From NCBI GenBank assembly GCA_021814695.1, contig JAKAHY010000001.1, positions 45,278-109,277 on the forward strand: a stretch of DNA of 64,000 bases, written 5' to 3'. The notes under the pieces were generated by a model, which worked only from the letters and a program-made list of their open reading frames with translations, ran no database searches and had not been told where the DNA came from. Below are positions 1 to 64,000 of the stretch, in pieces. Positions within the stretch are counted from its first letter, which is position 1. Each line of letters begins with the position of its first letter. This DNA is from a bacterium. Its GTDB lineage: Bacteria; Patescibacteriota; Minisyncoccia; UBA6257; JAGOQP01. The position numbers and the translations under genes are program-made.

Positions 1-546
1 AAGTATGCTTTTGGATACCTAAAAAAAGAAAACGGAGTCCATCGGCTGGTCAGAATATCGCCATTTTCTCCACAATCCCTGAGGCACACCTCATTTGCTT
101 TAGTTGAAGTTCTTCCCAAAATTGAAGAACATACTCTTAAATTTGACGAAAAAGATTTGAAAGTTGAATTCTTTCGTTCATCCGGCCCTGGAGGACAGAA
201 CGTTAACAAAGTTGAAACAGCCGTGAGAATAGTACATGTGCCTACGGGGTTGGTGGCTTCATCACAAGTCGAACGTTCTCAATCTCAAAACCGGGAATTG
301 GCGATGAAAATTCTTGAGGCAAAGCTGATTCAATTAATGGAAAAGGAGCGGGTGGATGAGATAAATAAACTGAGAATCAAAGTTAAGCCCGAATGGGGGA
401 GTCAAATACGCTCTTATGTGCTTAATCCTTATCAGCTGATAAAAGACCACAGAACGGAATACGAAACCTCTAAAATTCATGAGATTCTTGAAGGTGGATA
501 TTTGGACGACTTTATAGAGGCTGAACTTACAAGTAAGGATATATAA
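1..546 (+). CDS. prfB: Peptide chain release factor 2 (3' portion; gene starts upstream of window)
   Basis: Frame 1 is open from nt 1. It carries GVHRLVRISPF (the SPF motif), the SSGPGGQNVNKVETAVRI GGQ motif, and the RF2-like C-terminus YVLNPYQLIKDHRTEYE. Confidence 0.85.
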   Translation, partial: KYAFGYLKKENGVHRLVRISPFSPQSLRHTSFALVEVLPKIEEHTLKFDEKDLKVEFFRSSGPGGQNVNKVETAVRIVHVPTGLVASSQVERSQSQNRELAMKILEAKLIQLMEKERVDEINKLRIKVKPEWGSQIRSYVLNPYQLIKDHRTEYETSKIHEILEGGYLDDFIEAELTSKDI

Positions 547-603
547 AAATTTAAATATATAAAGTCGTTTATATGTTTGCATATTTATATCTTTAAACTA
601 TAA

Positions 604-1305
604 TTGATTGGTATGATAATTTTCCAAGGAGTTTCCAAGGGCTATAAGAGTAATGGCCATGAGTTGTTAGCGCTTGATAACGTCAGCTTTAAAATCAACC
701 CCAAGGAGTTTGTTTCGCTTGTCGGAAAATCCGGAGCCGGCAAATCGACCATAATAAAACTTTTAACCGGAGAAGAAGAGCCTACAAAAGGCCGTATTAT
801 TTTTGGCTCTTACGATGTAACCAAGCTTAAAACCAGTGAAATGTATCAGATGCGCCGGCACATCGGCACTATCTTTCAGGACTTTAAATTGCTTCCGGAA
901 AAGACCGCTTTTGAGAATGTGGCCTTTGCTTTGGAGGCGGCAGGAAGGCCGGAAAGCGAAATCAACGAACTGGTGCCAAAAGCTTTGGATATGGTCGGGT
1001 TGTCTTCAAAAGAGAAAAATTTCCCCAGAGAAATGTCGGGAGGAGAAAAACAAAGGGTGGCAATAGCAAGAGCGATGATTAACAATCCCGATGTTATTAT
1101 TGCCGACGAGCCCACAGGAAATCTGGATCCGATAAACAGCAACGATATTATAAAGTTACTTTTGAAAATCAACGAATTGGGGACAACAATAATTTTAGCA
1201 ACTCACAATAAGGATGTTATAAATAATCTTAGTAAGCGGGTTATCAGCCTTGAATCCGGCCAGATTATCCGCGATGAAGAAGAGGGTAAATATATCTTAT
1301 TTTAG
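604..1305 (+). CDS. ftsE: Cell division ABC transporter ATP-binding protein FtsE
   Basis: Walker A GKSGAGKST, the ABC signature LSGGEKQR and Walker B IIIADEPTGNLD. It lies immediately upstream of ftsX. Confidence 0.9.
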   Translation: MIGMIIFQGVSKGYKSNGHELLALDNVSFKINPKEFVSLVGKSGAGKSTIIKLLTGEEEPTKGRIIFGSYDVTKLKTSEMYQMRRHIGTIFQDFKLLPEKTAFENVAFALEAAGRPESEINELVPKALDMVGLSSKEKNFPREMSGGEKQRVAIARAMINNPDVIIADEPTGNLDPINSNDIIKLLLKINELGTTIILATHNKDVINNLSKRVISLESGQIIRDEEEGKYILF

Positions 1306-1327
1306 TAATTAATAATCAGTTACCAAA

Positions 1328-2236
1328 ATGATAACTACATTGGCAAGAATAATTAAATACGGGCGACAAAATTTTACCAGAAACGCATGGCTGTCGACGG
1401 CTACAATTGCGATTATGGCATTGGCTCTGACTGTTTTTGGCGGACTGCTTATATTTAACGTCATAACCAAAACAATAATTTCCAGTATAGAAAATAAAAT
1501 TGATATCAGTGTTTATTTTAAAAACACTACCGGAGAAGACGATATACTCAGGATAAAATCTACGCTTTCGAGTTTACCGGAAGTTCAGAACGTTGACTAC
1601 GTTTCAAAAGATCAGGCGTTGGAAATTTTCAAACAAAAACATCAAAGTGATCAGACTATATCTCAGGCAATCAGCCAGTTGAGCGATAACCCTCTTTTAG
1701 CTTCACTCAATATTAAAGCCAGAGACCCGAAAGAGTACCCGGTTATTTCCGCTTATTTAAATAACGATTCAATCCAGCCATTCATAGAAAATGTGTCATA
1801 TTCCCAGAATGCGGACGTTATAGACAGGCTTAATCGGATTTTAAGCACGGCTCAAAAAGGAGGTTGGGGACTAACCATTTTTATGTCCCTTATTGCCATC
1901 CTTATAACGTTTAATACAATTCGTTTGGCTATTTACTCTAACCGAGAGAGCATCAATATCATGCGTCTAGTCGGGGGCTCTAATTTCTTTATTCGCGGAC
2001 CGTTTCTGATTGAAGGAGTCTTGTACGGAGTAATATCGGCGATAATCAGCTTGCTTTTGATGGCCCCAATAATATATTTTGTTTCTCCTTATGCCAACGC
2101 GGTAATTCCCGAGCTTTATTTGTGGAGTTATTTTGCTTCAAGTTTTGTTCTGCTGCTGTTTTACCAGATTCTTTTTGGAATCGGATTGGGATTAGTTTCA
2201 AGCTTTATAGCGATAGGGAAGTATCTTAAGGACTAA
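1328..2236 (+). CDS. ftsX: Cell division permease-like protein FtsX
   Basis: N-terminal TM helix, a periplasmic domain and three C-terminal TM helices. It follows ftsE, and the MRLVGGSNFFIRGPF motif is typical of FtsX. Confidence 0.85.
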   Translation: MITTLARIIKYGRQNFTRNAWLSTATIAIMALALTVFGGLLIFNVITKTIISSIENKIDISVYFKNTTGEDDILRIKSTLSSLPEVQNVDYVSKDQALEIFKQKHQSDQTISQAISQLSDNPLLASLNIKARDPKEYPVISAYLNNDSIQPFIENVSYSQNADVIDRLNRILSTAQKGGWGLTIFMSLIAILITFNTIRLAIYSNRESINIMRLVGGSNFFIRGPFLIEGVLYGVISAIISLLLMAPIIYFVSPYANAVIPELYLWSYFASSFVLLLFYQILFGIGLGLVSSFIAIGKYLKD

Positions 2237-2267
2237 TAACTACACACGACCAATAATTTATAAATAA

Positions 2268-2295
2268 AAATAAATCCATCCGAAAGGCTGGATTT
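2268..2295 (+). terminator. Rho-independent terminator after ftsX (hairpin + T-run)
   Basis: aaataaatccatccgaaaggctggattttt gives a stem-loop followed by TTTTTG. Confidence 0.6.
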
Positions 2296-2300
2296 TTGTT

Positions 2301-2338
2301 TGTCCAGGTTATTTCACGATCGTGAAATAACCTGGACA
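2301..2338. repeat. 38-bp perfect palindrome (tgtccaggttatttcacgatcgtgaaataacctggaca)
   Basis: I read it directly. It is a perfect inverted repeat centred on GATC, flanked by two near-identical ~28-bp hairpin repeats at 2268-2295 and 2361-2389. Confidence 0.8.
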
Positions 2339-2387
2339 AATGGTTTTATAAATAATTTTAAAATAAATCCAGCCGAAAAGCTGGGTT

Positions 2388-2654
2388 TTATTCTCCGTAG
2401 AGATAGTACGAAAGCGGGCGTGAAAATCTGACAAGAGTTTTGAATTTTTCGAAATCGAACTCCGTCAGTCCAATAGCGATCATGGTCGCTTTACATCCGG
2501 TACTCGAGTGCCGCGCCAAAAGTTTTCGGCGAGCTTCAATGAAGTTGATTTTTATAGGGTCGCGGTCAAGATATAACTTCTGCGTTCCTCTAAAATTACA
2601 ACAGGCACAGATACCCAACATCGTAAAACTTACGTATTGAAATCTATTAGGCAT
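2388..2654 (-). CDS. Hypothetical small protein (Cys-rich N-terminus)
   Basis: 88-aa ORF preceded by an AGGAGA SD (rc of 2659-2664). A hairpin with a T-run lies just 3' of its stop (2361-2389 on the - strand). Confidence 0.5.
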   Translation of the reverse strand: MPNRFQYVSFTMLGICACCNFRGTQKLYLDRDPIKINFIEARRKLLARHSSTGCKATMIAIGLTEFDFEKFKTLVRFSRPLSYYLYGE

Positions 2655-2757
2655 GGCCGTTTCTCCTGGTTCTGTATTAATTATATTTTATTAAGTAAGC
2701 TTCTGCAAGAAGTTCAAATGTTGAAAAGAAGCGTTTTTTATTGTATATTTCAGAAAT

Positions 2758-2828
2758 TGCCGGATCGTCTAATGGTAGGACACGTGCCTCTGGAGCACGG
2801 TATCTTGGTTCGAATCCAGGTCCGGCAG
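2758..2828 (+). tRNA. tRNA-Gln (anticodon CUG), CCA not encoded
   Basis: Cloverleaf: acceptor TGCCGGA/TCCGGCA (U1:A72), 3-bp D-stem GTC/GAC, anticodon stem CGTGC/GCACG with loop CTCTGGA, T-arm CTTGG-TTCGAAT-CCAGG, discriminator G73 followed by GCA. Confidence 0.8.
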
Positions 2829-2900
2829 CACTACAAAAAATATACCCGCGATGGTATATTTTTTTAGTGCGGGGATTGATTTGAACCGCAATATAAAAAC

Positions 2901-3470
2901 GTGAAAAACGATAATTACACTCAAATATTTTTGGAAACTGTTAAAGACGAAGTCGATTTTTATGAAGTCCAAAAAATATTGAAAGAATATACTCAAGGCA
3001 ATATTTGGCTGATCGGAGGATTTGTTTACAGGAGTATTGTCAAAGGCCTATATGGAACCTCACGCCCGGATATAGATTTAGATTTTATAATAGAAAAACC
3101 AGAAAAAGATATTATATTCCCAGAAAATTGGAAAGAAATTAAGAATAACTACGGCAATACAAAATTCATAAGAAATGATGGGCTGATTGTTGATTTTATC
3201 CCACTAGACAACGTAAATTCTATTATTCGTAGAAATTTAAATTCAACTGTTGAAAACTTTCTGACTGGAACTCCTATGACTATACAATCGATTGCTTACG
3301 ATATTAGTAGGAATATTGTTATAGGGCCAATAGGCCTCAAAGCAATAAAAGATAAAACAGTAGCGATTAATAACATTGAAGAAGCCGAGATTTATGCAAG
3401 AAAGAAGAAGAAATCCATAAAGGAAATTATGCAACAAAAAGCCAAAGAGCTTGGGTTTAGAGTTTTGTAA
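2901..3470 (+). CDS. Pol-beta superfamily minimal nucleotidyltransferase-domain protein
   Basis: The motif GGFVYRSIVKG...SRPDIDLDFI is a GS-x9-13-DhDh NTase signature. The protein is 189 aa. Confidence 0.65.
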   Translation: MKNDNYTQIFLETVKDEVDFYEVQKILKEYTQGNIWLIGGFVYRSIVKGLYGTSRPDIDLDFIIEKPEKDIIFPENWKEIKNNYGNTKFIRNDGLIVDFIPLDNVNSIIRRNLNSTVENFLTGTPMTIQSIAYDISRNIVIGPIGLKAIKDKTVAINNIEEAEIYARKKKKSIKEIMQQKAKELGFRVL

Positions 3471-3616
3471 TAATCACCAAAAAAGTTATATTGTGGCACT
3501 GGTTTAAATTTTTGGAGTCGGTTTTAAATATATCGCGCAGGAGATCATTTAAAAACCGGTTACTTGTATTAATCCGGTGTTTGCTGATAAACTGAATAAA
3601 CAATTAAAAAATATAT

Positions 3617-3739
3617 ATGGGAAAAAGAAACACCAGCACTGGCAGGCGAAGACCGTCCAATTCGCATAAAACCAAGAAAAGACTGGAAGCAAAAAGGCTT
3701 ATGCTGGAAGCTAAGAAAAAGAAGCGTCACGTAAAATAA
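3617..3739 (+). CDS. Possible small basic protein (40 aa, MGKRNTSTGRRRPSNSHKTKKRLEAKRLMLEAKKKKRHVK)
   Basis: Unannotated ATG ORF, highly basic. A hairpin with a T-run (3754-3776) follows it directly. It may be a small ribosomal protein (L34-like?). Confidence 0.3.
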   Translation: MGKRNTSTGRRRPSNSHKTKKRLEAKRLMLEAKKKKRHVK

Positions 3740-3753
3740 AATCCAGACAACTA

Positions 3754-3776
3754 AAATCGCCAACAAGGCGATTTTT
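3754..3776 (+). terminator. Rho-independent terminator
   Basis: aaatcgcc-aaca-aggcgattt followed by TTTGG. Confidence 0.55.
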
Positions 3777-3998
3777 GGTATGATAGAAATAGATTTATAT
3801 AAGTCTTTCTGACTTCAGCCGGAATTGATAAATATGCCAGAAATTTACCGCTAATAATGAGAAATAATCTACTATAATAACTGTCTATTTGATGAATGGT
3901 TAAGCCGTGCTATGATGATCGAGTAACACGTTTATTTTTTGGAAGAATAGTCGAACCTCTCAATTATAGATTTATAAAATTAACAATCAATAAAAAAT

Positions 3999-4208
3999 AT
4001 GACTGGCAGTATCAAAAAGATAGTCGAAGGCAAAGATTTTGGATTTATCACTTCCGATGACCAGAAACCTGGTGATAAGGACGTATTCTTTCATAAGGAG
4101 TCTCTTGTTGGAGTGACATTGGATGAACTTAAAGAAGGAGACAAAGTGTCTTACGATGTTGAATCGTCAGATAAGGGACCAAAAGCTGTTAATGTAAAAA
4201 AGGCCTAG
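3999..4208 (+). CDS. cspA: Cold-shock protein (CspA family)
   Basis: KDFGFITSDD...DVFFH are the RNP1/RNP2-like motifs. The protein is 69 aa. A long AT-rich 5' UTR precedes it. Confidence 0.9.
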   Translation: MTGSIKKIVEGKDFGFITSDDQKPGDKDVFFHKESLVGVTLDELKEGDKVSYDVESSDKGPKAVNVKKA

Positions 4209-4224
4209 TTTGCCTCAAATATAA

Positions 4225-4247
4225 AAAGACCCATCCGGGTCTTTTTA
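4225..4247 (+). terminator. Rho-independent terminator after csp
   Basis: aaagaccc-atcc-gggtcttttt. Confidence 0.7.
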
Positions 4248-4304
4248 TAAAGCTGTAAAAACGTGTCCGGCATGGTATATTTTTGTTACGGTAATACATA
4301 ACCT

Positions 4305-5267
4305 ATGTTAATTGATGATGTTATTATAAAAGTATCGGCGGGCCATGGGGGTAAAGGATCCGCAGTTTTCAATAAAAACATGATGACCTTAGGACCGGCC
4401 GGCGGAAGTGGCGGGAGAGGGGGTAATGTTTATGTCGAAGGCGTTTCGGATTTAAGCGCATTAAATCAGTTTCGGTACAAAAAAGAGATTTCAGCCGAGA
4501 ACGGCCGAGATGGAAGAGGGCAATTCAAAGACGGCAATGACGGGAAAGATTTATTGATGAATGTTCCTATTGGTACGGTTATCCATAATTTGAGTAATGG
4601 AACAGAGATAGAAATAACGAAACTTGGAGAAAGGCTGCTTTTGGCTAAGGGTGGTAATGGCGGAAAAGGAAACTTTCATTTCCGTTCATCCCGAAATACC
4701 TCTCCGACAGAATACCAGTCAGGATTGCCTGGAGAAAAATTCGAGTTTCGTTTGGAACTCAAGCTTATTGCGGATATCGGGCTTGTCGGGCTTCCCAATG
4801 CCGGGAAATCAAGTCTTTTAAATAAAATAACAAGCACTAAGGCTAAAGTGGCCAACTATCCATTTACAACTCTTGAACCGAATCTTGGGGTGTATTACGA
4901 ATTGATTCTGGCAGATATTCCGGGGCTGATAGAAGGGTCTTCAACCGGTAGAGGATTGGGGGTCAAATTTTTGCGCCACATAGAACGAACCAGAATACTT
5001 TTTCATCTGATTTCTTCCGAGTCCGATTCTCCCAAAAGGGATTATAAAATAGTCCGCGATGAATTCGGGGCTTACAATAAGGAACTTTTAAAAAAACCCG
5101 AATATATATTCCTTAGTAAAAGTGATCTGTCGGACGAAAAATCAGTTGAAACAAAACTTAAAGAATTGAAAAAAATAAATCCAAATTCAATCGCCATTTC
5201 CATAAACGACGAGAAAAGCATGGAAAAGGTTAAAAAAATCCTCAATTCCATAAAAGCGGAAAAATAA
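4305..5267 (+). CDS. obg: GTPase Obg/CgtA
   Basis: Glycine-rich Obg fold (GGKGSAVF, GGSGGRGGNVY, GGNGGKGN), G1 GLVGLPNAGKSSLL and G3 DIPGLIEG. Confidence 0.9.
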   Translation: MLIDDVIIKVSAGHGGKGSAVFNKNMMTLGPAGGSGGRGGNVYVEGVSDLSALNQFRYKKEISAENGRDGRGQFKDGNDGKDLLMNVPIGTVIHNLSNGTEIEITKLGERLLLAKGGNGGKGNFHFRSSRNTSPTEYQSGLPGEKFEFRLELKLIADIGLVGLPNAGKSSLLNKITSTKAKVANYPFTTLEPNLGVYYELILADIPGLIEGSSTGRGLGVKFLRHIERTRILFHLISSESDSPKRDYKIVRDEFGAYNKELLKKPEYIFLSKSDLSDEKSVETKLKELKKINPNSIAISINDEKSMEKVKKILNSIKAEK

Positions 5268-5269
5268 TT

Positions 5270-6256
5270 ATGACGGTGAAAAATATTTATATAGCGACAG
5301 CTTCCGTTTGCGCAGTGATTATTGCGGTATTTGTTTTATACTTTATGTTTTTGAGTTCTCCCGGGGGTGGGGCCGAAACGCGTCAATTTATTGTCGGCAG
5401 AAATCAGACAAGCACTCCTGCAATTATCGGAATGCTTAAAATCCAAGGATTTATCAGAAGCGAATGGGTATTTGACTTACTACTCAATTTTTACGGTTCG
5501 GGGTCAATTTTACCCGGAGGTTATGCCATCTCGAAATCTATGAATGCCTTGGATGTTGCCAAATTACTGTCCAAAAATCCTTCACAATTATGGGTAGTAA
5601 TACCGGAAGGATTAAGAAAAGAAGAAATAGCAAATATTCTTTCTCAAAAACTGGGATGGACCGATTCTCAGAAATCGGAATGGATTACCAAAGATACGAC
5701 GGCCGACTCAAATTATTCAGAAGGAGTATATTTTCCCGATACTTATCTTATACCCGTTGGAGAAACTCCTATCCAAACGGCAAACCGTCTGAGAGCGCAT
5801 TTTGAAGAAAAATTTTCTCCATATTCAAAAACAGCGTCTGAAAAAAATATAAAGTGGACGACAGTACTGACATTGGCATCAATAATTCAGCGGGAGGCAG
5901 CCGGTACGGGCGATATGGCTTTAATTTCTGGAATCCTTTGGAATCGACTCTTGGCTTCGCCGCCGATGAAGCTTCAAATTGATGCTACGGTTCAATATGC
6001 TCGCGGAGATACCGGTGGCGGATGGTGGGCTCCGATTACGGTTGCGGATGAAAATATTAATTCTCCTTACAATACTTATCTTCATTCGGGCCTGCCACCG
6101 CACCCGATCTGTAATCCCGGAATTGAAGCAATCAAGGCTGCCTTGTCGCCGGAGACTACCGATTGCTTATATTACATCCATGATTCATCCGGAATAATAC
6201 ATTGTTCTGCAACTTATAAGGAACATCAGCAAAATATTCAGAAATATTTGAAGTAA
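5270..6256 (+). CDS. mltG: Endolytic murein transglycosylase MltG (YceG family)
   Basis: N-terminal TM helix and a YceG-like C-terminus (SPYNTYLHSGLPPHPICNPG, ...LYYIHDSSG). Confidence 0.85.
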   Translation: MTVKNIYIATASVCAVIIAVFVLYFMFLSSPGGGAETRQFIVGRNQTSTPAIIGMLKIQGFIRSEWVFDLLLNFYGSGSILPGGYAISKSMNALDVAKLLSKNPSQLWVVIPEGLRKEEIANILSQKLGWTDSQKSEWITKDTTADSNYSEGVYFPDTYLIPVGETPIQTANRLRAHFEEKFSPYSKTASEKNIKWTTVLTLASIIQREAAGTGDMALISGILWNRLLASPPMKLQIDATVQYARGDTGGGWWAPITVADENINSPYNTYLHSGLPPHPICNPGIEAIKAALSPETTDCLYYIHDSSGIIHCSATYKEHQQNIQKYLK

Positions 6257-6370
6257 AATTGATTTAAAATACAATTTTACCCCCATTTTAACTACTTGAT
6301 TTAAGCTTCGGCTCAAAGTAAACTGATACTCAGAAATTTGCTTTGACAACTGAAAAAGGAGGAGGAGAGT

Positions 6371-7165
6371 ATGGAAAAAGCCAAAGGGTTTCTCTTTGAT
6401 ATTACCAAATGTAAGCTCTGCGGAGCCTGCTGGATTGCCGATAAAGAACGCAACAAACTGCCGATTCCCGAAGGTGATTTCACGAAAGATAAGCTTTCGG
6501 AAAATGCTTTTTTGGAGATGGACAGAAGGCATGACAGAGGAGTCAGATTTTCCTGTATGCATTGCCTGATTCCTACCTGCGCTTCTGTTTGCCCCGTGGC
6601 TGCTTTCGAAAAGACTTCCATCGGCGCGGTAATTTATCACAAAGACCGTTGCATCGGATGCAGATACTGTGTTTTCGGGTGCCCGTTTAATGTTCCAAAA
6701 TATGAGTGGGATAAACCGCTTCCTTATGTAAGAAAGTGCGATTTCTGTTATTCCAGAATTATTGACGGCAAACAACCGGCATGCGCCCAAGCGTGTCCGA
6801 CAGGAGCCCTGATTTTTGGAAACAGAGATGATTTGATCCTCGAGGCTCATAGGCGCATAAGAGAAAACTCCAATTATGTTGATCATATATATGGTGAGCA
6901 TGAAGTTGGAGGAACGTCTCTTTTGCTGATTTCCGATATTTCCATGTATAAGCTTGGCTATCCGGGAAATTTGTCCGATGGGGCCGTACCGTCTTTGACT
7001 TGGGAAGTTTTGGAAAAGATTCCTAACGTAGTGCTTATAGGCGGAACATTTTTGGCCGGATTGTGGTGGCTTACCAACAGACGAAATGAAGTAATGCAAG
7101 CCGAATCAGGAAAGAAAGATAATTCTTCTGATACCGAGTCCGGAAGCGAGGGAGGTGGAAAGTGA
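6371..7165 (+). CDS. 4x[4Fe-4S] ferredoxin-type iron-sulfur subunit (HybA/PsrB/NrfC/DsrO-like) with C-terminal TM anchor
   Basis: Four Cys clusters: CKLCGAC, CMHCLIPTCASVCP, CIGCRYCVFGCP and CDFCYS...CAQACP. Strong SD AAGGAGGAGGAG. No obvious signal peptide. C-terminal hydrophobic helix. Confidence 0.85.
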   Translation: MEKAKGFLFDITKCKLCGACWIADKERNKLPIPEGDFTKDKLSENAFLEMDRRHDRGVRFSCMHCLIPTCASVCPVAAFEKTSIGAVIYHKDRCIGCRYCVFGCPFNVPKYEWDKPLPYVRKCDFCYSRIIDGKQPACAQACPTGALIFGNRDDLILEAHRRIRENSNYVDHIYGEHEVGGTSLLLISDISMYKLGYPGNLSDGAVPSLTWEVLEKIPNVVLIGGTFLAGLWWLTNRRNEVMQAESGKKDNSSDTESGSEGGGK

Positions 7166-8724
7166 AAAAACTTCTGAAGTCGGTAAGGCTTTGGTGGCTA
7201 TTACCGATGGCGGTTTTTGGAGCCGGCGGATACAGCATCTTCGTAAGATTCGTTAAAGGACTAGGAGCAAGCACTCATCTTAGCGACTCATTCCCTTGGG
7301 GTCTTTGGGTAGGATTTGATGTTTTGTGCGGAGTAGCGTTAGCTGCGGGAGCTTTTACTTTGAGCGCGGCAGTGTACGTTCTTCATCTTGAAAAATACAA
7401 ACCATTGGTGCGTTCCGCTATCCTGACCGGTACTATCGGATATCTTCTGGTTATTTTCGGTCTGATTATGGATTTAGGACATCCATACCGGATTTGGCAT
7501 CCGCTAATCATGTGGAATCCACATTCGGTGATGTTTGAAATCTCATGGTGTGTAACGCTGTACACGACCGTGCTATTTATGGAGTTCAGTCCGTTTCTGT
7601 TTGAAAAGCTGAAATGGAAAAAAGCTCTTAGGGCAGTGCACGCTGTAATCATTCCGCTTGTAATTTTAGGAGTCGTTCTATCAACGTTGCACCAGTCGTC
7701 ACTGGGGTCACTGTTTCTCATCGTACCTTATAAGCTGAATCCTCTATGGTATACGCCTTGGCTGCCGGTATTTTTCTTTATGTCGGCAATTGCTCTCGGT
7801 TGTGCCATGGTGATTGTTGAATCCTTCATCAGCTCGGTTCTGTTCAGAAGGGGATTGGAAATCGACCTTTTGTCAAATTTGGGCAAGGTTCTTGTTGTTA
7901 TTCTGTCCATTTATGGACTGGCGCGATACCTGGACTTGTCCAGTCGGGGCGCTCTCGGGTTAATTTTCCAACCAGGATTCGAACATGCGATGTTTTTGGC
8001 AGAGATTCTTCTGGCTATCATCGCTCCCATTGGCCTGCTCATATTTCCGAGAGTACGTCGGAATAAACTCGGATTGTTTATGAGTGCCACAATGGTTGTT
8101 GTCGGATTTATTCTCAACCGATTCAATACCAGCATGACCGGAATGGTCCGTTTCTCGGGAGTTAAATATTTACCGAGTTGGATGGAGATATCGGTATCTT
8201 TCATGTTGCTGACGATAGGGTTGATTCTTTTTGCTATAGCAGCCAAGCATTTGAAGATTTTTGACGAAGATTCTCCATGTCTATTACCATGGCAGACATG
8301 CAGGGATAATGTAGTTTGTTGTTTGCCGACTCCGGCCAAGGTTGCAATATTCTCAGCGTGGGCATTTGCATTGGTGCTGATTTGGACAGGAGTCAATGAC
8401 TTTGCAAGATTTAAGCCCTTGAATCATCCTACTCATACCGAATCGGCGGCCAAAAGCGAGCCTAATGATTTATCTCAATACCCTAATCTTCCTAAGGATT
8501 TTACCTTCTCTAAAACTGACCCGGACATTGGTTTGGTGACATTCAGCCATTCTGACCACTTTCTTGTTGGTGCCGAATGCAAGGATTGCCACGAGCATGC
8601 ATTCAGTATTATCAGTACCGATAAGAAAGGCGCAATAACTGATTATCATTCTCAAAAATATTGCGGCAGCTGCCATGACGGTAAATCGGCGAGTAACGAT
8701 TGTATCAGTTGCCACAAGAAATAA
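7162..8724 (+). CDS. NrfD/PsrC/HybB-like polytopic membrane subunit fused to a C-terminal triple-CxxCH (tri-heme cytochrome c-like) domain
   Basis: About 10 TM helices with the NrfD-like pattern (GLWVGFDVLCG...). The C-terminal ~70 aa carry CKDCHEH, CGSCHDG and CISCHKK. The start overlaps the FeS gene by 4 nt. Confidence 0.8.
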   Translation: MKKLLKSVRLWWLLPMAVFGAGGYSIFVRFVKGLGASTHLSDSFPWGLWVGFDVLCGVALAAGAFTLSAAVYVLHLEKYKPLVRSAILTGTIGYLLVIFGLIMDLGHPYRIWHPLIMWNPHSVMFEISWCVTLYTTVLFMEFSPFLFEKLKWKKALRAVHAVIIPLVILGVVLSTLHQSSLGSLFLIVPYKLNPLWYTPWLPVFFFMSAIALGCAMVIVESFISSVLFRRGLEIDLLSNLGKVLVVILSIYGLARYLDLSSRGALGLIFQPGFEHAMFLAEILLAIIAPIGLLIFPRVRRNKLGLFMSATMVVVGFILNRFNTSMTGMVRFSGVKYLPSWMEISVSFMLLTIGLILFAIAAKHLKIFDEDSPCLLPWQTCRDNVVCCLPTPAKVAIFSAWAFALVLIWTGVNDFARFKPLNHPTHTESAAKSEPNDLSQYPNLPKDFTFSKTDPDIGLVTFSHSDHFLVGAECKDCHEHAFSIISTDKKGAITDYHSQKYCGSCHDGKSASNDCISCHKK

Positions 8725-8817
8725 GAGATAAAAATTAATAATCAACGCAGTTGACTGTTCGGCTAAAAGTATTAAGATGAAGCCAGAAACTCACAACCAA
8801 CCCAAAAAGGAGGAGGC

Positions 8818-9267
8818 ATGGGACCGCTGGTAGTTGTGGTGCTCACCATGGCCGTTTGCATCTTTCTGTTATTCCTGTTTCTCTTTTTCCTGATGTGGAG
8901 CTCGTGTCGGTTTGAAAAATGGTTCAGTAAGTTTGAGGAAGAGGTGAAGGAACCAAATACCTTGTGGCAGAAATTTTGCGCTTGGATTGGTAATATCACA
9001 ATGTCCACTCTCACCATATTTATGTGTGAGAAATGTAAGCAAGCATGTGAGGAAAAGAAGGAGATGCTCATGAGGGCCCTATTGTTTTCTTTCTGGACCG
9101 GCCTTGTTGGCGTTATCGGCTACTATCTCGGTGTTTACGGAATGTCACCGAAATTCCTTTACGCTCTTGCGGTCGGAGGTTTCTCCGTCTTGGTTTTTGT
9201 CGCGATCCGTTATCGCGCCCACAAAACTCTCAAGTCCGAAAATTCGGACGTCGAGAAACAAAATTAA
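8818..9267 (+). CDS. Hypothetical membrane protein (2-3 TM, Cys-containing loop)
   Basis: Strong SD AAAGGAGGAGG. Hydrophobic segments. It sits directly downstream of the FeS/NrfD pair, and a terminator-like hairpin with a T-run follows it (~9282-9308). Confidence 0.5.
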   Translation: MGPLVVVVLTMAVCIFLLFLFLFFLMWSSCRFEKWFSKFEEEVKEPNTLWQKFCAWIGNITMSTLTIFMCEKCKQACEEKKEMLMRALLFSFWTGLVGVIGYYLGVYGMSPKFLYALAVGGFSVLVFVAIRYRAHKTLKSENSDVEKQN

Positions 9268-9334
9268 GTACTTTAAACACAGCCATCCATTTTGGGTGGT
9301 TTTTTTGTATGTTAAAGTGGTACTATTTTTAAAT

Positions 9335-9907
9335 ATGAAAACCGCAATCATTGTTCACGGAATGCCGTCAAAAAAAGAATATTTCAGCCCCAAAAAACCG
9401 TCCCCGTCAAACAACCACTGGATTGCTTGGGTACAAAGACGGCTTATTCTTAAAGGGATTCTTGCCCAAACCATAGAACTTCCCGAACCCTATAAGCCGG
9501 TTTATGAGAAATGGAAATCGGTTTTTGAGCAATTTAAAGTAGATAAGGACACGGCGCTTATAGGCCACAGTTGTGGAGGTGGATTTCTTGTCAGATGGTT
9601 GAGCGAAAACAAAAAGAGAGTCGGTAGAGTTGTTTTAGTGGCTCCCTGGATTGACCCTAATCATGTTTTAGAAACGGGTTTTTTTGATTTTAAGATAGAT
9701 CCGAATCTGTTGAAAAGAATAAAAAACCTGACAATATTCATATCCAAAGATGACGATAGCGATATTATAAAAAGCGTTCAACTGTTGAAGGAAGTTCTAA
9801 AAGGAAAAAACATAAAAATTATTGAGTTTGAAAATATGGGCCATTTTACTTTAGGCGACATGAAAACAGAAAAGTTTCCGGAACTGTTGAGTGCTATTTT
9901 AAAATAA
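9335..9907 (+). CDS. Alpha/beta hydrolase, RBBP9/YdeN-like serine hydrolase
   Basis: IIVHGMPS, the GHSCGG (GxSxG) nucleophile elbow, and a ~190-aa size. I used the internal ATG at 9335 because the longer ORF from 9104 overlaps the upstream gene. Confidence 0.65.
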   Translation: MKTAIIVHGMPSKKEYFSPKKPSPSNNHWIAWVQRRLILKGILAQTIELPEPYKPVYEKWKSVFEQFKVDKDTALIGHSCGGGFLVRWLSENKKRVGRVVLVAPWIDPNHVLETGFFDFKIDPNLLKRIKNLTIFISKDDDSDIIKSVQLLKEVLKGKNIKIIEFENMGHFTLGDMKTEKFPELLSAILK

Positions 9908-9987
9908 AGATATTTTTGACATTGACGCCAAGAGGTGTTTTTATATAATCAGCAACCAACATATATCAGCTAGGGAAAGGAGAGTTC

Positions 9988-10764
9988 ATGAAGTGGCCAA
10001 CTCAAGTAGTTCTTGTACGGCACGGGCAGTCGGAATTTAACGTTCTTCGGGTTATAAAAGAGCGTGATCCTTTGTATCGGAAATTTAAGCAAGCTTATGA
10101 AGAAGATTTTACTTCGGATAAAGCCAGAAATCTTGCGGAAATGGTTCTTGAAAAATACAGATTGGATCTCGGTGATTACCAAACACGCCTGACATCAATA
10201 GGAATTGATCAGGCAAAAATTACGGGAGCCGGATTGAGCTTGGACATTGAGCCTCCCGACGTAATCTACGTTTCTCCGTATTTTAGAACGCGCCAGACAC
10301 TCGATGCTATGACAAATGCCTGGCCGGAACTATCATCTGCAAAAACAACAACGGATGACAGAATCCGGGAACAGGAACACGGGATACAGATACTTTATAA
10401 CGATTGGCGGGTATTTCATGTTTTTCATCCCGAACAAAAGAGGATGAGGGATCTTTTCGGGGCCTACTGGTATCAATATCCTCAAGGAGAATCAATGGCT
10501 CAGGTTCGTGACAGAATCAGATCGTTCCTGACGACTCTCGTACGTGAACATGCCGGACAAAAAGTCCTGCTTGTAACTCACCACGTAACCATTCTTTGCT
10601 TTCTTGCCTCTATGGAGCGCTTAACTCCCGAAAAGGTAACAGATATGGATAAGGATTTGAAACCGGTTAACTGCGGAGTTACCTTCTACATCGGCAACCC
10701 CGATAAAGGTCAGGATGGACGTCTCGAATTGACGGAGTACAACCGCAAGTATTATTCGGATTAG
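9988..10764 (+). CDS. Histidine phosphatase family protein (phosphoglycerate mutase-like)
   Basis: LVRHGQSEFN is the RHG catalytic motif. SD GGAAAGGAGAG. Upstream promoter-like TTGACG-17-TATAAT. Confidence 0.75.
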   Translation: MKWPTQVVLVRHGQSEFNVLRVIKERDPLYRKFKQAYEEDFTSDKARNLAEMVLEKYRLDLGDYQTRLTSIGIDQAKITGAGLSLDIEPPDVIYVSPYFRTRQTLDAMTNAWPELSSAKTTTDDRIREQEHGIQILYNDWRVFHVFHPEQKRMRDLFGAYWYQYPQGESMAQVRDRIRSFLTTLVREHAGQKVLLVTHHVTILCFLASMERLTPEKVTDMDKDLKPVNCGVTFYIGNPDKGQDGRLELTEYNRKYYSD

Positions 10765-10905
10765 TATCAGCAGCAGATAAACGCTGCTTTTTAATATAAA
10801 ATTTGTCGATTCCTGCCATGCTAATAATCCACTTTACAATCCGGATAATGTTCTATACTTATACAAAGCGATAAAAGGTTATTTTAATAAGCACTCATAA
10901 TAAAT

Positions 10906-11379
10906 ATGAAAAAAACTTGGATTATTATTCTGGTGATAGTGGTAGTTATTATAGTCGGCTACTTACTTTGGATGAATCCGACTCAACCGGCATATCAGCA
11001 ACCGGCCGCAACAACAGGGGGCGGCGCCAATCAACCGGCACCGGCATTAATTCTTAATACAGCCATAGACCCGACTCTTGGCGCATATCTTGTGGCATCA
11101 AATGGAATGGCTCTTTATGTTTTTGCAAATGATAAACCCGGAATAAGTAATTGCGCCGGCGTTTGCGCAACCAACTGGCCGCCTTATGAAGTGACGGCAA
11201 CTACGCCACTGGCGGCAGCATCCGGCATTGATGGAAATCTTAATACAATTATAAGAAGTGACGGCTCTATGCAACTCACTTATAATTCCATGCCTCTTTA
11301 TTTTTGGCATCTAGATTCAAAACCGGGAGACGTTACGGGTAATGGTTTTGGAGGGGTTTGGTTTTTGGCAAAACCATAA
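10906..11379 (+). CDS. Secreted/lipoprotein-like protein with COG4315/Lipoprotein_15-type repeats
   Basis: N-terminal TM/signal segment. Repeats of the G.YLV..NGM.LYVF..D......C.G.CA..WPP type occur twice. Confidence 0.55.
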   Translation: MKKTWIIILVIVVVIIVGYLLWMNPTQPAYQQPAATTGGGANQPAPALILNTAIDPTLGAYLVASNGMALYVFANDKPGISNCAGVCATNWPPYEVTATTPLAAASGIDGNLNTIIRSDGSMQLTYNSMPLYFWHLDSKPGDVTGNGFGGVWFLAKP

Positions 11380-11461
11380 TCCGATAAGAATAATTAAAGT
11401 GTTCTGATCTTGTGCGTGACGTCGGCGTGCATTGTTTTAGTTTATAGTAATCAAATCTACG

Positions 11462-11854
11462 ATGAATAAATTACCGTTTCACATTCTTAGAATAGGGATT
11501 GCCATAACATTTATCTGGATTGGATTAATGATATTTAAGGACCCGCAAGGATGGAGTTCGTTTATCCAGCCTTGGGCAGCCAATCTTATTCCAATTCCTA
11601 TTCAGCAGGCAATGATTATTGCGGCAATTGCCGATGTTTTAATAGGACTGCTTCTTCTGGCTAACCTTTGGGTTTGGATTGTAGCGGCTGTGGGAGTTTT
11701 AAATATTGCTGCAGTTCTTATCGTTTCCGGAATTACCGGAGTTACTGTCAGGGATATAGGCCTTCTTGCCGCCGCTGTGGCATTGGCGATTGATTCAATG
11801 CCTTCTGTAATAATGTCAAAACTATTTAAAAAACAGATTCGAAAAAATTATTAA
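11462..11854 (+). CDS. Hypothetical membrane protein (4 TM)
   Basis: Hydrophobic profile only. Confidence 0.45.
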   Translation: MNKLPFHILRIGIAITFIWIGLMIFKDPQGWSSFIQPWAANLIPIPIQQAMIIAAIADVLIGLLLLANLWVWIVAAVGVLNIAAVLIVSGITGVTVRDIGLLAAAVALAIDSMPSVIMSKLFKKQIRKNY

Positions 11855-11896
11855 ACAAAATAAAAGGTCGTATGATTATAAATAATTACATATCCT

Positions 11897-12097
11897 ATGT
11901 TTACGCTCGCTTGTAAGGATTTGGGTACTCCGGAATGTGGCTATATAGCCAAAGAAGATGACAGCGAGAAAGCGGTGCACACCATGCTTAGACACGCACA
12001 AGAAACGCATGCCGATAAATTAGAGGAATTATCCAGAAAAATGAATGAGAAAGAAATTTTTGAGTTGATGCTTTCTAAAGTGAGAAAAGAACCATAG
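11897..12097 (+). CDS. DUF1059-like small protein
   Basis: The MFTLACKDLG..ECGYIA...E...H...HA N-terminus is typical of DUF1059. A terminator hairpin follows (~12112-12140). Confidence 0.5.
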   Translation: MFTLACKDLGTPECGYIAKEDDSEKAVHTMLRHAQETHADKLEELSRKMNEKEIFELMLSKVRKEP

Positions 12098-12261
12098 AAC
12101 CTTATATTAAAAATGGCTCCATTTTGTGGGGCCTTTTTTATTATAACACAAGTAGGCTTTTTGGCTATAAATCTATTGTTTACACGGAATAATTTGTGCT
12201 ACTATTTTGGCAGAACACTTTCGCTCGTTGACAATAAGGCGGGCCGAAAGGGAGGAAACTG

Positions 12262-15036
12262 ATGTCTAGGAAGCAGGTAGTGGCACCTCCGAAGACCAAA
12301 ACGGAATTGCTGATCGATACGGTCTTTAATTTCATGACGGATAATCCGTCGTATATTTTCAAGGGATTTGGGGATGCGGATAAGTTTGAGATTACGAAAA
12401 AGAAATTCGCCAAGGTTTTGGAATCGCTAGTGGAATCCAGGCACCTTGTCCGAATTTCAGTCGACGATTCGGGTGAGCCTTGGTATTTTTCCAACGGCTA
12501 CAACCATTATTCGCCGAACTTTCTTTTTGAGGTAATCCCAGCCGGCGTCAGGGACGATATCCTCAGGCCTCTTGAAAGAGGGGACGAGAAATCGATTTCC
12601 GATTTGGCTCGAAACTATTTCGGTTCCGAGACCGTAGGTCTCAATTTCATCGAAACGACTCTTGAATATTTCGTTTCCAGAAAGCTCATCGGTTCCAGTG
12701 GCAGAAAGGCATTGCGTCTTTACAAAAAGACTCAACTTGGGCTGGAGCTTGGTATCGATAAGCAAAGCATGGATACGATGGCTAATCGAGAATTGGAAAG
12801 CACGCTGCTTTTGCAACGCAAGGGCGAAGTGCTATCCAAAATAAATTCTCTGGAAGATATCGATAAACTTTTGGACGAGGAGTTGGAGTCTATCATCGTG
12901 GGTAATATTGACGTCACATCAAGCACCGACGGCGATTTCTTCAATGTTGTATTTCTTAACGAAATTCTTTTCGGCAACAAGTTTACCGATACCGACATTT
13001 TGAATTGGGCACTTGAGAGGGTAAATCCCAACCTTACGGTTGCAAGCGGCTTGATTCAGGGAAATTTCCTTGGCGTTAAGATGGATAAGGCGAGAATCCT
13101 TGCCGAAAATTCCGGTCTTAACGAGATCGATGCCCAATTCAGGGCTGCTAAACTTCTCAACGAGAAGCTTGAGCAGGTCACCAAAGGACAGGTTTTTAAT
13201 GTCCTTGGCGACGACGATTGGGATCTTGCCGACAGCTACGCTCAGCTGATGCACAGGGCCGAAGGCGGCATCATCAGCTATGGATTCAATTCCAAGTCTT
13301 TGAGCGATGAGCTCAAGCGGCGGTTGGATATGCTTGCTTACAGGCGTAAGCGGCGCATCCAGTATGAGATCATTACTCCCTATCAACTTCGCGTCGGTCG
13401 TTCTCTCTTGAACCGAGATGAGGTTTGGGAAGCTACGGCTAACGGCGACGATAGCAAGGATAGGGTGTATAAGGGCGAATATCGTCTGATTATCGAAATT
13501 CTTGTAGCTAAGAAAGTCGGAATTGATTATCCCAAGTCGTACGATAAGGTTGTGGACATCGGATCATTGTTTGACGGAGATATGAGCAAGAAGAGGATTA
13601 TCACGCCCAACAGTCTTTTCTTAAAGGCAGGGGACAGGACTATTCGCTTCACTCATAACCCTTCGTTTTCGAACATCACTCAGTATTGGAATACTATCGA
13701 TGTTTTGAATCGTATCATGCGCAGTCTCGGTGCTCGAAAGACGGAAGAGATTCCGTTTGTCGTAGCCGAAGGCCATCAGGAGCGATTTTTTGCCACCTTC
13801 ATTCCTTCGGGTTTGAACGACAAGACCGACGACGGTCATTGGTTTATGAACCTTCCGGGTTTGCAGAATCCGATTTTGCAGGCCAAAGGAAGAATTCCCG
13901 AGTTCGACTCAAGGATTTTGAGTTCCAAGTCTCATCGGCAGATTACCTTCCGTAAGGAACCGGTAACTCCGGGAGTTCTGGATTTCGGAGTCCATATGGA
14001 CGGTCGGGTGCAATTCAGGATTTTGAACCACATGGTCAAGAACGTCATTGAACGTTCTGCCGGAATGCCGGAAGAGGTGCATAGGGTTGCTTTCCTTACG
14101 GACTTGCAATTCGCTTCGCTTACGATGCATCCCGAACTTGTAATGAAGTTCCTGGATTATGCGCTATTCACTCTGGGCTGCGATGCGGTTATGATCGGCG
14201 GCGACGTCATTCAGGGCATCAACTATCCGCAGACGTTTTCCGAAAACAGGCCATTCAGGCTTGTGAGTATCGATTCCCAACAGCGATTCGTTCTGGCAAC
14301 ACTTTTCCCGTTCCTGGCTACAGGACCGAAGCTTAAGAAGGTCCTTGGAGTTATCGGTAACCATGAGTGGAACACGTTTGGCGCCAATCTTACCGGTCCC
14401 AATTTCCTGGCATTTTTGGAACAGGTGCTTCAGGGTTATGTTCTTGGGATGAAGACGGCGGGCGGTACTCCAACTTTGGAAGATATTGCTATTGTCAGTC
14501 GTATTCGCATGCTTAGCGTTGAAGCCAAACAGGGCGGAGCGATTGTAAACTGGCCGTTTATTTCTCAAGAATTTTCGGGATTCAAGGTTGCGATGTCCCA
14601 TCAGTTCCAGCGCTTCGGCGGCGGAACTCCTGTGGGCCAGCAAATGAAGTGGATTGAGAATATGTCAACTGCCGCAAGCGATTACGATGTTCTTGTCGGC
14701 GGCGACAAGCACTCCATTTGGATGGCTCAGGTTGCCGATAAGCTTTTGTTGCAGCTGGCAGCGGCGGCTCACCAGAGCGGTTACGAGCTGCACACCGGTC
14801 TTCGCAGCACGATTATGTTCACCGACATCACATTCTCCAACAAGGACGGCATCACGGTTGAGATGGTTCCTCGGGGATTTCTCGAAAATTATTACACCTG
14901 CGTTTCGCCGATTCTTGCCGGTAAGGACGAGCTTTTGAAGCTTCCTGCCCCCGGAACTCCGGGATACGATCAGGGCAAGCTTTCTCCTTATGTAGAGTCA
15001 ATTATCGACAATATCACTCAGTATCGTCACGTATAA
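12262..15036 (+). CDS. Large (924 aa) uncharacterised protein with C-terminal calcineurin-like phosphoesterase-like motifs; locally GC-rich
   Basis: SD GGGAGGAAACTG. C-terminal motifs IGGDVIQG (GDxx) and VIGNHEW (GNHE), while motif I is degenerate (FLTDLQF). The N-terminal ~600 aa show nothing I recognise. GC is visibly higher than in the flanks. Confidence 0.75.
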   Translation: MSRKQVVAPPKTKTELLIDTVFNFMTDNPSYIFKGFGDADKFEITKKKFAKVLESLVESRHLVRISVDDSGEPWYFSNGYNHYSPNFLFEVIPAGVRDDILRPLERGDEKSISDLARNYFGSETVGLNFIETTLEYFVSRKLIGSSGRKALRLYKKTQLGLELGIDKQSMDTMANRELESTLLLQRKGEVLSKINSLEDIDKLLDEELESIIVGNIDVTSSTDGDFFNVVFLNEILFGNKFTDTDILNWALERVNPNLTVASGLIQGNFLGVKMDKARILAENSGLNEIDAQFRAAKLLNEKLEQVTKGQVFNVLGDDDWDLADSYAQLMHRAEGGIISYGFNSKSLSDELKRRLDMLAYRRKRRIQYEIITPYQLRVGRSLLNRDEVWEATANGDDSKDRVYKGEYRLIIEILVAKKVGIDYPKSYDKVVDIGSLFDGDMSKKRIITPNSLFLKAGDRTIRFTHNPSFSNITQYWNTIDVLNRIMRSLGARKTEEIPFVVAEGHQERFFATFIPSGLNDKTDDGHWFMNLPGLQNPILQAKGRIPEFDSRILSSKSHRQITFRKEPVTPGVLDFGVHMDGRVQFRILNHMVKNVIERSAGMPEEVHRVAFLTDLQFASLTMHPELVMKFLDYALFTLGCDAVMIGGDVIQGINYPQTFSENRPFRLVSIDSQQRFVLATLFPFLATGPKLKKVLGVIGNHEWNTFGANLTGPNFLAFLEQVLQGYVLGMKTAGGTPTLEDIAIVSRIRMLSVEAKQGGAIVNWPFISQEFSGFKVAMSHQFQRFGGGTPVGQQMKWIENMSTAASDYDVLVGGDKHSIWMAQVADKLLLQLAAAAHQSGYELHTGLRSTIMFTDITFSNKDGITVEMVPRGFLENYYTCVSPILAGKDELLKLPAPGTPGYDQGKLSPYVESIIDNITQYRHV

Positions 15037-15049
15037 ATAGAACATTTTT

Positions 15050-15077
15050 CAGCTCCGCTTGGGAGCTGATTTTTTTA
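15050..15077 (+). terminator. Rho-independent terminator
   Basis: cagctcc-gctt-gggagctg followed by ATTTTTTT. Confidence 0.7.
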
Positions 15078-15116
15078 TATATGCTATAATAAGTTTAATA
15101 AGTAACAAACAGTAAT

Positions 15117-15353
15117 ATGAAACAAAACGAACATATTTTGGACAGAATTATTAGAGTATTGATTGCGTTGGGGTTATTTTATGTGGGCATCACCTGGTCC
15201 ATGTCCAGTTTTCTGAGAATTGTTTTGGCAATTGTCGGAGGGATATTAATTGTTACTGCCGTCACCGGATATTGCGCCCTGTATTCACTGTTTGGAATAA
15301 ATACAAAAAAATCTTCTTCAGATACTAAGGAACCCGATAAAAAAGGTCAATAA
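15117..15353 (+). CDS. DUF2892/YgaP-like small membrane protein
   Basis: D..IR...G..L...G......GG.L..TA.TGYC.LY.L.GI.T pattern. Confidence 0.5.
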   Translation: MKQNEHILDRIIRVLIALGLFYVGITWSMSSFLRIVLAIVGGILIVTAVTGYCALYSLFGINTKKSSSDTKEPDKKGQ

Positions 15354-15447
15354 TTAATAGCGATGCTAATTTACAAATTACACACGAATGTACAAATATT
15401 ATTTATGTCATTCGAGTGTATTCGCGTATTTGTGTCGCGTGTAAAGT

Positions 15448-16038
15448 ATGAAATACGAAGCAAAAAACTTCGAGCATCTCTTGGGTTTAAAGGGATTTAG
15501 CGACAATGCCTTAAAAACTCATTTTGCTCTCTATCAGGGTTATGTAAACAATACAAATAAATTAAGAGATGAGTTGCACGAATTGGCTAATGGGGGAAAA
15601 CTCGATTCGGTTCAACACGCCGAACTGAAAAGAAGGCTCGGATGGGAGTTTGACGGAATGAGGCTGCATGAATATTATTTCGGCGCTCTTTCTAAAGAAT
15701 CCCAGCCATTATCGGAATCTAGCGCTTTGTACAAGAAGATAGAAAAAGATTTCGGAAGTTTTGGCGATTGGGAAAAAATGTTTCGTGCCGTTGCATCACA
15801 ACGGGGGATAGGGTGGGCGATTTTGTACTATGACGTTCACGGTGATCAATTGTTGGACGTCTGGGTCAATGAGCATGATGCGGGACATTTGGCGGGATGT
15901 GTGCCTCTTGTGAATATGGATGTATTTGAACATGCATTTATGCTGGATTACGGAACAAAAAAAGCCGATTACATTTCAGCCTTTATGGATGCCGTGGATT
16001 GGAAAGAGGTTTCCAAACGTTTCGATTCCGCCAAATAA
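15448..16038 (+). CDS. sodA: Fe/Mn superoxide dismutase family protein (divergent)
   Basis: The C-terminal DVFEHAFMLDYGTKKADYISAFMDAVDWKEVSKRF matches the SOD motif DVWEHAYYL..N.R.DYI.AFW.VVNW. Candidate metal ligands H, H, D and H are present. Confidence 0.7.
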   Translation: MKYEAKNFEHLLGLKGFSDNALKTHFALYQGYVNNTNKLRDELHELANGGKLDSVQHAELKRRLGWEFDGMRLHEYYFGALSKESQPLSESSALYKKIEKDFGSFGDWEKMFRAVASQRGIGWAILYYDVHGDQLLDVWVNEHDAGHLAGCVPLVNMDVFEHAFMLDYGTKKADYISAFMDAVDWKEVSKRFDSAK

Positions 16039-16890
16039 TTATTTTAGCGGAAGTTTTAATGCGGCCGGTTGAGGAGTTTTTCCTTCCGGCTGTATTTTTG
16101 TTATCACAAATGAACCGTCTGGTTGTTTTGAAACATCCAGTAACTTAACTCTTTTGGTTTTGATTAGCGTATACGTTCCTGGATCCGGGTTAAGGGCCAA
16201 TATTTTCCTGGCGATTATTTCCGGGTCTTCATTTGCCAGGTCTACGAATCCATCTTCGGTAGTGAATTTTTTTGTATATGTAGCCTTAGATTCGTCCTGC
16301 ATTTCCGGGACTATTTTATCTTCCGAAAAAAGAGGAATAGTTCTGATAAGCGCATTAGCGCAAGCATCTGCCAAAGCTTCCTGCAGCCGGGAATAATTCC
16401 AAAACTTGTCGGAGATATCCATCGATTCTTGGGCTAAAATAGGCCCGTGATCCATTTCTCTATCCAGAAGATACAGAGTTGCTCCGGTTATTTTATCGCC
16501 TCCAAGTATGGCCGCTTGTATAGGTGATGCGCCTCTATATTTGGGCAAAAGAGACGGGTGTGTTCCGATTATTCCCTGAGGAAATGAGTCTATCAGAGAT
16601 TGGGGTATTATTTTCGAGTAAGCCGCAACAACTCCAAATTTAAGTTTTTTGATTTCAGAGATCTCTGAAATTTTTACCAAATCGTCTTTTGTTTCCGGTT
16701 GAAGTATTTTTATTGGAAGCTTATTTTCAAGGATATATTTTTTTGTTTCCGGAGGAGTTAAAATCCGTTTTCTCCCAAACGGTTTGTCGGGGTTACAAAT
16801 TAAAACTTCTGGCGCCAAGTCATTGGCTATCAATTTTTCCAATATAATTCTGGCAAAAACCGGACTGCCGAAGAAAGCGTAAGATGACAT
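16039..16890 (-). CDS. fmt: Methionyl-tRNA formyltransferase
   Basis: HPSLLPKYRGASPIQAAILGGD, together with the N-terminal formyltransferase fold. It is adjacent to def. Confidence 0.9.
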   Translation of the reverse strand: MSSYAFFGSPVFARIILEKLIANDLAPEVLICNPDKPFGRKRILTPPETKKYILENKLPIKILQPETKDDLVKISEISEIKKLKFGVVAAYSKIIPQSLIDSFPQGIIGTHPSLLPKYRGASPIQAAILGGDKITGATLYLLDREMDHGPILAQESMDISDKFWNYSRLQEALADACANALIRTIPLFSEDKIVPEMQDESKATYTKKFTTEDGFVDLANEDPEIIARKILALNPDPGTYTLIKTKRVKLLDVSKQPDGSFVITKIQPEGKTPQPAALKLPLK

Positions 16891-16908
16891 GAATTTATGA
16901 TTATTATT

Positions 16909-17424
16909 TTATTCGAATTTCTTCACGTCTTTCGATTTATCTATAAACAATACTCCACCAAGATGATCTATCTCGTGTTGAAAAATTCTTGCCAAGAAAC
17001 CCTCGGCTTTGACCTTAACAGGTCTATTATTCTTATCATATCCGCTGACCGTAATTTTATCGGCCCTATCGACTGTCCCATAATATCCGGGAACACTAAG
17101 GCAACCCTCCTGGTCTGAAACTATTTTTTTGGAAATAGATTCTATTTTAGGGTTAAATATGGCATAAAACTTTCCCTGATAACCCCTACCATCATCGGAG
17201 GGAAGTTGAGCGACAAATATTTGCGCATTGACTCCAATTTGGGGAGCGGCCAATCCGATGCCATGGTTTAATACCATCATTTGCCTCATAAAAAGAACAA
17301 GATTGTTAATCTCCGATTTGGAATAATCCGAAAATTTAAAAGCTTTGGGCTTTTCCCTTAGGAAAGATTCCTCACTTTTAATTTTAACTGTCCAGATTTT
17401 TTTGTCGGTTTCTTTTTCGGCCAT
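16909..17424 (-). CDS. def: Peptide deformylase
   Basis: Motifs GIGLAAPQIG, EGCLSVPG and QHEIDHLGG. Confidence 0.9.
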   Translation of the reverse strand: MAEKETDKKIWTVKIKSEESFLREKPKAFKFSDYSKSEINNLVLFMRQMMVLNHGIGLAAPQIGVNAQIFVAQLPSDDGRGYQGKFYAIFNPKIESISKKIVSDQEGCLSVPGYYGTVDRADKITVSGYDKNNRPVKVKAEGFLARIFQHEIDHLGGVLFIDKSKDVKKFE

Positions 17425-17741
17425 GGTTCTTTTTTTAATTTTAATTTATTTAATAAACCTTTTTGTTTGATTAATTCCATGAAATAAGCGCCTCCATTGA
17501 GTACCTTTGGGCGTTGGAGGATATCTTTAGCAATCCCCATTAGAGTTTGCTTATCTATGTATTTAGCCAATTTTATATACAGAGCTTTATGCTTCTCGTC
17601 CTCAAGCATTTGGGCTATAACCAGTCCGGTGTGCTGAAAGTCTCTGTATACGTGGCTTTTTTCTTTTCGGCCGGCAAGTGTCTTCAGGTAATCTTTTTCA
17701 AGCATCATTCCAATGATATAATAGAAAGCTGATAAAACCAA
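17358..17741 (-). CDS. Hypothetical protein (lysine-rich C-terminus), 3' end overlaps def start by 67 nt
   Basis: The ORF is 127 aa. Its true stop and start are uncertain. Confidence 0.35.
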   Translation of the reverse strand: MVLSAFYYIIGMMLEKDYLKTLAGRKEKSHVYRDFQHTGLVIAQMLEDEKHKALYIKLAKYIDKQTLMGIAKDILQRPKVLNGGAYFMELIKQKGLLNKLKLKKEPWPKKKPTKKSGQLKLKVRNLS

Positions 17742-17746
17742 GATTT

Positions 17747-18346
17747 ATGCGACTTTTTATAGCGGTAAAAATACCGGATGAAATCAAAGAAAAAATCCAC
17801 AATTCCTTTTTGTATTCCAGAGACTCCCTTGAATTCGCTCGATTTACCGAAACTGACAATCTGCACATAACATTGGTATTTTTGGGAGAAGTCGAAGATG
17901 CGTTACTGGAAAGAATAAAAAGAATAGTGGAATCGGTCACAAATAAATATTCCCAAAAACGGATAGAATTAAGCGGTATTGTGATCGGACCGGATATAAA
18001 TACTGCAAGAATGATATGGCTTAAGCTTGGTGATGATTCTCAAAAATATCTTGAATCGATATCTCAGTCACTAAAAAAAGAACTAAAAGATAAAAATATC
18101 CTTTTTGACGGCAGAAATTTTTTTAATGGACATGTTACTCTGGCCAAGTTTGGCCAAAATTGGCAATCAAAATATGATAGTAAAAACGAAAAAGGAAAAA
18201 CCGAGGATATTAATTTTATAAAAGAAACGCTTCCCGAAACATTTGAGGCGCATTTCGATTCAAAATCCATAACTCTTTTTTCCTCCAAAAAAATAGACGG
18301 GAAGAGAATATATGAGCCGTTGTTTGAGTCGGATTTTAAAGGATGA
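17747..18346 (+). CDS. thpR: RNA 2',3'-cyclic phosphodiesterase (2H phosphoesterase, LigT/ThpR)
   Basis: Two HxT/Sx motifs (HITLVFLG, GHVTLAKFG). Confidence 0.8.
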   Translation: MRLFIAVKIPDEIKEKIHNSFLYSRDSLEFARFTETDNLHITLVFLGEVEDALLERIKRIVESVTNKYSQKRIELSGIVIGPDINTARMIWLKLGDDSQKYLESISQSLKKELKDKNILFDGRNFFNGHVTLAKFGQNWQSKYDSKNEKGKTEDINFIKETLPETFEAHFDSKSITLFSSKKIDGKRIYEPLFESDFKG

Positions 18347-18360
18347 TATAATTTTAACCT

Positions 18361-19656
18361 ATGGAATTTTTAAAAATAATCAAGAATCTTAAGCGGGCAG
18401 GCTCTGTTGCGATAATTGCTATTGTAGTTGCCGCCATTGTCGGGAGTTCTTATTATCTCGGATTTGTTAAGGGGCAACAGCAGTCCCAAAAAATTGTAGT
18501 TGAAGACGTTAAAAACATAAACAACCCTAACACGGGAGATTTTAGCCTCTTTTGGGAAGTCTGGAACGATATTAAATCACAATTTGTGACCGCTTCCAGC
18601 ACGGATAATAATCAAAATCTTGTTTACGGAGCTATTTCTGGCCTGGTCTCATCGCTTGGAGACCAATATTCGGTTTTTTTCCCGCCAAAAGAAGCAGCCA
18701 GCTTCAATCAGGAAATCAGCGGGAAATTCGATGGAATTGGAGCTGAAATCGGACTCAATGAACAGAATCAGATTGTGGTAATCGCCCCACTTAAAGACAC
18801 GCCGGCTTATAATGCCGGAATTAAATCGGGGGATATCATCATAAAAATTAATGGGGAATTAACAACCGGAATGTCCGTTGATGCGGCGGTTAAGCAAATT
18901 CGTGGGCAAAAAGGAACGACTGTTACATTAAATATCTACCGCCAAGGATGGAAAGATGCCAAAGACATACAAATTGTGCGGGATACTATTCAGGTTCCAA
19001 CCCTGGATTATAAGCAAATTGACGCATCCGGAAATGAGAATCCTTCCGGATCGATAGCTTACATAAGAATTTATAATTTCTATGAAAATGCGGATCTTCT
19101 TTTCTATCAATCCGCGCTCAGAGTTGCTACCTCCAAAACCAAAGGGATAATAATAGACTTAAGAGATAATCCCGGAGGGTATCTTGATTCCGCAGTCAAT
19201 ATAGCCGGATGGTTTGTAGATAAAGGAAAGAATGTAGTAACCGAAGAATCCAGGGATAATAAAAACAACGAAGTTTTTGTTTCCAAGGGGCCGTCTATTT
19301 TCAAAAACATGCCCTTGGTTGTCATAGTCAATAAAGGTTCGGCATCGGCATCCGAAATTCTTGCAGGAGCCCTTAAAGAAAGTGATGGGGGAACAATTGT
19401 TGGAGAAAAAAGCTTCGGAAAGGGGACTGTTCAGGAGCTGGTTCCGCTTAGCGGAGGCTCAATGCTTAAACTTACAATAGCTCACTGGGTCACTCCTCTT
19501 GGCCATTTGATAGACAAAAACGGGATTTTACCCGATATTATCGTGACAGCTCCGACATCAACCGCAACAACGACACAGAGCGGGTATGATAACGATTTAT
19601 CCAAAGATGTAGTATTCAAGAAAGCGTTGGAAGTATTGGATAGCAAGATAAAATAA
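18361..19656 (+). CDS. ctpA: Carboxyl-terminal processing protease (S41, PDZ-containing)
   Basis: N-terminal TM helix, a PDZ domain (GIKSGDIIIKING), and an S41 core (IIDLRDNPGGYL, VVIVNKGSASASE). Confidence 0.85.
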   Translation: MEFLKIIKNLKRAGSVAIIAIVVAAIVGSSYYLGFVKGQQQSQKIVVEDVKNINNPNTGDFSLFWEVWNDIKSQFVTASSTDNNQNLVYGAISGLVSSLGDQYSVFFPPKEAASFNQEISGKFDGIGAEIGLNEQNQIVVIAPLKDTPAYNAGIKSGDIIIKINGELTTGMSVDAAVKQIRGQKGTTVTLNIYRQGWKDAKDIQIVRDTIQVPTLDYKQIDASGNENPSGSIAYIRIYNFYENADLLFYQSALRVATSKTKGIIIDLRDNPGGYLDSAVNIAGWFVDKGKNVVTEESRDNKNNEVFVSKGPSIFKNMPLVVIVNKGSASASEILAGALKESDGGTIVGEKSFGKGTVQELVPLSGGSMLKLTIAHWVTPLGHLIDKNGILPDIIVTAPTSTATTTQSGYDNDLSKDVVFKKALEVLDSKIK

Positions 19657-19661
19657 AAGAG

Positions 19662-19779
19662 AAATAGATATAAGTTGATATATGCTACGCGAAATAAATA
19701 GATATAAGTTGTACTAGTGCAATTTATATCCACTTCTATCAATTTATCTCTACCTATATCCATCTATATCAATATATTT
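19662..19779. repeat. AT-rich direct repeats upstream of rplI (2x aaatagatataagttg; tatatcca/ctatatcaa iterations)
   Basis: 16-bp exact direct repeats at 19662-19677 and 19696-19711, with TATATCCA-like repeats after them. This is probably a promoter or regulatory region. Confidence 0.5.
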
Positions 19780-20253
19780 ATGAAAGTATTATTGCTTCAG
19801 GAAATTCCCAAAGTCGGACACAAGGATGAGGTTGTAGAAGTTTCAGAGGGATTTGCCAAAAATTTTCTTATTCGTACAAAAAAAGCGGTCATTGCCACTC
19901 CTCAAATTATTACCGAATTCAAACAAAAGAAAGAAAAAGAATCCCGATTGGGAGAAGAAAAAACCAAAGAAATCGGCGTGTTGGCAAAAAAGCTTTCGGA
20001 ACAGACCTTTCGATTTCAGGTTAAAACCGGAAAAAATGGAGAGGTTTTTTCATCCGTTCACGATTCAGATATCAGGGAAAAGATTCTTGATTTTGTAAAA
20101 AATAACGGCGGAGCCGCACTAACGATTGATGATATCCAATTTTCCTCAAAACCGGTAAAAGAATTGGGAATGAAAAACATTAAAGTCAGAATCGGAAAGG
20201 GGGAAAACTCCAAACAAATAAGTATCAATATAATAATTGAAGAAAAAAAATAG
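19780..20253 (+). CDS. rplI: 50S ribosomal protein L9
   Basis: MKVLLLQEIPKVGHKDEVVEVSEGFAKNFLI matches the L9 N-domain. I chose the internal start at 19780 over the ORF start at 19717. Confidence 0.85.
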   Translation: MKVLLLQEIPKVGHKDEVVEVSEGFAKNFLIRTKKAVIATPQIITEFKQKKEKESRLGEEKTKEIGVLAKKLSEQTFRFQVKTGKNGEVFSSVHDSDIREKILDFVKNNGGAALTIDDIQFSSKPVKELGMKNIKVRIGKGENSKQISINIIIEEKK

Positions 20254-20276
20254 AGCCTTAATCGGTTCTATTTGTT

Positions 20277-20564
20277 TTACAACTCAAAAAAACATTCTTC
20301 TTCGGTAATCTGCAGTGCAATTTCTTTGCAATATTCCTCTTCAGCATATCTATCGGGGTACCCACAATTTGGGCACTCCTTATTTTTGTTCAACTTGAAT
20401 TTACACAAAGGACACGAAGATCCAAGCTTTGTTAAATACTCACCCAAAATTCTGAAGGATTCTTCGGGGTCATAGCCACAGGTTTCACAGACTTTTGGAT
20501 TCCTGTCACTGCTGTGGCAAATTGGGCACTTTTGCACCGGACTATCCTTAGGGTTCTGCCGCAA
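20277..20564 (-). CDS. Zinc-ribbon protein (two CxxC...CxxC pairs), TTG start
   Basis: CPICH...CETCG and CPLCK...CPNCG. Confidence 0.45.
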   Translation of the reverse strand: MRQNPKDSPVQKCPICHSSDRNPKVCETCGYDPEESFRILGEYLTKLGSSCPLCKFKLNKNKECPNCGYPDRYAEEEYCKEIALQITEEECFFEL

Positions 20565-20597
20565 GCTTAACCCAGACCGGCAACAGATGTCAATTTA

Positions 20598-20625
20598 TCA
20601 TCCAAAAAAGGCCCTACAGGGCCTT
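20598..20625 (-). terminator. Rho-independent terminator after rpmA
   Basis: The - strand reads aaggccc-tgta-gggcctttttttgg. The stop codon sits in the stem. Confidence 0.7.
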
Positions 20626-20892
20626 TACGCTGACTTTAGTGGCATATCTCTGTCTGCCGTCAAATTTAGTTTTTTTAACCCGTTTATACTGTACTTTACC
20701 GCTTACTGATGCATAGAGAGTATCGTCTCCGGCTCTTTTGACATTGTTTCCCGGAAGATATTGGGTTCCTCTTTGACGAAGCAAAATTTCACCGGCGTTG
20801 ACCCTCTGGTCTTGCTGGCGTTTTATTCCTAATCTTTTAGACTCCGATTCCCGGCCCAATTTAGTTGAGCCGAGCTGTTTAGTATGTGCCAT
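20614..20892 (-). CDS. rpmA: 50S ribosomal protein L27
   Basis: [25 protein letters not shown]...ILLRQRGTQ is canonical L27. Confidence 0.9.
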
Positions 20893-20951
20893 AGGTTAAA
20901 GGTAATATAGTTGTTTGTTACAGATGGCATTATATCGTATAATTTGGCCAT

Positions 20952-21647
20952 ATGTCAACGGCAAAACTCGTATTTGATATTGAAACTATAGGCAATGATT
21001 TTGACTCACTGGATGAGATATCAAAAACTCACCTGCTTAAATATGCAGAGGACAAAGAAGCCCAAGAGGAGGTAAAAGAGGGAACGGCTTTCTACCCGTT
21101 AACCGGAGAAGTGGTGGTTATTGGAATGCTGAATCCGGACACTAATCAGGGAAAGATTTTGGCGCGTAACGAAAAAGTTTCCAATCTTCCCGGTGAACTT
21201 GAAGCCGGAATTTCGGTGGAGCAGGGGAGTGAAAAAGAAATTTTGGAAATATTTTGGGAAACTGCCAGACAATACGACAATTTTATTTCTTTTTATGGAA
21301 GAGGATTTGACGTTCCTTTTATGATGATTCGTTCGGCAATTCTGGGAATAAAACCTTCAAAAAATCTTCTGGCTAACCGGTACCTTAATTTACAACCTTC
21401 CAATGCAAAGCACATAGACCTTTATGACCAGTTGAGTTTTTACGGAGCAGCCAGAAAAAATTTTCCTTTGCATATGTGGAGCAAGGTTTTCGGTATAGAA
21501 AGCCCCAAAGAAGGCGGGGTTACCGGAGATAATGTAACGGCGCTTTACAAAGAAGGTAAGGTTTTGGATATAGCCAAATATAATTTACGCGACTTACGCT
21601 CGACGGCAGAGCTATATCGGAAGTGGGCCGAATATCTTAATTTCTAA
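20952..21647 (+). CDS. RNase H-like 3'-5' exonuclease (PolB-exo-like / YprB family)
   Basis: FDIETIG (Exo I DxE), then FYGRGFDVPFM (Exo II) and a YNLRDL C-terminal motif. Confidence 0.7.
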   Translation: MSTAKLVFDIETIGNDFDSLDEISKTHLLKYAEDKEAQEEVKEGTAFYPLTGEVVVIGMLNPDTNQGKILARNEKVSNLPGELEAGISVEQGSEKEILEIFWETARQYDNFISFYGRGFDVPFMMIRSAILGIKPSKNLLANRYLNLQPSNAKHIDLYDQLSFYGAARKNFPLHMWSKVFGIESPKEGGVTGDNVTALYKEGKVLDIAKYNLRDLRSTAELYRKWAEYLNF

Positions 21648-21648
21648 A

Positions 21649-21825
21649 GATGAATTATAAAGGGAGAATTTTAACTCTGTTTTATTGGATAAAAAGCAAA
21701 AAAAGCGCGATACTTTTTATCGTCATTATTTTTTTATTAATGTCTTTGAGCTTTGCCTTGGGATATATTACGGCCCGTGATTTAACTAAAGTGCCTATAA
21801 TTATCCAGAAAAATTCAAAATAAAA
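21649..21825 (+). CDS. Possible 58-aa membrane peptide translationally coupled to upstream exonuclease
   Basis: The ATG lies 1 nt after the upstream stop. The peptide has a single TM helix. A terminator (aacgcgt-N9-acgcgtttttt, 21829-21858) follows it. Confidence 0.3.
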
Positions 21826-21830
21826 ACGCG

Positions 21831-22106
21831 TTATAAATTGACGCGTTTTTTGTATAATCTCATCTGATAAAGAACAACCAGAGAAAAAATCACTCCCGGA
21901 ATATTGGCAAAGACAATAAACCAGTCGTTTTTCAGGAATCCATATATAGCCCAGATAAGATAGGCGCATGTAACTATACTAAACATCAGTTTATCCAGGC
22001 CATCGCAGCTTTTTCTTCTGTAATTTACCCTGATTTGTGAGGGAAGGCCGATACAGGTGAGTATCAGCGATGTCGCCAGCGCCAGATAGCCGACAAACTG
22101 GATCAA
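21831..22106 (-). CDS. PQ-loop/SemiSWEET-like 3-TM protein
   Basis: 91 aa with 3 TM helices. The LPSQIRVNYRRKS motif in TM1 resembles the SemiSWEET PQ-loop. Confidence 0.55.
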   Translation of the reverse strand: MIQFVGYLALATSLILTCIGLPSQIRVNYRRKSCDGLDKLMFSIVTCAYLIWAIYGFLKNDWFIVFANIPGVIFSLVVLYQMRLYKKRVNL

Positions 22107-22219
22107 AGACCACCCCCTGATTGCTGGAAGAAGGATAACTTACATCGGCATTTTTATCAATTTTAAATTGAATTCTTACGTGACGTGGGTAATAATAGAT
22201 TCAGTTCCAGGAGGATTCT

Positions 22220-22438
22220 GTGGCCGGAAAAACGGGTACGATCGTCCTCATTGTAAACAAAAACAAGGAGATGAGTGAGGCAACCGAAGAATTGATAGAA
22301 AAATTACGACAAATGAGCCGGGATGTTATCGTCGTTAAAGCCGATGAAACTGTATTTCCCAACGTGGCCTTTTCGGCAGAACAGGCAGCCGCAATTCTTA
22401 AAGATGTTTCTGATTCTATAAAAAAACGACTTAATTGA
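22220..22438 (+). CDS. Hypothetical small protein (GTG start)
   Basis: SD CCAGGAGGAT 6 nt upstream. Confidence 0.45.
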   Translation: MAGKTGTIVLIVNKNKEMSEATEELIEKLRQMSRDVIVVKADETVFPNVAFSAEQAAAILKDVSDSIKKRLN

Positions 22439-22472
22439 GTCGTTTTTATATTATTGATTTTTTATTAAACTC

Positions 22473-22763
22473 ATGAAATACTCGTATCAGCTTTTTGGGA
22501 GTGAGACCGTGTTTAATCCAGAACCAAAGCTTGCAACCGTATGGGTTTATATCAGGAATGAAAAGAACGTCAGTAAAACATTGATGGGACTTGTAGAAAC
22601 AATCAACAAGCTGGGTCGTCGAAGCGCAATCGTCAACGAAGTACCGGAAAGTTCCTATGATCTTCCCGCTGTCGAGTATCTTGGGCATGTCCGATATGGA
22701 GAATCGGCAGAAAGACTTCTGGCGAGCATCGCTGCACATGATGAGATGAAAATGTCACATTAA
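22473..22763 (+). CDS. Hypothetical protein
   Basis: ORF followed by the hairpin cggcc-atc-ggccg with a T-run (22769-22787). An antisense ORF overlaps it. Confidence 0.4.
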   Translation: MKYSYQLFGSETVFNPEPKLATVWVYIRNEKNVSKTLMGLVETINKLGRRSAIVNEVPESSYDLPAVEYLGHVRYGESAERLLASIAAHDEMKMSH

Positions 22764-22815
22764 AAAAACGGCCATCGGCCGATTTTTAATTCAGATAACC
22801 TGCCCTTCGACTGAC

Positions 22816-23601
22816 TCAGGACAGATAGCCCGCCTGCTTGAGCCAGTATTCGTTTTCCCATTCCCAGAGTTTTTTGGCTCCAAGAAAAGCTTTATAATCC
22901 TCCTTCCAATAGGGAAATTCTTGAAGTTCAATTTCGCCCCGCAAATCGGACCATTCGTGTTCACAAATTGCCGCTTTGGCTCTTAGGCTTTTATTTTTCG
23001 GATCCCAAGGCAAACGAACTTTATCCCGTCCTCCTTTGGAGCGGAATATGGCTCCGCATTTATTACAGATTTTGTTCTGGTCGATTCGCAGTATCCATCG
23101 CGTCTGCAGGGTAGGGAAGTCCTTTTCCAGTGCCGCCATATAGGCCGATGTCTGGAGATTGTAATCACGATAAATCGATTGGGAAGTTTTGATATCCAGC
23201 ACACCGAATTTTCCGTCAATAAGCGCCATCGAGTCGATTGTTCCGGCATATCTTTCGTCATGATTAGCGACCCGTTTTTCCACAAATTCCGGGTCAACTT
23301 GGATTTTTTTAGTTTCCACAAATTTTGCAAAAGCATCGACTGCCGGTTTAACACTCGGGTCAATTTCCGGATTTTTATTCATCATTATTCCCTCAATAGT
23401 TTCATGGATCAAAGTTCCTTCAGCTGCCGATATTTTTTTAACCGATTCACCTTCGGCAAAGTTGGATAATTCGGCATAAAATTTATAAAGGGCCGGCTTG
23501 GCTTTTATCTCGACTATTTTTGTAACTCTGGGATACCAAGAGCCGTCTATGTCGTATCCGGCCAGTTCTTTAAATTGTTTAAGATTAAAATACTGATTCA
23601 T
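22816..23601 (-). CDS. PD-(D/E)xK nuclease, RecB-family/Cas4-like
   Basis: GTIDSMAL..GVLDIKTSQSIY...QTSAY gives the D, E/DxK and QxxxY motifs. A C-terminal Cys triad (CNKCG...C) is present. Confidence 0.65.
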   Translation of the reverse strand: MNQYFNLKQFKELAGYDIDGSWYPRVTKIVEIKAKPALYKFYAELSNFAEGESVKKISAAEGTLIHETIEGIMMNKNPEIDPSVKPAVDAFAKFVETKKIQVDPEFVEKRVANHDERYAGTIDSMALIDGKFGVLDIKTSQSIYRDYNLQTSAYMAALEKDFPTLQTRWILRIDQNKICNKCGAIFRSKGGRDKVRLPWDPKNKSLRAKAAICEHEWSDLRGEIELQEFPYWKEDYKAFLGAKKLWEWENEYWLKQAGYLS

Positions 23602-23734
23602 CGGTGGAATTGTAGCATTACAATGCCTATTGGCACAATATTATTTATTGTTGTTTGCAATAGATGATATATAGACATGCATAAAATTTACTACTATGAT
23701 GATGTCAGTATTTTGATTCAGAAAGGAGGTCGAA

Positions 23735-24352
23735 ATGGACAGGGGACTGATGGAAAAAATGGCAAGAAAGCGGGTACTTCTTATTAGTGGAGAGATTACT
23801 TCCCAAGATCTTGGGGATATCAGACTAAAATTGATTAACCTTTGTGAAGATTCCAGCGAACCGGTGCTGATCATAATTGACAGTATTGGAGGAGATCTGG
23901 AGGAGGTTTGGGGTTTTTGTGACACGATCCCGATGTTATCCAATACAGTTATCGGCCTGGTGATCGGCAAATGCTATTCATCGGCATTTGTGATTCTTCA
24001 GGCTTGCGATATTAGGCTGGCAACTCCCAATTCGATATTTAGACCTCATCATCTCATCGCATTTATGTCGTATTCTATGTATAAACCGGACGGGAACGTT
24101 ATTGATAATATGTCGAGAGCACTGATTGAGGCTCGTCGTAGTCAAAAACGTATCGAAGATATAATTATGAACCGGTCCGGCCAAAGACGTTCGGTAATCA
24201 AGAAATTCTTTATATTATCGGATGCATTAGAAGCAAGGTTGGATGTTGACGAGGTTTTAGGGGCGGGATTTATCGACGGTCGCATTAGATCAATGTCGGA
24301 ATTGAAATCCAAGATTAAATCGGCTAAAAAGTTCTCAAAACATAGGAAGTGA
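23735..24352 (+). CDS. ClpP/S14-family serine protease-like protein
   Basis: ClpP-like fold pattern (LLISGEITSQ...IIIDSIGGDL...GKCYSSAFVILQACD...RPHHL). SD AGGAGG. Terminator at 24376-24408. Confidence 0.55.
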   Translation: MDRGLMEKMARKRVLLISGEITSQDLGDIRLKLINLCEDSSEPVLIIIDSIGGDLEEVWGFCDTIPMLSNTVIGLVIGKCYSSAFVILQACDIRLATPNSIFRPHHLIAFMSYSMYKPDGNVIDNMSRALIEARRSQKRIEDIIMNRSGQRRSVIKKFFILSDALEARLDVDEVLGAGFIDGRIRSMSELKSKIKSAKKFSKHRK

Positions 24353-24724
24353 TTCTGTTTTATGAGTACTCTAAATCGGCAACAAGATAATTGCCGGTTT
24401 TATTTTTTAATTTGTGGTAAAACAACTAGCTTTATATCCAAAAGGACCGGACTAAGGACTATATGAACAAGGGGAGTGGTTTTTTATCGCAAGCGAGGCG
24501 CTTGGTTTGAATCTCATCGATAATATCGTGAGAAACAAGCGTAAAATAAATGTTGCGATTAAGAAGTGTAAGAAGCTCTCTTAAAATACCGGCAAATAAT
24601 TTATGCCGGCTTTTTTATTGGGGGAGTATTCTTTTTGGGCCTATTTATCAATATACTATCTGTCGCACAATATACATTTTGCGACATAATATAATGGATA
24701 TGTCGGGCTGATTATGTGCCTGTC

Positions 24725-25000
24725 TCATTTAAACAGGTGCAATGCCCACGTTGCTATCTTCGTTAGAACGTCCAGCAATGTTAAGAAAATATTTATTACA
24801 AATTTAACAAAAGGAACAATATATCCGACTCCCTGTGAAACTTGGGATGTGTTGGCATTTCCATTAAGCCAATTCATAACGGCATTAATTACACTAGAAA
24901 GCCCGTCGTACACGGATACAGTCATACTCCAGAGATTGTTCTGCTTTAAAAAGTCTATTACCGGGCTTAATGCGGCCAAGATAACTTTAGTGAAGTCCAT
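24725..25000 (-). CDS. Hypothetical small membrane protein, last gene of tRNA-Cys-gltX-M23 operon
   Basis: 91 aa, hydrophobic. A terminator hairpin ccggca-N9-tgccgg with a T-run at ~24588-24618 follows it on the - strand. Confidence 0.45.
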   Translation of the reverse strand: MDFTKVILAALSPVIDFLKQNNLWSMTVSVYDGLSSVINAVMNWLNGNANTSQVSQGVGYIVPFVKFVINIFLTLLDVLTKIATWALHLFK

Positions 25001-25018
25001 ATGATTAATTATAACATT

Positions 25019-26311
25019 TTAGGGTAAAACGACAACATATCTTGTGGGATTAAGGTCACCACCGTATGGCATTTTGGGGCCGCAAGTTTTACTTCCGCCG
25101 ATATAGAACGTTTCCGAATCATAAACTCCAAAATGAACGTGAGGGCCGGTAGCATATCCGGTCTGGCCGACATAACCTATAACTTCACCACGCTGAACCT
25201 GTTGACCATCCTTTACAGCTATCAACGACATATGTCCGTATATGGTCGTCAGCCCATCATAATGCCGAATAGCTACATATTTTCCGTATGCTCCCTTATA
25301 ACAATATCTGTCTTGATTGTCGGTGCTTTGCACAACTCCGTCTGCGGCGGCAACAATGGGAGTTCCTATGGGGGCGGATATGTCGATTCCGTTGTGCCAC
25401 TTGCCTCTGTAGGCCGATCTTGCAAAGTTTGTAGCTCCATATCCTTGGGTCAGTATCCCCTTCACCGGAAGAGTTAAAAGACCGGGAACGCTTGCGGGAA
25501 GATTTTTATAATTGATTTGCTGACGAAGAGTAGATTCTATTTTTTCTATTTCCACGGCTATATCGGACTGGCGCTGCTCCAATTGTTTAATTGAATCCTG
25601 ATAGGTTTTTTCCTGGGACTTGGTCTGATTTAAAAGTTGTTTTTTCTGTTCAAGCAGATCGGAAGCGATTATTTTCTTACTTTGAAGGTTTGAGACCTCT
25701 GTTTGTTTTTGATCTTTAGTGTCGGCGCTGTCGGCAATAGCTCTGTTGAGATTTTTTTTGGAATCATTTAACTGTTTTATGCTTATGAGCAGATTACTGT
25801 TTAAATCCTGCAAAGCCTGAACTTCAAATATGCCTTCGGATAAAGTTTTGTTTTTTAAAAAAGCGACAAGCGGATTGTCATTTTCCTGTTGCTGAATCTG
25901 ACGCAAAACTTCGTTCATGGCGGCAGTTTTTAAATCAACATCGGATTCGGCATCTTTTATATTTTGCTGCATAATCTCGATTTGAAGCGTTAGCTTATCA
26001 ATGGCAATCTTACTGGCCTCAATTCCGAGATTAATCTGACTGACGTTGGAATCGATTTGATTAACGTCGCTTGTAAGTGATTTCTTCTGATTTTGGGTTT
26101 CTGCGAGCTTTTGCTGCTGATCCTGGAGTTGTTGGTTTATGAGCTTTAACTCCTCGTTTTTCGCGTCAATTTGGCCCTGTAGAGCGTTTTTATCGATAAC
26201 TTGAGCTTCTACCCCACTTCTTATATAAGGCAAAAATACCAGTATTACGATACTAAATATTAATGATGTCAATATACGAAAAAACACTTTTTTAATGTCA
26301 AAAGAGGTCAT
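25019..26311 (-). CDS. M23 family metallopeptidase with N-terminal coiled-coil (EnvC-like)
   Basis: Signal/TM segment, a long coiled coil, and a C-terminal LytM motif GKWHNGIDISAPIGTPIVAAADGVV...GPHVHF. Confidence 0.85.
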   Translation of the reverse strand: MTSFDIKKVFFRILTSLIFSIVILVFLPYIRSGVEAQVIDKNALQGQIDAKNEELKLINQQLQDQQQKLAETQNQKKSLTSDVNQIDSNVSQINLGIEASKIAIDKLTLQIEIMQQNIKDAESDVDLKTAAMNEVLRQIQQQENDNPLVAFLKNKTLSEGIFEVQALQDLNSNLLISIKQLNDSKKNLNRAIADSADTKDQKQTEVSNLQSKKIIASDLLEQKKQLLNQTKSQEKTYQDSIKQLEQRQSDIAVEIEKIESTLRQQINYKNLPASVPGLLTLPVKGILTQGYGATNFARSAYRGKWHNGIDISAPIGTPIVAAADGVVQSTDNQDRYCYKGAYGKYVAIRHYDGLTTIYGHMSLIAVKDGQQVQRGEVIGYVGQTGYATGPHVHFGVYDSETFYIGGSKTCGPKMPYGGDLNPTRYVVVLP

Positions 26312-26313
26312 AA

Positions 26314-27756
26314 TTATTTTGCCAGAGCGGCATCTATGCGCTTTAGAGATTCTTTTTTTCCAAGTACTTCCAATATTTCAAACGGACCGGGAGAATTCTT
26401 TAATCCCGAAAGGGCCACCCTCAAAGGCCACAGAGACTCTCCCCTGCCAATTGACGCCGCAACGGGCATTAACTTCTCTTCAAGTACTGTTTTTGAAAAA
26501 TCTTTCGGTTCAAGTTCGTTAATTGCATCGCGCATTCTTGTAAGGCTTTTTTTTGTAGATTCCGGAGAATCATTTTTCCATTTTAACAGTTCCACATCGT
26601 ATTCCGGAATTTCAAACAAAAACCCCGCCCTGTCTTTAAATTCCGAAAGCACTTTCATTCTCTCCTGTTCAATTGCCAACGCTTTGATAAACTTCTTATC
26701 GTCAGAAAGCCACGCTTCGGGAACATATTTTTTCATCTTTTCGGAAAGCTCTTCTAGAGGCATTTTTTTTATGTATTGGGAATTAAACCAATCCAGTTTT
26801 TCCACATTGAATATTGCTCCGGCTTTCTGGACTCTTTTTAAACTGAATTTTGAAACCATTTCTTCTATGGTCAGGATTTCTTTTTCGTCATCGGGATGCC
26901 AACCGAGAAAGGCCAAAAAATTTACCAATGCTTCCGGGATATATCCGGACTTAAGATATTCATCAAATGACGTCTCCATTTTTCTCTTGGACATCTTGCT
27001 CCTGTCGGCATTTAACACGAGTGGAAAATGGGCGTATTTGGGAGGTTCTATTCCCAGCGCTCGTTGAATAAGTATCTGCTTAGGCGTATTGGTTATATGA
27101 TCCTCGCCTCTGATGACGTGGGAAATTTTCATCAAATAATCGTCGATAACGACAGCCAGATTATACAGCGGAGACTGCTCGTTTCTTGCTATTACAATAT
27201 CTCCTATAGTATCGGAATTTACGACAATTTTTCCGCGAATAATGTCGTTAAATTCAATATCCACATTGGACGGGGCAATTAATCTGATAACGCCTTCTTT
27301 GCCGTCTTTTTTATTTTTAGCGATTTGCTCCGGTGAAAGCGATTTACATTTACCGCTGTATTTCGGAAAAAGACCGGATGATAACATTGCCTGGCGTTCC
27401 TGCTCAAGCTCTTCTTTGGTGCAAAAACAAAAATAAGCTCTTTTTTCATCAAGAATTTTTTTTATAAAATCTCTATAAATTTCCGTTCTCTCACTCTGTC
27501 TATAAGGACCATACTGGCCGCCGATGTCCGGACCCTCATCCCAAAGAAGCTTTAGAGCCTTAAAACCTTCAAGAATGTCGTTTTCATAAATAGGAAGAGA
27601 TCTTTCGGTATCGGTATCTTCGACTCTCACTATAAACTTACCCCCTTCTTTTTTGGCAAAAAGATAGTTAAAAAGAGCCGCTCTTATAGTGCCTAAATGA
27701 AGATAGCCCGTAGGTGAGGGCGCAATTCTGACGCGAATTGGCGTTAAATCAGCCAT
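26314..27756 (-). CDS. gltX: Glutamate--tRNA ligase
   Basis: PSPTGYLHLGT (HIGH-type) and KMSKR. It overlaps the M23 start (ATGA). Confidence 0.9.
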   Translation of the reverse strand: MADLTPIRVRIAPSPTGYLHLGTIRAALFNYLFAKKEGGKFIVRVEDTDTERSLPIYENDILEGFKALKLLWDEGPDIGGQYGPYRQSERTEIYRDFIKKILDEKRAYFCFCTKEELEQERQAMLSSGLFPKYSGKCKSLSPEQIAKNKKDGKEGVIRLIAPSNVDIEFNDIIRGKIVVNSDTIGDIVIARNEQSPLYNLAVVIDDYLMKISHVIRGEDHITNTPKQILIQRALGIEPPKYAHFPLVLNADRSKMSKRKMETSFDEYLKSGYIPEALVNFLAFLGWHPDDEKEILTIEEMVSKFSLKRVQKAGAIFNVEKLDWFNSQYIKKMPLEELSEKMKKYVPEAWLSDDKKFIKALAIEQERMKVLSEFKDRAGFLFEIPEYDVELLKWKNDSPESTKKSLTRMRDAINELEPKDFSKTVLEEKLMPVAASIGRGESLWPLRVALSGLKNSPGPFEILEVLGKKESLKRIDAALAK

Positions 27757-27989
27757 GAAGATATTTTAACACGAAAATAGGCCAGATAAAAGGCCTGTTC
27801 TTGGACAAATCCCGCACCTTTTCTCAACCATCTATTGATAAGAACAATAAATTTCACGTCACTAAAATAATTATTTTTTTTCATATGAGTAAGTTGATTA
27901 CAATGACCGACTCCCTGGCAAAACCCGAGTTGATAAAAGGTGCGGGATAAAAAAATGAGCTCTTTATGCCGAGCCCAAGGCCAAGGTTC

Positions 27990-28064
27990 TGGAGTGAGGG
28001 GCCGGATTTGAACCGGCGATGATGGTCTTGCGGACCATTGCCTTCCCCGCTTGGCGACCCTCAC
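27990..28064 (-). tRNA. tRNA-Cys (anticodon GCA), CCA encoded
   Basis: The rc gives acceptor GTGAGGG/CCCTCAC, D-stem GCC/GGC, anticodon stem ATGGT/ACCAT with loop CCGCAAG (C33, unusual), T-arm GCCGG-TTCAAAT-CCGGC, discriminator T, and CCA. Confidence 0.7.
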
Positions 28065-28129
28065 ACACAAAGTATAAATCCCAAATAACAAATTAGTAAA
28101 GAAGTCTTGGCTTTTTATTTGATATATGT

Positions 28130-29281
28130 TTATTGTCCCGTCGCCAGATTTATCAGTTCTTGAGCAATAATTTCGGCAGCTTGAGGCTTAGCAAATGTGC
28201 CTGCGGCCTGAGACATAGATTGATATTTTGCTTTATCACTTAATATCAGATTAACCTGGTCGAAGAAAAGGGACGATTTCAAATTAGATTCTTCAATAAC
28301 TACGCAGGCGCCATTTCCCGCATATTCATACGCATTAAATTTCTGATGGTCTCCGGCGGCACTATCAAGTGGAATCAGTATGGAAGGCTTTTTAAAAACA
28401 GCTATTTCAAATATTGCTCCGCTTCCGGCTCTTGAAACTATAATATCCGCAGCGACATAAGCTTCTCTGATTTCTTTTTGGAGGAAATCCACTATTTTAT
28501 AGCGGTCACGTTCAACCGGTATAAAATGTTCGGTTGAAACGGCTAGTTCGTTTTTAAACTGAGCGAAATTCTGAGGACCCACCTGATGGAGTACCTGATA
28601 TTTACCGACGAATTCTTTGACGTTCTCGATCATAAATTCATTTATCTTTGCAGACCCTTGGGAACCGCCGATGACAAGAATCAACGGCAAGGTCGGGTCA
28701 AAGCCGAATATCTTTTTTGCTTTTTCAGGAGTCAGATCCGGAGCGGGTTCAAGCAGGTCGGCTCTTATCGGATTGCCCGTGAGCGCTACTTTTTCTCCGG
28801 AAATTGATTCAAGTGTTTTTTCAAACGACACGGCAATTCTTTTTGAGAAAGGAACGGAAAATTTAGTGGAGAGTCCGGGAATCGAATCGGATTCATGGAT
28901 AAATACCGGTATGCGATAAAACCATGCAGCTACGACAACGGCTATTGAGCCCGTTCCTCCTTTGGAAAATACCGCGTCCGGCATTACAAAAAGTAATTTA
29001 ATAAATGATTGCAGAAATGCTAACGGAAGTTTGACGGCATCTATTATATTCAGAGGCGAAAGATAACGCCTTATCTTAAATGAAATAATGGATACAATTT
29101 TTATCTTAAGTCCGACAAAATCCGAAGCATATTGCCCGGCATTTCCGAAATAATACAGCTGAAAATCCGATTCCGGATTTTGTGAAAGTTTTATTTTTAC
29201 CTGTTCGGCAACCGCCAGTAACGGATAAATATGCCCTCCGGTTCCGCCTCCGGTAAATGCAATGCGAATTTGATTTCTCAT
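28130..29281 (-). CDS. murG: UDP-GlcNAc:undecaprenyl-PP-MurNAc-pentapeptide GlcNAc transferase
   Basis: GGGTGGHIYPLLAVAE glycine loop and a GT28 C-terminus. Confidence 0.9.
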   Translation of the reverse strand: MRNQIRIAFTGGGTGGHIYPLLAVAEQVKIKLSQNPESDFQLYYFGNAGQYASDFVGLKIKIVSIISFKIRRYLSPLNIIDAVKLPLAFLQSFIKLLFVMPDAVFSKGGTGSIAVVVAAWFYRIPVFIHESDSIPGLSTKFSVPFSKRIAVSFEKTLESISGEKVALTGNPIRADLLEPAPDLTPEKAKKIFGFDPTLPLILVIGGSQGSAKINEFMIENVKEFVGKYQVLHQVGPQNFAQFKNELAVSTEHFIPVERDRYKIVDFLQKEIREAYVAADIIVSRAGSGAIFEIAVFKKPSILIPLDSAAGDHQKFNAYEYAGNGACVVIEESNLKSSLFFDQVNLILSDKAKYQSMSQAAGTFAKPQAAEIIAQELINLATGQ

Positions 29282-29316
29282 TAGTTCAATTATAACAAAG
29301 AATACTTCTTTTGGCT

Positions 29317-30486
29317 CTATTCGTTTGAGGAATGGCGCGAAACATTGGCAATAATTCCTATCATCGTTAAAGTAACGGCCATTGACGTGCCTCCATAACT
29401 GATAAACGGAAGCGGTACTCCCGTGAAAGGAAGAATTCCCGCATTAGCCGATATATGAATTATGGCTTGGATTGCAATAATCGACGAAAATCCGGCCACA
29501 CTAAGCCTGGCAAAATCATCATGACTATGAAGAGCGAGACCAATTCCTCTCCATAGCAATATCAGAAACAACAGAATAATAACCATAGACCCGGCAAAAC
29601 CGAATTCTTCGGCAATAACGGCAAATATCGAATCCCCCATCGGTTCGGGTAATAAGCTGTATTTACTCGTCGATTTTCCGAAACCCACACCCGTAAGCCC
29701 TCCCGTTCCGATTGCCATCAAGGATTGAGAGACGTGAAAATTATCACTGGGAGCATTTTTTATCAGAAGAGCGGGAAAATATTTTTGCGCTATAGGATTC
29801 CATATCGGAGCAACTCTCGCCAGACGATATGGAGTAACCGCCGCCAATCCGGCAACAATAACCGCTCCCACGGCAAGTGTCAGAAGAAAATGAACGAGAA
29901 CCTGTCTAAAAGAATTTCCGCTTAAAAAATACATTACAAGGCCGGCTCCGATTATAATCATAGCCATAGTTGTCGCCGGCTGTGCAAAAATCAAAACGCC
30001 CGTAATAATCGAAACAAACACAAAAATTCCGTAAGCCTTCCATCCCTCGCGTATTTTTTTCATACGGGTACCCGAAAATAGCGAAGCGACATATAAAATA
30101 TAGGTTAGTTTCAAAAGTTCCGACGGTTGAAAAGAAAATATTCCGAGATTAATCCATCTGTGAGATCCTTTCACCTCCCTTCCCAACGGAGTAAAAACTA
30201 AAAGAAGAAGAATAAGGTTTATAACAAAAAGAATCAGAGCCGCTTTTTTCCAGCGTCTGTAGTATATGAAAAATCCCGCAGCAAATCCGATGAGCCCCGG
30301 AATCAATCCTTTAAACAATTGTTGCTTGAGGTAATACCCGGTGTCATTAAAATTTACTTTACCGATATCCGATGAAGCCGATGCCAAAGCCAAAAAACCA
30401 ACCAGGAGCAAAAAAAGTACAATGCCTAAAATAACATAATCGGGTTTGTGGCCAGATTGAATTGAAAATGCCTTGCCGAGCCTCAT
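29317..30486 (-). CDS. ftsW: SEDS family peptidoglycan polymerase FtsW/RodA
   Basis: 10-TM SEDS pattern. It lies in the dcw cluster between murG and mraY. Confidence 0.85.
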   Translation of the reverse strand: MRLGKAFSIQSGHKPDYVILGIVLFLLLVGFLALASASSDIGKVNFNDTGYYLKQQLFKGLIPGLIGFAAGFFIYYRRWKKAALILFVINLILLLLVFTPLGREVKGSHRWINLGIFSFQPSELLKLTYILYVASLFSGTRMKKIREGWKAYGIFVFVSIITGVLIFAQPATTMAMIIIGAGLVMYFLSGNSFRQVLVHFLLTLAVGAVIVAGLAAVTPYRLARVAPIWNPIAQKYFPALLIKNAPSDNFHVSQSLMAIGTGGLTGVGFGKSTSKYSLLPEPMGDSIFAVIAEEFGFAGSMVIILLFLILLWRGIGLALHSHDDFARLSVAGFSSIIAIQAIIHISANAGILPFTGVPLPFISYGGTSMAVTLTMIGIIANVSRHSSNE

Positions 30487-32021
30487 TTTTTGGATTTCTT
30501 TAATAGTCGGCCACTCCCCTGTCTACCGGCGGATGCGCCTTTTTGAGCGGTAACTAATTTACCGTCAGATACCTCCACTGTTCCGTTTACAATCACGGTT
30601 GTTATATCAAAATCTTTTGTAGCCAATACCAGGTCAGCATAGTATCCGTCACTGATAAATCCCCTTCCGTCCAGATTAAATATGGTGGCTGGCAGTCCCG
30701 TAATTTTTGCGACACTTTTTTCAACACTGATATTTTTTTGGGATGCAATTTTCAGATAAGTCGGAAATGTTTTATATGCGCGCTCCGGTTTGAAAGTCTT
30801 GAATATATCGTCAAAGTTGGGGCTATTTGTGGATATTAGAGAACGGGAAATCAACAAAGCTTTCAAAACCTCTTCCTGATTCAGATTTTCATATAATACA
30901 ACTCCTCTAAGCTTGGTTGCTTCCATTAACGCAAGCATCGCCTGAGATTCGCTTAATTCCCTATTTTTTGCAAAATCATAAAGTGTTTTTCCGTTTAAGA
31001 ATTCAACGCCCGGAGCATTCAAAATAATCACTTTTTTGGGATCTACTTTGGGAAGTCCGGATGCTATCTTTTTCCGTATTTCCTTATCCTTAATTTTTTC
31101 TATAAATAATGAAGGATCATCGTTTTTAAGATAATCGGGAACAAATGTATCCAAAGAAACCGCGCTTGCGCTGAACGGATTAATGTCAAAATAAACATTG
31201 GCTTTAGCCGCTTTTTCTTCTATCAACGCCAGAGATTTTTCATACTCAGTCTCAAATCCTATGAGAGGCCGAAAGTGGCTGATTATGGAAGTAACCGACG
31301 TTTCCTGGCTGACACGGATAGTTTCTTCTACCGATTCAAATAATTTTTCCCGTTCATTTCTTAAATGAGTGGCGTATACGCCCTTATATTGATGTAAAAC
31401 ATCCAGCAATGCCCTAATTTCATGATAAGTCGTATTTTGATAAGGATAATATCCCAATCCGTCCGACATTCCGAAGGCGCCTTCTTCGATTGCCGAGGAT
31501 AACACTCCGCGGAAAACTCTCAGTTCGTTGGCTGTAAGATTTCTGAATTCGTTCGGGTTTTTTATTATATCTTCACGGATGACTTTATGTCCCACAAGAG
31601 TGCCGATGTTGACTCCCATTCCATAACTTTCAACAACCTTAAGAAACTCGGCGACTCCTCTCCAATTTACATTTATACGATTGGTTCTTGTCCAGCTATC
31701 CAAATGCGCAAGATTTGTCCCGTAAAATGATGGCGCCAATGAAAATCCGCACTGGCCAAGCATTATACTGGTTACGCCTTGGAGTAAAAAATCCTTATGT
31801 AAAGGAGACTGAAACATTGTCAGATATCTGTCTGAACTGGCGTTGGGGTCTATAAAACCGGGGCACAAATACCCTTCGTTTCCAAAGATGACATTATCAG
31901 CTTTGTATTGAGGAAAGCTTCCTACCGCCAGAATTTTTTCATCACGCATTAAAACGTCTCCCTTTATAGGAGGTTTTCCGCTTCCGTCAATTACGATGAC
32001 ATTTTTAATAAGCGTTACCAT
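30483..32021 (-). CDS. Amidohydrolase-fold protein (D-aminoacylase-like) with HxH metal motif replaced (PGFIDPNASSD)
   Basis: N-terminal IDGSG...DV.I.DE.I.AVG...PGFID matches the amidohydrolase-3 pattern, but the HxH is PNA. Downstream His residues (THLRNE, SHF) are retained. The gene occupies the murD position in the dcw cluster. Confidence 0.7.
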   Translation of the reverse strand: MVTLIKNVIVIDGSGKPPIKGDVLMRDEKILAVGSFPQYKADNVIFGNEGYLCPGFIDPNASSDRYLTMFQSPLHKDFLLQGVTSIMLGQCGFSLAPSFYGTNLAHLDSWTRTNRINVNWRGVAEFLKVVESYGMGVNIGTLVGHKVIREDIIKNPNEFRNLTANELRVFRGVLSSAIEEGAFGMSDGLGYYPYQNTTYHEIRALLDVLHQYKGVYATHLRNEREKLFESVEETIRVSQETSVTSIISHFRPLIGFETEYEKSLALIEEKAAKANVYFDINPFSASAVSLDTFVPDYLKNDDPSLFIEKIKDKEIRKKIASGLPKVDPKKVIILNAPGVEFLNGKTLYDFAKNRELSESQAMLALMEATKLRGVVLYENLNQEEVLKALLISRSLISTNSPNFDDIFKTFKPERAYKTFPTYLKIASQKNISVEKSVAKITGLPATIFNLDGRGFISDGYYADLVLATKDFDITTVIVNGTVEVSDGKLVTAQKGASAGRQGSGRLLKKSKK

Positions 32022-32055
32022 AATTGTTTTTAAAATTCGAAAATATTTCCGGAAA

Positions 32056-33105
32056 TTAACGCAATATCACACGGGAAAGGAAAAAAAGCACCAAACCCAA
32101 ACCGTTTGAGATAGCGGAGATTATCCAGAACCTCATAGTCACTCTGGACTCGGGCCATCCCAAGGCTTCAAAATGATGGTGAATGGGAGTGGATATAAAA
32201 ACTTTCTTTTTGAAAAATTTCTTTGATATCGTCTGGATAATCACCGAAATCGATTCAATGACGAGAATCGGAGCAAAAAACGGCAGGAACAAAACGGTAT
32301 TGGTCAGCATAGCGACAACTCCCAATGTTATTCCCAGCGCCATTGAGCCGGTATCTCCCATAAAAAATCTTGCCGGATAAATATTAAACCAAAGAAAAGC
32401 GAGCAGTGCTCCTACAATCATAGAAGAAAATGCGGCCAAATCATAGCGTCCCAAAACGAAAGATACCACCGCCAAAGACCCGAAAGAAAAAAGAGAAACC
32501 CCTCCCAAAAGTCCGTCCAAGCCATCGGTGATATCGGCCGAAAAAGCCGTAGCCACGATGATAAAAAGGAACAGTGGAATATACCAGCCGTCTATTTCAG
32601 TAAGTCCCAAAAAAGGAACATATAGCGTTGACCAGCCAAGTTTAACCGCAAACCAGTAAGCTCCGGCGAGAGCGATTATAAAATACATCAGCAGCTTGTG
32701 TTTTATGGATATTCCGCCTCCATGAGGTCCAATCCTTTTGACTCCTAAAATGTCGTCGGTTAATCCCAAAATTGCGGCAATGAGCATAATTGCTATCGGC
32801 AAATAAGTTTGACCCCTGTCTATAAAATTCAATCGAGACCAAAATCCTCCGAAAAAATAATTCAATAAAAAAAAGACCGCCGATAATCCCAATACCGTGA
32901 CCCATATTATTACACCCCCCATTGTCGGCGTCCCCTCTTTTTTTTGATGCAATGAATAAAAAACCGGAGCACTTTCACTGCTACGGATTTGTTTACCGGC
33001 TTTGTATTTATACAGAATGCGGGTTACTACCGGCGTAAGCGAAAGCGCCACAAAAAAAGATATTCCGGTTAAAATCAAAACTCTTATAACTTGGGAGCTT
33101 GTCAT
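32056..33105 (-). CDS. mraY: Phospho-N-acetylmuramoyl-pentapeptide transferase
   Basis: 10-TM MraY. It carries the GLTDDILG, DGLDGL and HHHFE motifs. Confidence 0.9.
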   Translation of the reverse strand: MTSSQVIRVLILTGISFFVALSLTPVVTRILYKYKAGKQIRSSESAPVFYSLHQKKEGTPTMGGVIIWVTVLGLSAVFFLLNYFFGGFWSRLNFIDRGQTYLPIAIMLIAAILGLTDDILGVKRIGPHGGGISIKHKLLMYFIIALAGAYWFAVKLGWSTLYVPFLGLTEIDGWYIPLFLFIIVATAFSADITDGLDGLLGGVSLFSFGSLAVVSFVLGRYDLAAFSSMIVGALLAFLWFNIYPARFFMGDTGSMALGITLGVVAMLTNTVLFLPFFAPILVIESISVIIQTISKKFFKKKVFISTPIHHHFEALGWPESRVTMRFWIISAISNGLGLVLFFLSRVILR

Positions 33106-33116
33106 GGATAAAAATT

Positions 33117-34166
33117 CTATTGGATACAGGATACTATTTTGGCGGTATCTCCGAATCTGTCCGGACTGCCAAGTACCGCTATAAATACCATTTTACCATC
33201 TTTACTGAATAATGACACGAGATTTCCTTCCGATTGGTCTATGTAACCGGTCTTTCCTCCGAAAAAATCTTTTCTTCCGGCAAATTCGTTTATATTTGTC
33301 AGCGTTGTTCTTTTACCGGTATTTTTGTCGCGGATAGTATTTGTTTTTTGACGGGTAATATCAAAGATGATCGGATATTGCTGTTTAATATAAGACACCA
33401 AAAGAAACAAATCGTGCGCCGTTGATTGATTCAGATAAGAAAGTCCCGAGGGTTCATAATAAGTTGTCTGACTCATAGATAAATCTTTTGCTTTCTGATT
33501 CATTTTTTGCACGAAAGCATCTCTTCCGAAACTATCAGCCAGAGCAAACGCGGCGTCGTTACTCGAAATTGTAAGCATCGCTTTAAGCAAGTCGTTGGCG
33601 CTGTATGAAGATCCGGTCGGAAGAGTTGAATTTCCGTCAGTCTCCTTGCTGATTTCCGGAGTAACGGTAATTACACTGGACTGATTGATATTTTCCAAAG
33701 CAACAACGGCAGTCATTAATTTGGATATGGAAGCTATAGGCCACCGGTTCTGTGAATTTTTTTCGTATAAAATACTTGCCCCCGAAATAGTCTGAACCAA
33801 AAAGTTTTTGGCTTGAATGGGAACACACAACTCGTTTGTTGTGGACGTCGCTTCCGTTATTATGGATTTTTCGACGATCGATGTATCGGTCTGATTTTTT
33901 TCTATTGAATTTACGGTCGGATTCAAATTTGAGTCAGAAGTGGAAGACAGGGGTTCCTGAGAAGTAGCAATGGAGCCTTGAATGTCGGCTATCAGGGATT
34001 CGTTATTTTTGACTGCTGCCGGTGACGATTCTAAATGAACCGAGTCTATAATAACCGCCTGTTGGCCGATTCCATTATGGTCAACTTGAGAAAATACGTT
34101 CGTATCCCTAAAAGCATAGGAAAATACGAGAATTATAATTAATAGGATTAATGCTTGATATCTCAT
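33117..34166 (-). CDS. dacA: Serine-type D-Ala-D-Ala carboxypeptidase (S11, PBP5-like)
   Basis: SxxK (ASISKLMT), SxN (SSND) and KTG (KTGY). Confidence 0.8.
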   Translation of the reverse strand: MRYQALILLIIILVFSYAFRDTNVFSQVDHNGIGQQAVIIDSVHLESSPAAVKNNESLIADIQGSIATSQEPLSSTSDSNLNPTVNSIEKNQTDTSIVEKSIITEATSTTNELCVPIQAKNFLVQTISGASILYEKNSQNRWPIASISKLMTAVVALENINQSSVITVTPEISKETDGNSTLPTGSSYSANDLLKAMLTISSNDAAFALADSFGRDAFVQKMNQKAKDLSMSQTTYYEPSGLSYLNQSTAHDLFLLVSYIKQQYPIIFDITRQKTNTIRDKNTGKRTTLTNINEFAGRKDFFGGKTGYIDQSEGNLVSLFSKDGKMVFIAVLGSPDRFGDTAKIVSCIQ

Positions 34167-34177
34167 AAAAATATAAA

Positions 34178-34789
34178 TTAGGGAGTTGAAGCGGTTTCAG
34201 CCAAAGGAGATTCCTGAGGTTCGGCCGATTTTGTTTCCTCGGTTCTTTCGGAAAAATACTGATCCTTAAGCTTTTGATATTCATCATATTTAGGCATTTT
34301 GCTTACGTGGTCAATGCCCATAAATTTTAGAAATTCAAAGCTTACCTCATATTCAAATGCCAGTCCTTTTGCTGTTTTTCTTTCAATAAGGCCGCGGATA
34401 AGAAGACTTCTTAAAATAAAACTCGAATTGACTCCACGCAAAAAATCTATCTGAGCTCTGGTCACCGGACCGAAATATGAAATTATTGAAAGCGTTTCCA
34501 ATGCAGCGGGTGTCAATTCTTCCTTCAAATCTTCGGTGATGAATTTTTCGACAAGAATAGAGTGTTCCGGCTTTGTCGCCAATATATATTTACCGGAATT
34601 TTCCATCAGGATTATCCCCCTTTTGGAATCGGAATATTGTTCCCTTAACATGGCGGCGGCATTTTCTACTTCTTCTTCGCTCACTTTCAAAGTTGAGGAA
34701 ATTTTTTTCTTATCCAACGATTCTCCAAAAATAAAAAGAAGGGCTTCCATCTGGCTGGCTATTTTTTCGATATTTGAAGAGTCATTCAT
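34178..34789 (-). CDS. scpB: Segregation and condensation protein B
   Basis: EALLFIFGESL and the ScpB wHTH pattern. It is downstream of scpA. Confidence 0.85.
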   Translation of the reverse strand: MNDSSNIEKIASQMEALLFIFGESLDKKKISSTLKVSEEEVENAAAMLREQYSDSKRGIILMENSGKYILATKPEHSILVEKFITEDLKEELTPAALETLSIISYFGPVTRAQIDFLRGVNSSFILRSLLIRGLIERKTAKGLAFEYEVSFEFLKFMGIDHVSKMPKYDEYQKLKDQYFSERTEETKSAEPQESPLAETASTP

Positions 34790-34793
34790 AAAA

Positions 34794-35543
34794 TTATGCG
34801 GATTGGTTTAATTTCTCTATTTTAATTTCATCAAATAATTTATCCTGGCTGACAGCAAAAGTATTTTCTCTCAACAAATGAAGCAATGCAAGAAATATCA
34901 CGATGACTTCATTTTTTGTTTTGCGGCCGATAATTTCGGAAAATTTAGAAATGCCTTGGGCAATTTTTTTGGTGACTTCTGATATTTTATCTTCAAGCGT
35001 AAAGAGTTGGCGCTTGATTGTTTCCTTATCCAGAAAAAATGAACCTAGGGTGTTGAGCAACCGATCAAGTGATTCGCTCATATTTTTGAGGGTAAGTTTT
35101 TTAGGAGGATAGAAAACAACCGGTTGGGAAAGAAGCATGGTTCTTGAATAAAGCCTCGAAGATTTTAACCACTCGTTCTTTACCGAAGCAAACATAGGTT
35201 TGAGCTGGCTGTAGATTTTCAGACGCGCTTCCAAATCGTGCATTTCATTTTCTTCCTCTTCGGTAAGGGAGAGCTCCGGCAGAAGCGCTTTTGATTTTAT
35301 CAAAATAAGCTGGGATGCGACAACTAAAAAATCCGCAAGTATCCTCAACGCCTGCGCCTTTGTCTCTTCATCGGAATCGTTCTCCGTCTTTTGAGTTTCT
35401 TCCTTTATGGAGTTTACATATAACAAAAAATCAGCCGTAACCTCAGCAAGGCTGATTTGAGTTATATCCATCTTTTTGGCTTCTATTAACTCCAGCAGTT
35501 TTTCAAGCGGTCCCGAGTAAGCAAGAGTCTTCACCTCGTACAT
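34794..35543 (-). CDS. scpA: Segregation and condensation protein A
   Basis: LEKLLELIEAKKMDITQISLAEVTADFL N-terminus, at kleisin size. Confidence 0.8.
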   Translation of the reverse strand: MYEVKTLAYSGPLEKLLELIEAKKMDITQISLAEVTADFLLYVNSIKEETQKTENDSDEETKAQALRILADFLVVASQLILIKSKALLPELSLTEEEENEMHDLEARLKIYSQLKPMFASVKNEWLKSSRLYSRTMLLSQPVVFYPPKKLTLKNMSESLDRLLNTLGSFFLDKETIKRQLFTLEDKISEVTKKIAQGISKFSEIIGRKTKNEVIVIFLALLHLLRENTFAVSQDKLFDEIKIEKLNQSA

Positions 35544-35733
35544 AATGACAGACTACCATAAATTATGTAATAATCCAATGAATAAACAGTAAAAAAACAG
35601 CGTCGATCCCGCACCTTTTGTTGGCTCAAGCTTCGTTCATTATGCCTTAGGCAGTCAATAAAAGATGCAGGATTGACACCGGCTCGGATATTGCCGATAA
35701 TCGAGCCAGTTCGTTGACGCAAAGGAGTAAACT

Positions 35734-37515
35734 ATGGACAAACCAAAAACAAACCAATCCCTTCCGAAATGGTCTCTGGCCGAACTTTTGGATGACAGCG
35801 CGGCCGATGCGGTCAGCCTGGCTCTCGCCGATTTTGAGTCAAAGGTTAAGATTGTTGAATCCTGGAGATCCAAACTCAAGGCCGATATGACAGTTGATGA
35901 ATTTAAGCTGTTCTTGTCGGATATTGAATCGGAAAATATTGCCGGAGAAAAACTCAGTTCATATGCGGGTCTGAAATTCGAAGAAGATACCCAGAATCAG
36001 GCGGCACTTGCGCTTATGGAAAAGCTCAACGATATTTTCACCGATGCGGGGAACAGAACGCTTTTCTTTTCCCTCTGGTGGAAGGATCTGGACAATGAAA
36101 GCGCCGAAAGGCTGATGCAAGCGGCCGGAACCGAAAGTTACTGGCTTAAGCACATGAGATTGTTCAAGCCATATACTCTCTCCGAACCGGTCGAGCAGGC
36201 TATCAATCTTAAGGATACTACCGGCTCCAATGCTTTGAATAATCTCTATTCGCTTCTGACCGATAAGCTTGAATTTACGCTTGAAATCGACGGAGAAAAG
36301 AAAACCATGACCCGGGGAGAATTGGAAACGTATCGCCACAATCAGGACCCGAAACTTCGCGAGGCCGGATTCAAAGAATTTTTCAGGGTGTTTAGTGAAA
36401 CCGGACCGGTTTTGGCTTATATCTATTCTGCTATTGTGCGGGATTACTACAACGAGACCGTTAAGCTTCGCGGATTTTCATCTCCGATTTCGGTAAGGAA
36501 TCTGGGAAACAACATCCCCGACTCGGTTATTGAAATGCTTCTCGCTCTGGTAAAAAAGAATGCCGGAGTATTTCAAAAATATTTCAAGCTTAAGGCAAAA
36601 TGGCTCGGAGTTTCCAAGCTTCGCCGTTATGATTTGTATGCTCCCCTGCCAATGCCCCAGAAAGAATATGGTTTTGAAGAAGCATCAAATTTGGTTTTTG
36701 AAGTATTCGGAAAATTCTCTCCTAAAATGGAAGAGTATGCCCGTAAAGTTTTCACAGACAATCACATTGATGCTCAAGTCCGTAAAGGAAAACACGATGG
36801 AGCATTCTGTTCAACTCCGCTTCCTCAATTTGCCCCCTGGGTCCTTTTGAATTATCAGGGGAATGTCGAGGATGTGGAGACAATGGCTCATGAACTTGGA
36901 CATGCAGTTCACAGCCAGATGGCAAAAGAACATTCCATTCATACCCATCATTCCGCTTTGCCGTTAGCCGAGACCGCCTCAACTTTCGGGGAAATGCTTC
37001 TGATGAATGCGCTTTTGGAAAAAGAAAGCGATATTCAGGTTAAGCGTTACTTGCTGGCAAGAATGATTGATGGAACTTATGCCACGGTCGGACGCCAAGG
37101 ATTTTTTGCCCTTTGGGAGATTGCAGCCCACAAGATGGCAGTACAGGGCGCGACGGCTGATGAAATAAGCGAAATTTATCTTTCCAATCTTCGCGATCAA
37201 TTCGGCGACTCGCTTGAATTGAGTGAGGACTTCAGATGGGAATGGGTAACAATTCCCCATTTCTACAGCACGCCGTTTTATGTTTACGCTTACGCTTTTG
37301 GGGAGCTTCTTGTCTACTCGCTTTATAAGATGTATCAGACCGAAGGCGAAAGCTTCAAGCCGAAGTATCTGGAGATTCTTTCCGCCGGCGGTTCGGATTC
37401 TCCGGGAAATATTCTGGCCAAAGCCGGAATTGATATCGCTTCCGAAAAGTTCTGGCAGGGCGGGTTTGACGCCATTGCCGAACTTGTCCGAGAGTTGGAA
37501 AACCTAAGCCAATAA
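35734..37515 (+). CDS. pepF: Oligoendopeptidase F (M3B)
   Basis: HELGHAVH zinc motif and overall M3 length. SD AAAGGAG. Confidence 0.85.
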   Translation: MDKPKTNQSLPKWSLAELLDDSAADAVSLALADFESKVKIVESWRSKLKADMTVDEFKLFLSDIESENIAGEKLSSYAGLKFEEDTQNQAALALMEKLNDIFTDAGNRTLFFSLWWKDLDNESAERLMQAAGTESYWLKHMRLFKPYTLSEPVEQAINLKDTTGSNALNNLYSLLTDKLEFTLEIDGEKKTMTRGELETYRHNQDPKLREAGFKEFFRVFSETGPVLAYIYSAIVRDYYNETVKLRGFSSPISVRNLGNNIPDSVIEMLLALVKKNAGVFQKYFKLKAKWLGVSKLRRYDLYAPLPMPQKEYGFEEASNLVFEVFGKFSPKMEEYARKVFTDNHIDAQVRKGKHDGAFCSTPLPQFAPWVLLNYQGNVEDVETMAHELGHAVHSQMAKEHSIHTHHSALPLAETASTFGEMLLMNALLEKESDIQVKRYLLARMIDGTYATVGRQGFFALWEIAAHKMAVQGATADEISEIYLSNLRDQFGDSLELSEDFRWEWVTIPHFYSTPFYVYAYAFGELLVYSLYKMYQTEGESFKPKYLEILSAGGSDSPGNILAKAGIDIASEKFWQGGFDAIAELVRELENLSQ

Positions 37516-37619
37516 TTGGTATCCGCTCATAATTTGGGCGGTTTTTTTATTAAACCGCCATCTCTTTTACAAACACCTATTTTTGATATAGATTAAGTTC
37601 AGCTATCCGGGGAGCGGTA

Positions 37620-37934
37620 ATGGAAAACGTGCTCGTCCGAAAGAAGAAAGCATCACTTGTTCGTCTTACAAAAGAAGATTCGGACTATCTTTTGATGAGA
37701 TCGGATATTATGGACAGCCTTTTTCCCGAGGATGGATCTTACGTTCTAGTCTCCGCAATCCCCCATAAATTCAGAACTCTGGCCGCAAGAAAAGTTATCA
37801 ATAAATTGATTGTTTCGGGAGAATTGTGCATAAGATATCTACTGGACGAAAAATCACCCGCTAACAATAAACTCATCATTAAAAGGGTTGACTGTTTCCT
37901 GTTAAAAAGGGTTGCCGTCGAGTATGCGGAGTAA
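37620..37934 (+). CDS. Hypothetical protein
   Basis: SD GGGGAGCGG. Nothing recognisable. Confidence 0.4.
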   Translation: MENVLVRKKKASLVRLTKEDSDYLLMRSDIMDSLFPEDGSYVLVSAIPHKFRTLAARKVINKLIVSGELCIRYLLDEKSPANNKLIIKRVDCFLLKRVAVEYAE

Positions 37935-38005
37935 TCCGGAATGTTGTTTTCCGGATTTTTTTATTCTTGTTTTAATTCCGGCTTTTTTCTATACTATCCC
38001 TATCT

Positions 38006-39115
38006 ATGGCTCTCGCAATATACAGAAAATATCGCCCCAAAAAACTCGCCGATGTTATTGGCCAGGAAAACATAACGACGATAATAAAAAACTCGGCCGC
38101 GGAAGGTAAGCTGGCTCACGCTTATCTTTTTTATGGCCCCCGAGGCACCGGAAAGACAACTATAGCCAGAATTCTTTCTAAAATCGCCGAATGTGAAACC
38201 CGCCAGAAAGACCCGGAATTTGCCAAAAAAGGAGAGCCTTGCAATAAATGCCAGGCCTGTCTGACTATTGATTCGGGACAGATGCTGGATGTAGTTGAGA
38301 TAGATGCCGCTTCCAACAGAGGCATTGACGAAATCAGGGATTTAAAAGAAAACATCAAAACTCTCCCCTCTTTATACAAATACAAAGTATTTATTATAGA
38401 TGAGGTGCATATGCTTACCATTCAGGCATTTAATGCACTGTTAAAAACCCTGGAGGAACCTCCTCAGCATGTGATTTTTATCCTTGCCACAACCGAATAT
38501 GAAAAAGTTCCCGCAACCATAATTTCCCGCACGCAAAGATTTCATTTCAGAAAACTTACCCTGCAGGAAATTGTTACCAAACTCGAATCGATTTTAAAAT
38601 CGGAAAAAATATCCCATCACAAAGAAGCCCTGGAGATGATCGCCTATCTTGCCGACGGCAGTCTGCGCGACGCCGAGTCTCTTTTGGACCAGATTATTTC
38701 TTTGCGCGGAGCCAACATTACCGTTCAAAATGTGGAGGATATATTAGGCAAGGTGGATTTTTCAAAAACAATCGGAATGTGTGACCTGCTGATTAAAGGA
38801 GATCTGCAAAAATCTCTGGAATATCTGTATGACATTTCCAATCAGGGATACAATATGTTTCAGTTCAATAAAGATATCACCGAATATCTGCGCCGGGTGC
38901 TTTCATTGCACCTCAATCCTTCCCTGGAAACAATGTTTATACGCGAATTAGCCGAATCGGAAATCAAAGAAATAAAACAACACGCGGCCATCGCCGATAC
39001 CGACAAAACCATAAACTTATTAAAATCACTTATAACCGCCTATTCCCAGATGAAATATAATCCATTTCCCATAGTTCCCTTTGAAGTGGCTATTATAGAA
39101 AACTTAAAGAAATAA
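38006..39115 (+). CDS. dnaX: DNA polymerase III subunit gamma/tau (short form)
   Basis: YLFYGPRGTGKTT Walker A, CNKCQAC zinc module, and an SRC sensor (IISRTQRF). Confidence 0.85.
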   Translation: MALAIYRKYRPKKLADVIGQENITTIIKNSAAEGKLAHAYLFYGPRGTGKTTIARILSKIAECETRQKDPEFAKKGEPCNKCQACLTIDSGQMLDVVEIDAASNRGIDEIRDLKENIKTLPSLYKYKVFIIDEVHMLTIQAFNALLKTLEEPPQHVIFILATTEYEKVPATIISRTQRFHFRKLTLQEIVTKLESILKSEKISHHKEALEMIAYLADGSLRDAESLLDQIISLRGANITVQNVEDILGKVDFSKTIGMCDLLIKGDLQKSLEYLYDISNQGYNMFQFNKDITEYLRRVLSLHLNPSLETMFIRELAESEIKEIKQHAAIADTDKTINLLKSLITAYSQMKYNPFPIVPFEVAIIENLKK

Positions 39116-39117
39116 AA

Positions 39118-39447
39118 ATGCTTCCGATACACCACATAAATCTCAGAAAAAGAGCCTCCAAAACACTTGACCCGTATCCGCATCCGGAAAGATTAAAAAA
39201 TTTAATTGATAAAGCGGTTTATGCCGCCGCTTTATTGACTCCGGTAGTGACTATCCCTCAGGCATATCAGATATTTGCCGTAAAAAGCTCGGCCGGAGTT
39301 TCTGTTGTTTCCTGGATATGTTTTGCCTCAGCCAATATCGTATGGACAATTTATGGAGTAGTACACAAAGAAAAACCGATAATCATATCGAACATTGCAA
39401 ACTTCTTCATTAACATAGTTGTCATCGTTGCGGCTCTTATGTATTAG
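39118..39447 (+). CDS. PQ-loop/SemiSWEET-like 3-TM protein (paralog A)
   Basis: TVVTIPQAYQIF..KSSAGVS PQ-loop in TM1, with 3 TM helices. It is a paralog of 49447..49833. Confidence 0.55.
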   Translation: MLPIHHINLRKRASKTLDPYPHPERLKNLIDKAVYAAALLTPVVTIPQAYQIFAVKSSAGVSVVSWICFASANIVWTIYGVVHKEKPIIISNIANFFINIVVIVAALMY

Positions 39448-39471
39448 AACTCGTCAGGATTGCCTGCTAAC

Positions 39472-39500
39472 AAAAACCCCGGTTTAAGCCGGGGTTTTTG
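39472..39500. terminator. Bidirectional rho-independent terminator
   Basis: aaaaaccccgg-tttaag-ccggggttttt. Confidence 0.75.
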
Positions 39501-39501
39501 T

Positions 39502-40629
39502 TTAACTTCTTTTTCTTGAAAGCAGAACTCCTAAGAGAACGAATATCGCTATCAGCAGTATTGCCCCAAACGAGGCCAGAGACGATGAGGTTACCGAAAC
39601 CACGGATGCCTGCAAAGGAGAGTAAGAGCCGGCTGTCGGGGTGTAATAATACGTTCCTTGGTTGGGATAATTTCCCAAATTCTGGGCATAAGGATTTGAG
39701 TAATATGTATATGAAATAGTCGGCTGAGTGTAATATGGTTGGCTGTCATAATAAACGGGCTGTGTCTGAGGGTTTGTGGCGTAAATATATTGAGGCACAT
39801 ATGTAACCGTCGGAGTGGTCTGAACCGGTTGGGTATAGACATAGTTTGTCGGCGGAGTGTAGGTGTAATTTATCGGCTGAGTATAATTGTTGTAGTTGTA
39901 ATACGATGAGCCGGTTGTGGTAAACGAAAGTGTCTGTCCATAAGACGTAAGTCCGTTATTTTGGAGAACCGCCTTAAAGTAATAAGTCGTTCCGGAATTT
40001 AAATTTGTCGCCGAATATCTGAAAAACGAATTGGACGAATTAGTCCGGTAATAATCAGATGTGCTTATAACCGTAGTCAGGCTTTTTTGATTTAAGTTTG
40101 AATAATCGGTTCCGTATTCAAACCATCCCAAGCTTTGCGAGTTGGTGGTTGCGGCAAAACCTATAAGCGTAGCCGAATTATTTGTTATATCCGTAGCCGC
40201 ATTAGTAGATACCGAAACATTGCCGGAGTTTGTCGTCCCATAACTGGTGGTTGAAAACGAAAGAATATTTCCCTGGCTGGTACCGTATTGGTTCTGCGCG
40301 CTTAACCGAAAGTAATAAGTCGTTCCCGACATAAGTCCCGAGACAGCCATTGAAACATTGTTCTGCGAATATGATCCGTTCATCGTCTGAGACGACGTGA
40401 AATTGCCAAGTGATTGAGTAGTCCCGTATTCAAAATAATAAGACGTCTGATAGCCGTTAGGATTCAATTGTCCGTATAAAGTTGCGCTATTATCGGAAAC
40501 GATAGTGGCCTGATTTGTCTGCGCAAAAGGCGCTCCCGCCTGTTGGGAATGAGTCACTCCGGCAGTAATAAAGCCCCCTAAAACGACCACTGCCACAATT
40601 GCCAATATGGCTGATTTCTTTATATTCAT
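39502..40629 (-). CDS. Cell-surface protein with three ~95-aa Fn3/Ig-like repeats, Y/T/P/Q-rich linker and C-terminal TM anchor
   Basis: Signal peptide. Repeats end in TTYYF(R/K)..QN..GTSQG..LSF(S/T)TT. The C-terminus is LASFGAILLIAIFVLLGVLLSRKRS. Confidence 0.65.
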   Translation of the reverse strand: MNIKKSAILAIVAVVVLGGFITAGVTHSQQAGAPFAQTNQATIVSDNSATLYGQLNPNGYQTSYYFEYGTTQSLGNFTSSQTMNGSYSQNNVSMAVSGLMSGTTYYFRLSAQNQYGTSQGNILSFSTTSYGTTNSGNVSVSTNAATDITNNSATLIGFAATTNSQSLGWFEYGTDYSNLNQKSLTTVISTSDYYRTNSSNSFFRYSATNLNSGTTYYFKAVLQNNGLTSYGQTLSFTTTGSSYYNYNNYTQPINYTYTPPTNYVYTQPVQTTPTVTYVPQYIYATNPQTQPVYYDSQPYYTQPTISYTYYSNPYAQNLGNYPNQGTYYYTPTAGSYSPLQASVVSVTSSSLASFGAILLIAIFVLLGVLLSRKRS

Positions 40630-40775
40630 ATGTTAGTGCTATTATCCAACTTTTTAAGGATAAATCAAGCTCGTGGCTCTATGTCTATGAAAATATCGCG
40701 ATTTTATATTTTGAGTCCGTATACAACAAAACCTCCCGAAAGACAGCTAATTTCTACCGGGAGGTCTGTTTTGGA

Positions 40776-41021
40776 TTATTTTTGAAGCTTGTTGTAAAGC
40801 CAGGCAAAAATATAACAGCCGATAAAGCCGTCAAAGAATCCGTAGACGAGCCCTAAAATGCTACCCATATAGGTAACGTCATACCCCGGATATATCTGGA
40901 CAAATAAATGCATAAAATCGAAAGCATATCCGGTTCCGGCCGAAATTATCGTAAAAATGAACATAAATGCGCTCCAAAAAATTCCGGCTGCAAGGGCGAA
41001 CTTCTTCGTGTTTAACATCAT
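40776..41021 (-). CDS. Hypothetical small membrane protein
   Basis: 81 aa, two hydrophobic helices. Confidence 0.4.
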   Translation of the reverse strand: MMLNTKKFALAAGIFWSAFMFIFTIISAGTGYAFDFMHLFVQIYPGYDVTYMGSILGLVYGFFDGFIGCYIFAWLYNKLQK

Positions 41022-41112
41022 AGTGATATTTTTCAGTTTCAGTTACGACCTTTGTATATATTATACCAAATAAAAAAACCGCCGAAGTTAATTACTTGCA
41101 GCAGTTTATTAA

Positions 41113-42162
41113 TTAAAGAGCTTCCCAGGGCAAACGCGCCGATTCGTACTGTTGATCCTCCAACTTGAGGAAAGTATGAAATCTGTCCACGATATACGGC
41201 CGCCATCCGTCATGAATAATAACCACGATGCGGATCTTGCCGTCTTTCGGATTCCTCAGAGAATCGAGAGTGTCGTCATTATCATGCGTGTTGAGCAGAT
41301 GATAAACGCCGGCAAAAGTTGCTCCACCGCTTGCACCCGATGTTACACCCATTATCCAATTGAGCCACAAAGCCGAAAGATATGCCGAAGATGTCTTGAC
41401 CCTAACGCATTCATCCACCGCTTCGCGCCAAGGCTGAGTAATTTCTTTCATCCCTTCAATATCACGCATACCCGGAATCTCATTTCCCGAAGCGCACATA
41501 ACGCCCACGCTTCTGAAATTTTCCAGCCTGGCCCTGAATCCCTCGTTTAATCCGATAATGGTTCCTCCGGTTCCTATAGGAGCGACAAGAATGTTAAGGT
41601 CCGGAACCTTTTCCAGAATCTTAGGAACGCACCAATCGCGATAAAGAATCTTATTGGCCGGATTGGCGTATTGGTCCAGATTCAAAAATCCATCGTCGGA
41701 CTTTTTCCATCCGCTGGGTTTCCATCCGCCTCCACCCAATTTTCTTGCAGTCGCAATCGGGCTTAGCCCTTTTTGCGGCGGCCAGACTTCCGCACCGGCA
41801 AAAAACGGCGGCTTGCTTTTCCCAAGCGGCGCATCTTCTTTCATAATCGCGACAACCCGACTGGCACAAAAAGGATCGGCCAGAGCGAGCTTGGCAAGTA
41901 CCAAACCCGTAGCGCCCGAAGTTGCTTCCACAAGAGAGTCCCCTTCCTGAAAAATCCCCGACTCTCTCGCGTCCTGAAGCATTCCCAAAACTGCCAGAAA
42001 CTTAAGCGATTCAAAAGGAAGGTGGTATCCCAAAGCAACAAACATTTCGACTCCTCCATAGTCCGCAAATGGGTTGAGAAAATCGTCAACTCTAACTACC
42101 GGCAGGTCCCAATTAGCGCCTGTATTTTTCCAGACGTCCATTTGGTAATTTTTCCTTAGCAT
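41113..42162 (-). CDS. PLP-dependent enzyme, tryptophan-synthase-beta/cysteine-synthase fold (PALP)
   Basis: LVEATSGATGLVLAKLA (SGNxG-like) and the glycine loop IGTGGTIIG. Confidence 0.7.
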   Translation of the reverse strand: MLRKNYQMDVWKNTGANWDLPVVRVDDFLNPFADYGGVEMFVALGYHLPFESLKFLAVLGMLQDARESGIFQEGDSLVEATSGATGLVLAKLALADPFCASRVVAIMKEDAPLGKSKPPFFAGAEVWPPQKGLSPIATARKLGGGGWKPSGWKKSDDGFLNLDQYANPANKILYRDWCVPKILEKVPDLNILVAPIGTGGTIIGLNEGFRARLENFRSVGVMCASGNEIPGMRDIEGMKEITQPWREAVDECVRVKTSSAYLSALWLNWIMGVTSGASGGATFAGVYHLLNTHDNDDTLDSLRNPKDGKIRIVVIIHDGWRPYIVDRFHTFLKLEDQQYESARLPWEAL

Positions 42163-42224
42163 TAAGCCCTCCTCTGTTGAGTTCTACCGATAATCCTGCT
42201 CTTAAACAGAATATGCGTCAAGTA

Positions 42225-42965
42225 CTATTTTTTTCTTATTATGAAAAAAGGCGTCATCTCATCAGACTGGCCGGCGGGATTGTCACGGACAACTTCCCGG
42301 ATGAATTTTTCCTTTATTTTCTTGTTTGATTTTCCCAAAGAAAAAGCTCCTAGATAATTGGCATCAATAATAACCGCATCGTTTCCGAACCGCTCTTTAA
42401 TCTCTTTGGCTACCCCCATGGGGTTTATCGGAGGAAGTTTTGCATAATGGGTATAAGGTTGAATAACAAAAGACATCGGGCAATCTATGGATTTAGCTTT
42501 TTTGCCGCAAATAACATAAAAAAGGCCTTTGATTCCCAGAGGTCTGGTAATAGCGGCAATAGCGGCGGCAAAAAGAACTCGCAGGATTCCGGCTTGTTCT
42601 ATAAAAAGCTGCATCGCCATTCCGGTGCCATGACCGAATCCACGGAAATCTTTTGTGCCGTAGCGGTTGTTTACTTTGCTTGCCAAAAAATAAGCCAGCT
42701 TTGAAGGCTTGATATCATTCATATTTATAATTCTGCCTTGAGTTGCGGCAACTACTTTTTCACTGACAAAAATTAAGTCGTCTTTTAAAAGATGGGGTTT
42801 GATATATTTATCCAAAAGTCTCATCAGGTCGTCCCTGTCGGTGATAATATCTGTTTTTATCGGTAGACGAAGATAGGTTTGGCCGTTAACATCTATCTCC
42901 AGATTCTTCCCCTTGTTCGGACGAAAGGTATGATTTTGTGAAAGTTGGTTATTTTTTTCTTCCAT
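42225..42965 (-). CDS. CofE/FbiB-like (F420-0:gamma-glutamyl ligase family) protein, tentative
   Basis: LIFVSEKVVAATQGRII resembles the CofE KivSkaEGR motif. The other motifs are weak. Confidence 0.4.
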   Translation of the reverse strand: MEEKNNQLSQNHTFRPNKGKNLEIDVNGQTYLRLPIKTDIITDRDDLMRLLDKYIKPHLLKDDLIFVSEKVVAATQGRIINMNDIKPSKLAYFLASKVNNRYGTKDFRGFGHGTGMAMQLFIEQAGILRVLFAAAIAAITRPLGIKGLFYVICGKKAKSIDCPMSFVIQPYTHYAKLPPINPMGVAKEIKERFGNDAVIIDANYLGAFSLGKSNKKIKEKFIREVVRDNPAGQSDEMTPFFIIRKK

Positions 42966-43049
42966 ATGAATATAATAGCACAGCCTTTATATTTGCCTAA
43001 ATAATTTATGCGGTTTGCTTTCCGAACAATCGCTTTGTAGAATAATAAT

Positions 43050-43436
43050 ATGTTTATACGAGTATGCATGGCAAAGCTTCATAGGCTGACGGTAACTCAG
43101 GCCGACTTAAACTATGTCGGTTCTATTACCATAGACCAGGAGCTGCTTGAAAAAAGCGGCATCAAGCCGTTTCAATACGTGAATATCACAAATCTTTCCA
43201 ACGGTATGTTCTGGCAGACGTATGTAATGGCCGGAAAAAAAGGTAACGGTGATGTTTGCCTCAATGGCCCGCCGGCACGGCATTTCCAACCGGGAGATAA
43301 AATTATTGTCCTTGCCGAAGCCTGGCTGGAACCATCGGAGATGGAGGAACTAAATCCGGTTGTCGTATTTGTTGACGAAAAGAACAAGATAACGGACATC
43401 AAAAAACATAAGGCCATTCCCCTACCGGAAAAATAA
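43050..43436 (+). CDS. panD: Aspartate 1-decarboxylase
   Basis: MFIRVCMAKLHRLTVTQADLNYVGSITID aligns with E. coli PanD, including the Gly-Ser self-cleavage site. Confidence 0.85.
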   Translation: MFIRVCMAKLHRLTVTQADLNYVGSITIDQELLEKSGIKPFQYVNITNLSNGMFWQTYVMAGKKGNGDVCLNGPPARHFQPGDKIIVLAEAWLEPSEMEELNPVVVFVDEKNKITDIKKHKAIPLPEK

Positions 43437-43504
43437 TATTTGCCATAAAAACATATCTTTAGGATATGTTTTTTTATTTATTAATAAGAATTTAAATTAT
43501 TCGC

Positions 43505-44014
43505 TCAACCAAAAAAGATCGAGTATATAAATTTGGTAAAGGGATCCAAGTTGGGCCCATAAACTATTATTCCTCCCAAAACACTTGTCACCAGCATCGC
43601 CGCCAATCCGATTATCGCCATGGGAATGGCAATCCGGCGTTTAAGTATAAAGTCGGCAATCTTTCTGAAAAAAGAGAACACTCCGGAAAATCCGGGCAAT
43701 AATTCCAAATACTGCAGGGTAAACCATCTGACCGCATATGCGCCGGCGAGAATCCCAAAAATTACCGTCGTAGCGCCGGCAAATGTTTTGTGTACACTAA
43801 GCACGCTCCTTAGAGTCCATTGCGAAGAATGTTCGGCTAATGAGCCGGTACCGAGAGCTGCCAGAGCCCCTATTGTCCCAAAAAAGACAAGGAAAAATTT
43901 TATCGGGTCCCAGGGAAAACGCGGATACCATTTGGTTAAAGGCAATATTTCAATAATCGCATAGGTAATCAGAAGCGCTATCGGAAAATGCACAATAATC
44001 GGGTGAATGTTCAT
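43505..44014 (-). CDS. DUF2231-like membrane protein
   Basis: HPIIVHFPIAL N-terminus and 4-5 TM helices. Confidence 0.55.
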   Translation of the reverse strand: MNIHPIIVHFPIALLITYAIIEILPLTKWYPRFPWDPIKFFLVFFGTIGALAALGTGSLAEHSSQWTLRSVLSVHKTFAGATTVIFGILAGAYAVRWFTLQYLELLPGFSGVFSFFRKIADFILKRRIAIPMAIIGLAAMLVTSVLGGIIVYGPNLDPFTKFIYSIFFG

Positions 44015-44096
44015 ATGGAAATTATACCAAATTTATTCGGGTTATATAAAAACCTTCTTGAATTAAGAGGCTTTTTGGTTTAATTTTATAAAGTCT

Positions 44097-44167
44097 TGGG
44101 GGGTCGTCTAACGGTAGGACATGGGCCTTTGAAGCCCAGTATATAGGTTCGATTCCTATCCCCCCAG
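44097..44167 (+). tRNA. tRNA-Gln (anticodon UUG), CCA not encoded
   Basis: Acceptor TGGGGGG/CCCCCCA (U1:A72), D-stem GTC/GAC, anticodon stem TGGGC/GCCCA with loop CTTTGAA, T-arm ATAGG-TTCGATT-CCTAT, G73. A terminator hairpin follows at ~44171-44200. Confidence 0.8.
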
Positions 44168-44593
44168 CAAAATAAATACACTTTTGCGGTGTATTTTATT
44201 TTGCGGGGAAAAAAGCAAACTGCTTTGCTTTTGTCAGGGATTCGAACGACGGAGCATGTTCCGCTCAGCAGAGCGTAACGCGAGTCGGTGTCTAGACCAA
44301 TTCTACTCGACGGAGTAGAATTGAGTTGAAGGAGAATTCTTGTCCCCCAGCCAACTTGAGCGGAGTTATTCCGATCGAGACATATCATAACAAAAGACAC
44401 GCGCCGAGAGGCGTGCGTCTTTTTTTGTTATTTATCCTACCAGATTAGATCTTTTATACCAGGTTTATTTTTTACTACTCTGAACCCCTACTCTCCCCAA
44501 GAATTTTTATCAGAATTTAAAGCCTCATACCAAAGTTCTGAAGATTCTCATCATTTTGGCTGTCAAGTATGTAAAACTATTTTACATATATAT

Positions 44594-44622
44594 TTGCATT
44601 TGACTTAAAAATATGCTATAAT
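44594..44622 (+). promoter_or_regulatory. Sigma70-like promoter of lexA-like operon (TTGCAT-17-TATAAT), near-leaderless
   Basis: -35 at 44594-44599 and -10 at 44617-44622, only 6 nt before the ATG at 44629. The palindrome ATGTAAAA-CTA-TTTTACAT at 44569-44587 lies just upstream. Confidence 0.45.
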
Positions 44623-44628
44623 GGAATT

Positions 44629-45276
44629 ATGAATAAAATTCAAATAGAGCTTTTGAACCTCTCTAAGCACCAGGATTTAGGCTCAATGAGCCTACGCCAA
44701 ATAGCAAAGATTATTGGGGTTGAAAATAAGCCCCAGATTGTAAAACACCACCTTTTACAGCTAGAAAAGGCCGGATTACTGCAAATAAACCTCAAAAAGG
44801 GCTTCATAAGGCCTGTTAGCAGGGGTTTTGGGCAGGATTCTGGCAAGAATCAAGTATATTCACTTCCTATCGTAGGAGCCGCAAATTGTGGTCCAGCAAC
44901 CATATTTGCAGACGAGAGGATTGAAGGATATTTGAAAGTATCGTCAAAACTGCTCCCGAGAAAAAAACATGACCTTTTTGTCCTTATTGCCGAGGGGCCG
45001 TCAATGAATAAGGCTGAAATTCGTGAAGGTGTTGTAATTGAAGACGGTGATTTTGTTGTTGTAGATAAATCATACAAAAATCCAAAAAACGGAGATATTA
45101 TTGTAGCAGTAATAGACGGAATGGGAACAATCAAAAAATATAGAGAGGATAAGAAAGAAAAACTCATTATTCTTGAATCAGAATCCACTGAAAACTATTT
45201 GCCCATATTTATTCATGAAGGTGATGACTTCATGATAAGCGGAAAGGTCATTGATGTAATTAAGAAACCTAGATAA
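44629..45276 (+). CDS. lexA: LexA-like repressor (wHTH + S24 autopeptidase domain)
   Basis: N-terminal LexA-type wHTH. C-terminal S24 with Ser in GPSMN and Lys in TIKKY. The candidate Cys-Gly cleavage site (AANCGP) is UmuD-like. Confidence 0.8.
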   Translation: MNKIQIELLNLSKHQDLGSMSLRQIAKIIGVENKPQIVKHHLLQLEKAGLLQINLKKGFIRPVSRGFGQDSGKNQVYSLPIVGAANCGPATIFADERIEGYLKVSSKLLPRKKHDLFVLIAEGPSMNKAEIREGVVIEDGDFVVVDKSYKNPKNGDIIVAVIDGMGTIKKYREDKKEKLIILESESTENYLPIFIHEGDDFMISGKVIDVIKKPR

Positions 45277-45281
45277 ATACT

Positions 45282-48080
45282 ATGGCGGGTAAAATTAAAT
45301 TCCGGGTTCTGGAAGATAAACCTCTAGAGAATATAGACGGCGATTATTTTGGCCATCAGGAAATAGCAAACAGCATTATTGAGGTTATCAAAGAAGCACC
45401 CAAACCTTTTAATATAGGATTGTATGGACAATGGGGTGTAGGGAAAACTACCATATGCAAAATTATAAAGGATAAATTTTCAAACGAGAATGAGTATGAA
45501 GTAGTTTACTTCGATACGTGGAAATATCAAAGAGATTCTTTCCGTAGGCAATTTTTGATAAATTTGGACCAAGAGTTAAGGTTAAATCTTAACTATAAGG
45601 AAAAACTAAATCAATCACTGTCCATTCCGTACAATTTAAAATGGATGGATAGTATAAAATTATTTCTGGGAAATTTTTTATTCAGAACATTAACGATTTT
45701 AATATTTGCTTTTATTGCAGTTTTAATTTTTAGACAATTTATTACACCAATTCTTTCTGCAAATTATATAGATCTAGCAAAAAGACTCTCAGATCTTGGA
45801 ATTATTGGTATATTAATAACGTTTATACTTGAATCAATAAAACAATTTCAGGGTGAAAAAACTTTTAACAGAACAGATTCGGCTGAGGGATTTGAAGAAT
45901 ATTTTATAGAAGTTCTTTCTAAAATCCAGAAGAAAAACTTGATATTAATAATAGACAACCTAGATCGTCTTTCAAGCGTCGAAGCAGTGCGTTTGCTGGG
46001 AGATATTAAAACTTTTTTATCTGACGACAAATATCATGATGAAAAGGTAGAAAATAAAACTGTATTCATAATGCCTTGTGACAACAAGGCTCTAAATGAC
46101 CAGTTGTCTAAAGAATATGGTCCCGGTTTTGATACAGAGGAGTACTTGAGAAAATTGTTTAACTATTCATTCAAAATACCGAAATTTCTTAACATTGAAT
46201 TAGATAAACTTATCATTGATAAGTTAAATCAAACGTTAATTGACGAATTTCATGATAACTATGATTTAGTATTTATTCTGAGTTACGCATTCAGGGATAA
46301 CCCTCGAGAAATAATTCAATTCATTAATTCGCTGATCTCTCTTTACTTGTTAGCAAAAGAACGAGGCATTTCAAGAATAATAGAAAGGGATCATATAGCT
46401 TTTTTAGCTAAGGTACTTGTCTTACGAATGAAGTGGCCTACTCTGTACACGAATATAGAAAATCATATTCTTCGAACTGGCGATAAATTATCAGAGATTG
46501 TTGATAGCTTAGAAAATAGTTCAAATAAGGATCAAATAGTTGAATTTTTAGAGAGGACTTCTCCAGTTAATGATGAAGAGTACCAGGATATTTATTTTTC
46601 TATTAGACAAAGTGATGAGCAAAAAATGATTCCTGAATGGGATAGTTTCGTTTCTTCTTTATTGGACGGACGAATACCAGATGCCAACAAAATATATGAA
46701 TCAATAAAATCTAATAACAAAATAGAACAACTCGGAAAATTAATAATTGATTATTGTAGACGAAACCAAAAAAACGAGAATCTTCTATTCAATATATTTC
46801 TCTCATCCCAATCAATAATTCCACCTGACGATCTTAAACATTTTCAGGAAATGTTTCTTTTAGTATTTAAGAATATACATGATGATGTATTCGTGAAATA
46901 TTTAGATAAATTAAATTTTAACAGATTTTTTAGTAAAGGTCTGCAAGGATTGTCTGCTGCTAATAAAAAGGAACTTAGTAGTAAACTGGTTTCTATAATG
47001 AATTACGCCTCATCAATAGAAAGTATAGAAAAAGACAGAATTAAATTCCTTAAGACATTATTCGAAGTTTTAAACTCTGAAGAAAACAAAGGTAATTTTA
47101 ATTTAAATGATAAAAAAATAGTTAGTGCAAAAAACAACTTCATTGAACATATTAAATATCAAACAGTTTTTCCAGAGTCTGAGAAAGGGGCTAACCTTGA
47201 TATCAATACTCTAAAAAATATCTTGGATGTGATATCTGCGCTGAAACCTTTTAGCTCAGAATTTTATCGTTCCGGAATTTATCTCTTAAATAATTTATTG
47301 GGATGGCCACCATTGGTTGAAAATGATGATGCGAGAATCCTTGTCCTGGAGAAGAGTTTAGATTTTCTAGATAAACAAGCGATACCCTCTCGTGATGACG
47401 GTAGCGTTATTGGTCCAATTCTTAATACATTCACTACGCGGATTTTTAGTTGGTACAGTGCTCAAAAAACTATTGAAGAAAGATCTTTGTGTATAAAAAT
47501 ATTCCAGAAAATAAATGTTGATTTGAATCCTAGTAGGGACGCAGTAAATACATATATTAAAGATTATGTAGCGGATACTAGTAATAACTCTGACATAATA
47601 CTAAAAACACTTGGTAAAGAATTCTTGGTTACAGATAGTTTTGCTCGGTCTGGTTTAATAGAAAGGACAAAGACAAAAACAGATCTTTTAATCAGATTAT
47701 CTATAAAAAATAAACTAACTGATGATGAAAAGGCTCTTGTGTTTAATAGTTTACTTAATTCTGCTAACGAGGCCTTAATATTTTTGGAATATATAAATTA
47801 TAAACTTCCTCACGAACACGGTGGTGATTCCAACTTTCTTAAGAATATCATTTCGAGAATGATAAATTCTAGCATCTTTACCGATGCCGAACTCCTTAAT
47901 AAATGGTTGGAGGCAATTAATAAACTCGTCATACCTTCTGACTTACTCGATCTATTTACTAAGAAAATGAGACAAGCTAAGACGATGTCAGATCAGCACG
48001 CGGAGGTTATCTCTGACTTTATTTCAAAGAATTCAAAAATTTTCGGCGACCTTATAGTTAATGAATTCAAAACTAAATAA
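45282..48080 (+). CDS. KAP-family P-loop NTPase (932 aa) with intramembrane insert
   Basis: Walker A GLYGQWGVGKTT. Two TM helices are inserted after Walker A (LFRTLTILIFAFIAVLIF..., GIIGILITFILE), the KAP hallmark. Walker B LILIIDNLDR. Long alpha-helical C-terminal region. Very AT-rich. Confidence 0.8.
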   Translation: MAGKIKFRVLEDKPLENIDGDYFGHQEIANSIIEVIKEAPKPFNIGLYGQWGVGKTTICKIIKDKFSNENEYEVVYFDTWKYQRDSFRRQFLINLDQELRLNLNYKEKLNQSLSIPYNLKWMDSIKLFLGNFLFRTLTILIFAFIAVLIFRQFITPILSANYIDLAKRLSDLGIIGILITFILESIKQFQGEKTFNRTDSAEGFEEYFIEVLSKIQKKNLILIIDNLDRLSSVEAVRLLGDIKTFLSDDKYHDEKVENKTVFIMPCDNKALNDQLSKEYGPGFDTEEYLRKLFNYSFKIPKFLNIELDKLIIDKLNQTLIDEFHDNYDLVFILSYAFRDNPREIIQFINSLISLYLLAKERGISRIIERDHIAFLAKVLVLRMKWPTLYTNIENHILRTGDKLSEIVDSLENSSNKDQIVEFLERTSPVNDEEYQDIYFSIRQSDEQKMIPEWDSFVSSLLDGRIPDANKIYESIKSNNKIEQLGKLIIDYCRRNQKNENLLFNIFLSSQSIIPPDDLKHFQEMFLLVFKNIHDDVFVKYLDKLNFNRFFSKGLQGLSAANKKELSSKLVSIMNYASSIESIEKDRIKFLKTLFEVLNSEENKGNFNLNDKKIVSAKNNFIEHIKYQTVFPESEKGANLDINTLKNILDVISALKPFSSEFYRSGIYLLNNLLGWPPLVENDDARILVLEKSLDFLDKQAIPSRDDGSVIGPILNTFTTRIFSWYSAQKTIEERSLCIKIFQKINVDLNPSRDAVNTYIKDYVADTSNNSDIILKTLGKEFLVTDSFARSGLIERTKTKTDLLIRLSIKNKLTDDEKALVFNSLLNSANEALIFLEYINYKLPHEHGGDSNFLKNIISRMINSSIFTDAELLNKWLEAINKLVIPSDLLDLFTKKMRQAKTMSDQHAEVISDFISKNSKIFGDLIVNEFKTK

Positions 48081-48595
48081 TGATTCTTTTTAATAATCAA
48101 TTTAATAAAAAGACCTATCAAATTATAGCTTCTGTGACGATTGCTGTAATTTTGATCTTGGGATTCTTGGTGTTAGGTAATTACTTTTCTGAAGTAATGC
48201 TAATAGTTAGTTTTATTGTTTTTGGTATTTTACTTTTATTTTTTACGATCGCTGCCGGTCTGGCTGTTTTGAAAGCTCTGTTTTATGTGGCAGCAGAAAT
48301 TTCTCTGTTAATATATTTGTCTAAATCATATTGTGAAGTACCCGCTTCCAAACTGACGCTCGCTAGCAATAATGCACTAAAGAGTCTGCTAGTTGTTGGT
48401 GGGTTGTATATTGTGATTAGTTTTGGAAAATCTCTGATAGATAAGGTAAAAAGCGACTATAAAAATATTGAAAGTGAAAAGTGGTCCTGGGAAAAAGTAA
48501 CTACGGTAGCTTTCTATTTGTTATTTGCATTTCTGATTGTTTGGCAAATTTATAGAGTAATTGGACCGATAATTGTCAATTTGTGTATATATTAA
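48080..48595 (+). CDS. 4-TM membrane protein translationally coupled (TAATG) to KAP NTPase
   Basis: Its ATG overlaps the KAP stop by 1 nt. Four hydrophobic helices. Confidence 0.6.
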   Translation: MILFNNQFNKKTYQIIASVTIAVILILGFLVLGNYFSEVMLIVSFIVFGILLLFFTIAAGLAVLKALFYVAAEISLLIYLSKSYCEVPASKLTLASNNALKSLLVVGGLYIVISFGKSLIDKVKSDYKNIESEKWSWEKVTTVAFYLLFAFLIVWQIYRVIGPIIVNLCIY

Positions 48596-48639
48596 AAATT
48601 ATTCAGTAAAGGTCATAATTAATAATAAAACAAGACACC

Positions 48640-48936
48640 ATGACTAAATTTCATCCATCTCAAAAATTTACTAAGGTTAACATTGCCAAAGTTCCAAAAA
48701 ACAAAGCCATTATATATAAAATTAAGAGTCAGTCCGGCGACAATATATATACTGGAATTGCTGGACGCAGTCGTCCCCAAGAAAGATTATTAGAACATAA
48801 GAAATTCAAGAAAGATGCAATACCTGGAGGAGTAAAATTCCAGTATGCTCAAGCCAAAACAAAAGCTTTAGCACATAAGATTGAGAAATCAATCATTCGG
48901 AAAGAAAAACCAAGGTTTAATATCCAACACAAATAA
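48640..48936 (+). CDS. GIY-YIG domain small protein (UPF0213/YhbQ-like)
   Basis: AIIYKIKSQSGDNIYTGIAGRS...ERLLEHK carries the GIY...YxG, R and E/H motifs. Confidence 0.55.
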   Translation: MTKFHPSQKFTKVNIAKVPKNKAIIYKIKSQSGDNIYTGIAGRSRPQERLLEHKKFKKDAIPGGVKFQYAQAKTKALAHKIEKSIIRKEKPRFNIQHK

Positions 48937-48975
48937 AAAGGTCGATATTGATTATTTAATAAATTAAAAACATCA

Positions 48976-49290
48976 ATGGAAATACAAATTAAAAATCTTA
49001 GTGGTACAAGTGACAAAACTTGTACATGTGGCACTTGGTTAGATCATTGGGTAAAGATTAGCGGGAAACCTCTTCCTAATTACTGTTCTATATCCATGTG
49101 TTATCAAAAACCAGAGGTAGGAGCTCACGTTAAGAAAGCCGATCTTCTTAATTTTAGTACCTATATAGTTCCTATGTGCAAAGCATGTAACGCAAAGACT
49201 GAAGTTTTGACTCTTAAAGATTCAGACTTGCTTGTTTCTGCTAATGTGGCAGAAACTTGTGGAAAGCAAAAACCTTTACTTAGGCGGTAA
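48976..49290 (+). CDS. Cys/His-rich hypothetical protein (putative zinc-binding)
   Basis: CTCGTWLDHW...C...C...CKAC. A hairpin with a T-run follows at ~49326-49372. Confidence 0.4.
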   Translation: MEIQIKNLSGTSDKTCTCGTWLDHWVKISGKPLPNYCSISMCYQKPEVGAHVKKADLLNFSTYIVPMCKACNAKTEVLTLKDSDLLVSANVAETCGKQKPLLRR

Positions 49291-49446
49291 TTCAAAAACA
49301 TAAATACATAATATTTGCATCGAAAGCGACACGAGAATATCTCATTTTCGTGTCACTTTTGTCACTTTTTGACGCGCTCGAGATACGTTGTTAAATACTC
49401 CAAGATCGCTTAAAATTGGCATTATTGGGTCTAACGGTTAGAAGTT

Positions 49447-49833
49447 ATGTTCACAATTAAATCGCCACCTGAGCGGTTTTTTGATAGAATAAATAATAAA
49501 AATATGCTCAATATCCACCATCTTTCGTTAAGAAAAAGAATCTATCAAAACTTAGAACAATATCCCCATCCCGATAAGTTTAAAAACTTTATTGATCGTT
49601 TTATATATTTTGTCGGGATGATAAACCCGTTAATGACGTTGCCTCAAATCTGGCAAATTTGGCATTACAAAATAGGAGCCGGGGTATCGCCAATTTCCTG
49701 GTTCGCATATGCATTCACAGGAATAGTCTGGATTGTTTATGGCATTATTCATAAAGAAAAACCGCTTATTGTTCTAAACGGAATAATGACAGTTTTTGAT
49801 ATTGTTATAGCAATTGGGGCAATTATTTACTAA
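49447..49833 (+). CDS. PQ-loop/SemiSWEET-like 3-TM protein (paralog B; true start possibly M20 at 49504)
   Basis: HHLSLRKR...YPHPDKFKNFIDR and LPQIWQIW...KEKP align with paralog A (39118..39447). Confidence 0.55.
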   Translation: MFTIKSPPERFFDRINNKNMLNIHHLSLRKRIYQNLEQYPHPDKFKNFIDRFIYFVGMINPLMTLPQIWQIWHYKIGAGVSPISWFAYAFTGIVWIVYGIIHKEKPLIVLNGIMTVFDIVIAIGAIIY

Positions 49834-49884
49834 ACCCTTGCAAAAAGTTTCAACATTATATTAAACAACCCAGTTCCGTAAAAA

Positions 49885-50991
49885 ATGGATAATAAAGAAA
49901 AAATAAAAATTGAAGATTTGGGGTATGGCCCGTTTTTTGAAGAAAATAAAAATAAGCTTGAACTAAGTGATTTTTCCGTTGCTCGGGTTATTTCCGAACA
50001 CAAAGGAGCGTACAAAGTTAAAAATACAGATGGAAAATATTTTGCCAAAGTAACCGGCAAACAGATATTTAATGCCTTATCCAGAGAAGATTATCCTGCG
50101 GTTGGCGACTGGGTTGCTATAAAAGAAATTGACGATAACCAGGCGGTAATTGCCGGAATATTGCCGAGAAGAACGCTAATCAAAAGAAAATACGGAGATA
50201 GGAATAGAATCGGCGAGAAAAACGAGATTCAAATTATTGCCGCCAATATTGACGTTGCTTTTGTAGTTGAATCGGTTGATAGGGATTATAATCTGAATCG
50301 TTTTGAGAGGTATTTTGCCATCGCAGAAAATGGCGGAGTAAGGCCGGCAATAATACTGAACAAAATTGACCTTCTCTCCGGAGAAGAATTAAATGAAAAA
50401 TTAACTCAGTTAAAAAACAGATTTCCGAGCATTGATATAATTTCAACCAGTATTATAAACAACAAAGGATTGGATGATCTTAAAAGATACATAACCAAGG
50501 GCAAGACATATTGTTTTCTCGGTTCCTCAGGAGTCGGAAAATCATCCTTGATTAATAAATTAATCGGCGAAAATGCCATAAAAACGGGAGATATTAGTTC
50601 CTTTTCGGGCAGAGGAAAACACGTCACCACGGCAAGGCAAATGTATTTTTTAGAAAATGGAGGCATTGTGATTGATAATCCGGGAATGCGTGAGGTTGGT
50701 ATGGCCGATGTGGGCCAAGGAATAGATACATTTTTTGATGATATCACCTCTTTATCTAAAAAATGCAGATACAAGAATTGCACTCATATTCACGAATCCG
50801 GTTGTGAGGTTATTAACGCCGTAAAATCAGGAAAATTGGATAAGGAAAAATATTCCAACTATATAAATCTCAAAAAGGAATCCGAATATTATGAGATGAG
50901 CGACTTGGAAAGAAGAGAAAAAGATCGCCAGTTTGGAAAGTTTATGAAAATAGCTAAAAAGGATTTAAAAAAAATTAGAAATAAAAATTAA
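49885..50991 (+). CDS. rsgA: Ribosome small-subunit-dependent GTPase A
   Basis: Circularly permuted GTPase (NKIDLL G4 before the GSSGVGKSSLIN G1) and a C-terminal zinc finger CRYKNCTHIHESGC. Confidence 0.85.
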   Translation: MDNKEKIKIEDLGYGPFFEENKNKLELSDFSVARVISEHKGAYKVKNTDGKYFAKVTGKQIFNALSREDYPAVGDWVAIKEIDDNQAVIAGILPRRTLIKRKYGDRNRIGEKNEIQIIAANIDVAFVVESVDRDYNLNRFERYFAIAENGGVRPAIILNKIDLLSGEELNEKLTQLKNRFPSIDIISTSIINNKGLDDLKRYITKGKTYCFLGSSGVGKSSLINKLIGENAIKTGDISSFSGRGKHVTTARQMYFLENGGIVIDNPGMREVGMADVGQGIDTFFDDITSLSKKCRYKNCTHIHESGCEVINAVKSGKLDKEKYSNYINLKKESEYYEMSDLERREKDRQFGKFMKIAKKDLKKIRNKN

Positions 50992-51003
50992 TAGATAAAA
51001 TAT

Positions 51004-51567
51004 ATGAACAAAATAAATAAATTATCTCAGGAACAGCGTCAAAAACTAATTAAAACATTGAAAGCGCGTTTCGATAAAAATATGAACCGACATAAAGGCC
51101 TTCAATGGGATAAAGTACAAGCAAGAATCGAGGCCAGTACAGGAAAGTTGTGGTCACTTAATGAAATGGAAAAAACCGGCGGTGAACCGGATGTGATCGG
51201 TTATGACAAAAAAGCGGGCGGATATATTTTCTACGACTGCTGCGAAGAAACCCCTAAAGGACGTAGAAATATCTGCTATGACCGAAAAGCACTGGAATCA
51301 AGAAAAGAGTTCAAGCCAAAAAATACCGCTATGGATATGGCGGCTGTTATGGGTATAGAAATTTTAACAGAAGAACAGTATCGGGAGTTGCAGAAACTTG
51401 GAAATTTCGATACAAAAACTTCAAGTTGGTTAAAAACACCTCCAGAAATCAGAAAACTCGGTGGAGCTATCTTTGCTGATCGCCGCTACGACCATGTTTT
51501 TGTGTATCACAACGGCGCGTCTTCTTATTATGGCGGCAGAGGATTTCGCGGCTCTATAGAAATTTAG
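51004..51567 (+). CDS. DUF4256-like hypothetical protein
   Basis: The WSLNEMEKTGGEPDVIGYD motif is reminiscent of DUF4256. Low certainty. Confidence 0.45.
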   Translation: MNKINKLSQEQRQKLIKTLKARFDKNMNRHKGLQWDKVQARIEASTGKLWSLNEMEKTGGEPDVIGYDKKAGGYIFYDCCEETPKGRRNICYDRKALESRKEFKPKNTAMDMAAVMGIEILTEEQYRELQKLGNFDTKTSSWLKTPPEIRKLGGAIFADRRYDHVFVYHNGASSYYGGRGFRGSIEI

Positions 51568-51659
51568 ATTTCACATAGAAGCAAACGGCGCTATTATGTA
51601 AAAAGTGTCGCTTTTTTTATTTTAAAAATAATTAGCACACAAAATGCTATATTATAAAT

Positions 51660-51917
51660 ATGTCTTTCTTTGTTTATGTTCTTAGATGTTCCGACAAATC
51701 TCTTTACACGGGAAGCACCAACAATCTTGAGCAAAGGATAAAACAACACAACAATTCAAAATCAGGCGCTCATTATACAAAAATACGCCGGCCGGTAACG
51801 CTTGTTTATTCAGAAAAGCTAAAGACGTTGGCGGATGTGCGACGGCGCGAAAGCGAAATTAAAAGCTGGCCCAGGCAAAAGAAATTGGATTTGATAAAAA
51901 ATAAATCCGGACAATAA
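51660..51917 (+). CDS. GIY-YIG domain small protein (UPF0213/YhbQ-like)
   Basis: FFVYVLRCSDKSLYTGSTNNLEQRIKQHN fits the GIY-YIG pattern. Confidence 0.65.
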   Translation: MSFFVYVLRCSDKSLYTGSTNNLEQRIKQHNNSKSGAHYTKIRRPVTLVYSEKLKTLADVRRRESEIKSWPRQKKLDLIKNKSGQ

Positions 51918-51954
51918 AAAAACCACCCGTAGATCAGGTGGCTTTTTAAAATTT

Positions 51955-52500
51955 TTACCTGGGGTTGGGGTCGATAAGTTTGGACCAATGCGTCATTGTG
52001 GGGCTGAGATATTTATCCACTAATACTTCGCAATCGGAATAAAGTTTTTTGTCTATACTCCACCCTTTTGCTTTGTTTAAGGGCACGGTTTTAAAATTGC
52101 CCTTGGAATCAAAGTATGGAGGAAGCATAACCTGAAAGTAGGGTTTTTCGTTACACCTGATAAGTACCACCGGAGCGTTCCAGAACCTAGCCAGCTTTTC
52201 GAATCTTGCCTTATCATCTTTGGTCGGTTTTCCGTTCCAACGAAACTTAACTTCCACAAATTCCGGAATTCCATATTCATTTACTACTATAAAATCGGGT
52301 ATGGCTCTGATTTTTTCACCGACTTCGGTGTTGGAATCAAAAGCTTCCCCGTATTGGGTAAGATTTTGGACAATTGATTCGTATCCGAACCGATAGACTT
52401 TATTTCCCGAACCTTTGAGCAATTCCTCAACCAAGGATTCGGCCATCCGCCCTTTGAGCATGCTTTCGGTATGATCTTTGTTTGATGTATTTTTTGCCAT
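51955..52500 (-). CDS. PD-(D/E)xK fold protein, Hjc/Mrr-like, hypothetical
   Basis: GRMAESLVEELL...IPDFIVVNEYGIPEFVEVKFR follows the G..E...PD-x(n)-E.K pattern. I chose the start at internal M (MAKNTS...) at 52500. Confidence 0.5.
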   Translation of the reverse strand: MAKNTSNKDHTESMLKGRMAESLVEELLKGSGNKVYRFGYESIVQNLTQYGEAFDSNTEVGEKIRAIPDFIVVNEYGIPEFVEVKFRWNGKPTKDDKARFEKLARFWNAPVVLIRCNEKPYFQVMLPPYFDSKGNFKTVPLNKAKGWSIDKKLYSDCEVLVDKYLSPTMTHWSKLIDPNPR

Positions 52501-52567
52501 GGGAAAATTATACCATATAAAATCCGGACGAAATAAAATGCCCCAAAGACAGGGCAAGGAAAGGCGT

Positions 52568-52753
52568 CTAAATCTTGAGCAGATAGCAAATCAGGGTTGC
52601 CAGCCAAAGAATAATCGGCGGGACAAAGACAATAGGCTTTATGGTCACGGGAAGGCCCGGATCTTTGGTTGAGACAAAAGGATATGCGATAACATGCAGA
52701 AACATATACGCCGTAAAAAGAATGGCCAGAATGCGGAAAATTGTCATTAGCAT
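52568..52753 (-). CDS. Small 2-TM membrane protein
   Basis: AGGAGG SD 7 nt upstream (rc of 52762-52767). The overlapping 169-aa ORF in the other frame was judged spurious. Confidence 0.5.
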   Translation of the reverse strand: MLMTIFRILAILFTAYMFLHVIAYPFVSTKDPGLPVTIKPIVFVPPIILWLATLICYLLKI

Positions 52754-52950
52754 TTCTGCCTCCTGGAGCTATTTTGAGTTTATATGAAATACGCACGAAA
52801 TCAACCGAGTACGGATAAATTCATTTCAACTATGGGACTAACTTTGGTATATTAAAAATATGAGTTTTAAAAATACGCTTATCATCGTCGGAGTTTTATT
52901 GTTCATTCTGGCACTGGCAATGTTGGCTCTTTATTTGAATAACGCCTTGA

Positions 52951-53451
52951 ATGCTTAAATTCTATTCCAAAAAAGAACGTGAGATCCGAACATTTTTTGA
53001 TGTCGGGGTAATACTTAAAGGAATTGACGGCATTTTGGAAACAATCGGAGGTGTTTTGCTCTATTTTGTCAGCCGTGATTTTATCGGTAAAATAGTCCTT
53101 ATTCTGACTCAGCACGAATTAATCGAAGACCCCAAAGATTTTTTTGCAAACCTTATCACTCATTCTTTTTCGAATTTCGACCAATATTCCAAAATATTCG
53201 GCTCAATCTATTTATTTTCCCACGGAATTATAAAAATAATTCTGGTTGCGGGACTTTTAAAAAATAAGCTTTGGGCGTACCCTTCGGCAATTATTGTTTT
53301 TTCACTTTTTGTCTTTTACCAGATGTACAGACTGAGTTATTCTTTTTCGATTGCGCTGTTGGCGCTGACAATTTTTGACATTATCATCATAGGCCTTACC
53401 TGGCATGAATACGGATATATTCTAAAAAACAAAAACCGCTCAACCGACTGA
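52951..53451 (+). CDS. DUF2127-like membrane protein
   Basis: 4 TM helices. N-terminal ILKGIDGILETIGGVLL pattern. A terminator follows. Confidence 0.5.
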   Translation: MLKFYSKKEREIRTFFDVGVILKGIDGILETIGGVLLYFVSRDFIGKIVLILTQHELIEDPKDFFANLITHSFSNFDQYSKIFGSIYLFSHGIIKIILVAGLLKNKLWAYPSAIIVFSLFVFYQMYRLSYSFSIALLALTIFDIIIIGLTWHEYGYILKNKNRSTD

Positions 53452-53463
53452 ACCTGAAAAAAT

Positions 53464-53486
53464 CCCCGGACGACCGGGGGTTTTTA
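53464..53486. terminator. Bidirectional rho-independent terminator
   Basis: ccccgg-acgac-cggggg followed by TTTTT. Confidence 0.75.
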
Positions 53487-53517
53487 TAACTTTGCTTACA
53501 AATTCAAGTGTGTGAAA

Positions 53518-55677
53518 TTATTTATTCAGCTCAGCTCTCGTTCCGGGGCCAACATATCCGAAAGAATCAATACCGTGTTGAGTCTGATATTTTTTTACTG
53601 CCGCCTCGGTAAGAGGGCCGTAGTATCCGGTTACCGAACCGGAAAAGAATCCCTCGTCCTTAAGTATCTTCTGAAGCTCGGTAACGTCTTTTCCCGAAGA
53701 ACCTACTCCAAGAAAATTGGAAAACTTATACGAACCGGAGGTGCTGCCAGTTGAACCCGATGATGATGAAGTTCCGGCGATGTTAACGACAACAACATTA
53801 ACGGTCGCGCAAATGCCGTTGGCAGAACATATGTTTATTGAAGACATTCCGGCACTAACCCCCGTAAGAGTCAGTACGCTTCCGGTAAGGCTTGATTTGA
53901 AAATAGAGCCGGAATTTGAAGACAGACCGTATGGAGTGGTTCCCCCTGCTATCATAAGATTAATCCCCTGGCCTACCGAAAGCACCTGAGTAAGCGTCAG
54001 CGCCGATGAAGAGGTGTTTGTGGTGGTAGTGCCCGATCCCGTGGTTGATGTTCCTCCGGTTACCGTTACCGGCAATATGGCGCACTGGCCAAAACTCTGG
54101 CAAACCGTAATATTTGTCGTTCCGGCACTAACTCCGGTTACGGCTACAAAACCCCCGTTTATCAGAGCTGTGGCTATTGAAGGAGAGGTGTTACTGGAAA
54201 TATAGTAGCTGCCCGAACCGGGAAGAGATGAATTTGCAGTCTGACCGACCGGAATTGTAAGAGATGGCGGGTTGGGAGCAAAAGTAGTTCCCGACGACGA
54301 GCCCGTGACGGTAACATAAAGTATTGAACACTGCCCTCCTGTCTGACAGACGGTTATATTTGTCGTTCCAACCGAAGTTCCGCCAACATTGATAGTACTG
54401 CCGGTAACCGACGCAGTAGCAACATTGGAATTACTGTTGTTTTGGATGTAATAACTGCCGGCTCCCGAAGCAATAACGCTTATAGTCTGGCCCACGGTCA
54501 GGCTTGCGGTTGTTTGGCTCAAAGATATGGAAGTTCCGGCGGTTGCAACGGTTACGTTAATCAATCCGCAACCTCCGGTCGAGGTGCATACGGTAACAAC
54601 CGAAGAGCCGACTGCATTTCCGGTAAGAGTCAAAGTGTTGCCGACAACATTCGTCTGAACCACATTTGTATTTGTATTTGACGAAACATAATACGAACCG
54701 GAACTGCCGCTGAGAGTTACGGACGAAACTTGTCCGGGTATCAAAGACGGATTGCTCTGGCTGAAAGTAACAGAAGATGTGCTGGCAGAAGAAGCTGTTG
54801 CGTTAATAACTCCGCAAGAGCTCATATTCGAAGAACAAACGGTTATAACCGCCGAACCGCTATTACTGCTTCCGTACAAATTAACCGCGCTTCCGTTGAT
54901 TGATGCTTGTATAACAGTCGGACTGGAGTTGGTTACAACGGAATATGAACCCGTTCCGCCCCCTATCGTGACCGAAACGTTCTGTCCGTAAGGAACGGTT
55001 ACGTTACTCTGGCTGAAAGTTATCGGCTGCACGCTTGAACTCTGAACCGTTATCGTGAAGCTCGCGCAGTTTGTCGTATTAGCAAGCGAACACACATTTA
55101 CGGTAGTTGAGCCGGCTAAATTGGCCGTTATGGAAATTGTGTTGCCGCTGATGGTTATGTTTGCCACCGAAGGGCTTGAATTGCTGGATAAGAACAAAGA
55201 GCTTGCAGAATTATTATTTGCCGTAATCGATGCCGACTGTCCGACGTTCATAGTCAGACTCGTCTGGCTGAGAGACAATGCCGATGATCCGGTTGTCGTA
55301 GTAGATGTATACGGCCACGTCTGTGATCCGGAGCGTTGGTTATTGACCGTTACCGCAAACAAACTTCCCGGATAAATTCCGTATGCCGAAGTGCTTATTG
55401 TTGCCGAGAAATTTCCGCTGGAATCGGTATTTCCCAAAACACTGCTTTGGACAACGCTGGCGGTGTTCATATAATTCAAAACCACCACCGAACTGGCATC
55501 ACCGTTGATACTTATAAGAACATTATCACCCGTGCCCGTGACCGATGCCGTAAAAGACGGGGTCATAGCATAAACGCTTTGGGCAAAAACCAAGACCGAC
55601 CCGGCGCCGATAACTAAAGCGCCGAAAAATAATATTTTTTTGTAAAAAGTGTTTCTCATACAATAATTATAGACCAA
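53518..55677 (-). CDS. Large secreted protein with tandem S/T-rich Ig-like repeats (paired Cys) and C-terminal peptidoglycan-binding (PG_binding_1) domain
   Basis: Signal peptide. At least six ~80-aa repeats each containing V(C)...C. The C-terminus DVTELQKILKDEGFFSGSVTGYYGPLTEAAVKKYQ matches the PG-binding domain. Confidence 0.75.
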   Translation of the reverse strand: MVYNYCMRNTFYKKILFFGALVIGAGSVLVFAQSVYAMTPSFTASVTGTGDNVLISINGDASSVVVLNYMNTASVVQSSVLGNTDSSGNFSATISTSAYGIYPGSLFAVTVNNQRSGSQTWPYTSTTTTGSSALSLSQTSLTMNVGQSASITANNNSASSLFLSSNSSPSVANITISGNTISITANLAGSTTVNVCSLANTTNCASFTITVQSSSVQPITFSQSNVTVPYGQNVSVTIGGGTGSYSVVTNSSPTVIQASINGSAVNLYGSSNSGSAVITVCSSNMSSCGVINATASSASTSSVTFSQSNPSLIPGQVSSVTLSGSSGSYYVSSNTNTNVVQTNVVGNTLTLTGNAVGSSVVTVCTSTGGCGLINVTVATAGTSISLSQTTASLTVGQTISVIASGAGSYYIQNNSNSNVATASVTGSTINVGGTSVGTTNITVCQTGGQCSILYVTVTGSSSGTTFAPNPPSLTIPVGQTANSSLPGSGSYYISSNTSPSIATALINGGFVAVTGVSAGTTNITVCQSFGQCAILPVTVTGGTSTTGSGTTTTNTSSSALTLTQVLSVGQGINLMIAGGTTPYGLSSNSGSIFKSSLTGSVLTLTGVSAGMSSINICSANGICATVNVVVVNIAGTSSSSGSTGSTSGSYKFSNFLGVGSSGKDVTELQKILKDEGFFSGSVTGYYGPLTEAAVKKYQTQHGIDSFGYVGPGTRAELNK

Positions 55678-55744
55678 TATAAATAAAAAGAAACCTTAAT
55701 TATGTGAATCTAATTATATATACGATAACAAAGCCAAAATGGCT

Positions 55745-56038
55745 TTAATTTATATGCCCAATTGTTCTTTTATCGGAGATCTTTGAAAACTTTACGGCAA
55801 GATATGCACCCACCGCATTACCCAGGGCATACGTGGCTATGAGCAAAATACCGGAATCCGGAGTGAGATTTGATAGAATTCCGTAAAGAATTGTCAGATT
55901 AATAAGTGTGATAAAAAAAGAAAAAAATGCCGTTAATCCAGCCCTTTTTTTGGAAATAAGCTGATAATAGAGAGTTATCACAATGTCCTGAAGGACTCCT
56001 GCCCCGAAATATATTAAATAAATCCAGTAATTTTCCAT
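55745..56038 (-). CDS. Hypothetical 3-TM membrane protein
   Basis: Hydrophobic profile only. Confidence 0.45.
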   Translation of the reverse strand: MENYWIYLIYFGAGVLQDIVITLYYQLISKKRAGLTAFFSFFITLINLTILYGILSNLTPDSGILLIATYALGNAVGAYLAVKFSKISDKRTIGHIN

Positions 56039-56129
56039 ATTTTATCTATTATACCAATAAATGCCGGTGTCTTACAATAAATATCAACAAAAAACCTCCC
56101 ACATTGTAGGAGGTTTTTTGGATAATAAC

Positions 56130-56933
56130 TTACTGCTGGGAACTTGTAGCAGTAGACGTAGCGCTTGTAGGATTTACACTACTCATTTGTTTCAGATCTT
56201 TAACCATTTGTCCGGCATCTTTTCTTGCAGCAACAAAATCCTGCTGAGCTTTCTGAATCATACCCCTGGCATCTTTCATGGCCTGGGTATTTGAATCCAT
56301 AATAGTCTTATCCCCATTATCAGGCTGAAGTCCTGATACTTTGTCTATTGCCCCTTGGGCCTGAATTTTTGCGTCGGCAACTTTGGAATTAAAGTCCGAG
56401 ATAAGAGTCTGAAGCGTTGAAACATCTTTCCCCGCCGAAATCTCGGCCGTGATTCTTTCCTGAAGTTTCTGAGCCAAAGAATTCATCGTATCGACTATTG
56501 CAAGCGCTCTGTCGGCCGCAGCCATCAATGCACTCTGTGGAATTACCAGTGCATATATGCGATACGACTTTGTAATTGACTGGACATCCTCGCGAAGAGT
56601 TGTGGTGTCGGTATCGCCGTCAATTTTCAACTTTAACTGGTTAAGAACCTGTATTTGGTTTTGAACCGTGTTCTGCAATGTATTTCTTTCCGGATCCGAT
56701 AATTTCTTAACCTCCTGAAGCCTGAGGTTAAGAGCATCAAGTCTTTGGACCCTTCTGTCTATTTCCTGATTTGCTCTGTTGATTGTCCGGCTTTCGTTAA
56801 CTTTCAGTGCTTTGGCGCCAGGAGATGATCCTGCTGCCGTAGGACCTTGAGCCATAACCGGAAGCGCAACAATCGCGGAGATGGCCATGACCCCAACCAA
56901 AAGCATTGCCGCCCGTTTTCCTTTCTGAATCAT
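56130..56933 (-). CDS. Secreted coiled-coil protein, hypothetical
   Basis: Signal peptide (MAISAIVALPVMAQG) and Q/L-rich heptad regions. Confidence 0.5.
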   Translation of the reverse strand: MIQKGKRAAMLLVGVMAISAIVALPVMAQGPTAAGSSPGAKALKVNESRTINRANQEIDRRVQRLDALNLRLQEVKKLSDPERNTLQNTVQNQIQVLNQLKLKIDGDTDTTTLREDVQSITKSYRIYALVIPQSALMAAADRALAIVDTMNSLAQKLQERITAEISAGKDVSTLQTLISDFNSKVADAKIQAQGAIDKVSGLQPDNGDKTIMDSNTQAMKDARGMIQKAQQDFVAARKDAGQMVKDLKQMSSVNPTSATSTATSSQQ

Positions 56934-56956
56934 ATGTTAATTTAAAAATAATTTAA

Positions 56957-57247
56957 TTATTGACCTTGAACTATGGGCTGATCGTTTAACCCCTGATCGA
57001 TGCTGGCCGAATCGGAGCTTAAGCCGCTCAGTTGGCTATCGATTGTCTGTAAACTTTGGTCTAAAGCCGTGTTTGAATTCCCCTGCGGTAATACAGACGA
57101 GCTTGTTCCGGAAGTTGACGTAGCGGAATAAGGCGACTGCTCAGGAGCGGCCGGAGAGCCCGCTTGCCACTGGCTATACCACCAGATTAATCCGACAACA
57201 ACTATTATTGCGATAATCCAAAAAATAACTTTTGATTTTGATGTCAT
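56957..57247 (-). CDS. Membrane-anchored S/Q-rich low-complexity protein
   Basis: N-terminal TM helix and a low-complexity tail. Confidence 0.4.
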   Translation of the reverse strand: MTSKSKVIFWIIAIIVVVGLIWWYSQWQAGSPAAPEQSPYSATSTSGTSSSVLPQGNSNTALDQSLQTIDSQLSGLSSDSASIDQGLNDQPIVQGQ

Positions 57248-57322
57248 TGATTTGTTTTTGCAATATGTTTTAGACGACCTTTTCGGTTCTAAATAATTTC
57301 AGCGTTTCTTAAAATAAGAGAT

Positions 57323-58066
57323 CTATCCCAGCCTGATATCTTTCTGAATTGATTTTCTGTAGGGCTTTCCGGTAAATGTGACCCAGAGATAATCCGCGCT
57401 TGCATTAAAAGCAGTCATCAAAATACCTTCGGCCTTAAGCCGTCTGGCGGAGGTATGTATCGGAAGTTTTGAAGTAAATTTCACCCTGCCCACCTTACCG
57501 ATTCGTTTTGCAACATCAATATCTTCCCCGAAAAAATTAAGGTCCATATTATATCCCCCTATTTTTTCCAAAGCCTCCCTGCGTAAAACAAAATTTCCTC
57601 CCTGAAGCATTGTTCCTTTTTTCATAACCTTCTGATTGAAAGCGTTGCCCATCGTTCCCACAAGAAAAAAAGTTTTTACCATAATATTAGTCAGCTTGGG
57701 AAGATCATAATAAATAAACGGGCCGCTTAAGGCGACCAAATCATCATTATTTGAAAACTCGTTTATAACGCGGTCAATCCATCCGTCCAGAAGTATCGTG
57801 TCCGCATCAAGGTTTGCAATCAACTCCCCTTTTGAAGCTTTAAATCCGGCCTGTCTGGCAGGAACAAGTCCTTTTTTGGTTTCGTTGACTACTTTGACTC
57901 CCTTAAACGATTCAGCAATCTCTTTGGTTTTGTCCGTGCTGGCATTATTAACAACGATAATTTCGGTATCGTAATCCCCTCTTTCTATTTGAGACAAAAC
58001 AGAATCGAGGCATTTACCAATATAAGCCTCTTCATTATAGGCCGGGATGACAAAGCTTAATTTCAT
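57323..58066 (-). CDS. Family 2 glycosyltransferase
   Basis: SFVIPAYNEE, the DxD region (NLDAD) and the GT2 fold. Confidence 0.8.
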   Translation of the reverse strand: MKLSFVIPAYNEEAYIGKCLDSVLSQIERGDYDTEIIVVNNASTDKTKEIAESFKGVKVVNETKKGLVPARQAGFKASKGELIANLDADTILLDGWIDRVINEFSNNDDLVALSGPFIYYDLPKLTNIMVKTFFLVGTMGNAFNQKVMKKGTMLQGGNFVLRREALEKIGGYNMDLNFFGEDIDVAKRIGKVGRVKFTSKLPIHTSARRLKAEGILMTAFNASADYLWVTFTGKPYRKSIQKDIRLG

Positions 58067-58077
58067 AATTTGGGTTT

Positions 58078-58758
58078 TTAATCTACCCTAAGCGAACGCA
58101 TTTTAACTATCATCCTGATTATCCCAAAAATCGGCTCAATTCTCAATATTTCCATATCCATCTTAATTTCACCCCAAAAACCCCTCAATTTACCCACTTT
58201 CCACGATTTCCACGGGCTCAGTACGTTATCCCAGGGAACAATTTTTATTCTGTAATTATTCTTTATGATTAATTTATTCATAAAAGTTTCCAGGCCATAA
58301 CCGGATATTTTTTCTATTTCACCCAGATGTTCGGCAATTAATTCCTTAGGAAACACCCTTTCTCCCGAAACAAAGTCAATTCCGATTTTTCTGTAAAGCC
58401 CGGGAGCATTTTTCCTCAAACTGATGCTTATATCGGCCTTACCTGATATTACCGGACGGATTAGATCGGTTATATTTTCCGGAGTCAGCCCTATTAAATC
58501 CGCATCCAAGAAAAATAGATACTTACCTTTTGACGCTCTTACCCCGGAAACTATTGCCCGGCTTTTTCCCTGATTTTTTTCATGCCTGACGAGTAATACG
58601 TTTTTATATTTTTTAACCAACTCTGCCGTTCCGTCTTTTGAGGCATCATCAACGACAATAATCTCATTTATAAGCGGATGCCCTTCGACGGTCTTAAGTA
58701 TCTTTTCTATTTGGCCGGATTCATTATATGCCGGAATTATGCATGAAATTTTTTCCAT
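58078..58758 (-). CDS. Family 2 glycosyltransferase (polyprenyl-phosphate sugar transferase-like)
   Basis: SCIIPAYNES...IIVVDDASKDGT...FLDADL. Confidence 0.8.
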   Translation of the reverse strand: MEKISCIIPAYNESGQIEKILKTVEGHPLINEIIVVDDASKDGTAELVKKYKNVLLVRHEKNQGKSRAIVSGVRASKGKYLFFLDADLIGLTPENITDLIRPVISGKADISISLRKNAPGLYRKIGIDFVSGERVFPKELIAEHLGEIEKISGYGLETFMNKLIIKNNYRIKIVPWDNVLSPWKSWKVGKLRGFWGEIKMDMEILRIEPIFGIIRMIVKMRSLRVD

Positions 58759-58759
58759 A

Positions 58760-59353
58760 TTATTCCATATGTTCCTTTCTCCTTAATTTTTTTACAAACA
58801 GATAAGCCACTACAACCAGCGCAATGGCCATTAAAATACCCATGGATGCAAACTCAAAATATTTGTTTATCAGCTGATAAGCCGAACCGAAATAATATCC
58901 CAAAATCAAAAAAACAAGCACTTTAGGAAAAGAGCCGATGCTGTTAAATACGATAAATTTTTTCAGAGACATTTTGGACATTCCGGCGGCAAGCAAAATC
59001 GCCCCTCCGACCGAATGAGTCCACTTTCCGAAAAGAAGAGTTTTCCCGGCATGCTTTTCAAAATGCCCCTCAAGTTTTTTTGCATGTTCGATTTTTATCC
59101 ATAAGAATTTTCCATGTGAAATAATCCTTTTTGTCCCCCATCTGCCGATGGCATAATAAATAAGATCTCCGATAATATCCCCCAAAAAAGAAATAATGTA
59201 GACAATAACAAGATTAAAATACCCCAGAGACGCCAAAAAACCTCCTATAAGAGTCGCAACCGGCCCCTCAATAATAGTTATCGGAACCAAAATAATATAC
59301 CCGTAAGTAATCAGGAGAGGAGAAATGCTGGCGGTTGATAGTATGCTAAGCAT
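58760..59353 (-). CDS. DedA/VTT-domain membrane protein
   Basis: VIVYIISFLGDIIGDLIYYAIGRWG is a DedA motif. Confidence 0.7.
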   Translation of the reverse strand: MLSILSTASISPLLITYGYIILVPITIIEGPVATLIGGFLASLGYFNLVIVYIISFLGDIIGDLIYYAIGRWGTKRIISHGKFLWIKIEHAKKLEGHFEKHAGKTLLFGKWTHSVGGAILLAAGMSKMSLKKFIVFNSIGSFPKVLVFLILGYYFGSAYQLINKYFEFASMGILMAIALVVVAYLFVKKLRRKEHME

Positions 59354-60026
59354 TGCCGTTTTGATGGTCTAACCCCATCATAAATACATGCCGGTCGTAT
59401 TTGAATATTTTTTCGGAAATTTTAAAAATCGTATAGGTTATGAAGAAAGCCGCAAAAACATCTATCGAGTAATGGACGTGTGCCATAAGCACGATTATCC
59501 CGAAAAATACCGACGACGCCAGACAAAAAACCCTCAAAACTTTATTGTGCCAAAAAACAAGCGCCATCAAAAACGGAAGTCCTGTATGGCTTGAGAAAAA
59601 CAAATCGCTTCCGGTCGTAAAAACTCCGATTAAACTGTTAAGGTCGATTTTGATTCCGGTAGGAAAAGGACCGATATGAGTCAGCGTGATGGATAGCGCC
59701 CGAACCAGAGTAAAGAGAGCAATGCTTTTAAGAGTGAAGGGAATTTTTCTCGGTTCGTGGAAAACAAGATAAATTCCTATTATTACCCAAAATACAACCG
59801 GGCCATATAAAAATATGCCATCCACATCAAAGACCGGTATATTACTTAAAATTATATCGCTTACGGGATTACTCGCTCTGTCGGTGGCATAGATGATCGC
59901 GTAAAAAGTAGCGACTATGCCTATGAGCAAAAAAACAAGGGATAAGATGAAATTATAGATAAAGCGTTTGTTTTTTAAACAAAGTTTGTATTTCTCTCCA
60001 ATAGCGTATGCCATATTTGTTATCAA
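59346..60026 (-). CDS. PAP2 superfamily phosphatase (membrane)
   Basis: PAP2 motifs: K...R.P region, SSHTG and AHVHYSIDV. Confidence 0.7.
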   Translation of the reverse strand: MITNMAYAIGEKYKLCLKNKRFIYNFILSLVFLLIGIVATFYAIIYATDRASNPVSDIILSNIPVFDVDGIFLYGPVVFWVIIGIYLVFHEPRKIPFTLKSIALFTLVRALSITLTHIGPFPTGIKIDLNSLIGVFTTGSDLFFSSHTGLPFLMALVFWHNKVLRVFCLASSVFFGIIVLMAHVHYSIDVFAAFFITYTIFKISEKIFKYDRHVFMMGLDHQNGNA

Positions 60027-60096
60027 TTATATACTCTCCTGCGCCAATTTATCAAACCAAAAAGGCGCTCGCAATATATGCAGCGCCTCAGGCAGA

Positions 60097-60465
60097 TTAT
60101 TGAACCGAAGAAGTCGGCGGTTGAAAGTTTTTTCCGTAAAGATTAGACGCCGCCGGGCCCCAGCCATTTTCAAGACCGGACTGTCCCCCGTGCCACATCA
60201 TGACATATCCTCCGGGAAGCGAACGTGCGCCGTCGGCACCGTAAAACATCAGACTTTTAAGTTCTCCGAGCTTGAATCCGGCCCAAAAAACAAAAACCAA
60301 TATAAGAAACCCGATTATCAATCGGACAAATCTAAAGCCGTGATGGCAATGATGACACCACATATGCCCATGCATATGTCCATGGCCGTGGCCGCATTCC
60401 GGACAACCCCCAAACTTGCATTCCGAACATTCATCCTTAAATTCCTTGTTTTCTTTGTCTTCCAT
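60097..60465 (-). CDS. His/Cys-rich metal-binding membrane protein
   Basis: CPECGHGHGHMHGHMWCHHCHHG followed by a TM helix. Confidence 0.5.
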   Translation of the reverse strand: MEDKENKEFKDECSECKFGGCPECGHGHGHMHGHMWCHHCHHGFRFVRLIIGFLILVFVFWAGFKLGELKSLMFYGADGARSLPGGYVMMWHGGQSGLENGWGPAASNLYGKNFQPPTSSVQ

Positions 60466-60581
60466 AATATTTATTGTCCACTTTTAACGACCTTTATTAT
60501 CTACAATTATACACGTTTACCGGAAAAATACTGGGGAAAATTAACCATGCGCACAAAACACATATGTGATAGAATTTTTTT

Positions 60582-61118
60582 ATGAAGACCAAAACCGTTG
60601 TTTTTGGAGGAGGATGCTTCTGGTGCACAGAGGCCATATTTCATGAGATAAACGGCATAATTTCGGTAGAACCAGGATATGCCGGGGGCAATCTTGCCGA
60701 CCCGACATATGACCAGGTGTGTTCCGGAACAACCGGACACATAGAAGTGACAAAAATAGAATACGACCCCGACCTGATTAAGTTTAAGGATTTATTAAAA
60801 GTATTTTTCGGAACTCATGATCCGACCACCCTGGACAAACAAGGCAACGACGTGGGGTCACAATACAATTCCGCGATTTTCTACACCACAGACGAACAGA
60901 AAAAAGAATCCGAGAAGGCAATTAAAGACTTAAAGGATTCCGGAATAGAAGTTGTAACCCAGGTACGGCCTCTTGAAAAATTTTACAAGGCCGAGGATTA
61001 TCATAAAAATTATTACCTTAAACATAAGGACCAGCCGTATTGCCTGGCGGTCATTGACCCCAAGCTCAAAAAGTTAAGAAATGAATTCGGTGAATTTTTA
61101 AAAGAGTCGAAAAAATAA
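60582..61118 (+). CDS. msrA: Peptide methionine sulfoxide reductase A
   Basis: GGGCFWCTEA active site. Confidence 0.9.
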   Translation: MKTKTVVFGGGCFWCTEAIFHEINGIISVEPGYAGGNLADPTYDQVCSGTTGHIEVTKIEYDPDLIKFKDLLKVFFGTHDPTTLDKQGNDVGSQYNSAIFYTTDEQKKESEKAIKDLKDSGIEVVTQVRPLEKFYKAEDYHKNYYLKHKDQPYCLAVIDPKLKKLRNEFGEFLKESKK

Positions 61119-61135
61119 TTAATCCAACAAATAAT

Positions 61136-61516
61136 ATGAACGATGACAAGCTCGATCCGGAACTTTACAGAATTGCGCGTGAAAAAGGTACCGAACCGGC
61201 ATTCAGTGGAAAATATCTCAACGAGCACTCAAAAGGAATGTACCGCTGCGCCGTATGCGGAGCGGAATTGTTCTCCTCGGATACCAAATTCGATTCTGGA
61301 ACAGGCTGGCCGAGTTTTAGCGAGCCGGCCAATACAAAAAATATAATCCTTAAAAAAGACAACAGCGAAGGAATGGAAAGAACGGAAGTCGTCTGTAAAA
61401 ATTGCGGAGCTCATTTGGGGCACGTATTTGATGACGGCCCCAAAGAAAAAGGAGGGAAAAGGTATTGTATTAACTCAACCTGTCTTCAATTAGAAAAAAC
61501 AAATGAAACAACATAA
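61136..61516 (+). CDS. msrB: Peptide methionine sulfoxide reductase B
   Basis: CAVCGAELF...GWPSF...CKNCGAHLGHVFDDGP (zinc CxxC pairs plus the catalytic region). Confidence 0.9.
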   Translation: MNDDKLDPELYRIAREKGTEPAFSGKYLNEHSKGMYRCAVCGAELFSSDTKFDSGTGWPSFSEPANTKNIILKKDNSEGMERTEVVCKNCGAHLGHVFDDGPKEKGGKRYCINSTCLQLEKTNETT

Positions 61517-62063
61517 TTCAATTATTTCGCTTATTGTAGGTACGATTGTTTTAACCGTTATATTCGGGACAATCTATGCGGTAGGCCAGCAAATTTTACG
61601 CCTGAGCGCCAATTATCCCCAAATACAGATAGCTCAGGATTCGGCTTTGCAACTTGAAAACGGAGCAGTTCCGGCTGTAATCGTTTCCGCATCAACGGTA
61701 AATATAGCCGACAGTCTGGCGCCTTTCTCCATCATTTATGACAGCAATTTAAATCCACTGGCCTCCTCCGCTATTCTTAACGGAAAAGTGCCGATGCTTC
61801 CCAAAGGAGTTTTCGAGAATGCAAAGGCTCGTGGAGAAAACAGAATAACCTGGCAACCTCAAGCGGGAGTAAGAATAGCTGCTGTTATAACTTATTACGA
61901 AAAAGGCGGCGTTTCGGGGTATGTAGCCTCCGGACGTTCCTTGCGGGAAGTCGAAAAATTGGAGGATTGGGTATTCGATTTGGCTGCTTGGGGATGGTTT
62001 ATAAGTTTTGCTTTCTTTGCAATAATAATTGTCCTGAAGAAAAAATTGTATCCGACACAATAA
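61503..62063 (+). CDS. Hypothetical bitopic membrane protein
   Basis: N- and C-terminal TM helices. A terminator follows. Confidence 0.45.
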   Translation: MKQHNSIISLIVGTIVLTVIFGTIYAVGQQILRLSANYPQIQIAQDSALQLENGAVPAVIVSASTVNIADSLAPFSIIYDSNLNPLASSAILNGKVPMLPKGVFENAKARGENRITWQPQAGVRIAAVITYYEKGGVSGYVASGRSLREVEKLEDWVFDLAAWGWFISFAFFAIIIVLKKKLYPTQ

Positions 62064-62072
62064 AAACCATCA

Positions 62073-62096
62073 AAAAACCGCCCGAGGCGGTTTTTG
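62073..62096. terminator. Bidirectional rho-independent terminator
   Basis: aaaaccgcc-cgag-gcggttttt. Confidence 0.7.
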
Positions 62097-62102
62097 TTTT
62101 AT

Positions 62103-62600
62103 TTATTTTGGTTGAATCTGAAGTTTAAGGGCATTCCTTCCGTTACAGACAATGTCATAATATCCGGAATCTAACGCGGTAACGATAGCGAAGTTTTTTG
62201 CCGGAATCATAATGTTTTGGGTTTTTATCGTCAGCTCATCTTTTATCTGGCTTGTATTTTCAAGCATAAATTTTGTTCCCTGCCGCATATACAATACTCC
62301 CGGATAACCGACGCAGTCCACAAGTTGGGAATAGAGAGACTGGGAAGAATAATAATTATAAGCCTGATTGCGCGTCAAAGTCGTCCCCGTCTGAGTTGTT
62401 GTTTTCGACGTCGCAGATGGCGTGGTTACATTGCCACTATTCTGAGATGGAGCGGCAGTTTCACTCGATGTTGCCGAAGGCAAAGTCTCCGTTGTTTGAG
62501 AGGGGTAATTCGGCTTGGACAGGAAATAAAGAGCCGTAAAACCACCGACGACCAGAACAATTAATATAATTTTCACGATCATTTTTTTATCCATAAACAC
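62103..62600 (-). CDS. Membrane-anchored secreted protein with S/T-rich linker, hypothetical
   Basis: N-terminal TM helix, a T/S-rich linker and a C-terminal ~90-aa domain with 2 Cys. Confidence 0.45.
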   Translation of the reverse strand: MFMDKKMIVKIILIVLVVGGFTALYFLSKPNYPSQTTETLPSATSSETAAPSQNSGNVTTPSATSKTTTQTGTTLTRNQAYNYYSSQSLYSQLVDCVGYPGVLYMRQGTKFMLENTSQIKDELTIKTQNIMIPAKNFAIVTALDSGYYDIVCNGRNALKLQIQPK

Positions 62601-62654
62601 ATTATAGCAAGTTAAAACCGATTAATCATCAGTCGACCTTTTTAGCTGTTGATT

Positions 62655-64000
62655 TCAGATAGTTTTGGATATCGACTTTCTGTAGAAAAATTTCCTTACT
62701 TCTTCAATAACAACTACCGACAGTGACATAACAATTATCTTTATCCAATCATCCAAAGTAAGCGGTACTGTTTTTAATATTTTTTGCATCGTGGGCGTAT
62801 ACAAGGCAAAAATTTGAAGAGATATGATAATTAAAGTTGCATAAACCAGAAACCTGTTGGAAAAAGGATTCGTTTTAAATAATGATTCTTTATCCGAGCG
62901 GCAATTCCAGGCATTAAGCCATTGAAAAACAGCCAACACAGTCAACGATACAGATAGTGCGTGAGCCATATCTGATTTGAAATATTGATTGAATAAAATC
63001 AACGTCCCGATAACCATAGGAATAGCCATCAATAACATCCTTTTAAACATCAGCGAGTCAACTATATATATTGGAGGACGCTTGAATTTTTCCGTAAGCA
63101 GCCCCTTTTCTTTTGGTTCCATAGCCAAAGCTACATCCAAAAATCCGTCGGTCACAAAATTAAGCCAGATAATTTGGGCCGGAAGAATCGGTAATGGGAA
63201 TCCGGCCAATAATGCCGTGGTTATAGTGAGGGCCTCTCCCAAGCTGGTGGAAAAAAGATACAAAATAACTTTTTTGATGGTTTTATAAATACTTCTCCCC
63301 TCTTCCACAGCGGCAATGATACTGCCGAAATTATCATCCAACAAAACAATGTCGGCCGCTTCTTTGGCAACTTCGGTTCCTATTTTTCCCATAGCCACTC
63401 CCAAATCCGCCGCGACAAGAGAAGGAGCGTCATTTACTCCATCACCCGTCATAGCAATAACGTCTCCTTTTTTCTTGAATGCCTCGATAATTCTAAGTTT
63501 GTGCTCCGGAGTTACACGAGCAAATACCGTTGTTCTGTCCAGTTTTTCAGACAACTCGTCATCGGACAACTGATCCATTTCGTTTCCGGTAAGAATAGTA
63601 TCTCCGTTATGGTATATTCCAGCCTGTTTGGCTATCGCTTCAGCCGTGAGAACGTGGTCTCCGGTAATCATAAGCGTTCTTATTCCGGCAAATTCCGCAG
63701 CCTTAACGGCTGCCAAAGCCTCGGGCCTTAATGCGTCCTGAACGCCGTAAAATCCAAGAAAGGTAAGCTCATTTATATTTTCCGGAACAAGTTTTTTTGG
63801 AGGAGAGTAGCTGATAGCCGTTGCAACCACACGCAATCCTTTTCGGGACATTGCCCAAAAAGCCGAGTCAAGAACCAATCGGCCTTGAGGAGTTAGAGCG
63901 ACATTTTTACCGTTGAGCCACACATTTTTTGAAAGGCTCATAATAATTTCGGGAGCGCCGGTAACAACAATAATATTTTTATTCCCCTCTTTGCGGACAA
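62655..64000 (-). CDS. P-type cation-transporting ATPase (3' portion; continues beyond window end)
   Basis: MTGDGVNDAPSL hinge motif and C-terminal TM helices. The reading frame is open to nt 64000 (…VVTGAPEIIMSL…). Confidence 0.85.
   Translation of the reverse strand, partial: VRKEGNKNIIVVTGAPEIIMSLSKNVWLNGKNVALTPQGRLVLDSAFWAMSRKGLRVVATAISYSPPKKLVPENINELTFLGFYGVQDALRPEALAAVKAAEFAGIRTLMITGDHVLTAEAIAKQAGIYHNGDTILTGNEMDQLSDDELSEKLDRTTVFARVTPEHKLRIIEAFKKKGDVIAMTGDGVNDAPSLVAADLGVAMGKIGTEVAKEAADIVLLDDNFGSIIAAVEEGRSIYKTIKKVILYLFSTSLGEALTITTALLAGFPLPILPAQIIWLNFVTDGFLDVALAMEPKEKGLLTEKFKRPPIYIVDSLMFKRMLLMAIPMVIGTLILFNQYFKSDMAHALSVSLTVLAVFQWLNAWNCRSDKESLFKTNPFSNRFLVYATLIIISLQIFALYTPTMQKILKTVPLTLDDWIKIIVMSLSVVVIEEVRKFFYRKSISKTI

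What the first reader, a model, noticed from the sequence alone, without database searches (positions are those of the whole stretch)
6371..9267. Membrane electron-transfer module: 4x[4Fe-4S] subunit + NrfD-like subunit fused to a tri-CxxCH domain
Seen: one gene has four ferredoxin-type Cys clusters and a C-terminal TM anchor. Overlapping it by 4 nt is a ~10-TM NrfD/PsrC/HybB/DsrP-like protein. That protein's last ~70 residues carry three CxxCH motifs (CKDCH, CGSCH, CISCH) interspersed with extra His, as in class III tri-heme cytochromes such as DsrJ. A small Cys-containing membrane protein (8818..9267) follows. No catalytic (molybdopterin or NiFe) subunit is adjacent, and the FeS protein lacks a Tat/Sec signal. 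This is a DsrOP/J-, HybAB- or ACIII-like transmembrane electron conduit with an unusual NrfD-cytochrome fusion. It sits in a genome whose other content looks CPR-like (small genome style, no other respiratory genes in the window), where c-type cytochromes and quinone-coupled complexes are generally not expected.
Basis: partly seen in the sequence, partly recalled or inferred. Interest (0 to 1): 0.7.

Follow-up and report, generated by a model that had tools for sequence, protein, structure and literature searches.

The report
Quinone-cytochrome membrane module in CPR bacterium
A tiny-genome (CPR/Paceibacteria) bacterium carries a three-gene operon for an iron-sulfur protein, a quinone-binding membrane protein fused to a three-heme cytochrome, and a small cysteine-motif membrane protein. 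It belongs to a widespread but unstudied family probably borrowed from Acidobacteria-like bacteria, and it is one of the few signs of respiratory-type electron transfer in this group.

Summary
The operon (6371-9267, + strand) encodes three proteins:
- a HybA/HmcB-like four-cluster FeS protein with a C-terminal anchor and no export signal;
- a HybB/HmcC-like NrfD protein whose 11th transmembrane helix carries a c7-type triheme domain to the outer face;
- a small membrane protein with a Cys motif.

- The NrfD-c7 fusion is not unusual. More than 100 protein clusters, from hundreds of genomes, share this exact architecture, mostly in Acidobacteriota but also KSB1, Myxococcota and Poribacteria. I found no paper describing it.
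- It is not Dsr- or ACIII-type, and it is not an Hmc or Hyb fragment.
- The CPR origin is real. The module sits mid-contig in a 336-kb Paceibacteria contig, was recovered in five assemblies, and has native-like GC.
- The CPR copies form a small monophyletic clade, sister to the acidobacterial ones. Their own traits are a Cys-to-Asp cluster ligand, a cytoplasmic CX7CX6CC loop, the small CxxCxxxC protein, and no GcvH-like partner genes.

The most likely function is electron exchange between the membrane quinone pool and an outside partner through c7 and the FeS chain.

Three things remain unresolved: how a signal-less FeS protein reaches the outer face (a family-wide puzzle), and where heme c attachment and the quinone come from.

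The parts
6248..6275 (+). sigma-70-like promoter candidate (TTGAAG-16-TACAAT) upstream of the operon
   Evidence: This is a consensus match only, and the number of such sites in the region is not above the shuffled expectation.
6371..7165 (+). HybA/HmcB-like ferredoxin-type subunit, 264 aa. It has four Cys groups (the fourth ligand of group I is Asp24) and a C-terminal anchor at about aa 217-235 (nt 7019-7075) followed by RRN. It has no signal peptide.
   Evidence: Pfam Fer4_11, 75 bits. NCBIfam HmcB 226 bits and HybA 191 bits, both below the equivalog cut-offs. 33% identity to E. coli HybA over the full length except the Tat signal. Cys groups. RBS and upstream in-frame stop.
7162..8274 (+). 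NrfD-family (HybB/HmcC-like) 10-TM quinone-interacting core, aa 1-371 of the 520-aa fusion protein
   Evidence: Pfam NrfD, 77 bits. HmcC 297 bits and HybB 285 bits. 35% identity to E. coli HybB over 346 aa, with D58, R89, Y99, E148 and H184 conserved as D53, R84, Y94, E141 and H177; all five are invariant in the family. The AF2 model's best PDB match is ACIII ActC.
8275..8325 (+). Cys-rich loop C-x7-C-x6-CC (aa 372-388, SPCLLPWQTCRDNVVCCLP), predicted to be cytoplasmic. Present only in the CPR-like clade.
   Evidence: Alignment of clade members. Absent in the acidobacterial L006 and L007. Sidedness inferred from the K/R count.
8338..8397 (+). Extra 11th transmembrane helix (aa 393-412) that carries the C-terminal domain to the outer face
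   Evidence: The AF2 helix 390-416 has pLDDT of about 96. K/R bias is 21 on inside loops against 6 on outside loops.
8524..8724 (+). c7-type triheme cytochrome domain (aa 455-520): FSHSDH, CKDCH, DYH, CGSCH, CISCH
   Evidence: PF14522, 37 bits, and TIGR04257, 46 bits, both above cut-off. The best PDB sequence match is the Geobacter GSU1996 c7-type domain 3ov0_A, E = 7e-14. The three CxxCH motifs and H463/H466 are invariant.
8818..9267 (+). Small membrane protein (149 aa) with the motif C-x15-C-x2-C-x3-C (C54, C70, C73, C77; nt 9025-9048 encode CEKCKQAC). It is the third gene of the operon.
   Evidence: A gene with the same M-C-E-x-C-[KR]-x-[AS]-C-[ED] motif follows the NrfD gene in L004, L005, L010, L090 and L091. 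It has no Pfam or NCBIfam family. It has only one phmmer hit among 1.84 billion representatives. RBS.
9281..9301 (+). Terminator-like hairpin with a T-run after the third gene
   Evidence: 9-bp stem, 4 GC pairs, then TTTTTG.

Best explanation
**What it is.** A three-gene operon encodes a minimal quinone-coupled electron-transfer module of the HybAB/HmcBC (NrfD-family) type.

**Proposed path.** The membrane subunit binds quinone or quinol at the outer-face site of its first four-helix bundle and has a HybB-like proton path. The four-cluster FeS protein docks on that outer face. The c7 triheme domain is tethered by an 11th TM helix and sits beside it. Electrons therefore run: outside redox partner <-> three hemes <-> four FeS clusters <-> quinone pool. 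This makes it a quinol:cytochrome (or cytochrome:quinone) oxidoreductase. It resembles Nhc, Qrc and Geobacter Cbc4, but with the cytochrome fused to the membrane subunit.

**Origin.** The operon belongs to a large uncharacterised family centred on Acidobacteriota. A Paceibacteria (CPR) lineage acquired it by lateral transfer long enough ago to ameliorate and diversify.

**What the CPR clade changed.** It dropped the family's cytoplasmic GcvH-like partners and its regulators. It gained a cytoplasmic Cys loop and a small CxxCxxxC membrane protein.

**Shown:** domain identities, conserved functional residues, topology bias, synteny, phylogenetic position and CPR host.

**Inferred:** docking side of the FeS protein, direction of electron flow, physiological partner, and the role of the Cys elements.
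For: - **Domain calls.**
- **HybB residues.** The HybB residues reported as needed for quinone binding and proton transfer (Lubek 2019, as summarised in PMC8076601) align to invariant residues here.
- **Topology.** 21 K/R on predicted inside loops against 6 on outside loops; the same bias holds across 46 homologues. TM11 is confidently helical.
- **Outer face is the conserved face.** Outside loops have mean conservation 0.82 with 31 of 87 positions invariant. Inside loops have 0.57 with 6 of 91. This fits a docking and Q-site face on the outside.
- **FeS anchor.** The FeS protein aligns to HybA through the C-terminal anchor and the RRN that follows it.
- **Heme domain under selection.** The three CxxCH motifs and the two N-terminal distal His are invariant in 46 sequences and retained in all nine full-length CPR-clade members, although the domain is only 47% identical overall.
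- **Cytochrome association across the family.** Relatives carry a fused 10-heme domain (L055) or a separate signal-bearing decaheme (L047, L052), and sensor kinases with one CxxCH. This links the family to periplasmic cytochrome electron transfer.
- **Resemblance to QrcA.** There is a weak match of aa 445-519 to the C-terminus of QrcA.
- **Genuine CPR gene.** The module lies mid-contig in a 335,669-bp contig and appears in five assemblies. GC is within about 1 SD of neighbouring genes. The clade is monophyletic and sister to Acidobacteriota.
- **Quinone context.** NDH-2-type enzymes are common in CPR, and one lies about 9 kb downstream of the module in a Yanofskybacteria MAG.
Against: - **No export signal.** The FeS protein has no export signal in any of 82 loci, and no Tat-signal partner is encoded nearby. 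Its arrival on the outer face is unexplained.
- **No heme c attachment gene seen.** There is no CcsA/CcmF/CcmC-type WWD motif in about 84 kb around the module, nor in four other CPR-clade loci.
- **No biosynthesis genes seen.** No quinone or heme biosynthesis genes are on record in the reachable region.
- **One member lacks c7.** One CPR-clade member (L091/P0011) ends after TM11 and has no c7 domain.
- **Cytoplasmic partners unaccounted for.** Non-CPR members carry cytoplasmic GcvH-like partners, and an all-outside electron path gives them no role.
- **No experimental data** exist for any family member in the searchable literature.
Confidence: 0.6

Rival explanations
1. Split-topology conduit. 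The signal-less FeS protein stays in the cytoplasm as a tail-anchored protein. There it takes electrons from cytoplasmic partners: the GcvH-like proteins elsewhere, or the Cys loop plus small Cys protein in CPR. The c7 domain sits outside. A quinone bound in or cycling through the NrfD subunit connects the two faces. This would be a true cytoplasm-to-outside conduit.
For: - No N-terminal signal in any of 82 FeS homologues, with an in-frame stop 9 codons upstream in the window.
- No Tat components or Tat-signal proteins in the reachable CPR DNA.
- The GcvH-like partners are predicted to be cytoplasmic, either soluble or with an N-out anchor.
- The CPR-specific Cys elements are predicted to be cytoplasmic.
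- An NrfD complex with cytoplasm-facing subunits is hypothesised for SoeABC (PMC8076601).
Against: - NrfD proteins have no membrane-spanning cofactor, and their only known Q-site is on the outer side.
- The K/R bias matches HybB orientation and is not inverted as expected for SoeC.
- The outside loops, not the inside ones, are the conserved face.
- The FeS anchor and RRN align with HybA, whose tail is cytoplasmic and whose FeS domain is periplasmic.
- A highly charged tail of 29-41 residues is unlikely to be translocated.
Confidence: 0.2
2. A laterally acquired module that is not functional as a cytochrome complex in the CPR host. It would be a relic, or a module co-opted for a heme-independent role such as membrane-stress or metal handling through the Cys elements, because the host cannot make or attach heme c or quinone.
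For: - No heme c maturation motif in the reachable DNA.
- CPR genomes generally lack respiratory chains (general knowledge; the exception is noted in PMC5220378).
- One clade member has lost the c7 domain.
- The clade has replaced an FeS Cys ligand with Asp.
Against: - All three ORFs are intact, with strong RBSs.
- The NrfD core is 74% identical across a clade whose linker is only 33% identical. The three CxxCH motifs and the two N-terminal distal His are kept in all full-length members. That is purifying selection, not decay.
- The Q-site and proton-path residues are invariant.
- Only about 84 kb of the genome could be inspected.
Confidence: 0.12
3. Membrane anchor of a hydrogenase or molybdoenzyme encoded elsewhere in the genome. 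This would be a true Hyb-, Hmc-, Psr- or Nrf-type complex whose catalytic subunit also provides Tat hitch-hiking for the FeS protein.
For: - NCBI annotation pipelines name homologues 'Ni/Fe-hydrogenase cytochrome b subunit'.
- Signal-less FeS subunits such as FdnH, the best PDB match (1kqf_B), are normally co-exported with a Tat-signal catalytic partner (general knowledge).
Against: - No hydrogenase or molybdopterin gene lies next to the pair in any of about 85 loci from many phyla.
- Scores are below the HybA, HybB, HmcB and HmcC equivalog cut-offs.
- The conserved partners are cytochromes c and GcvH-like proteins instead.
Confidence: 0.06
4. Assembly or binning artefact: acidobacterial DNA wrongly joined to a CPR contig.
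For: The nearest non-clade relatives are acidobacterial, at about 50% identity.
Against: - The same gene order appears in five independent assemblies.
- The module is flanked on both sides by CPR housekeeping genes inside a 336-kb contig.
- GC and GC3 of the two large genes are within about 1 SD of the window's genes.
- The protein is only 50% identical to any acidobacterial protein but 60-71% identical to a clade that includes two Yanofskybacteria MAGs.
Confidence: 0.02

Closest known systems
E. coli hydrogenase-2 membrane module HybA/HybB
   Same: HybB is 35% identical and HybA 33% identical over their full lengths. Both have the same 10-TM NrfD core and the same tail-anchored four-cluster FeS protein with RRN after the anchor. 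HybB D58, R89, Y99, E148 and H184 are all conserved.
   Different: - There are no hybO or hybC hydrogenase genes.
- The FeS protein lacks HybA's Tat signal (residues 1-38).
- The membrane subunit has an extra TM helix and a triheme domain.
- Scores are below the NCBIfam equivalog cut-offs.
Desulfovibrio Hmc/Nhc complexes (HmcB/HmcC, NhcB/NhcC)
   Same: These are the best-scoring NCBIfam models (HmcB 226 bits, HmcC 297 bits). The logic is also the same: multiheme cytochrome c -> periplasmic FeS protein -> NrfD subunit -> quinone (PMC8076601).
   Different: - The cytochrome here is a 66-residue c7 domain fused to the NrfD subunit, not a separate 9- or 16-heme protein.
- There are no HmcD, HmcE or HmcF genes.
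- Scores are about half the equivalog cut-offs.
- There is no signal peptide on the FeS subunit.
Geobacter sulfurreducens Cbc4 (CbcSTU)
   Same: A three-component inner-membrane set of a membrane-anchored small multiheme cytochrome (CbcS), an FeS protein (CbcT) and a membrane subunit (CbcU). It is proposed to be a quinol:cytochrome c oxidoreductase feeding periplasmic PpcA-type c7 cytochromes (PMC13591261).
   Different: Its components are separate genes, and CbcS is a tetraheme. Its own physiological role is still unknown.
Qrc (QrcABCD) menaquinone reductase
   Same: The QrcD, QrcC and QrcA models all give matches (151, 68 and 21.5 bits). The path is cytochrome c -> FeS -> NrfD-type subunit -> menaquinone, with all peripheral parts on the outer side.
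   Different: There is no molybdopterin-like QrcB, which is the subunit with the Tat signal. All scores are far below the cut-offs. The cytochrome is fused.
Alternative complex III ActC/ActF
   Same: These are the nearest solved structures to the AF2 model: 6btm_C and 8k9e_C, TM-score 0.57-0.65, probability 1.0. They have the same 10-TM fold with terminal helices A and B.
   Different: Identity is only 14-18%. There are no ActA, ActB, ActD or ActE genes. The ACIII FeS module is fused to a molybdopterin-like domain.
c7-type triheme cytochromes (PpcA; GSU1996 domains)
   Same: The pattern F-x-H-x2-H ... CxxCH ... H ... CxxCH ... CxxCH is the same. The best PDB match is a GSU1996 domain, E = 7e-14. 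TIGR04257 scores above its cut-off.
   Different: Here it is a C-terminal domain of a polytopic membrane protein rather than a soluble periplasmic protein or a tandem 'nanowire' repeat.
Parcubacterium with respiratory genes (Castelle et al. 2017, PMC5220378)
   Same: It is a precedent for multiheme c-type cytochromes and NDH-2 in a CPR genome.
   Different: That genome has a full chain (SDH, PetAB, NOR, HAO). No NrfD-type module is mentioned: the term occurs zero times in the paper.

Membership tests
NrfD/PsrC family (PF03916) | Profile match above the curated threshold | tested here: met
   77.3 bits against a cut-off of 25.8, residues 39-329.
NrfD/PsrC family (PF03916) | 8-10 TM helices forming two four-helix bundles, with a fold like PsrC/ActC | tested here: met
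   The AF2 model (pLDDT 74.5) has helices matching a 10-TM core. Foldseek's top hits are ActC and ActF, probability 1.0, TM-score 0.53-0.65.
NrfD/PsrC family (PF03916) | Conserved polar residues of the quinone site and proton path (HybB D58, R89, Y99, E148, H184) | tested here: met
   They align to D53, R84, Y94, E141 and H177, all invariant in 46 homologues. Residue roles are taken from PMC8076601.
NrfD/PsrC family (PF03916) | Actually binds quinone or quinol | not testable with these tools
   This needs biochemistry.
HybB / HybA (hydrogenase-2 membrane module; NF008133, NF008134) | Score above the equivalog cut-off | tested here: not met
   HybB scores 285 against 450. HybA scores 191 against 263.
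HybB / HybA (hydrogenase-2 membrane module; NF008133, NF008134) | Encoded with the NiFe hydrogenase small and large subunits | tested here: not met
   None in the window, its flanks, or about 85 related loci.
HybB / HybA (hydrogenase-2 membrane module; NF008133, NF008134) | The FeS subunit carries a twin-arginine signal peptide | tested here: not met
   The alignment starts at HybA residue 39. An in-frame stop lies 9 codons upstream. The signal is absent in 82 homologues.
HmcB / HmcC (NF045715, NF045714) | Score above the equivalog cut-off, and an hmcA(16-heme)/DEF gene context | tested here: not met
   226 against 420 and 297 against 550. There are no HmcA, HmcD, HmcE or HmcF genes nearby.
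DsrMKJOP (DsrO, DsrP, DsrJ) | DsrO and DsrP equivalog scores, a DsrJ-type triheme subunit, and adjacent dsrMK | tested here: not met
   DsrP scores 34 against 350 and DsrO 95 against 200. No DsrJ model matched at E <= 0.1. There are no dsrM or dsrK genes in the window.
Alternative complex III | actABCDEF gene set, with the FeS domain fused to a molybdopterin-like ActB1 | tested here: not met
   There is only fold-level similarity to ActC and ActF. ActB matches the FeS protein at 47-49 bits. There are no other act genes.
c7-type triheme cytochrome domain (TIGR04257 / PF14522) | Profile match above the curated threshold | tested here: met
   TIGR04257 scores 46 against 40. PF14522 scores 37.2 against 24.8.
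c7-type triheme cytochrome domain (TIGR04257 / PF14522) | Three CxxCH motifs plus distal His ligands in the PpcA/GSU1996 arrangement | tested here: met
   H463, H466, C473-C476-H477, C501-C504-H505 and C514-C517-H518 are invariant. A His in the consensus DMH motif (DYH in the window) is also conserved but is not in the invariant list. The match to 3ov0_A has E = 7e-14.
c7-type triheme cytochrome domain (TIGR04257 / PF14522) | Located on the extracytoplasmic side, where heme is attached | tested here: met
   The positive-inside count gives N-in and 11 TM helices, which puts the C-terminal domain outside. This is a prediction, not an experiment.
c7-type triheme cytochrome domain (TIGR04257 / PF14522) | Covalent heme attachment by a Ccm or Ccs system in the same organism | tested here: inconclusive
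   No WWD-motif protein in about 84 kb of this genome or in four other clade loci.
Geobacter Cbc4 (CbcSTU)-type quinol:cytochrome c oxidoreductase | Cytochrome c + FeS protein + cofactor-less membrane subunit encoded together | tested here: met
   The composition is the same, with the cytochrome fused. The Cbc4 description comes from PMC13591261.
Geobacter Cbc4 (CbcSTU)-type quinol:cytochrome c oxidoreductase | Sequence orthology to CbcS, CbcT and CbcU | not tested

The most novel reading that the evidence does not exclude
A lineage of CPR (Paceibacteria/Yanofskybacteria-related) bacteria runs a stripped-down, three-protein respiratory-type module. The module lets an otherwise fermentative episymbiont exchange electrons between a membrane quinone pool (possibly scavenged, and fed by NDH-2) and an outside acceptor or donor such as host-surface cytochromes, minerals or humics. 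Its HybA-like FeS subunit would reach the outer face by a route that needs no N-terminal signal. A clade-specific cytoplasmic metal or FeS site, built from the CX7CX6CC loop and the small CxxCxxxC protein, would replace the GcvH-like partners of the parent family.
Probability: 0.2. Interest if true: 0.8.

Novelty: new variant of a known kind. Interest (0 to 1): 0.5.

Why it matters
- **For CPR biology.** CPR bacteria are regarded as fermentative, without electron-transport chains; a single Parcubacterium has been the noted exception (PMC5220378). A conserved, selected quinone/cytochrome module in a second CPR lineage would mean some of these organisms can dump or take up electrons at the cell surface. 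That bears on how they live on their hosts.
- **For bioenergetics.** The parent family is present in hundreds of soil and sediment genomes (Acidobacteriota, KSB1, Myxococcota and others). It is machine-annotated as a hydrogenase subunit and appears unstudied.
- **Questions it raises about NrfD-type complexes.** Its signal-less HybA-like subunit, its non-lipoylated GcvH-like partners and its sensor kinases with a single CxxCH motif raise concrete questions about how such complexes are assembled and what they connect.

Tried and rejected
- **Dsr, ACIII, Nrf, Psr or Ttr identity.** Rejected on NCBIfam scores and gene context.
- **Literature.** Searches for NrfD-like+triheme, NrfD+Patescibacteria, NrfD+cytochrome c7, HybB+GcvH, NrfD+glycine cleavage system H and Yanofskybacteria+cytochrome found no description of the fusion or of the GcvH/HybAB-like operon.
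- **Cytochrome c maturation.** A regex for the CcsA/CcmF/CcmC WWD motif found nothing in the window, both flanks and five related CPR-clade loci. This is inconclusive for the whole genome.
- **Tat.** Regex searches for TatA and for twin-arginine signals in the same DNA found nothing. This is a crude test.
- **Window's last gene.** A look-up of 62655-63941 failed because the product is not on record. I used MsrB instead.
- **NDH-2 on the same contig.** I queried with the Yanofskybacteria NDH-2. None of the top 120 hits came from the 335,669-bp contig. The result is uninformative, beyond showing that NDH-2 is common in CPR.
- **Small protein.** phmmer against 1.84 billion representatives gave one hit (P0248). 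Its 2-kb contig shows no NrfD gene directly upstream.
- **Sequence search of PDB with the fusion.** It matched only the c7 part. The membrane part needed fold search.
- **Recent transfer or contamination.** Rejected from composition and from recurrence in five assemblies.
- **Modelling the FeS/NrfD complex.** Not attempted, because the structure tool takes single chains and returns no coordinates or contact confidences.

Full report
**1. What is in the sequence**

- Both 6371 and 8818 are preceded by AAGGAGGAGG-type ribosome-binding sites.
- A promoter-like site (6248-6275) precedes the first gene, and a hairpin with a T-run (9281-9301) follows the third.
- The three genes therefore look like one operon.
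- The flanking genes are unrelated housekeeping genes: obg and mltG/yceG upstream, and a serine hydrolase and a histidine phosphatase downstream.

**2. The FeS protein**

It matches Fer4_11 (75 bits). In NCBIfam it is closest to HmcB (226 bits) and HybA (191 bits), both below the equivalog cut-offs.
- Against E. coli HybA it is 33% identical from HybA residue 39 to the end. That span includes the C-terminal membrane anchor and the RRN that follows it. HybA's Tat signal (residues 1-38) has no counterpart.
- An in-frame TGA lies nine codons upstream of the ATG, so a longer N-terminus is excluded.
- Cys groups II-IV are complete.
- Group I reads C-x2-C-x2-C-x3-D. The Asp is shared by all ten CPR-clade copies, while 74 of the 75 other homologues have Cys.

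**3. The membrane protein**

Residues 39-329 match NrfD (77 bits). The best NCBIfam models are HmcC (297 bits) and HybB (285 bits), again below cut-off. QrcD scores 151, DsrP 34 and NrfD 15.
- It is 35% identical to E. coli HybB over 346 residues.
- The HybB residues reported as important for quinone binding (D58) and proton transfer (R89, Y99, E148, H184) align to D53, R84, Y94, E141 and H177. Those roles come from Lubek et al. 2019, as summarised by Calisto & Pereira, PMC8076601.
- All five are invariant in an alignment of 46 homologues.
- An AlphaFold2 model (mean pLDDT 74.5) gives ACIII ActC and ActF as the nearest solved folds.
- After the 10-TM core come a 32-residue loop, a confidently predicted 11th helix (aa 390-416, pLDDT about 96) and a roughly 110-residue tail.
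- The last 66 residues of that tail match Cytochrome_C7 (37 bits, cut-off 24.8) and TIGR04257, the c7-type triheme domain (46 bits, cut-off 40).
- The best PDB sequence match is a c7-type domain of Geobacter GSU1996 (3ov0_A, E = 7e-14).
- H463, H466 and the three CxxCH motifs are invariant; a His in the consensus DMH motif is also conserved.
- No DsrJ model matched.

**4. Topology**

- Loops predicted to be inside carry 21 K/R. Short loops predicted to be outside carry 6. The means over the 46 homologues are 19.2 and 5.5.
- The protein is therefore N-in with 11 TM helices and the c7 domain outside, which is the side where heme c is attached in bacteria (general knowledge).
- The outside loops are much more conserved than the inside loops: mean 0.82 with 31 of 87 positions invariant, against 0.57 with 6 of 91.
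- That is what one expects if the quinone site and the docking surface for the FeS protein are on the outer face, as in Hyd-2, Psr, Qrc and ACIII (PMC8076601).
The extra helix is the device that puts the cytochrome outside.

**5. The fusion is common, not unusual**

- The protein search returned 7,776 relatives. The 119 listed clusters other than the query's own all carry PF03916+PF14522. JGI names them 'c(7)-type cytochrome triheme protein' and NCBI names them 'Ni/Fe-hydrogenase cytochrome b subunit'.
- Among one-genome-per-species GTDB contigs, 562 stretches encode relatives. In the best 80 loci about half carry the fusion. The phyla include Acidobacteriota (Blastocatellia, Pyrinomonadaceae, Terriglobia, Thermoanaerobaculia, Holophagales), KSB1, Myxococcota, Poribacteria, Gemmatimonas and Fimbriimonadales.
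- The remaining loci have an unfused HybB-like gene of about 390 aa.
- Outside CPR the operon is larger and conserved. It has one to three GcvH-like genes: two types with an N-terminal TM anchor, and one with a C-x12-C-x6-C-x2-C motif. All lack the lipoyl-lysine by my reading of the sequences.
- After those come the FeS gene, the NrfD(-c7) gene, a HAMP/HisKA kinase that usually has one CxxCH, a sigma-54 response regulator and an M54-peptidase-like gene.
- Some relatives carry a 10-heme domain fused to the NrfD subunit (L055) or a separate signal-bearing decaheme (L047, L052).
- I found no paper describing any of this.

**6. The FeS subunit never has a signal peptide**

- In 82 loci, fused or unfused and from any phylum, the first Cys lies 11-17 residues from the real start. 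Longer ORF extensions are high-GC read-through and do not resemble Tat signals.
- No Tat-signal partner is encoded in the operons.
- This conflicts with the outer-face docking inferred in section 4. It is the main unexplained feature of the family.
- The alternative is a cytoplasmic FeS protein. That fits the missing signal and the cytoplasmic GcvH-like partners.
- It conflicts with the HybB-like orientation, with the conserved outer face, with the HybA-like anchor, and with the absence of any membrane-spanning cofactor in NrfD proteins.
- Only SoeABC is thought to face the cytoplasm, and it is thought to do so by inverting the whole membrane subunit.

**7. CPR origin and history**

- The window corresponds to about 153.4-217.4 kb of the 335,669-bp contig DAIENI010000001.1 (GCA_027341185.1).
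- The same gene order occurs in GCA_027423255.1, in an ENA assembly and in two Logan assemblies.
- The window's GluRS is closest to proteins labelled Candidatus Paceibacterota, Pacebacteria, Wolfebacteria and Patescibacteria.
- The window's gene content, read from the Pfam records, is typical of CPR: cell-division and murein genes, ribosomal proteins, and no respiratory or biosynthetic operons.
- GC and GC3 of the two large genes are about 1 SD above the window mean.
- The closest relatives (60-71% identity; P0002-P0011, L004, L005, L010, L090, L091) include two MAGs labelled Candidatus Yanofskybacteria. In a neighbour-joining tree of the NrfD core they form a monophyletic group, sister to the acidobacterial fused clade. 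This tree was not bootstrapped.
- Only one of 185,579 species representatives outside the window's own genome falls in this clade. The trait is therefore rare in CPR and is best read as an old lateral acquisition.

**8. What the CPR clade changed**

It lacks the GcvH-like genes, the kinase and the regulator. It has three traits of its own:
- the Cys-to-Asp change in FeS group I;
- a Cys-rich loop C-x7-C-x6-CC between TM10 and TM11, absent in Acidobacteria;
- a small 2-3-TM protein with the motif M-C-E-x-C-[KR]-x-[AS]-C-[ED], encoded just downstream in every clade locus.

On the small protein and the loop:
- The small protein has no family assignment, and only one phmmer hit among 1.84 billion representatives.
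- By the positive-inside rule, both the loop and the small protein's motif face the cytoplasm. This is inference.
- Together they offer eight or nine Cys. They might form a metal or FeS site that replaces the Cys-motif GcvH-like protein. This is speculation.

On selection within the clade:
- The NrfD core is 74% identical to the window protein, the linker 33% and the c7 domain 47%. Even so, the three CxxCH motifs and the two N-terminal distal His are retained in all nine full-length members.
- One member (L091/P0011) stops after TM11 and has no c7 domain. It sits next to a NOX-like ferric-reductase gene.

**9. Mechanism I consider most likely (confidence about 0.6)**

- The module is a quinone-coupled oxidoreductase in which electrons pass: outside partner <-> c7 hemes <-> FeS chain <-> quinone at the outer-face site of the HybB-like subunit. 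Proton uptake or release would go through the conserved HybB-type path.
- It works like Nhc, Qrc or Geobacter Cbc4 (PMC8076601, PMC13591261), with the cytochrome fused.
- Direction cannot be decided from sequence.
- In a fermentative CPR cell the attractive reading is quinol oxidation with electron disposal to an external acceptor.
- NDH-2 could be the quinone reductase. NDH-2-type proteins are common in CPR, and one lies about 9 kb downstream of the module in L004.
- Not shown: the side on which the FeS protein sits, heme attachment, a quinone source, and the partner.

**10. Limits**

- I could read only about 84 kb of this genome and +/-10 kb in the related clade loci.
- In that DNA there is no CcsA/CcmF/CcmC-type WWD motif, no second multi-CxxCH protein, no TatA-like motif and no twin-arginine signal.
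- A precedent for multiheme cytochromes in a Parcubacterium exists (PMC5220378), so the presence of a c-type cytochrome in CPR is rare but not unheard of.

**11. Verdict**

- The feature is real and correctly described.
- It is a member of a widespread, uncharacterised HybAB/HmcBC-like family rather than a unique fusion.
- Its occurrence in CPR, with clade-specific modifications, is genuine and uncommon.
- I rate it a new variant of a known kind, with interest 0.5.

Noticed in passing
L045 12176-13810; L052 11566-13215; L061 12142-13797; L047 11649-13310; L037 5693-7213; L055 5875-7494: The HAMP/HisKA sensor kinases encoded next to the non-CPR versions of the operon each contain exactly one CxxCH motif. 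This suggests a heme-c-based periplasmic redox sensor, paired with a sigma-54 response regulator, that controls the module.
   Followed up: partly
L006 7303-8818; L007 7209-8837; L045 7739-9150 and 11213-11956: One to three GcvH-like (PF01597) genes flank the FeS/NrfD pair in most non-CPR loci. By eye they lack the lipoyl-lysine. One type has an N-terminal C-x12-C-x6-C-x2-C motif and the others have an N-terminal TM anchor. Their function is unknown. An NCBIfam model named 'GcvH-related protein' from Desulfovibrio gives weak hits.
   Followed up: partly
L055 9357-11594; L047 13317-14642; L052 13199-14548: There are variants of the family in which the NrfD subunit is fused to a domain with 10 CxxCH motifs (a Poribacteria MAG). 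In others a separate, signal-bearing decaheme cytochrome is encoded two genes downstream.
   Followed up: no
L091 11660-13012 (- strand): A NOX-like protein (Ferric_reduct TM domain + FAD_binding_8 + NAD_binding_1) is encoded next to the one CPR-clade module that has lost its c7 domain.
   Followed up: partly
L004 16243-21454: In the Yanofskybacteria MAG GCA_020852375.1, a cluster lies 5-10 kb downstream of the module. It holds an HMA/DsbD_2 membrane protein, a cupredoxin, a copper P-type ATPase and an NDH-2 (Pyr_redox_2 + NDH2_C).
   Followed up: partly
window 44000-50000: A low-GC stretch (0.31-0.36 against about 0.41 elsewhere). It holds an S24/LexA-like peptidase gene (44629-45276), a 932-aa KAP-family NTPase (45282-48080) and several small ORFs with no family. 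It may be a mobile or defence island.
   Followed up: no
window 12262-15036: A 924-aa ORF with no Pfam match at E <= 0.01. It is conserved in position in the other assemblies of this genome.
   Followed up: no
window 11462-11854, 15117-15353, 15448-16038, 60582-61516: Genes linked to oxidative or thiol stress lie in the same window: DoxX (30 bits), a YgaP-like TM protein, an Fe/Mn superoxide dismutase, and MsrA and MsrB. The organism seems to meet oxygen or oxidants.
   Followed up: no
window 43505-44014 (- strand): A 169-aa membrane protein with a sub-threshold DUF2231 match (22.5 bits, cut-off 26.4). I flagged it only as a possible membrane redox-related protein.
   Followed up: partly
L172 639-944: The only detectable homologue of the small Cys-motif protein (P0248, 30% identity, same MCESCKESCE motif) lies on a 2-kb groundwater contig. 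The partial ORF upstream of it is not an NrfD-c7 C-terminus, so the small protein may also occur away from the module.
   Followed up: partly
L081 (Bacteroidota MAG), FeS gene upstream of 9980-11215: This is the only non-CPR homologue in which the fourth group-I ligand position is also Asp (CIACYECERAD). It appears to be an independent occurrence of the Cys-to-Asp change.
   Followed up: no

Follow-up and report, generated by a model that had tools for sequence, protein, structure and literature searches.

What does the large, GC-rich open reading frame of this patescibacterial contig encode, and does it belong to the genome in which it lies? In the original prediction its 924-residue product was taken to be an orphan, horizontally acquired, with a degenerate calcineurin-like phosphoesterase domain at its C-terminus, and either a nuclease or phosphodiesterase-like effector or a non-catalytic scaffold. 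We examined the gene within the window (the whole 64,000-nucleotide stretch that was analysed), together with its homologues and a predicted structure of its product.

The gene and its family

The open reading frame is a genuine gene, bracketed as originally described by its own Shine-Dalgarno sequence and terminator (Table 1), and the upstream gene ends in a terminator of its own (12115-12133). Two of its neighbours are as first named, the DUF2892 gene being a YgaP-like_TM gene and the other encoding an Fe/Mn superoxide dismutase (SOD), and the assignment of a third to DUF1059 rests on a weak match (E 0.004) under the Pfam cut-off. There are no direct or inverted repeats flanking the gene, neither target-site duplications nor terminal inverted repeats, and no tRNA within about 9 kb. 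The genes around it are mostly housekeeping genes, the 924-residue sequence has no signal peptide, and searches of PHROGs v4 and PADLOC-DB 2.0 with the whole protein gave 0 families at E<=10, so that the proposal of an effector finds no support.

Nor is the protein an orphan, since a family exists. There are 18 full-length homologues at 39–57% identity, and 182 representative clusters (50% identity) match at E<=1e-3, of which 109 reach E<=1e-30. The hosts are Paceibacterota, Yanofsky-, Jorgensen- and Saccharibacteria and Minisyncoccia, all of them bacteria with the exception of a single Woesearchaeota (DPANN) relative of 22% identity, and member length is roughly 700–1280 residues. By sequence similarity the gene thus belongs to a small uncharacterised family almost confined to Patescibacteria. 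A literature search found no paper on this family, distant members are all named 'hypothetical' in the databases, and an NCBIfam scan of the whole protein gave 0 matches. A PDB search with the single sequence or the full-length profile returned nothing meaningful, Pfam revealed no informative domain fusions when 44 of the long, distant members were scanned, and tblastn found no relatives in 50,697 phage records. An all-against-all comparison of neighbours across 15 family loci identified Pcm as the only recurrent one (10 of the 15); it is absent from the window, and we reject it as an obligate partner. Apart from Pcm, the comparison showed only lineage synteny with Ddl and PGK.

Table 1. Positions of the gene, its signals and the domains and motifs of its product (window coordinates)
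Feature	Position	Strand	Basis and remarks
Promoter-like site TTGGCA, 17 nt, GACAAT	12207..12235	+	Consensus scan; weak, 9/12
Shine-Dalgarno GGGAGG, ATG 6 nt downstream	12250..12255	+	Direct sequence reading
Coding sequence	12262..15036	+	ORF list; 924 codons and a stop
Probable winged-helix module 1, aa 13-77	12298..12492	+	Inferred from AlphaFold2 model and sub-threshold matches
Probable winged-helix module 2, aa 85-156	12514..12729	+	Inferred from model: helices then two strands
Long helical linker, aa 167-211	12760..12894	+	Model helices 167-193 and 197-211
Central domain, aa 212-566, probable degenerate internal phosphoesterase copy	12895..13959	+	hhalign
Helical insertion in central domain, aa 347-437	13300-13572	+	Conserved
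Beta-hairpin and helix connector, aa 567-605	13960..14076	+	Strands 571-589 in model
C-terminal metallophosphoesterase (MPE) domain, aa 606-870	14077..14871	+	Foldseek, domain profile, Pfam
Motif I, D614-L-Q616, Gln replacing canonical His	14101..14109	+	Alignment of 130 members
Motif II, G647-D648-V-I-Q-G652, then N-Y-P	14200..14217	+	Alignment; matches DP1 GDVVDGvgIYP
Motif III, G699-N700-H701-E702	14356..14367	+	Alignment of 130 members; next residue W
Motif IV, H780	14599..14601	+	Alignment of 130 members
Motif V, G814-D815-K-H817, GHxH in most members	14701..14712	+	Alignment of 130 members
Conserved C-terminal tail, aa 871-924	14872..15033	+	Alignment conservation
Intrinsic terminator: 8-bp stem (5 G-C pairs), 5-nt loop, T7	15049..15076	+	Terminator scan and direct reading

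Composition and origin of the gene

The gene is the strongest compositional outlier of the window, and the claim that it is visibly GC-richer than its neighbours is borne out. Its GC content is 0.480, the 63 other open reading frames averaging 0.406 (z 1.96, rank 2 of 64), and its GC3 of 0.559 ranks first of the 64 (z 2.83), with 0.40 in the rest of the window. The step in GC matches the gene ends, being 0.37–0.39 upstream, 0.44–0.53 within and 0.35–0.40 downstream; the background, first put at ~38%, is 40.3% over the whole window. Synonymous-codon usage, a suggested check, places the gene at the top of 58 genes, with a z of 27 relative to a sampling null where the median gene reaches 0.7. The 20-mer GGCGGCATCATCAGCTATGG has a single occurrence, at 13264. 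As GC2 is ordinary among the window's open reading frames, amino-acid content is not the cause of the GC-richness.

Comparison with other genomes bears on where this composition comes from. In homologue-bearing genomes at 46% and 56% GC the gene has the GC content of its flanks, so that there is no intrinsic need for about 48% GC; only in the low-GC lineage of the window, to which the gene is compositionally foreign, do GC3 and codon usage become extreme. A sister genome has an ortholog at exactly this position, 92.6% identical, the adjacent SOD being 89% identical. The dN/dS between the two orthologs is 0.068, and the protein is under strong purifying selection. Their dS is 0.60, as against 1.27–2.27 for five flanking genes, whose synonymous sites are saturated. 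The gene content of the locus varies among close relatives, and in the two sister genomes the interval from YceG to the gene differs in content by ~5.9 kb. The low dS of the gene together with the variability of the locus fits horizontal acquisition, and the foreign origin originally proposed agrees with these observations. In such a scheme the gene would have entered the low-GC lineage from a higher-GC Patescibacterium. A low dS may alternatively reflect selection on synonymous sites.

In a relative with a 74% identical SOD, the locus (L027) carries a 921-residue protein of a barely related family, which we call family B. The layout of this protein is similar and MPE-like motifs are present, its gene is GC-richer than the flanks, and a DEDDh exonuclease follows. 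Family B is undetected by BLAST, phmmer and the family HMM and has no match in PADLOC or PHROG; profile–profile links are weak (P 3e-4 when the C-terminal part is compared, E 1.5e-3 over the full length), and on these sequence profiles the two families are probably homologous. Elsewhere, a distant member of the 924-residue family lies in an insert of ~10 kb that interrupts a ribosomal-protein operon and also has an IS30-like transposase.

The opposing view is that the gene is ancestral at this locus and that its GC-richness is kept in place by selection or by a gene-specific synonymous bias. The sister ortholog, at the same position and with nearly the same GC3 (0.569) despite the saturation of its flanks, is what such a view would lead one to expect, and so is the absence of insertion scars; synonymous constraint would also yield the low dS. 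We nevertheless consider it rather doubtful, since the gene follows genome GC in the 46% and 56% hosts, amino-acid content is excluded as a cause, the YceG interval differs between the sister genomes, and the family-B gene that occupies this site in L027 is GC-rich too, which points to a hotspot for foreign DNA.

Domain architecture

The AlphaFold2 model of the protein (pLDDT 80.8, pTM 0.78) reaches a pLDDT of about 85–95 over most of residues 570–900, and a fold search with the C-terminal part recovers the phosphoesterase fold, as had been anticipated. Foldseek gave 96 PDB matches at E<=1e-3, and each of the best 50 is a phosphoesterase-fold chain at a probability of 1.00. The best are DP1 chains of the archaeal family-D DNA polymerase, PolD (E 1.2e-7 to 5.5e-6), followed by purple acid phosphatase, SbcD, Mre11, LpxH and Vps29; fold matches in this search or in that with the central domain (below) also include Rv0805, GpdQ, a 5'-nucleotidase and SapH. 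Residues 606–870 are accordingly modelled as a two-layer beta-sandwich phosphoesterase fold. Sequence relatives in the PDB are found only with the isolated C-terminal profile (33 matches), which again ranks DP1 first (3.6e-7), ahead of SbcD (9e-4) and a T. maritima Mre11 homologue (1.4e-3); the Pol alpha B-subunit and Vps29 are among the fold and profile matches. Pfam Metallophos (PF00149) matches residues 608–706 at E 0.011 and 16.7 bits, under its 21.5-bit gathering threshold, and is matched by 9 of the 18 close homologues (best E 2.1e-5). The closest characterised relatives of the domain are thus DP1, then SbcD and Mre11, in keeping with the description 'nuclease or phosphodiesterase-like', although purple acid phosphatase, LpxH and Rv0805 are only about tenfold weaker than DP1 in Foldseek, so that the substrate class can be assigned only tentatively.

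The closest structural neighbours overall are viral models in BFVD (E 1.8e-11 to 1e-9), some of them bearing the database name 'DNA polymerase II small subunit' and others named as SbcD/Mre11-like exonucleases. These phage metallophosphatases are uncharacterised and, at 250–500 residues, shorter than the 924-residue protein, and there is no sequence-level similarity to them in PHROGs or by tblastn against phages.

The phosphoesterase motifs read as originally described, but the label 'degenerate' does not survive comparison of 130 members, in which the catalytic residues are near-invariant. D614, G647 and D648 are kept in all 130, the GNH of motif III and H780 each in 129, H817 in 125 and E702 in 121. 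Position 616 is Gln in 121 members and His in nine, and position 815 is His in 119 and Asp in nine, the window protein having Asp. The D-x-Q of motif I is not decay, because it is a fixed family trait and is catalytically competent in ADPRibase-Mn enzymes, which are fully active with D[V/I]Q and bind metal 1 through the Gln carbonyl (PMC4334965). By analogy, Gln and Asp can both be competent metal ligands, Asp815 being a predicted one. The similarity to ADPRibase-Mn-like enzymes is confined to this D-[VIL]-Q motif, as there is no detectable preference for them in sequence or fold, and size and architecture are entirely different. The tail beyond the domain has conserved positions at P883, G887, P895, G905, S908, P909, E912 and I915.

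The likeness to DP1, the small subunit of PolD and a 3'-5' proofreading exonuclease of the archaeal replisome (PDB 5ihe, 6knb, 8ppt), extends to the active site. Its ligands D363, H365, D407, N453, H500, H563 and H565 and its catalytic His correspond one-to-one to family positions (PMC4996933), and most members retain six of the seven ligands as well as the catalytic His. Also shared are the GD-x-x-x-G-x-x-Y-P of motif II with a downstream D..Q helix, and a G..Q..[FY][EQ] strand after motif V. However, identity is only 13–14%, the motif I His is Gln here, there is no DP2 partner and its place is in bacterial hosts. The secondary structure of the model shows no evident OB-fold insertion, only a two-strand hairpin (571–589) preceding the domain, and the 924-residue protein has double the length of DP1, to which the probable winged-helix modules and a further phosphoesterase-like domain that appears dead contribute. 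PolD is described as exclusive to Archaea (PMC10721889). Mre11 and SbcD, the second-best group, share the fold and the catalytic motifs, but sequence similarity is marginal (E about 1e-3), no match to the capping domain was seen, and there is no adjacent Rad50/SbcC ATPase in the window or at related loci; neither a Rad50/SbcC-like nor a DP2-like gene lies beside the family gene in about 20 loci examined.

The N-terminal 600 residues were said to contain no recognisable domain, and neither Pfam nor NCBIfam recognises one; structure does emerge, however, from profile comparison and modelling. Searched against the PDB, the profile of this region gives only matches of E 0.05–1. Module 1 is modelled as helix-helix-helix-strand-strand (pLDDT 73–86), with sub-threshold matches to MarR-like and archaeal winged-helix chains (E 0.55–0.99) and, in a few members, to HTH_45, HTH_27 and MarR_2; module 2 matches the winged-helix protein RosR and a winged-helix domain of a retron, likewise below threshold (E 0.3). 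The model thus suggests that there are probably two winged-helix modules at the N-terminus.

A plausible explanation for the central domain is that it is a degenerate copy of the phosphoesterase. When the central and C-terminal alignments (102–129 sequences) are compared by hhalign the score is 41.0 (P 4.6e-5), as against 9–16 (P 0.17–0.87) for 22 reversed or shuffled controls; with shallower alignments only E 0.013 is reached. The register places E234xxxG238 opposite DxQxGS of motif I, SG263LxQG267 opposite GDxxQG and G316DDD opposite GNHE. Foldseek with a dedicated central-domain model gave nothing significant, the weak matches including Mre11 (E 0.09) and lambda phosphatase (E 0.14), and a PDB profile search with this domain gave no significant match, so that it is hhalign that carries the case for a duplication. 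From these sequence profiles the central domain is probably a phosphoesterase copy that has lost its metal ligands, with a precedent in the Pol alpha/delta/epsilon B-subunits and Vps29, which keep the fold and have lost the ligands (PMC4996933); here, in contrast, the dead copy would be fused to a live one in a single chain. KxEYRLIIEI, the motif best conserved across the family, lies in the helical insertion of this domain, and the connector is preceded by a conserved basic loop, SSKSHRQxTFRKEP (residues 553–567; pLDDT <50 at 550–565).

Proposed function and its alternatives

Taking these observations together, we propose, with a probability of about one half, that the protein is an active, cytoplasmic two-metal phosphodiesterase of a previously uncharacterised patescibacterial family, nuclease-related and horizontally acquired. 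Its layout is two probable winged-helix modules, a helical linker, a probable dead phosphoesterase copy and an intact C-terminal one. The protein is best read as a predicted active self-targeting nuclease or phosphodiesterase, which most likely would cut DNA or RNA with its two-metal centre. D614, Q616, D648, N700, H780, D815 and H817 would hold a dinuclear metal centre that activates water, and H701 would protonate the leaving group as in Mre11 and DP1, where the equivalent His (H85 and H451 respectively) is the essential proton donor (PMC4996933). The winged-helix modules, presumably with the conserved basic loop, would grip the nucleic-acid substrate, which we infer to be DNA or RNA ends. 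Mre11 and SbcD are obligate dimers, which two phosphoesterase-type domains in one chain could mimic; we conjecture that the dead domain packs on the live one and so replaces the second subunit.

The enzyme might instead act on small nucleotide-type substrates rather than polynucleotides, as a signal-degrading regulator or a nucleotide-salvage enzyme. Candidate substrates would be ADP-ribose, CDP-alcohols, 2',3'-/3',5'-cyclic nucleotides, dinucleoside polyphosphates and cyclic dinucleotides. Patescibacteria rely on nucleotide salvage, Rv0805, GpdQ, the 5'-nucleotidase and SapH are among the fold matches, and some loci have suggestive neighbours: adenosine deaminase and IMPDH beside the gene in L003, cytidine deaminase in L009, a NUDIX gene near the family-B gene in L027 and, by sequence reading, HIT-type or GalT-like genes at some others. 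These associations are inconsistent between loci, however, and two independent methods rank nucleases best, with no ADPRibase-Mn chain among the 33 profile matches or the best 50 Foldseek matches in the PDB. A frame of 900 residues with two DNA-binding-type modules would also be unusual for a small-molecule hydrolase, and we regard this alternative as unlikely.

An equally unlikely alternative is that the gene is an exchangeable nuclease cassette for conflict or defence, directed against phages, plasmids or the host, with no part in housekeeping repair or salvage. Its foreign composition, its dS below that of the flanks, its replacement by the GC-rich family-B gene in a relative, the distant member in an insert with a transposase and the phage proteins among its closest structural neighbours would all suit such a cassette. 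Against it are the lack of any PADLOC, PHROG or phage-record match, the occurrence as a single gene without a partner, the housekeeping genes (Ddl, Pcm, PGK, HisRS) that flank most loci, and strong purifying selection with no diversifying sign between close orthologs, which are more alike than their SODs. More specific, and in our view improbable to a similar degree, is an exchangeable single-chain 'pseudo-dimeric' DP1/Mre11-type nuclease of ultra-small symbionts (Patescibacteria with a DPANN outlier), having its own DNA-recognition modules, resident at hotspots and moving horizontally.

It is very improbable that the protein is a pseudoenzyme or a non-catalytic scaffold in the manner of Vps29 or the polymerase B-subunits of eukaryotes, for although the motif I His is replaced, the first motif V His is Asp in the window protein, Vps29 and the Pol alpha B-subunit are among the matches and the central domain appears dead, the remaining metal ligands and the catalytic His are kept in 125–130 of 130 members, both substitutes can serve as metal ligands, dN/dS is low, and true pseudo-phosphoesterases lose every catalytic residue (PMC4996933).

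Patescibacteria account for a large share of bacterial diversity, and much of their gene content is without assigned function. The family described here is a conserved, strongly selected protein with an intact predicted two-metal hydrolase centre, and represents a new architectural variant within a known enzyme superfamily; we know of no other description of the DP1 phosphoesterase lineage in bacteria. Should it prove an ordinary small-molecule phosphodiesterase, the outcome would be a routine improvement in annotation. If the exchangeable-cassette reading were true, it would be a new nuclease class for genome conflict or defence, or for processing scavenged host DNA, its place being taken in sister genomes by another family of like size and layout but so divergent as to be almost unrecognisable. 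The locus is also a tangible example of gene flow and of replacement at a hotspot in Patescibacteria. If the protein is a nuclease, its tandem of a live and a dead domain would offer a compact counterpart to the dimer of Mre11/SbcD, and it could be considered for roles in processing DNA ends, in repair or in scavenging DNA, its hosts being without many canonical pathways.

The C-terminal phosphoesterase domain

The C-terminal domain of the 924-aa protein (residues 606-870) falls short of Pfam's curated threshold for metallophosphoesterases (Metallophos, E 0.011, 16.7 bits against a cut-off of 21.5) and lacks a literal D-x-H, although it has the superfamily's fold and its motifs II to IV. An AlphaFold2 model made from 18 aligned sequences has high confidence (mean pLDDT 80.8, pTM 0.78), and comparison with the PDB by Foldseek gives 96 matches at E<=1e-3, with the phosphoesterase fold in all 50 of the 50 matches listed. 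Top among these is DP1, the small subunit (proofreading exonuclease) of archaeal PolD (8ppt_A, E 1.2e-7; also 5ihe, 6hmf, 6t8h and 6knb), followed by purple acid phosphatase, SbcD, Mre11, LpxH and Vps29. Independently of the fold search, a profile of the isolated domain made from 24 diverse members and searched against PDB sequences also places DP1 first (6knb_A, E 3.6e-7), with SbcD at 9e-4 and an Mre11 homologue from T. maritima at 1.4e-3 behind it. The DP1 alignment extends beyond the generic motifs, to GD-x-x-x-G-x-x-Y-P and a D..Q helix after motif II and a G..Q..[FY][EQ] strand after motif V. The closest characterised relatives of the domain are nucleases. Predicted viral structures match more strongly than the PDB (best E 1.8e-11); these are uncharacterised phage metallophosphatases, several of them named 'DNA polymerase II small subunit' in the database, although we found no link to phage proteins at the sequence level.

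The original prediction called this domain degenerate because motif I reads DLQ, and suggested a non-catalytic scaffold as one possibility. A comparison of 130 full-length family members speaks against both descriptions. D614 and G647-D648 are present in 130/130, G699-N700-H701 and H780 in 129/130 each, and H817 in 125/130; position 616 is Gln in 121 and His in 9, and position 815 is His in 119 and Asp in 9. These conserved positions map one-to-one onto the DP1 metal ligands (D363, H365, D407, N453, H500, H563 and H565; PMC4996933), and H701 is the counterpart of the essential proton-donor histidine common to Mre11 (H85) and DP1 (H451) (PMC4996933). Among ADPRibase-Mn-like proteins, where the enzyme is highly active, D[V/I]Q is conserved and metal 1 has the Gln carbonyl as a ligand, and changing this Gln to His lowers efficiency about 11-fold (PMC4334965). 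The motif I Gln, as judged from the alignment, is a fixed character of the family and not decay. Asp replaces the first His of motif V in the 924-aa protein and its closest relatives, and Asp815 is plausible as a metal ligand. From its sequence the protein is predicted to have a dinuclear phosphoesterase centre that is intact and strongly conserved. The gene is under strong purifying selection (dN/dS 0.068 against the ortholog in the sister genome, L024), which together with the conserved active site makes a non-catalytic scaffold very unlikely.

The N-terminal 600 residues

The claim that the N-terminal 600 or so residues hold no recognisable domain stands for Pfam and NCBIfam, which return nothing, but not for the structural model and profile comparison. 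Residues 13-77 and 85-156 are each modelled as helix-helix-helix-strand-strand, the winged-helix pattern, and sub-threshold matches are of the same class: HTH_45 in 5 of the 18 members, HTH_27 and MarR_2 each in a single one, and, among PDB chains, RosR, MarR-type and retron winged-helix proteins (E 0.3-1). On this pattern and these matches, two winged-helix modules at the N-terminus are probable.

The central domain (residues 212-566) aligns with the C-terminal domain when profiles of 102-129 sequences are compared (score 41.0, P 4.6e-5), with E234xxxG238 in register with DxQxGS (beta1/motif I), SG263LxQG267 with GDxxQG (motif II) and G316DDD with GNHE (motif III). Controls (the profile reversed, 20 profiles with shuffled columns, and the N-terminal region) score 9-16 (P 0.17-0.87); with shallower alignments the match falls to E 0.013. 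A dedicated model of the central domain (pLDDT 77) has no significant PDB neighbour, its weak matches including Mre11 and lambda phosphatase. We suggest, from these alignments, that the phosphoesterase domain was probably duplicated within the protein in the distant past, the central domain being the copy that lost its metal ligands, and that this copy probably gained the conserved helical insertion at residues 347-437, in which the most strongly conserved motif of the family, KxEYRLIIEI, lies. Two 16-nt segments encoding SGLIQG (central domain) and GDVIQG (motif II) are 81% identical, which may be a faint echo of this proposed duplication in the DNA, or chance.

Composition and history of the locus

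The gene is a monocistronic unit, since the preceding small gene has a terminator of its own, and the ribosome-binding site and terminator said to bracket it are both found (see table). So are the neighbours named originally, as a weak DUF1059 match, a YgaP-like_TM protein (former DUF2892) and an Fe/Mn superoxide dismutase (SOD).

Coordinates of features in the window and in loci from other genomes
Feature	Sequence	Position	Strand	Remark
Single ORF, 924 aa	window	12262 (ATG) to 15036 (stop)	+	ORF call
Shine-Dalgarno GGGAGG	window	6 nt before ATG	+	sequence reading
Terminator-type G+C-rich hairpin, then T7	window	15049-15076		3' of the 924-aa gene
Terminator of preceding small gene	window	12115-12133		
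20-mer quoted in the original prediction	window	13264		present once
SGLIQG segment	window	13046-13061		
GDVIQG segment	window	14201-14216		
Block between YceG and the 924-aa gene	window	6371-12097		4Fe-4S protein, NrfD-like protein, two hydrolases, histidine phosphatase, lipoprotein, DoxX, DUF1059
Low-GC island	window	45282-50991		GC 0.30-0.36 vs 0.40
KAP-family P-loop NTPase, 932 aa	window	45282-48080		first gene of the island
Interval between YceG and ortholog	L024	880-1927		about 1 kb
Family B gene, 921 aa	L027	3304-6069		
Cytidine-deaminase-type gene	L009	3696-4379		Pfam dCMP_cyt_deam_1, E 1.3e-11
Cytidine-deaminase-type gene	L003	12855-13865		HCEE...CCGNC by eye; no Pfam match
Stretch without called gene	L006	14380-18858		about 4.5 kb
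Insert between rplX (L24) and rplN (L14)	L023	3600-13400		about 10 kb
Woesearchaeota relative, 1023 aa	L021	4948-8019		22% identity, E 6e-18

The gene is GC-rich, more markedly than had been claimed (0.480, where the 63 other ORFs average 0.406). Its GC3 of 0.559 is the highest of the 64 ORFs (z 2.83) and there is a step in GC at its boundaries; GC2 is ordinary, so that amino-acid content is not the cause. When the synonymous-codon divergence of each gene is tested against its own multinomial null, the gene is an outlier at z = 27; the next strongest, an unrelated low-GC gene, stands at z 14.7 and the median gene at z 0.7. This unusual composition is confined to the 40% GC lineage of the window; in hosts of 46% and 56% GC the family gene matches its flanks (0.468 vs 0.462 and 0.563 vs 0.560 respectively).

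Relatives were located through the adjacent SOD gene. The sister genome (SOD 89% identical) has an ortholog at the same position, 92.6% identical and with GC3 0.569, and lacks a block of roughly 5.9 kb that the window carries between YceG and the 924-aa gene. The dS between the orthologs is 0.60 (0.46-0.85 in sliding windows), compared with 1.27-2.27 for the flanking YgaP, SOD, Fmt, Def and YceG. What lies just upstream of YgaP-SOD-Fmt-Def varies among the relatives: a membrane protein occupies the site in L026 (SOD 82% identical), and in L027 (SOD 74% identical) a protein of a different family, family B, followed by a DEDDh/RNase T-like exonuclease. Family B (16 members) is GC-richer than its neighbours in L027 and is not detected from the window's family by BLAST, phmmer or the family HMM; its motifs TDTHYGS, NDDWTQGHHFP, GTGNHF and GDKHF read like those of a metallophosphoesterase, and it is weakly detectable in profile-profile alignment with the C-terminal domain (hhalign, P 3e-4).

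The composition, the low dS and the variable site together speak for a gene that was acquired, or acquired again, once the host lineages had separated, at a locus with turnover. The alternative is that the gene is ancestral here and its synonymous sites are constrained, and there are indeed no insertion scars around it. Elsewhere in the window lies a low-GC island, perhaps of the defence type and acquired separately. Its first gene encodes a KAP-family NTPase (Pfam E 6e-29) with matches to the PADLOC defence models QatA, PifA and PDC-S20 (E 5e-24 to 1e-6) and is the second strongest codon-usage outlier (z 14.7).

Family, neighbours and possible role

The protein is not the orphan that had been proposed. 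A search of 5.8 billion proteins gives 18 full-length homologues (39-57% identity), all unnamed or 'hypothetical'. Searched with a profile, 1.84 billion cluster representatives yield 182 clusters with E<=1e-3 (109 with E<=1e-30), whose proteins, fragments apart, are of roughly 700-1280 aa. Among species-representative genomes the family occurs in Paceibacterota, Yanofskybacteria, Jorgensenbacteria, Saccharibacteria and Minisyncoccia. On this distribution it is small, distinctive and essentially restricted to Patescibacteria; a relative in one Woesearchaeota (DPANN) archaeon, beside an undecaprenyl-diphosphate-synthase-like gene identified by eye, means that it spans the boundary between bacteria and archaea, and between two groups of ultra-small symbionts. 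A distant member, P0097 (1283 aa), lies in the L023 insert together with several hypothetical genes, a 55-nt repeat in four copies and an IS30-like transposase that the ORF call joins in frame, at its 3' end, to rplX; an N-gap at the insert makes misassembly possible.

In the window, the sister assemblies and about 20 loci of other genomes the gene stands alone, with no Rad50/SbcC-like, DP2-like or other constant partner, and no defence-island signature surrounds the 924-aa gene. Only one neighbour recurs, a true protein-L-isoaspartate O-methyltransferase (Pcm; PCMT, E 4e-55), adjacent and co-directional in 10/15 loci (L006, L010, L012-L019), upstream of the family gene in one clade and downstream in others. 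The 64-kb window does not have it, and the association may reflect a functional link or conserved synteny alone. Ddl and PGK recur as lineage synteny. Cytidine-deaminase-type genes adjoin the family gene at L009 and L003, with adenosine deaminase and IMPDH directly upstream in L003. The stretch downstream of the family gene and Pcm in L006 may be an rRNA operon.

Identity with DP1 can be rejected (no DP2 partner next to the gene in the loci compared, bacterial hosts with one exception, no OB-fold evident in the model's secondary structure), as can Mre11/SbcD (no adjacent ATPase partner in these loci) and ADPRibase-Mn (no overall similarity, with no such chain among the 33 profile matches or the 50 listed Foldseek matches in the PDB). 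We regard the protein as a new architectural variant, an uncharacterised family within the known metallophosphoesterase superfamily. Its sequence has no signal peptide. We infer that the substrate is nucleic acid, which the winged-helix modules and a conserved basic loop, SSKSHRQxTFRKEP, would engage, and that the presumably dead central domain would pair with the live C-terminal domain much as the subunits do in an Mre11/SbcD dimer. The main rival is a small-molecule nucleotide phosphodiesterase, for which ADPRibase-Mn offers the D-x-Q precedent and which the occasional nucleotide-metabolism neighbours would also suit. For the nuclease that we propose, the role could be in repair, in processing imported DNA for nucleotide salvage, or in genome conflict. 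The findings overturn no expectations and are of moderate interest; what is noteworthy is a DP1-like phosphoesterase lineage in bacteria, a probable live-plus-dead tandem, and a hotspot of gene turnover.

Follow-up and report, generated by a model that had tools for sequence, protein, structure and literature searches.

A D-aminoacylase-fold protein with a depleted active site is linked to ftsW and murG in Patescibacteria and may be a pseudo-deacylase

The 64-kb stretch of DNA analysed here (the window) carries on its - strand a run of co-oriented genes in the order scpA-scpB-dacA(S11)-mraY-X-ftsW-murG-tRNA-Cys, in which X denotes the gene for a 512-aa protein (Table 1). The canonical dcw order is mraY-murD-ftsW-murG, and in the window X occupies the slot of murD. 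An earlier, sequence-only reading had described mraY-X-ftsW-murG as a tight group on the - strand with a 4-nt overlap between X and ftsW, and the open reading frames are as described: X is co-oriented and tightly packed with the dcw genes, with spacings of 34 nt between MraY and X, -4 nt (ATGA) between X and FtsW, and 35 nt between FtsW and MurG. The top NCBIfam match of FtsW was TIGR02614 ftsW (304.6 bits, under the 337.5 cutoff), and a protein identical to the MraY of the window (P0121) is present in public MAGs. The DacA-like S11 protein has a hydrophobic stretch at its N-terminus and a long Ser/Thr-rich region. Promoter and terminator scans of the region performed no better than shuffles, the total of terminator-like matches not being above that of shuffled sequence; the hairpin listed in Table 1 is the best-looking - strand candidate and probably marks the end of the transcription unit.

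Table 1. Features of the X locus, with their positions in the window.
Feature	Position	Strand	Basis and remarks
scpA (segregation and condensation protein A)	34794..35543	-	PF02616, 8.7e-16; first in the co-oriented run; 4-nt gap to scpB
scpB	34178..34789	-	PF04079, 6.2e-40
S11 D-Ala-D-Ala carboxypeptidase (DacA-like)	33117..34166	-	PF00768, 1.9e-39
mraY (phospho-MurNAc-pentapeptide transferase)	32056..33105	-	TIGR00445, 204.4 bits vs cutoff 192
X (512 aa, D-aminoacylase fold, predicted cytoplasmic)	30483..32021	-	9G5M/1M7J sequence matches, AF2, Foldseek
X residues 54-64, PGFIDPNASSD (former HxH motif, now N60-A61-S62)	31830..31862	-	HMMER alignment to 9G5M and 1M7J
X residues 88-97, LGQCGFSLAP (bridging Cys91, retained)	31731..31760	-	C in 77/81 orthologs
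X His219 (beta-site metal ligand, retained)	31365..31367	-	H216 in 9G5M, H220 in 1M7J; H in 78/81
X His249 (beta-site metal ligand, retained)	31275..31277	-	H246 in 9G5M, H250 in 1M7J; H in 78/81
X residues 397-400, STNS (Asn399 for the general-base Asp)	30822..30833	-	Alignment; GSDG in active enzymes
X Arg414 (carboxylate-clamp, c-site Arg, retained)	30780..30782	-	R373 in 9G5M; R in 66/75 orthologs with a residue there
ATGA overlap (X stop TGA within ftsW start ATG)	30483..30486	-	Sequence AAAAAATGAGG
ftsW (SEDS peptidoglycan polymerase)	29317..30486	-	PF01098, 7.7e-83
murG (lipid II synthase)	28130..29281	-	PF03033 and PF04101; TIGR01133, 229 bits, under the 250.25 cutoff
tRNA-Cys(GCA)	27990..28064	-	ARAGORN and Rfam RF00005, 52.7 bits; directly 3' of murG
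Terminator-like hairpin and T-run	27956..27977	-	Best-looking - strand candidate in the region
gltX (glutamyl-tRNA synthetase)	26314..27756	-	PF00749, 6.2e-101; downstream neighbour, after murG in most relatives
M23 peptidoglycan endopeptidase, coiled-coil N-terminus	25019..26311	-	PF01551, 2e-30; downstream neighbour kept in relatives

Compared with PDB sequences by HMMER, X matched D-aminoacylases (EC 3.5.1.81; amidohydrolase superfamily subtype V) over its full length (9G5M, 7.9e-46; 1M7J, 3.4e-41), with 24-27% identity. Its Pfam matches were Amidohydro_3, at 20.8 bits and below the gathering cut-off of 29.7, and Amidohydro_1, at 27.4 bits and above the cut-off of 25 in a C-terminal stretch only. 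The AF2 model (pLDDT 91.6, pTM 0.92) has the three-part fold of D-aminoacylase, consisting of a beta-sandwich (N/C-terminal), a (beta/alpha)8 barrel, and an inserted alpha/beta lid, and Foldseek placed it next to the D-acylases 9G5M, 1M7J, and 3GIP (TM 0.77-0.85, E about 1e-40 to 1e-42). No transmembrane segment was found in X, indicating a soluble protein. X probably descends from an N-acyl-D-amino-acid deacylase and has kept the whole fold. Its homologs are labelled in databases as "amidohydrolase family protein", "N-acyl-D-amino-acid deacylase", or "hypothetical protein", and no published description of X was found in the literature.

Two other members of this fold are relevant to possible ligands. 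N-acyl-D-glutamate deacylase (EC 3.5.1.82; Bordetella Bb3285, 3GIP/3GIQ; TM 0.78-0.84) acts on N-acyl-D-Glu with a free alpha-carboxylate, chemically identical to the L-Ala-D-iGlu junction in the stem peptide of peptidoglycan; 3GIP is 22% identical to X and has intact catalytic residues, whereas these are missing in X. The carbohydrate de-N-acetylase PpOngB (9KB1/9KB3; TM 0.80, E 2e-41), of the same subfamily fold, shows that the family can take N-acetyl sugar acids, but unlike X it is active, belongs to a chitin-oxidation pathway, and has no dcw linkage.

The functional residues of active D-acylases, including the general-base role of an Asp, are known (PMC12149444). When those of 9G5M were mapped onto X, H62 corresponded to N60, H64 to S62, and the general-base Asp (D362, or D366 in 1M7J) to N399, so that X has NxS in place of HxH and Asn in place of the general base. 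The sequence-only reading had claimed that HxH was lost, with "PNA" in its place; no His occurs within residues 54-66 of X (PGFIDPNASSDRY), and the claim stands with its register corrected to N60-A61-S62. A shifted HxH, named beforehand as the refuting observation, does not appear in a proper alignment, and the predicted structure has the fold of the 1M7J class. Residue states were counted in 81 species-level orthologs. Position 60 is N in 66/81 and H in 4/81, position 62 is variously D, S, N, E, or T, and no ortholog (0/81) has His at both HxH positions. Position 399 is N in 70/81 and D in 2/81, leaving 79/81 without Asp, and no conserved acidic residue that could substitute for it was found across the orthologs. 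The change at this position had been missed in the earlier reading. As judged from the alignments, X thus lacks both groups that active enzymes need for water activation, namely the His pair of the alpha site and the general-base Asp.

The remainder of the pocket is largely preserved. In agreement with the earlier remark that later His residues are retained, X keeps both beta-site ligands, His219 and His249, together with the bridging Cys91, the n-site Tyr (Tyr191, Y188 of 9G5M), and the c-site Arg. The c-site carboxylate clamp of 9G5M comprises Arg373, Tyr279, and the Ser285 backbone (PMC12149444); Tyr279, in a PYP motif, is replaced by N281 in X, the orthologs having Y in 41/81 and N in 21/81. 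The one-metal Cys91-His219-His249 site is kept in about 95% of lineages, and about 90-95% conserve the Cys-His-His triad together with Tyr191, Glu223, and Arg414. All metal ligands are gone at four loci (L044, L062, L067, and L090), with partial loss at a fifth (L053), a difference from D-aminoacylase; these five X copies are full-length, adjoin ftsW, and are dispersed on the tree. At least three lineages (L090; L067; L044/L062) have thus independently dispensed with the whole metal site while keeping the gene and its linkage.

The sequence-only reading had left the choice between an altered enzyme and a pseudoenzyme. The additional loss of the general-base Asp and the existence of at least three lineages devoid of any metal ligand favour the pseudoenzyme. 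X could still be an enzyme, namely a mononuclear (beta-site) amidohydrolase with a re-tooled site, used for cytoplasmic trimming or deacylation of a peptidoglycan-related substrate. In a precursor or a recycled muropeptide, the bond attacked could be that of an N-acyl-D-Glu or D-Ala; alternatively, as for PpOngB, the substrate could be an N-acetyl sugar acid. Most orthologs keep the triad as well as Tyr191, Glu223, Arg251, and Arg414, and the family contains a sugar deacetylase (9KB1). The alpha site is inhibitory and the active enzyme uses the beta-site metal (PMC12149444); as Lai et al. (2004) are quoted there, D-aminoacylase is activated by the beta-site metal alone. The positions of N60 and N399 do not drift and are held as Asn, which hints at a specific, possibly chemical, role. 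E. coli NagA functions with QxN instead of HxH, a fact that counts toward a working one-metal enzyme. However, Asp is absent from nearly all orthologs with no conserved acidic residue in its place, position 62 varies, and the lineages without metal ligands have also lost the clamp Arg while retaining the gene and its linkage. A catalytic role thus appears unlikely, although it keeps a real share of our expectation.

A genome scan yielded 491 relatives of X, and gene order was counted at the best 80 of these 491 loci, all from Patescibacteria MAGs that are mostly labelled as Paceibacteria/Parcubacteria lineages. Among these best 80 loci, ftsW lies directly downstream of X in 73 of the 75 with room, an arrangement far beyond chance and one that D-aminoacylases do not have. 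The linkage spans 39-73% identity of X and is also seen at 29% in the most divergent ortholog (L090), and the commonest X-ftsW spacing across relatives is -4. The upstream side is much less constant: in the 71 loci analysed, mraY adjoins X in 30, is 0.6-2.7 kb off in 10, and is absent from 31, where unrelated genes are found (ComEC-MBL, type IV coupling protein, SerRS). The block of scpA-scpB-S11-mraY is itself maintained in relatives and also occurs without X. In L090, ComEC-MBL precedes X, and two extra genes separate ftsW from murG, whereas X and ftsW are still adjacent; in another locus (L089), the usual flanking genes are present and the X-ftsW-murG unit seems to be missing from between them. 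The stable linkage is X-ftsW(-murG), which survives rearrangements that alter the upstream side.

These results, together with the PDB matches, bear out the earlier proposal that a D-aminoacylase-fold protein with an altered metal site was co-opted into a dcw-type operon. Conservation in related genomes, which that reading had proposed to check, was found for X-ftsW-murG, and only in part for mraY upstream. Since mraY adjoins X in only 30/71 loci, the "murD slot", a description that holds in the window, overstates the link with mraY and is partly a juxtaposition of two blocks; ComEC-MBL upstream of X in L090 likewise suggests that the mraY-X adjacency may be secondary.

The firmness of the X-ftsW junction is also what makes it improbable that X is a functionally unrelated passenger, for instance in D-amino-acid or metal handling, kept in its position just by operon inertia or shared expression and uninvolved in wall synthesis. 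The same run also has members unrelated to the wall (scpAB, gltX, and a tRNA), the operons of Patescibacteria are compact and mixed, and the connection of X with the wall is a matter of gene linkage. Nevertheless, X-ftsW is the most stable junction of a region whose upstream side was repeatedly rearranged, insertions occur between ftsW and murG, a stop-start overlap is the commonest spacing, and the three genes appear to be missing together in L089.

The position of X in the window also raised the question of MurD (UDP-MurNAc-L-Ala:D-Glu ligase). No Mur ligase was detected in the window by phmmer with E. coli MurC, MurD, MurE, and MurF, nor was any P-loop motif, and X itself has no Mur match in Pfam/NCBIfam, i.e. 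neither Mur_ligase_M (PF08245) nor Mur_ligase_C (PF02875). Because X-bearing genomes encode both a true MurC and a true MurE, they need a step that adds D-Glu; about 1.6 Mb of related loci, among them a cluster with X, ftsW, murG, femAB, murE, and murC, showed no MurD. X might then replace MurD in lineages without murD and, alone or with a partner, carry out or bypass the D-Glu step independently of ATP, possibly, in most lineages, by acyl transfer via Cys91 with His and Asn in a papain-like triad; the ancestral enzyme class handles the same N-acyl-D-Glu amide bond that MurD makes. If true, X would be a non-homologous substitute for an enzyme considered universal in peptidoglycan-making bacteria. 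We regard this as very improbable. X has no homology to MurD and no ATP-binding feature, making an amide bond without ATP runs thermodynamically uphill, X persists in lineages that have no Cys or His left, and the match to the MurD position concerns about 42% of related loci and does not extend to the outgroup-like L090. Moreover, MurF is equally absent from the related loci and Mur ligases are dispersed across the genomes of Patescibacteria, so that the failure to see MurD is weak evidence.

The ORF is intact (478-533 aa) in 79 of the 80 loci, the exception (L015, 405 aa) being cut by a contig end. When X and its neighbours were compared with their closest orthologs, synonymous sites were saturated (pS about 0.75), identities were 72-73% for X, 63-70% for FtsW, 65-66% for MurG, and 77-79% for MraY, and pN of X was below those of FtsW and MurG. 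On these comparisons, purifying selection on X is estimated to equal or exceed that on FtsW and MurG. A decaying pseudogene or annotation artefact, which the lost catalytic residues and weak Pfam scores might evoke, is refuted by these intact frames and low pN, the 491 relatives, and the confident structure model.

X thus combines a kept fold, lost catalytic residues, and purifying selection, the features of a pseudoenzyme. In the Foldseek search, the next tier after dihydropyrimidinases consisted of the CRMP/DPYSL pseudoenzymes (E about 1e-17), which, like X, keep the amidohydrolase fold, have lost catalytic/metal residues, and are retained under selection. These proteins act via protein-protein contacts, whereas the partnership of X with FtsW/MurG is suggested by gene linkage only, which is correlative. 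Another amidohydrolase-fold pseudoenzyme is PyrC', the inactive DHOase-like subunit of Pseudomonas ATCase. Both cases differ from X in belonging to other branches of the superfamily (dihydropyrimidinase and dihydroorotase), and X mostly keeps one metal site.

Our best explanation, put forward tentatively, is that X is a lineage-specific pseudo-deacylase of Patescibacteria that serves the FtsW-MurG lipid II module as a fixed partner in the cytoplasm, with a ligand-binding or scaffolding role. The lineages with X belong mainly to the class Paceibacteria (Parcubacteria, now Minisyncoccia). X would no longer hydrolyse its ligand but would still dock an N-acyl-D-amino-acid-like moiety with a free carboxylate, for which the L-Ala-D-iGlu junction and the D-Ala-D-Ala end of the stem peptide are candidates, carried by UDP-MurNAc-peptide, lipid I, or lipid II. 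As a subunit that binds, regulates, or scaffolds, it could couple precursor supply (MraY, MurG) to polymerisation by FtsW; in lineages devoid of the whole pocket, the scaffold role alone would be left.

Paceibacteria form a very large class that is almost wholly uncultured. Its members are ultra-small, depend on hosts, and have minimal genomes, in which a gene kept as firmly as X is probably important. X is tied to ftsW in at least 73 species-level genomes, and this linkage suggests an undescribed accessory part of the wall-building machinery in Paceibacteria. Where these genomes are automatically annotated as having a D-amino-acid deacylase, the label is probably incorrect. If X is indeed a subunit of the lipid II/SEDS machinery that reads stem peptides or acts as a scaffold, cell-wall synthesis would have a cytoplasmic component of a new type, and X would be a clear example from bacteria of how a metabolic enzyme can become a pseudoenzyme partner.

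The order mraY–X–ftsW–murG on the minus strand, in which X is the gene for a 512-aa protein with a D-aminoacylase fold, had been proposed by the sequence-only reading and was borne out by both the ORF coordinates and the Pfam/NCBIfam identities. These genes continue a co-oriented run that begins with scpA, scpB and a gene for an S11 D-Ala-D-Ala carboxypeptidase, with intergenic gaps from scpA to murG of 4, 11, 11, 34, −4 and 35 nt, and the stop codon of X and the start codon of ftsW share the sequence ATGA. A terminator-like hairpin with a T-run was observed 3' of the tRNA gene that follows murG, with gltX and then a gene for an M23 peptidase (a peptidoglycan endopeptidase) beyond. The tRNA and the hairpin/T-run probably close the scpA...murG unit ahead of gltX; promoter and terminator scans of the region gave no improvement over shuffled sequence.

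Positions of the scpA...murG run and of other features in the window
Feature	Position	Strand	Basis or remark
scpA	34794-35543	−	ORF listing, Pfam/NCBIfam
scpB	34178-34789	−	Pfam/NCBIfam
S11 D-Ala-D-Ala carboxypeptidase	33117-34166	−	Pfam/NCBIfam
mraY	32056-33105	−	above TIGR00445 cutoff
X, 512 aa	30483-32021	−	weak C-terminal amidohydrolase Pfam matches
ftsW	29317-30486	−	SEDS protein; ftsW is the best match
murG	28130-29281	−	both GT28 domains present
tRNA-Cys(GCA)	27990-28064		directly after murG
tRNA-Cys with hairpin and T-run	27956-28064		span of both
NrfC-like 4Fe-4S protein, then NrfD fused to a cytochrome c7 domain	6371-8724
924-aa ORF	12262-15036		no Pfam match
375-aa repetitive protein	39502-40629		Ser/Thr/Tyr/Asn-rich
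Low-GC stretch	44097-50000		GC 0.31-0.36, about 0.41 elsewhere
tRNA-Gln(TTG)	44097-44168		start of low-GC stretch
932-aa KAP-family P-loop NTPase	45282-48080		inside low-GC stretch
719-aa protein	53518-55677		C-terminal PG_binding_1

X descends from the D-aminoacylase branch. Its sequence matches in the PDB are the D-aminoacylases 9G5M (7.9e-46) and 1M7J (3.4e-41), PpOngB (9KB1, 1.8e-37) and an N-acyl-D-glutamate deacylase (3GIP, 2.7e-30). An AlphaFold2 model computed from a family alignment of 66 sequences (pLDDT 91.6, pTM 0.92) was matched by Foldseek to these deacylase-family enzymes with TM 0.77-0.85 and E about 1e-40 to 1e-42, the next tier, containing dihydropyrimidinases and CRMP pseudoenzymes, lying 20 orders of magnitude behind. 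The structure prediction that had been suggested as a check thus groups X with D-aminoacylase-type enzymes. X has no hydrophobic segment and is thus a soluble cytoplasmic protein. Its basic C-terminal tail was considered as a membrane anchor and rejected, as the net charge of the tail is not conserved and no TM segment is present; the G-x-I/V-L-R-K motif of the tail looks like the final beta-strand of the fold.

In 9G5M, the metal ligands are H62, H64, C91, H216 and H246, the n-site comprises Y188 together with D362, which serves as the general base (D366 in 1M7J), and the carboxylate clamp of the c-site is formed by Y279, the S285 backbone and R373 (PMC12149444). When these residues were mapped onto X by HMMER alignment, both alpha-site ligands were found to be lost (H62 to N60, H64 to S62), as was the general base (D362 to N399), and Y279 of the c-site was changed to N281. 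The residues kept are the bridging Cys (C91 in both proteins), the beta-site ligands H216 and H246 (H219 and H249 in X), Y188 (Y191), the pocket residue E220 (E223) and the clamp residue R373 (R414), and the basic character of K248 in the pocket is preserved in R251. The loss of HxH asserted by the sequence-only reading therefore stands, with its register corrected from P-N-A to N-A-S; the disappearance of the catalytic Asp had been overlooked. Since these two defining features of the D-aminoacylase family are missing, the 'deacylase' annotation of X is unwarranted; database labels of X proteins range over 'amidohydrolase family protein', 'N-acyl-D-amino-acid deacylase' and 'hypothetical protein'. 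Among 81 species-level orthologs, residue 60 is Asn in 66, Asp in 8 and His in 4, none has His at both HxH positions, and residue 399 is Asn in 70, with Asp in just 2. C91 is kept in 77/81, H219 and H249 each in 78/81, Y191 in 74/81 and R414 in 66/75.

The metal site of X appears to be dispensable in some lineages. Among the loci of related genomes, L044 and L062 carry Gly at the position of Cys91, Gln or Arg at that of His219 and Asn at that of His249; at L067 Cys91 has become Asp and His249 Asn, at L053 Cys91 and His219 have become Arg and Tyr, and the much more divergent ortholog at L090 (477 aa, 29% identity to the window X) has no metal ligand left. All of these proteins are full-length, with ftsW directly downstream. 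On a neighbour-joining tree, the ligand-losing sequences are interspersed with sister sequences whose sites are intact, which implies at least three independent losses. A metagenome scan seeded with the L090 protein recovered no relative and only two unrelated canonical amidohydrolases, in which HxH and the Asp are intact and near which ftsW is not found.

We tentatively favor the view that X is a pseudo-deacylase that may act as a precursor-binding or scaffold subunit coupled to FtsW and MurG. In most lineages, the pocket retains a single metal site together with the Arg/Tyr elements expected to secure an N-acyl-D-amino acid by its acyl carbonyl and its free alpha-carboxylate, and lacks the water-activating residues. 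We infer that the natural ligands fitting this pocket in the pathway may be either the stem peptide's L-Ala-D-iGlu junction or its C-terminal D-Ala, so that X could bind a precursor without cleaving it, or might merely scaffold, in putative contact with FtsW and MurG. It is less probable, and in our opinion rather unlikely, that X is a re-tooled hydrolase working with one metal. According to the statement of Lai et al. 2004 quoted in PMC12149444, the beta-site metal activates the enzyme and an additional metal bound at the alpha site is inhibitory, and it is the beta-site ligands that X mostly keeps; however, the repeated loss of ligands is difficult to square with a catalytic metal that is essential and fits a non-catalytic core role.

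When GTDB species, each represented by one genome, were searched by a pattern scan, 491 relatives of X were found, of which the best 80 loci were examined. All 80 come from Patescibacteria MAGs, mostly with Paceibacteria/Parcubacteria labels (Paceibacterota, Wolfe-, Harrison-, Colwell-, Brenner- and Liptonbacteria, Minisyncoccia); the closed genomes AP024682.1, OY970175.1 and OY970382.1 are among them. The downstream side of the arrangement proved to be conserved in these relatives: ftsW was directly 3' of X in 73 of the 75 loci having room among these best 80, most commonly at a spacing of −4 nt, and was followed by murG, then usually by gltX and the M23 peptidase gene. Upstream, mraY was immediately 5' of X in 30/71 loci, 0.6-2.7 kb away behind inserted ORFs (e.g., a reverse transcriptase) in 10/71, and absent in 31/71, where X was preceded by ComEC-MBL, TrmD, a type IV coupling protein or SerRS. 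Because the adjacency to ftsW persists while the upstream genes change, the stable unit is X-ftsW(-murG). The placement of X in a murD slot is thus accurate for the window and for the loci with mraY directly 5', but not for those devoid of mraY, and this appearance is that of the X-ftsW(-murG) unit abutting the mraY block. At L090 (521-kb JGI contig, 1784-14562), the order is ComEC-MBL-X-ftsW-selR-acyP-murG-gltX-M23-femAB-murE-...-murC, with two genes inserted between ftsW and murG and none between X and ftsW; at L089 (ComEC-MBL ... gltX-M23-femAB-murE), the X-ftsW-murG trio appears to be missing as a unit. With upstream neighbors that vary and an ftsW neighbor that almost never does, we consider it improbable that X is an unrelated passenger gene.

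The scpA-scpB-S11-mraY block (window 33105-35543; L082 7718-11044; L083 7566-11044) is conserved even without an adjoining X-ftsW-murG, and stands alone in some relatives with pgk next; its pairing of chromosome-segregation and wall genes is unusual. The junction between mraY and X is a hot spot for insertions, harboring a reverse-transcriptase ORF at L021 (9017-9916), an ORF of similar size at L045 (7833-8735), and ORFs of 394-395 aa that lack any Pfam match at L005 (8651-9835) and L025 (8827-10014).

No Mur ligase was detected in the 64-kb window by regex and phmmer searches, and phmmer searches of the 80 X loci with E. coli MurC, MurD, MurE and MurF found MurC (13) and MurE (1) only. The 13 ligases scoring best as MurC lie further downstream of X; four were tested and are true MurC, above the TIGR01082 cutoff, and the L078 ligase is a true MurE. 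An Mpl bypass was rejected, the neighboring ligases scoring 369-415 bits for TIGR01082 (cutoff 335) and 135-176 bits for mpl (cutoff 388.7). Unassigned ORFs 5' of X, considered as candidates for a divergent MurD, proved to encode SerRS, a reverse transcriptase, a type IV coupling protein, TrmD, ComEC, a metallo-beta-lactamase-fold protein or an acyl-CoA dehydrogenase, or had no recognizable identity. MurD was found neither in MraY neighborhoods of genomes with a detached X nor in seven neighborhoods inspected after a protein search with a Paceibacteria MurE, which contained FemAB, S11, M23, FtsA/FtsZ and MurC. MurD and MurF were both unseen in about 1.6 Mb of related loci, and L090, with X, ftsW, murG, femAB, murE and murC within 13 kb, has neither there. 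Since the genes for Mur ligases tend to be scattered across Patescibacteria genomes and these searches covered loci rather than whole genomes, the absence of MurD near X is weak evidence. A recent review goes no further than to describe peptidoglycan genes as frequent, and complete 'in some bacteria'. The presence of true MurC and true MurE in X-bearing genomes implies that D-Glu must be added to UDP-MurNAc-L-Ala, and murD is likely, from general expectation, to be elsewhere in these genomes. A replacement of MurD by X, which has position alone in common with it, is very unlikely. A FemAB-family gene was observed immediately 5' of murE at L088 (2592-4905), L089 (9024-11305) and L090 (9032-11317), which suggests interpeptide bridges in the peptidoglycan of these Patescibacteria.

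Synonymous sites are saturated (pS about 0.75) when the window is compared with its closest relatives, so that dN/dS was not computable and amino-acid identity and pN were compared with those of neighboring genes instead. X is 72-73% identical to its closest relatives, FtsW 63-70%, MurG 65-66% and MraY 77-79%. Such identity despite synonymous saturation indicates strong purifying selection on X; its active-site changes are fixed, and the idea of a decaying gene is refuted.

The gene content of the window, which also includes ftsEX, obg, mltG/yceG, fmt, def, ctpA and L9, looks like that of a small Patescibacteria genome; the public MAG GCA_027423255.1 is a match to the window. The NrfC/NrfD-cytochrome c7 genes form a respiratory-type membrane module that is unexpected in such a genome, and the low-GC stretch is probably an integrated island. 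The 375-aa protein, which carries a signal-like segment at its N-terminus and a hydrophobic anchor at its C-terminus, is probably a surface protein. The 719-aa protein, whose N-terminal domain is of a pilus-formation type, resembles the peptidoglycan-binding proteins that parasitic Paceibacteria are reported to express at high levels on their surface (PMC10936435).

Our full-text literature search found no description of an X protein or of its linkage to ftsW. Its closest way of working would be that of the amidohydrolase-fold pseudoenzymes CRMP/DPYSL, which are among its Foldseek neighbors, and PyrC'. X is a candidate pseudoenzyme derived from a known family of enzymes, and its association with the SEDS/MurG module is new and deeply conserved.
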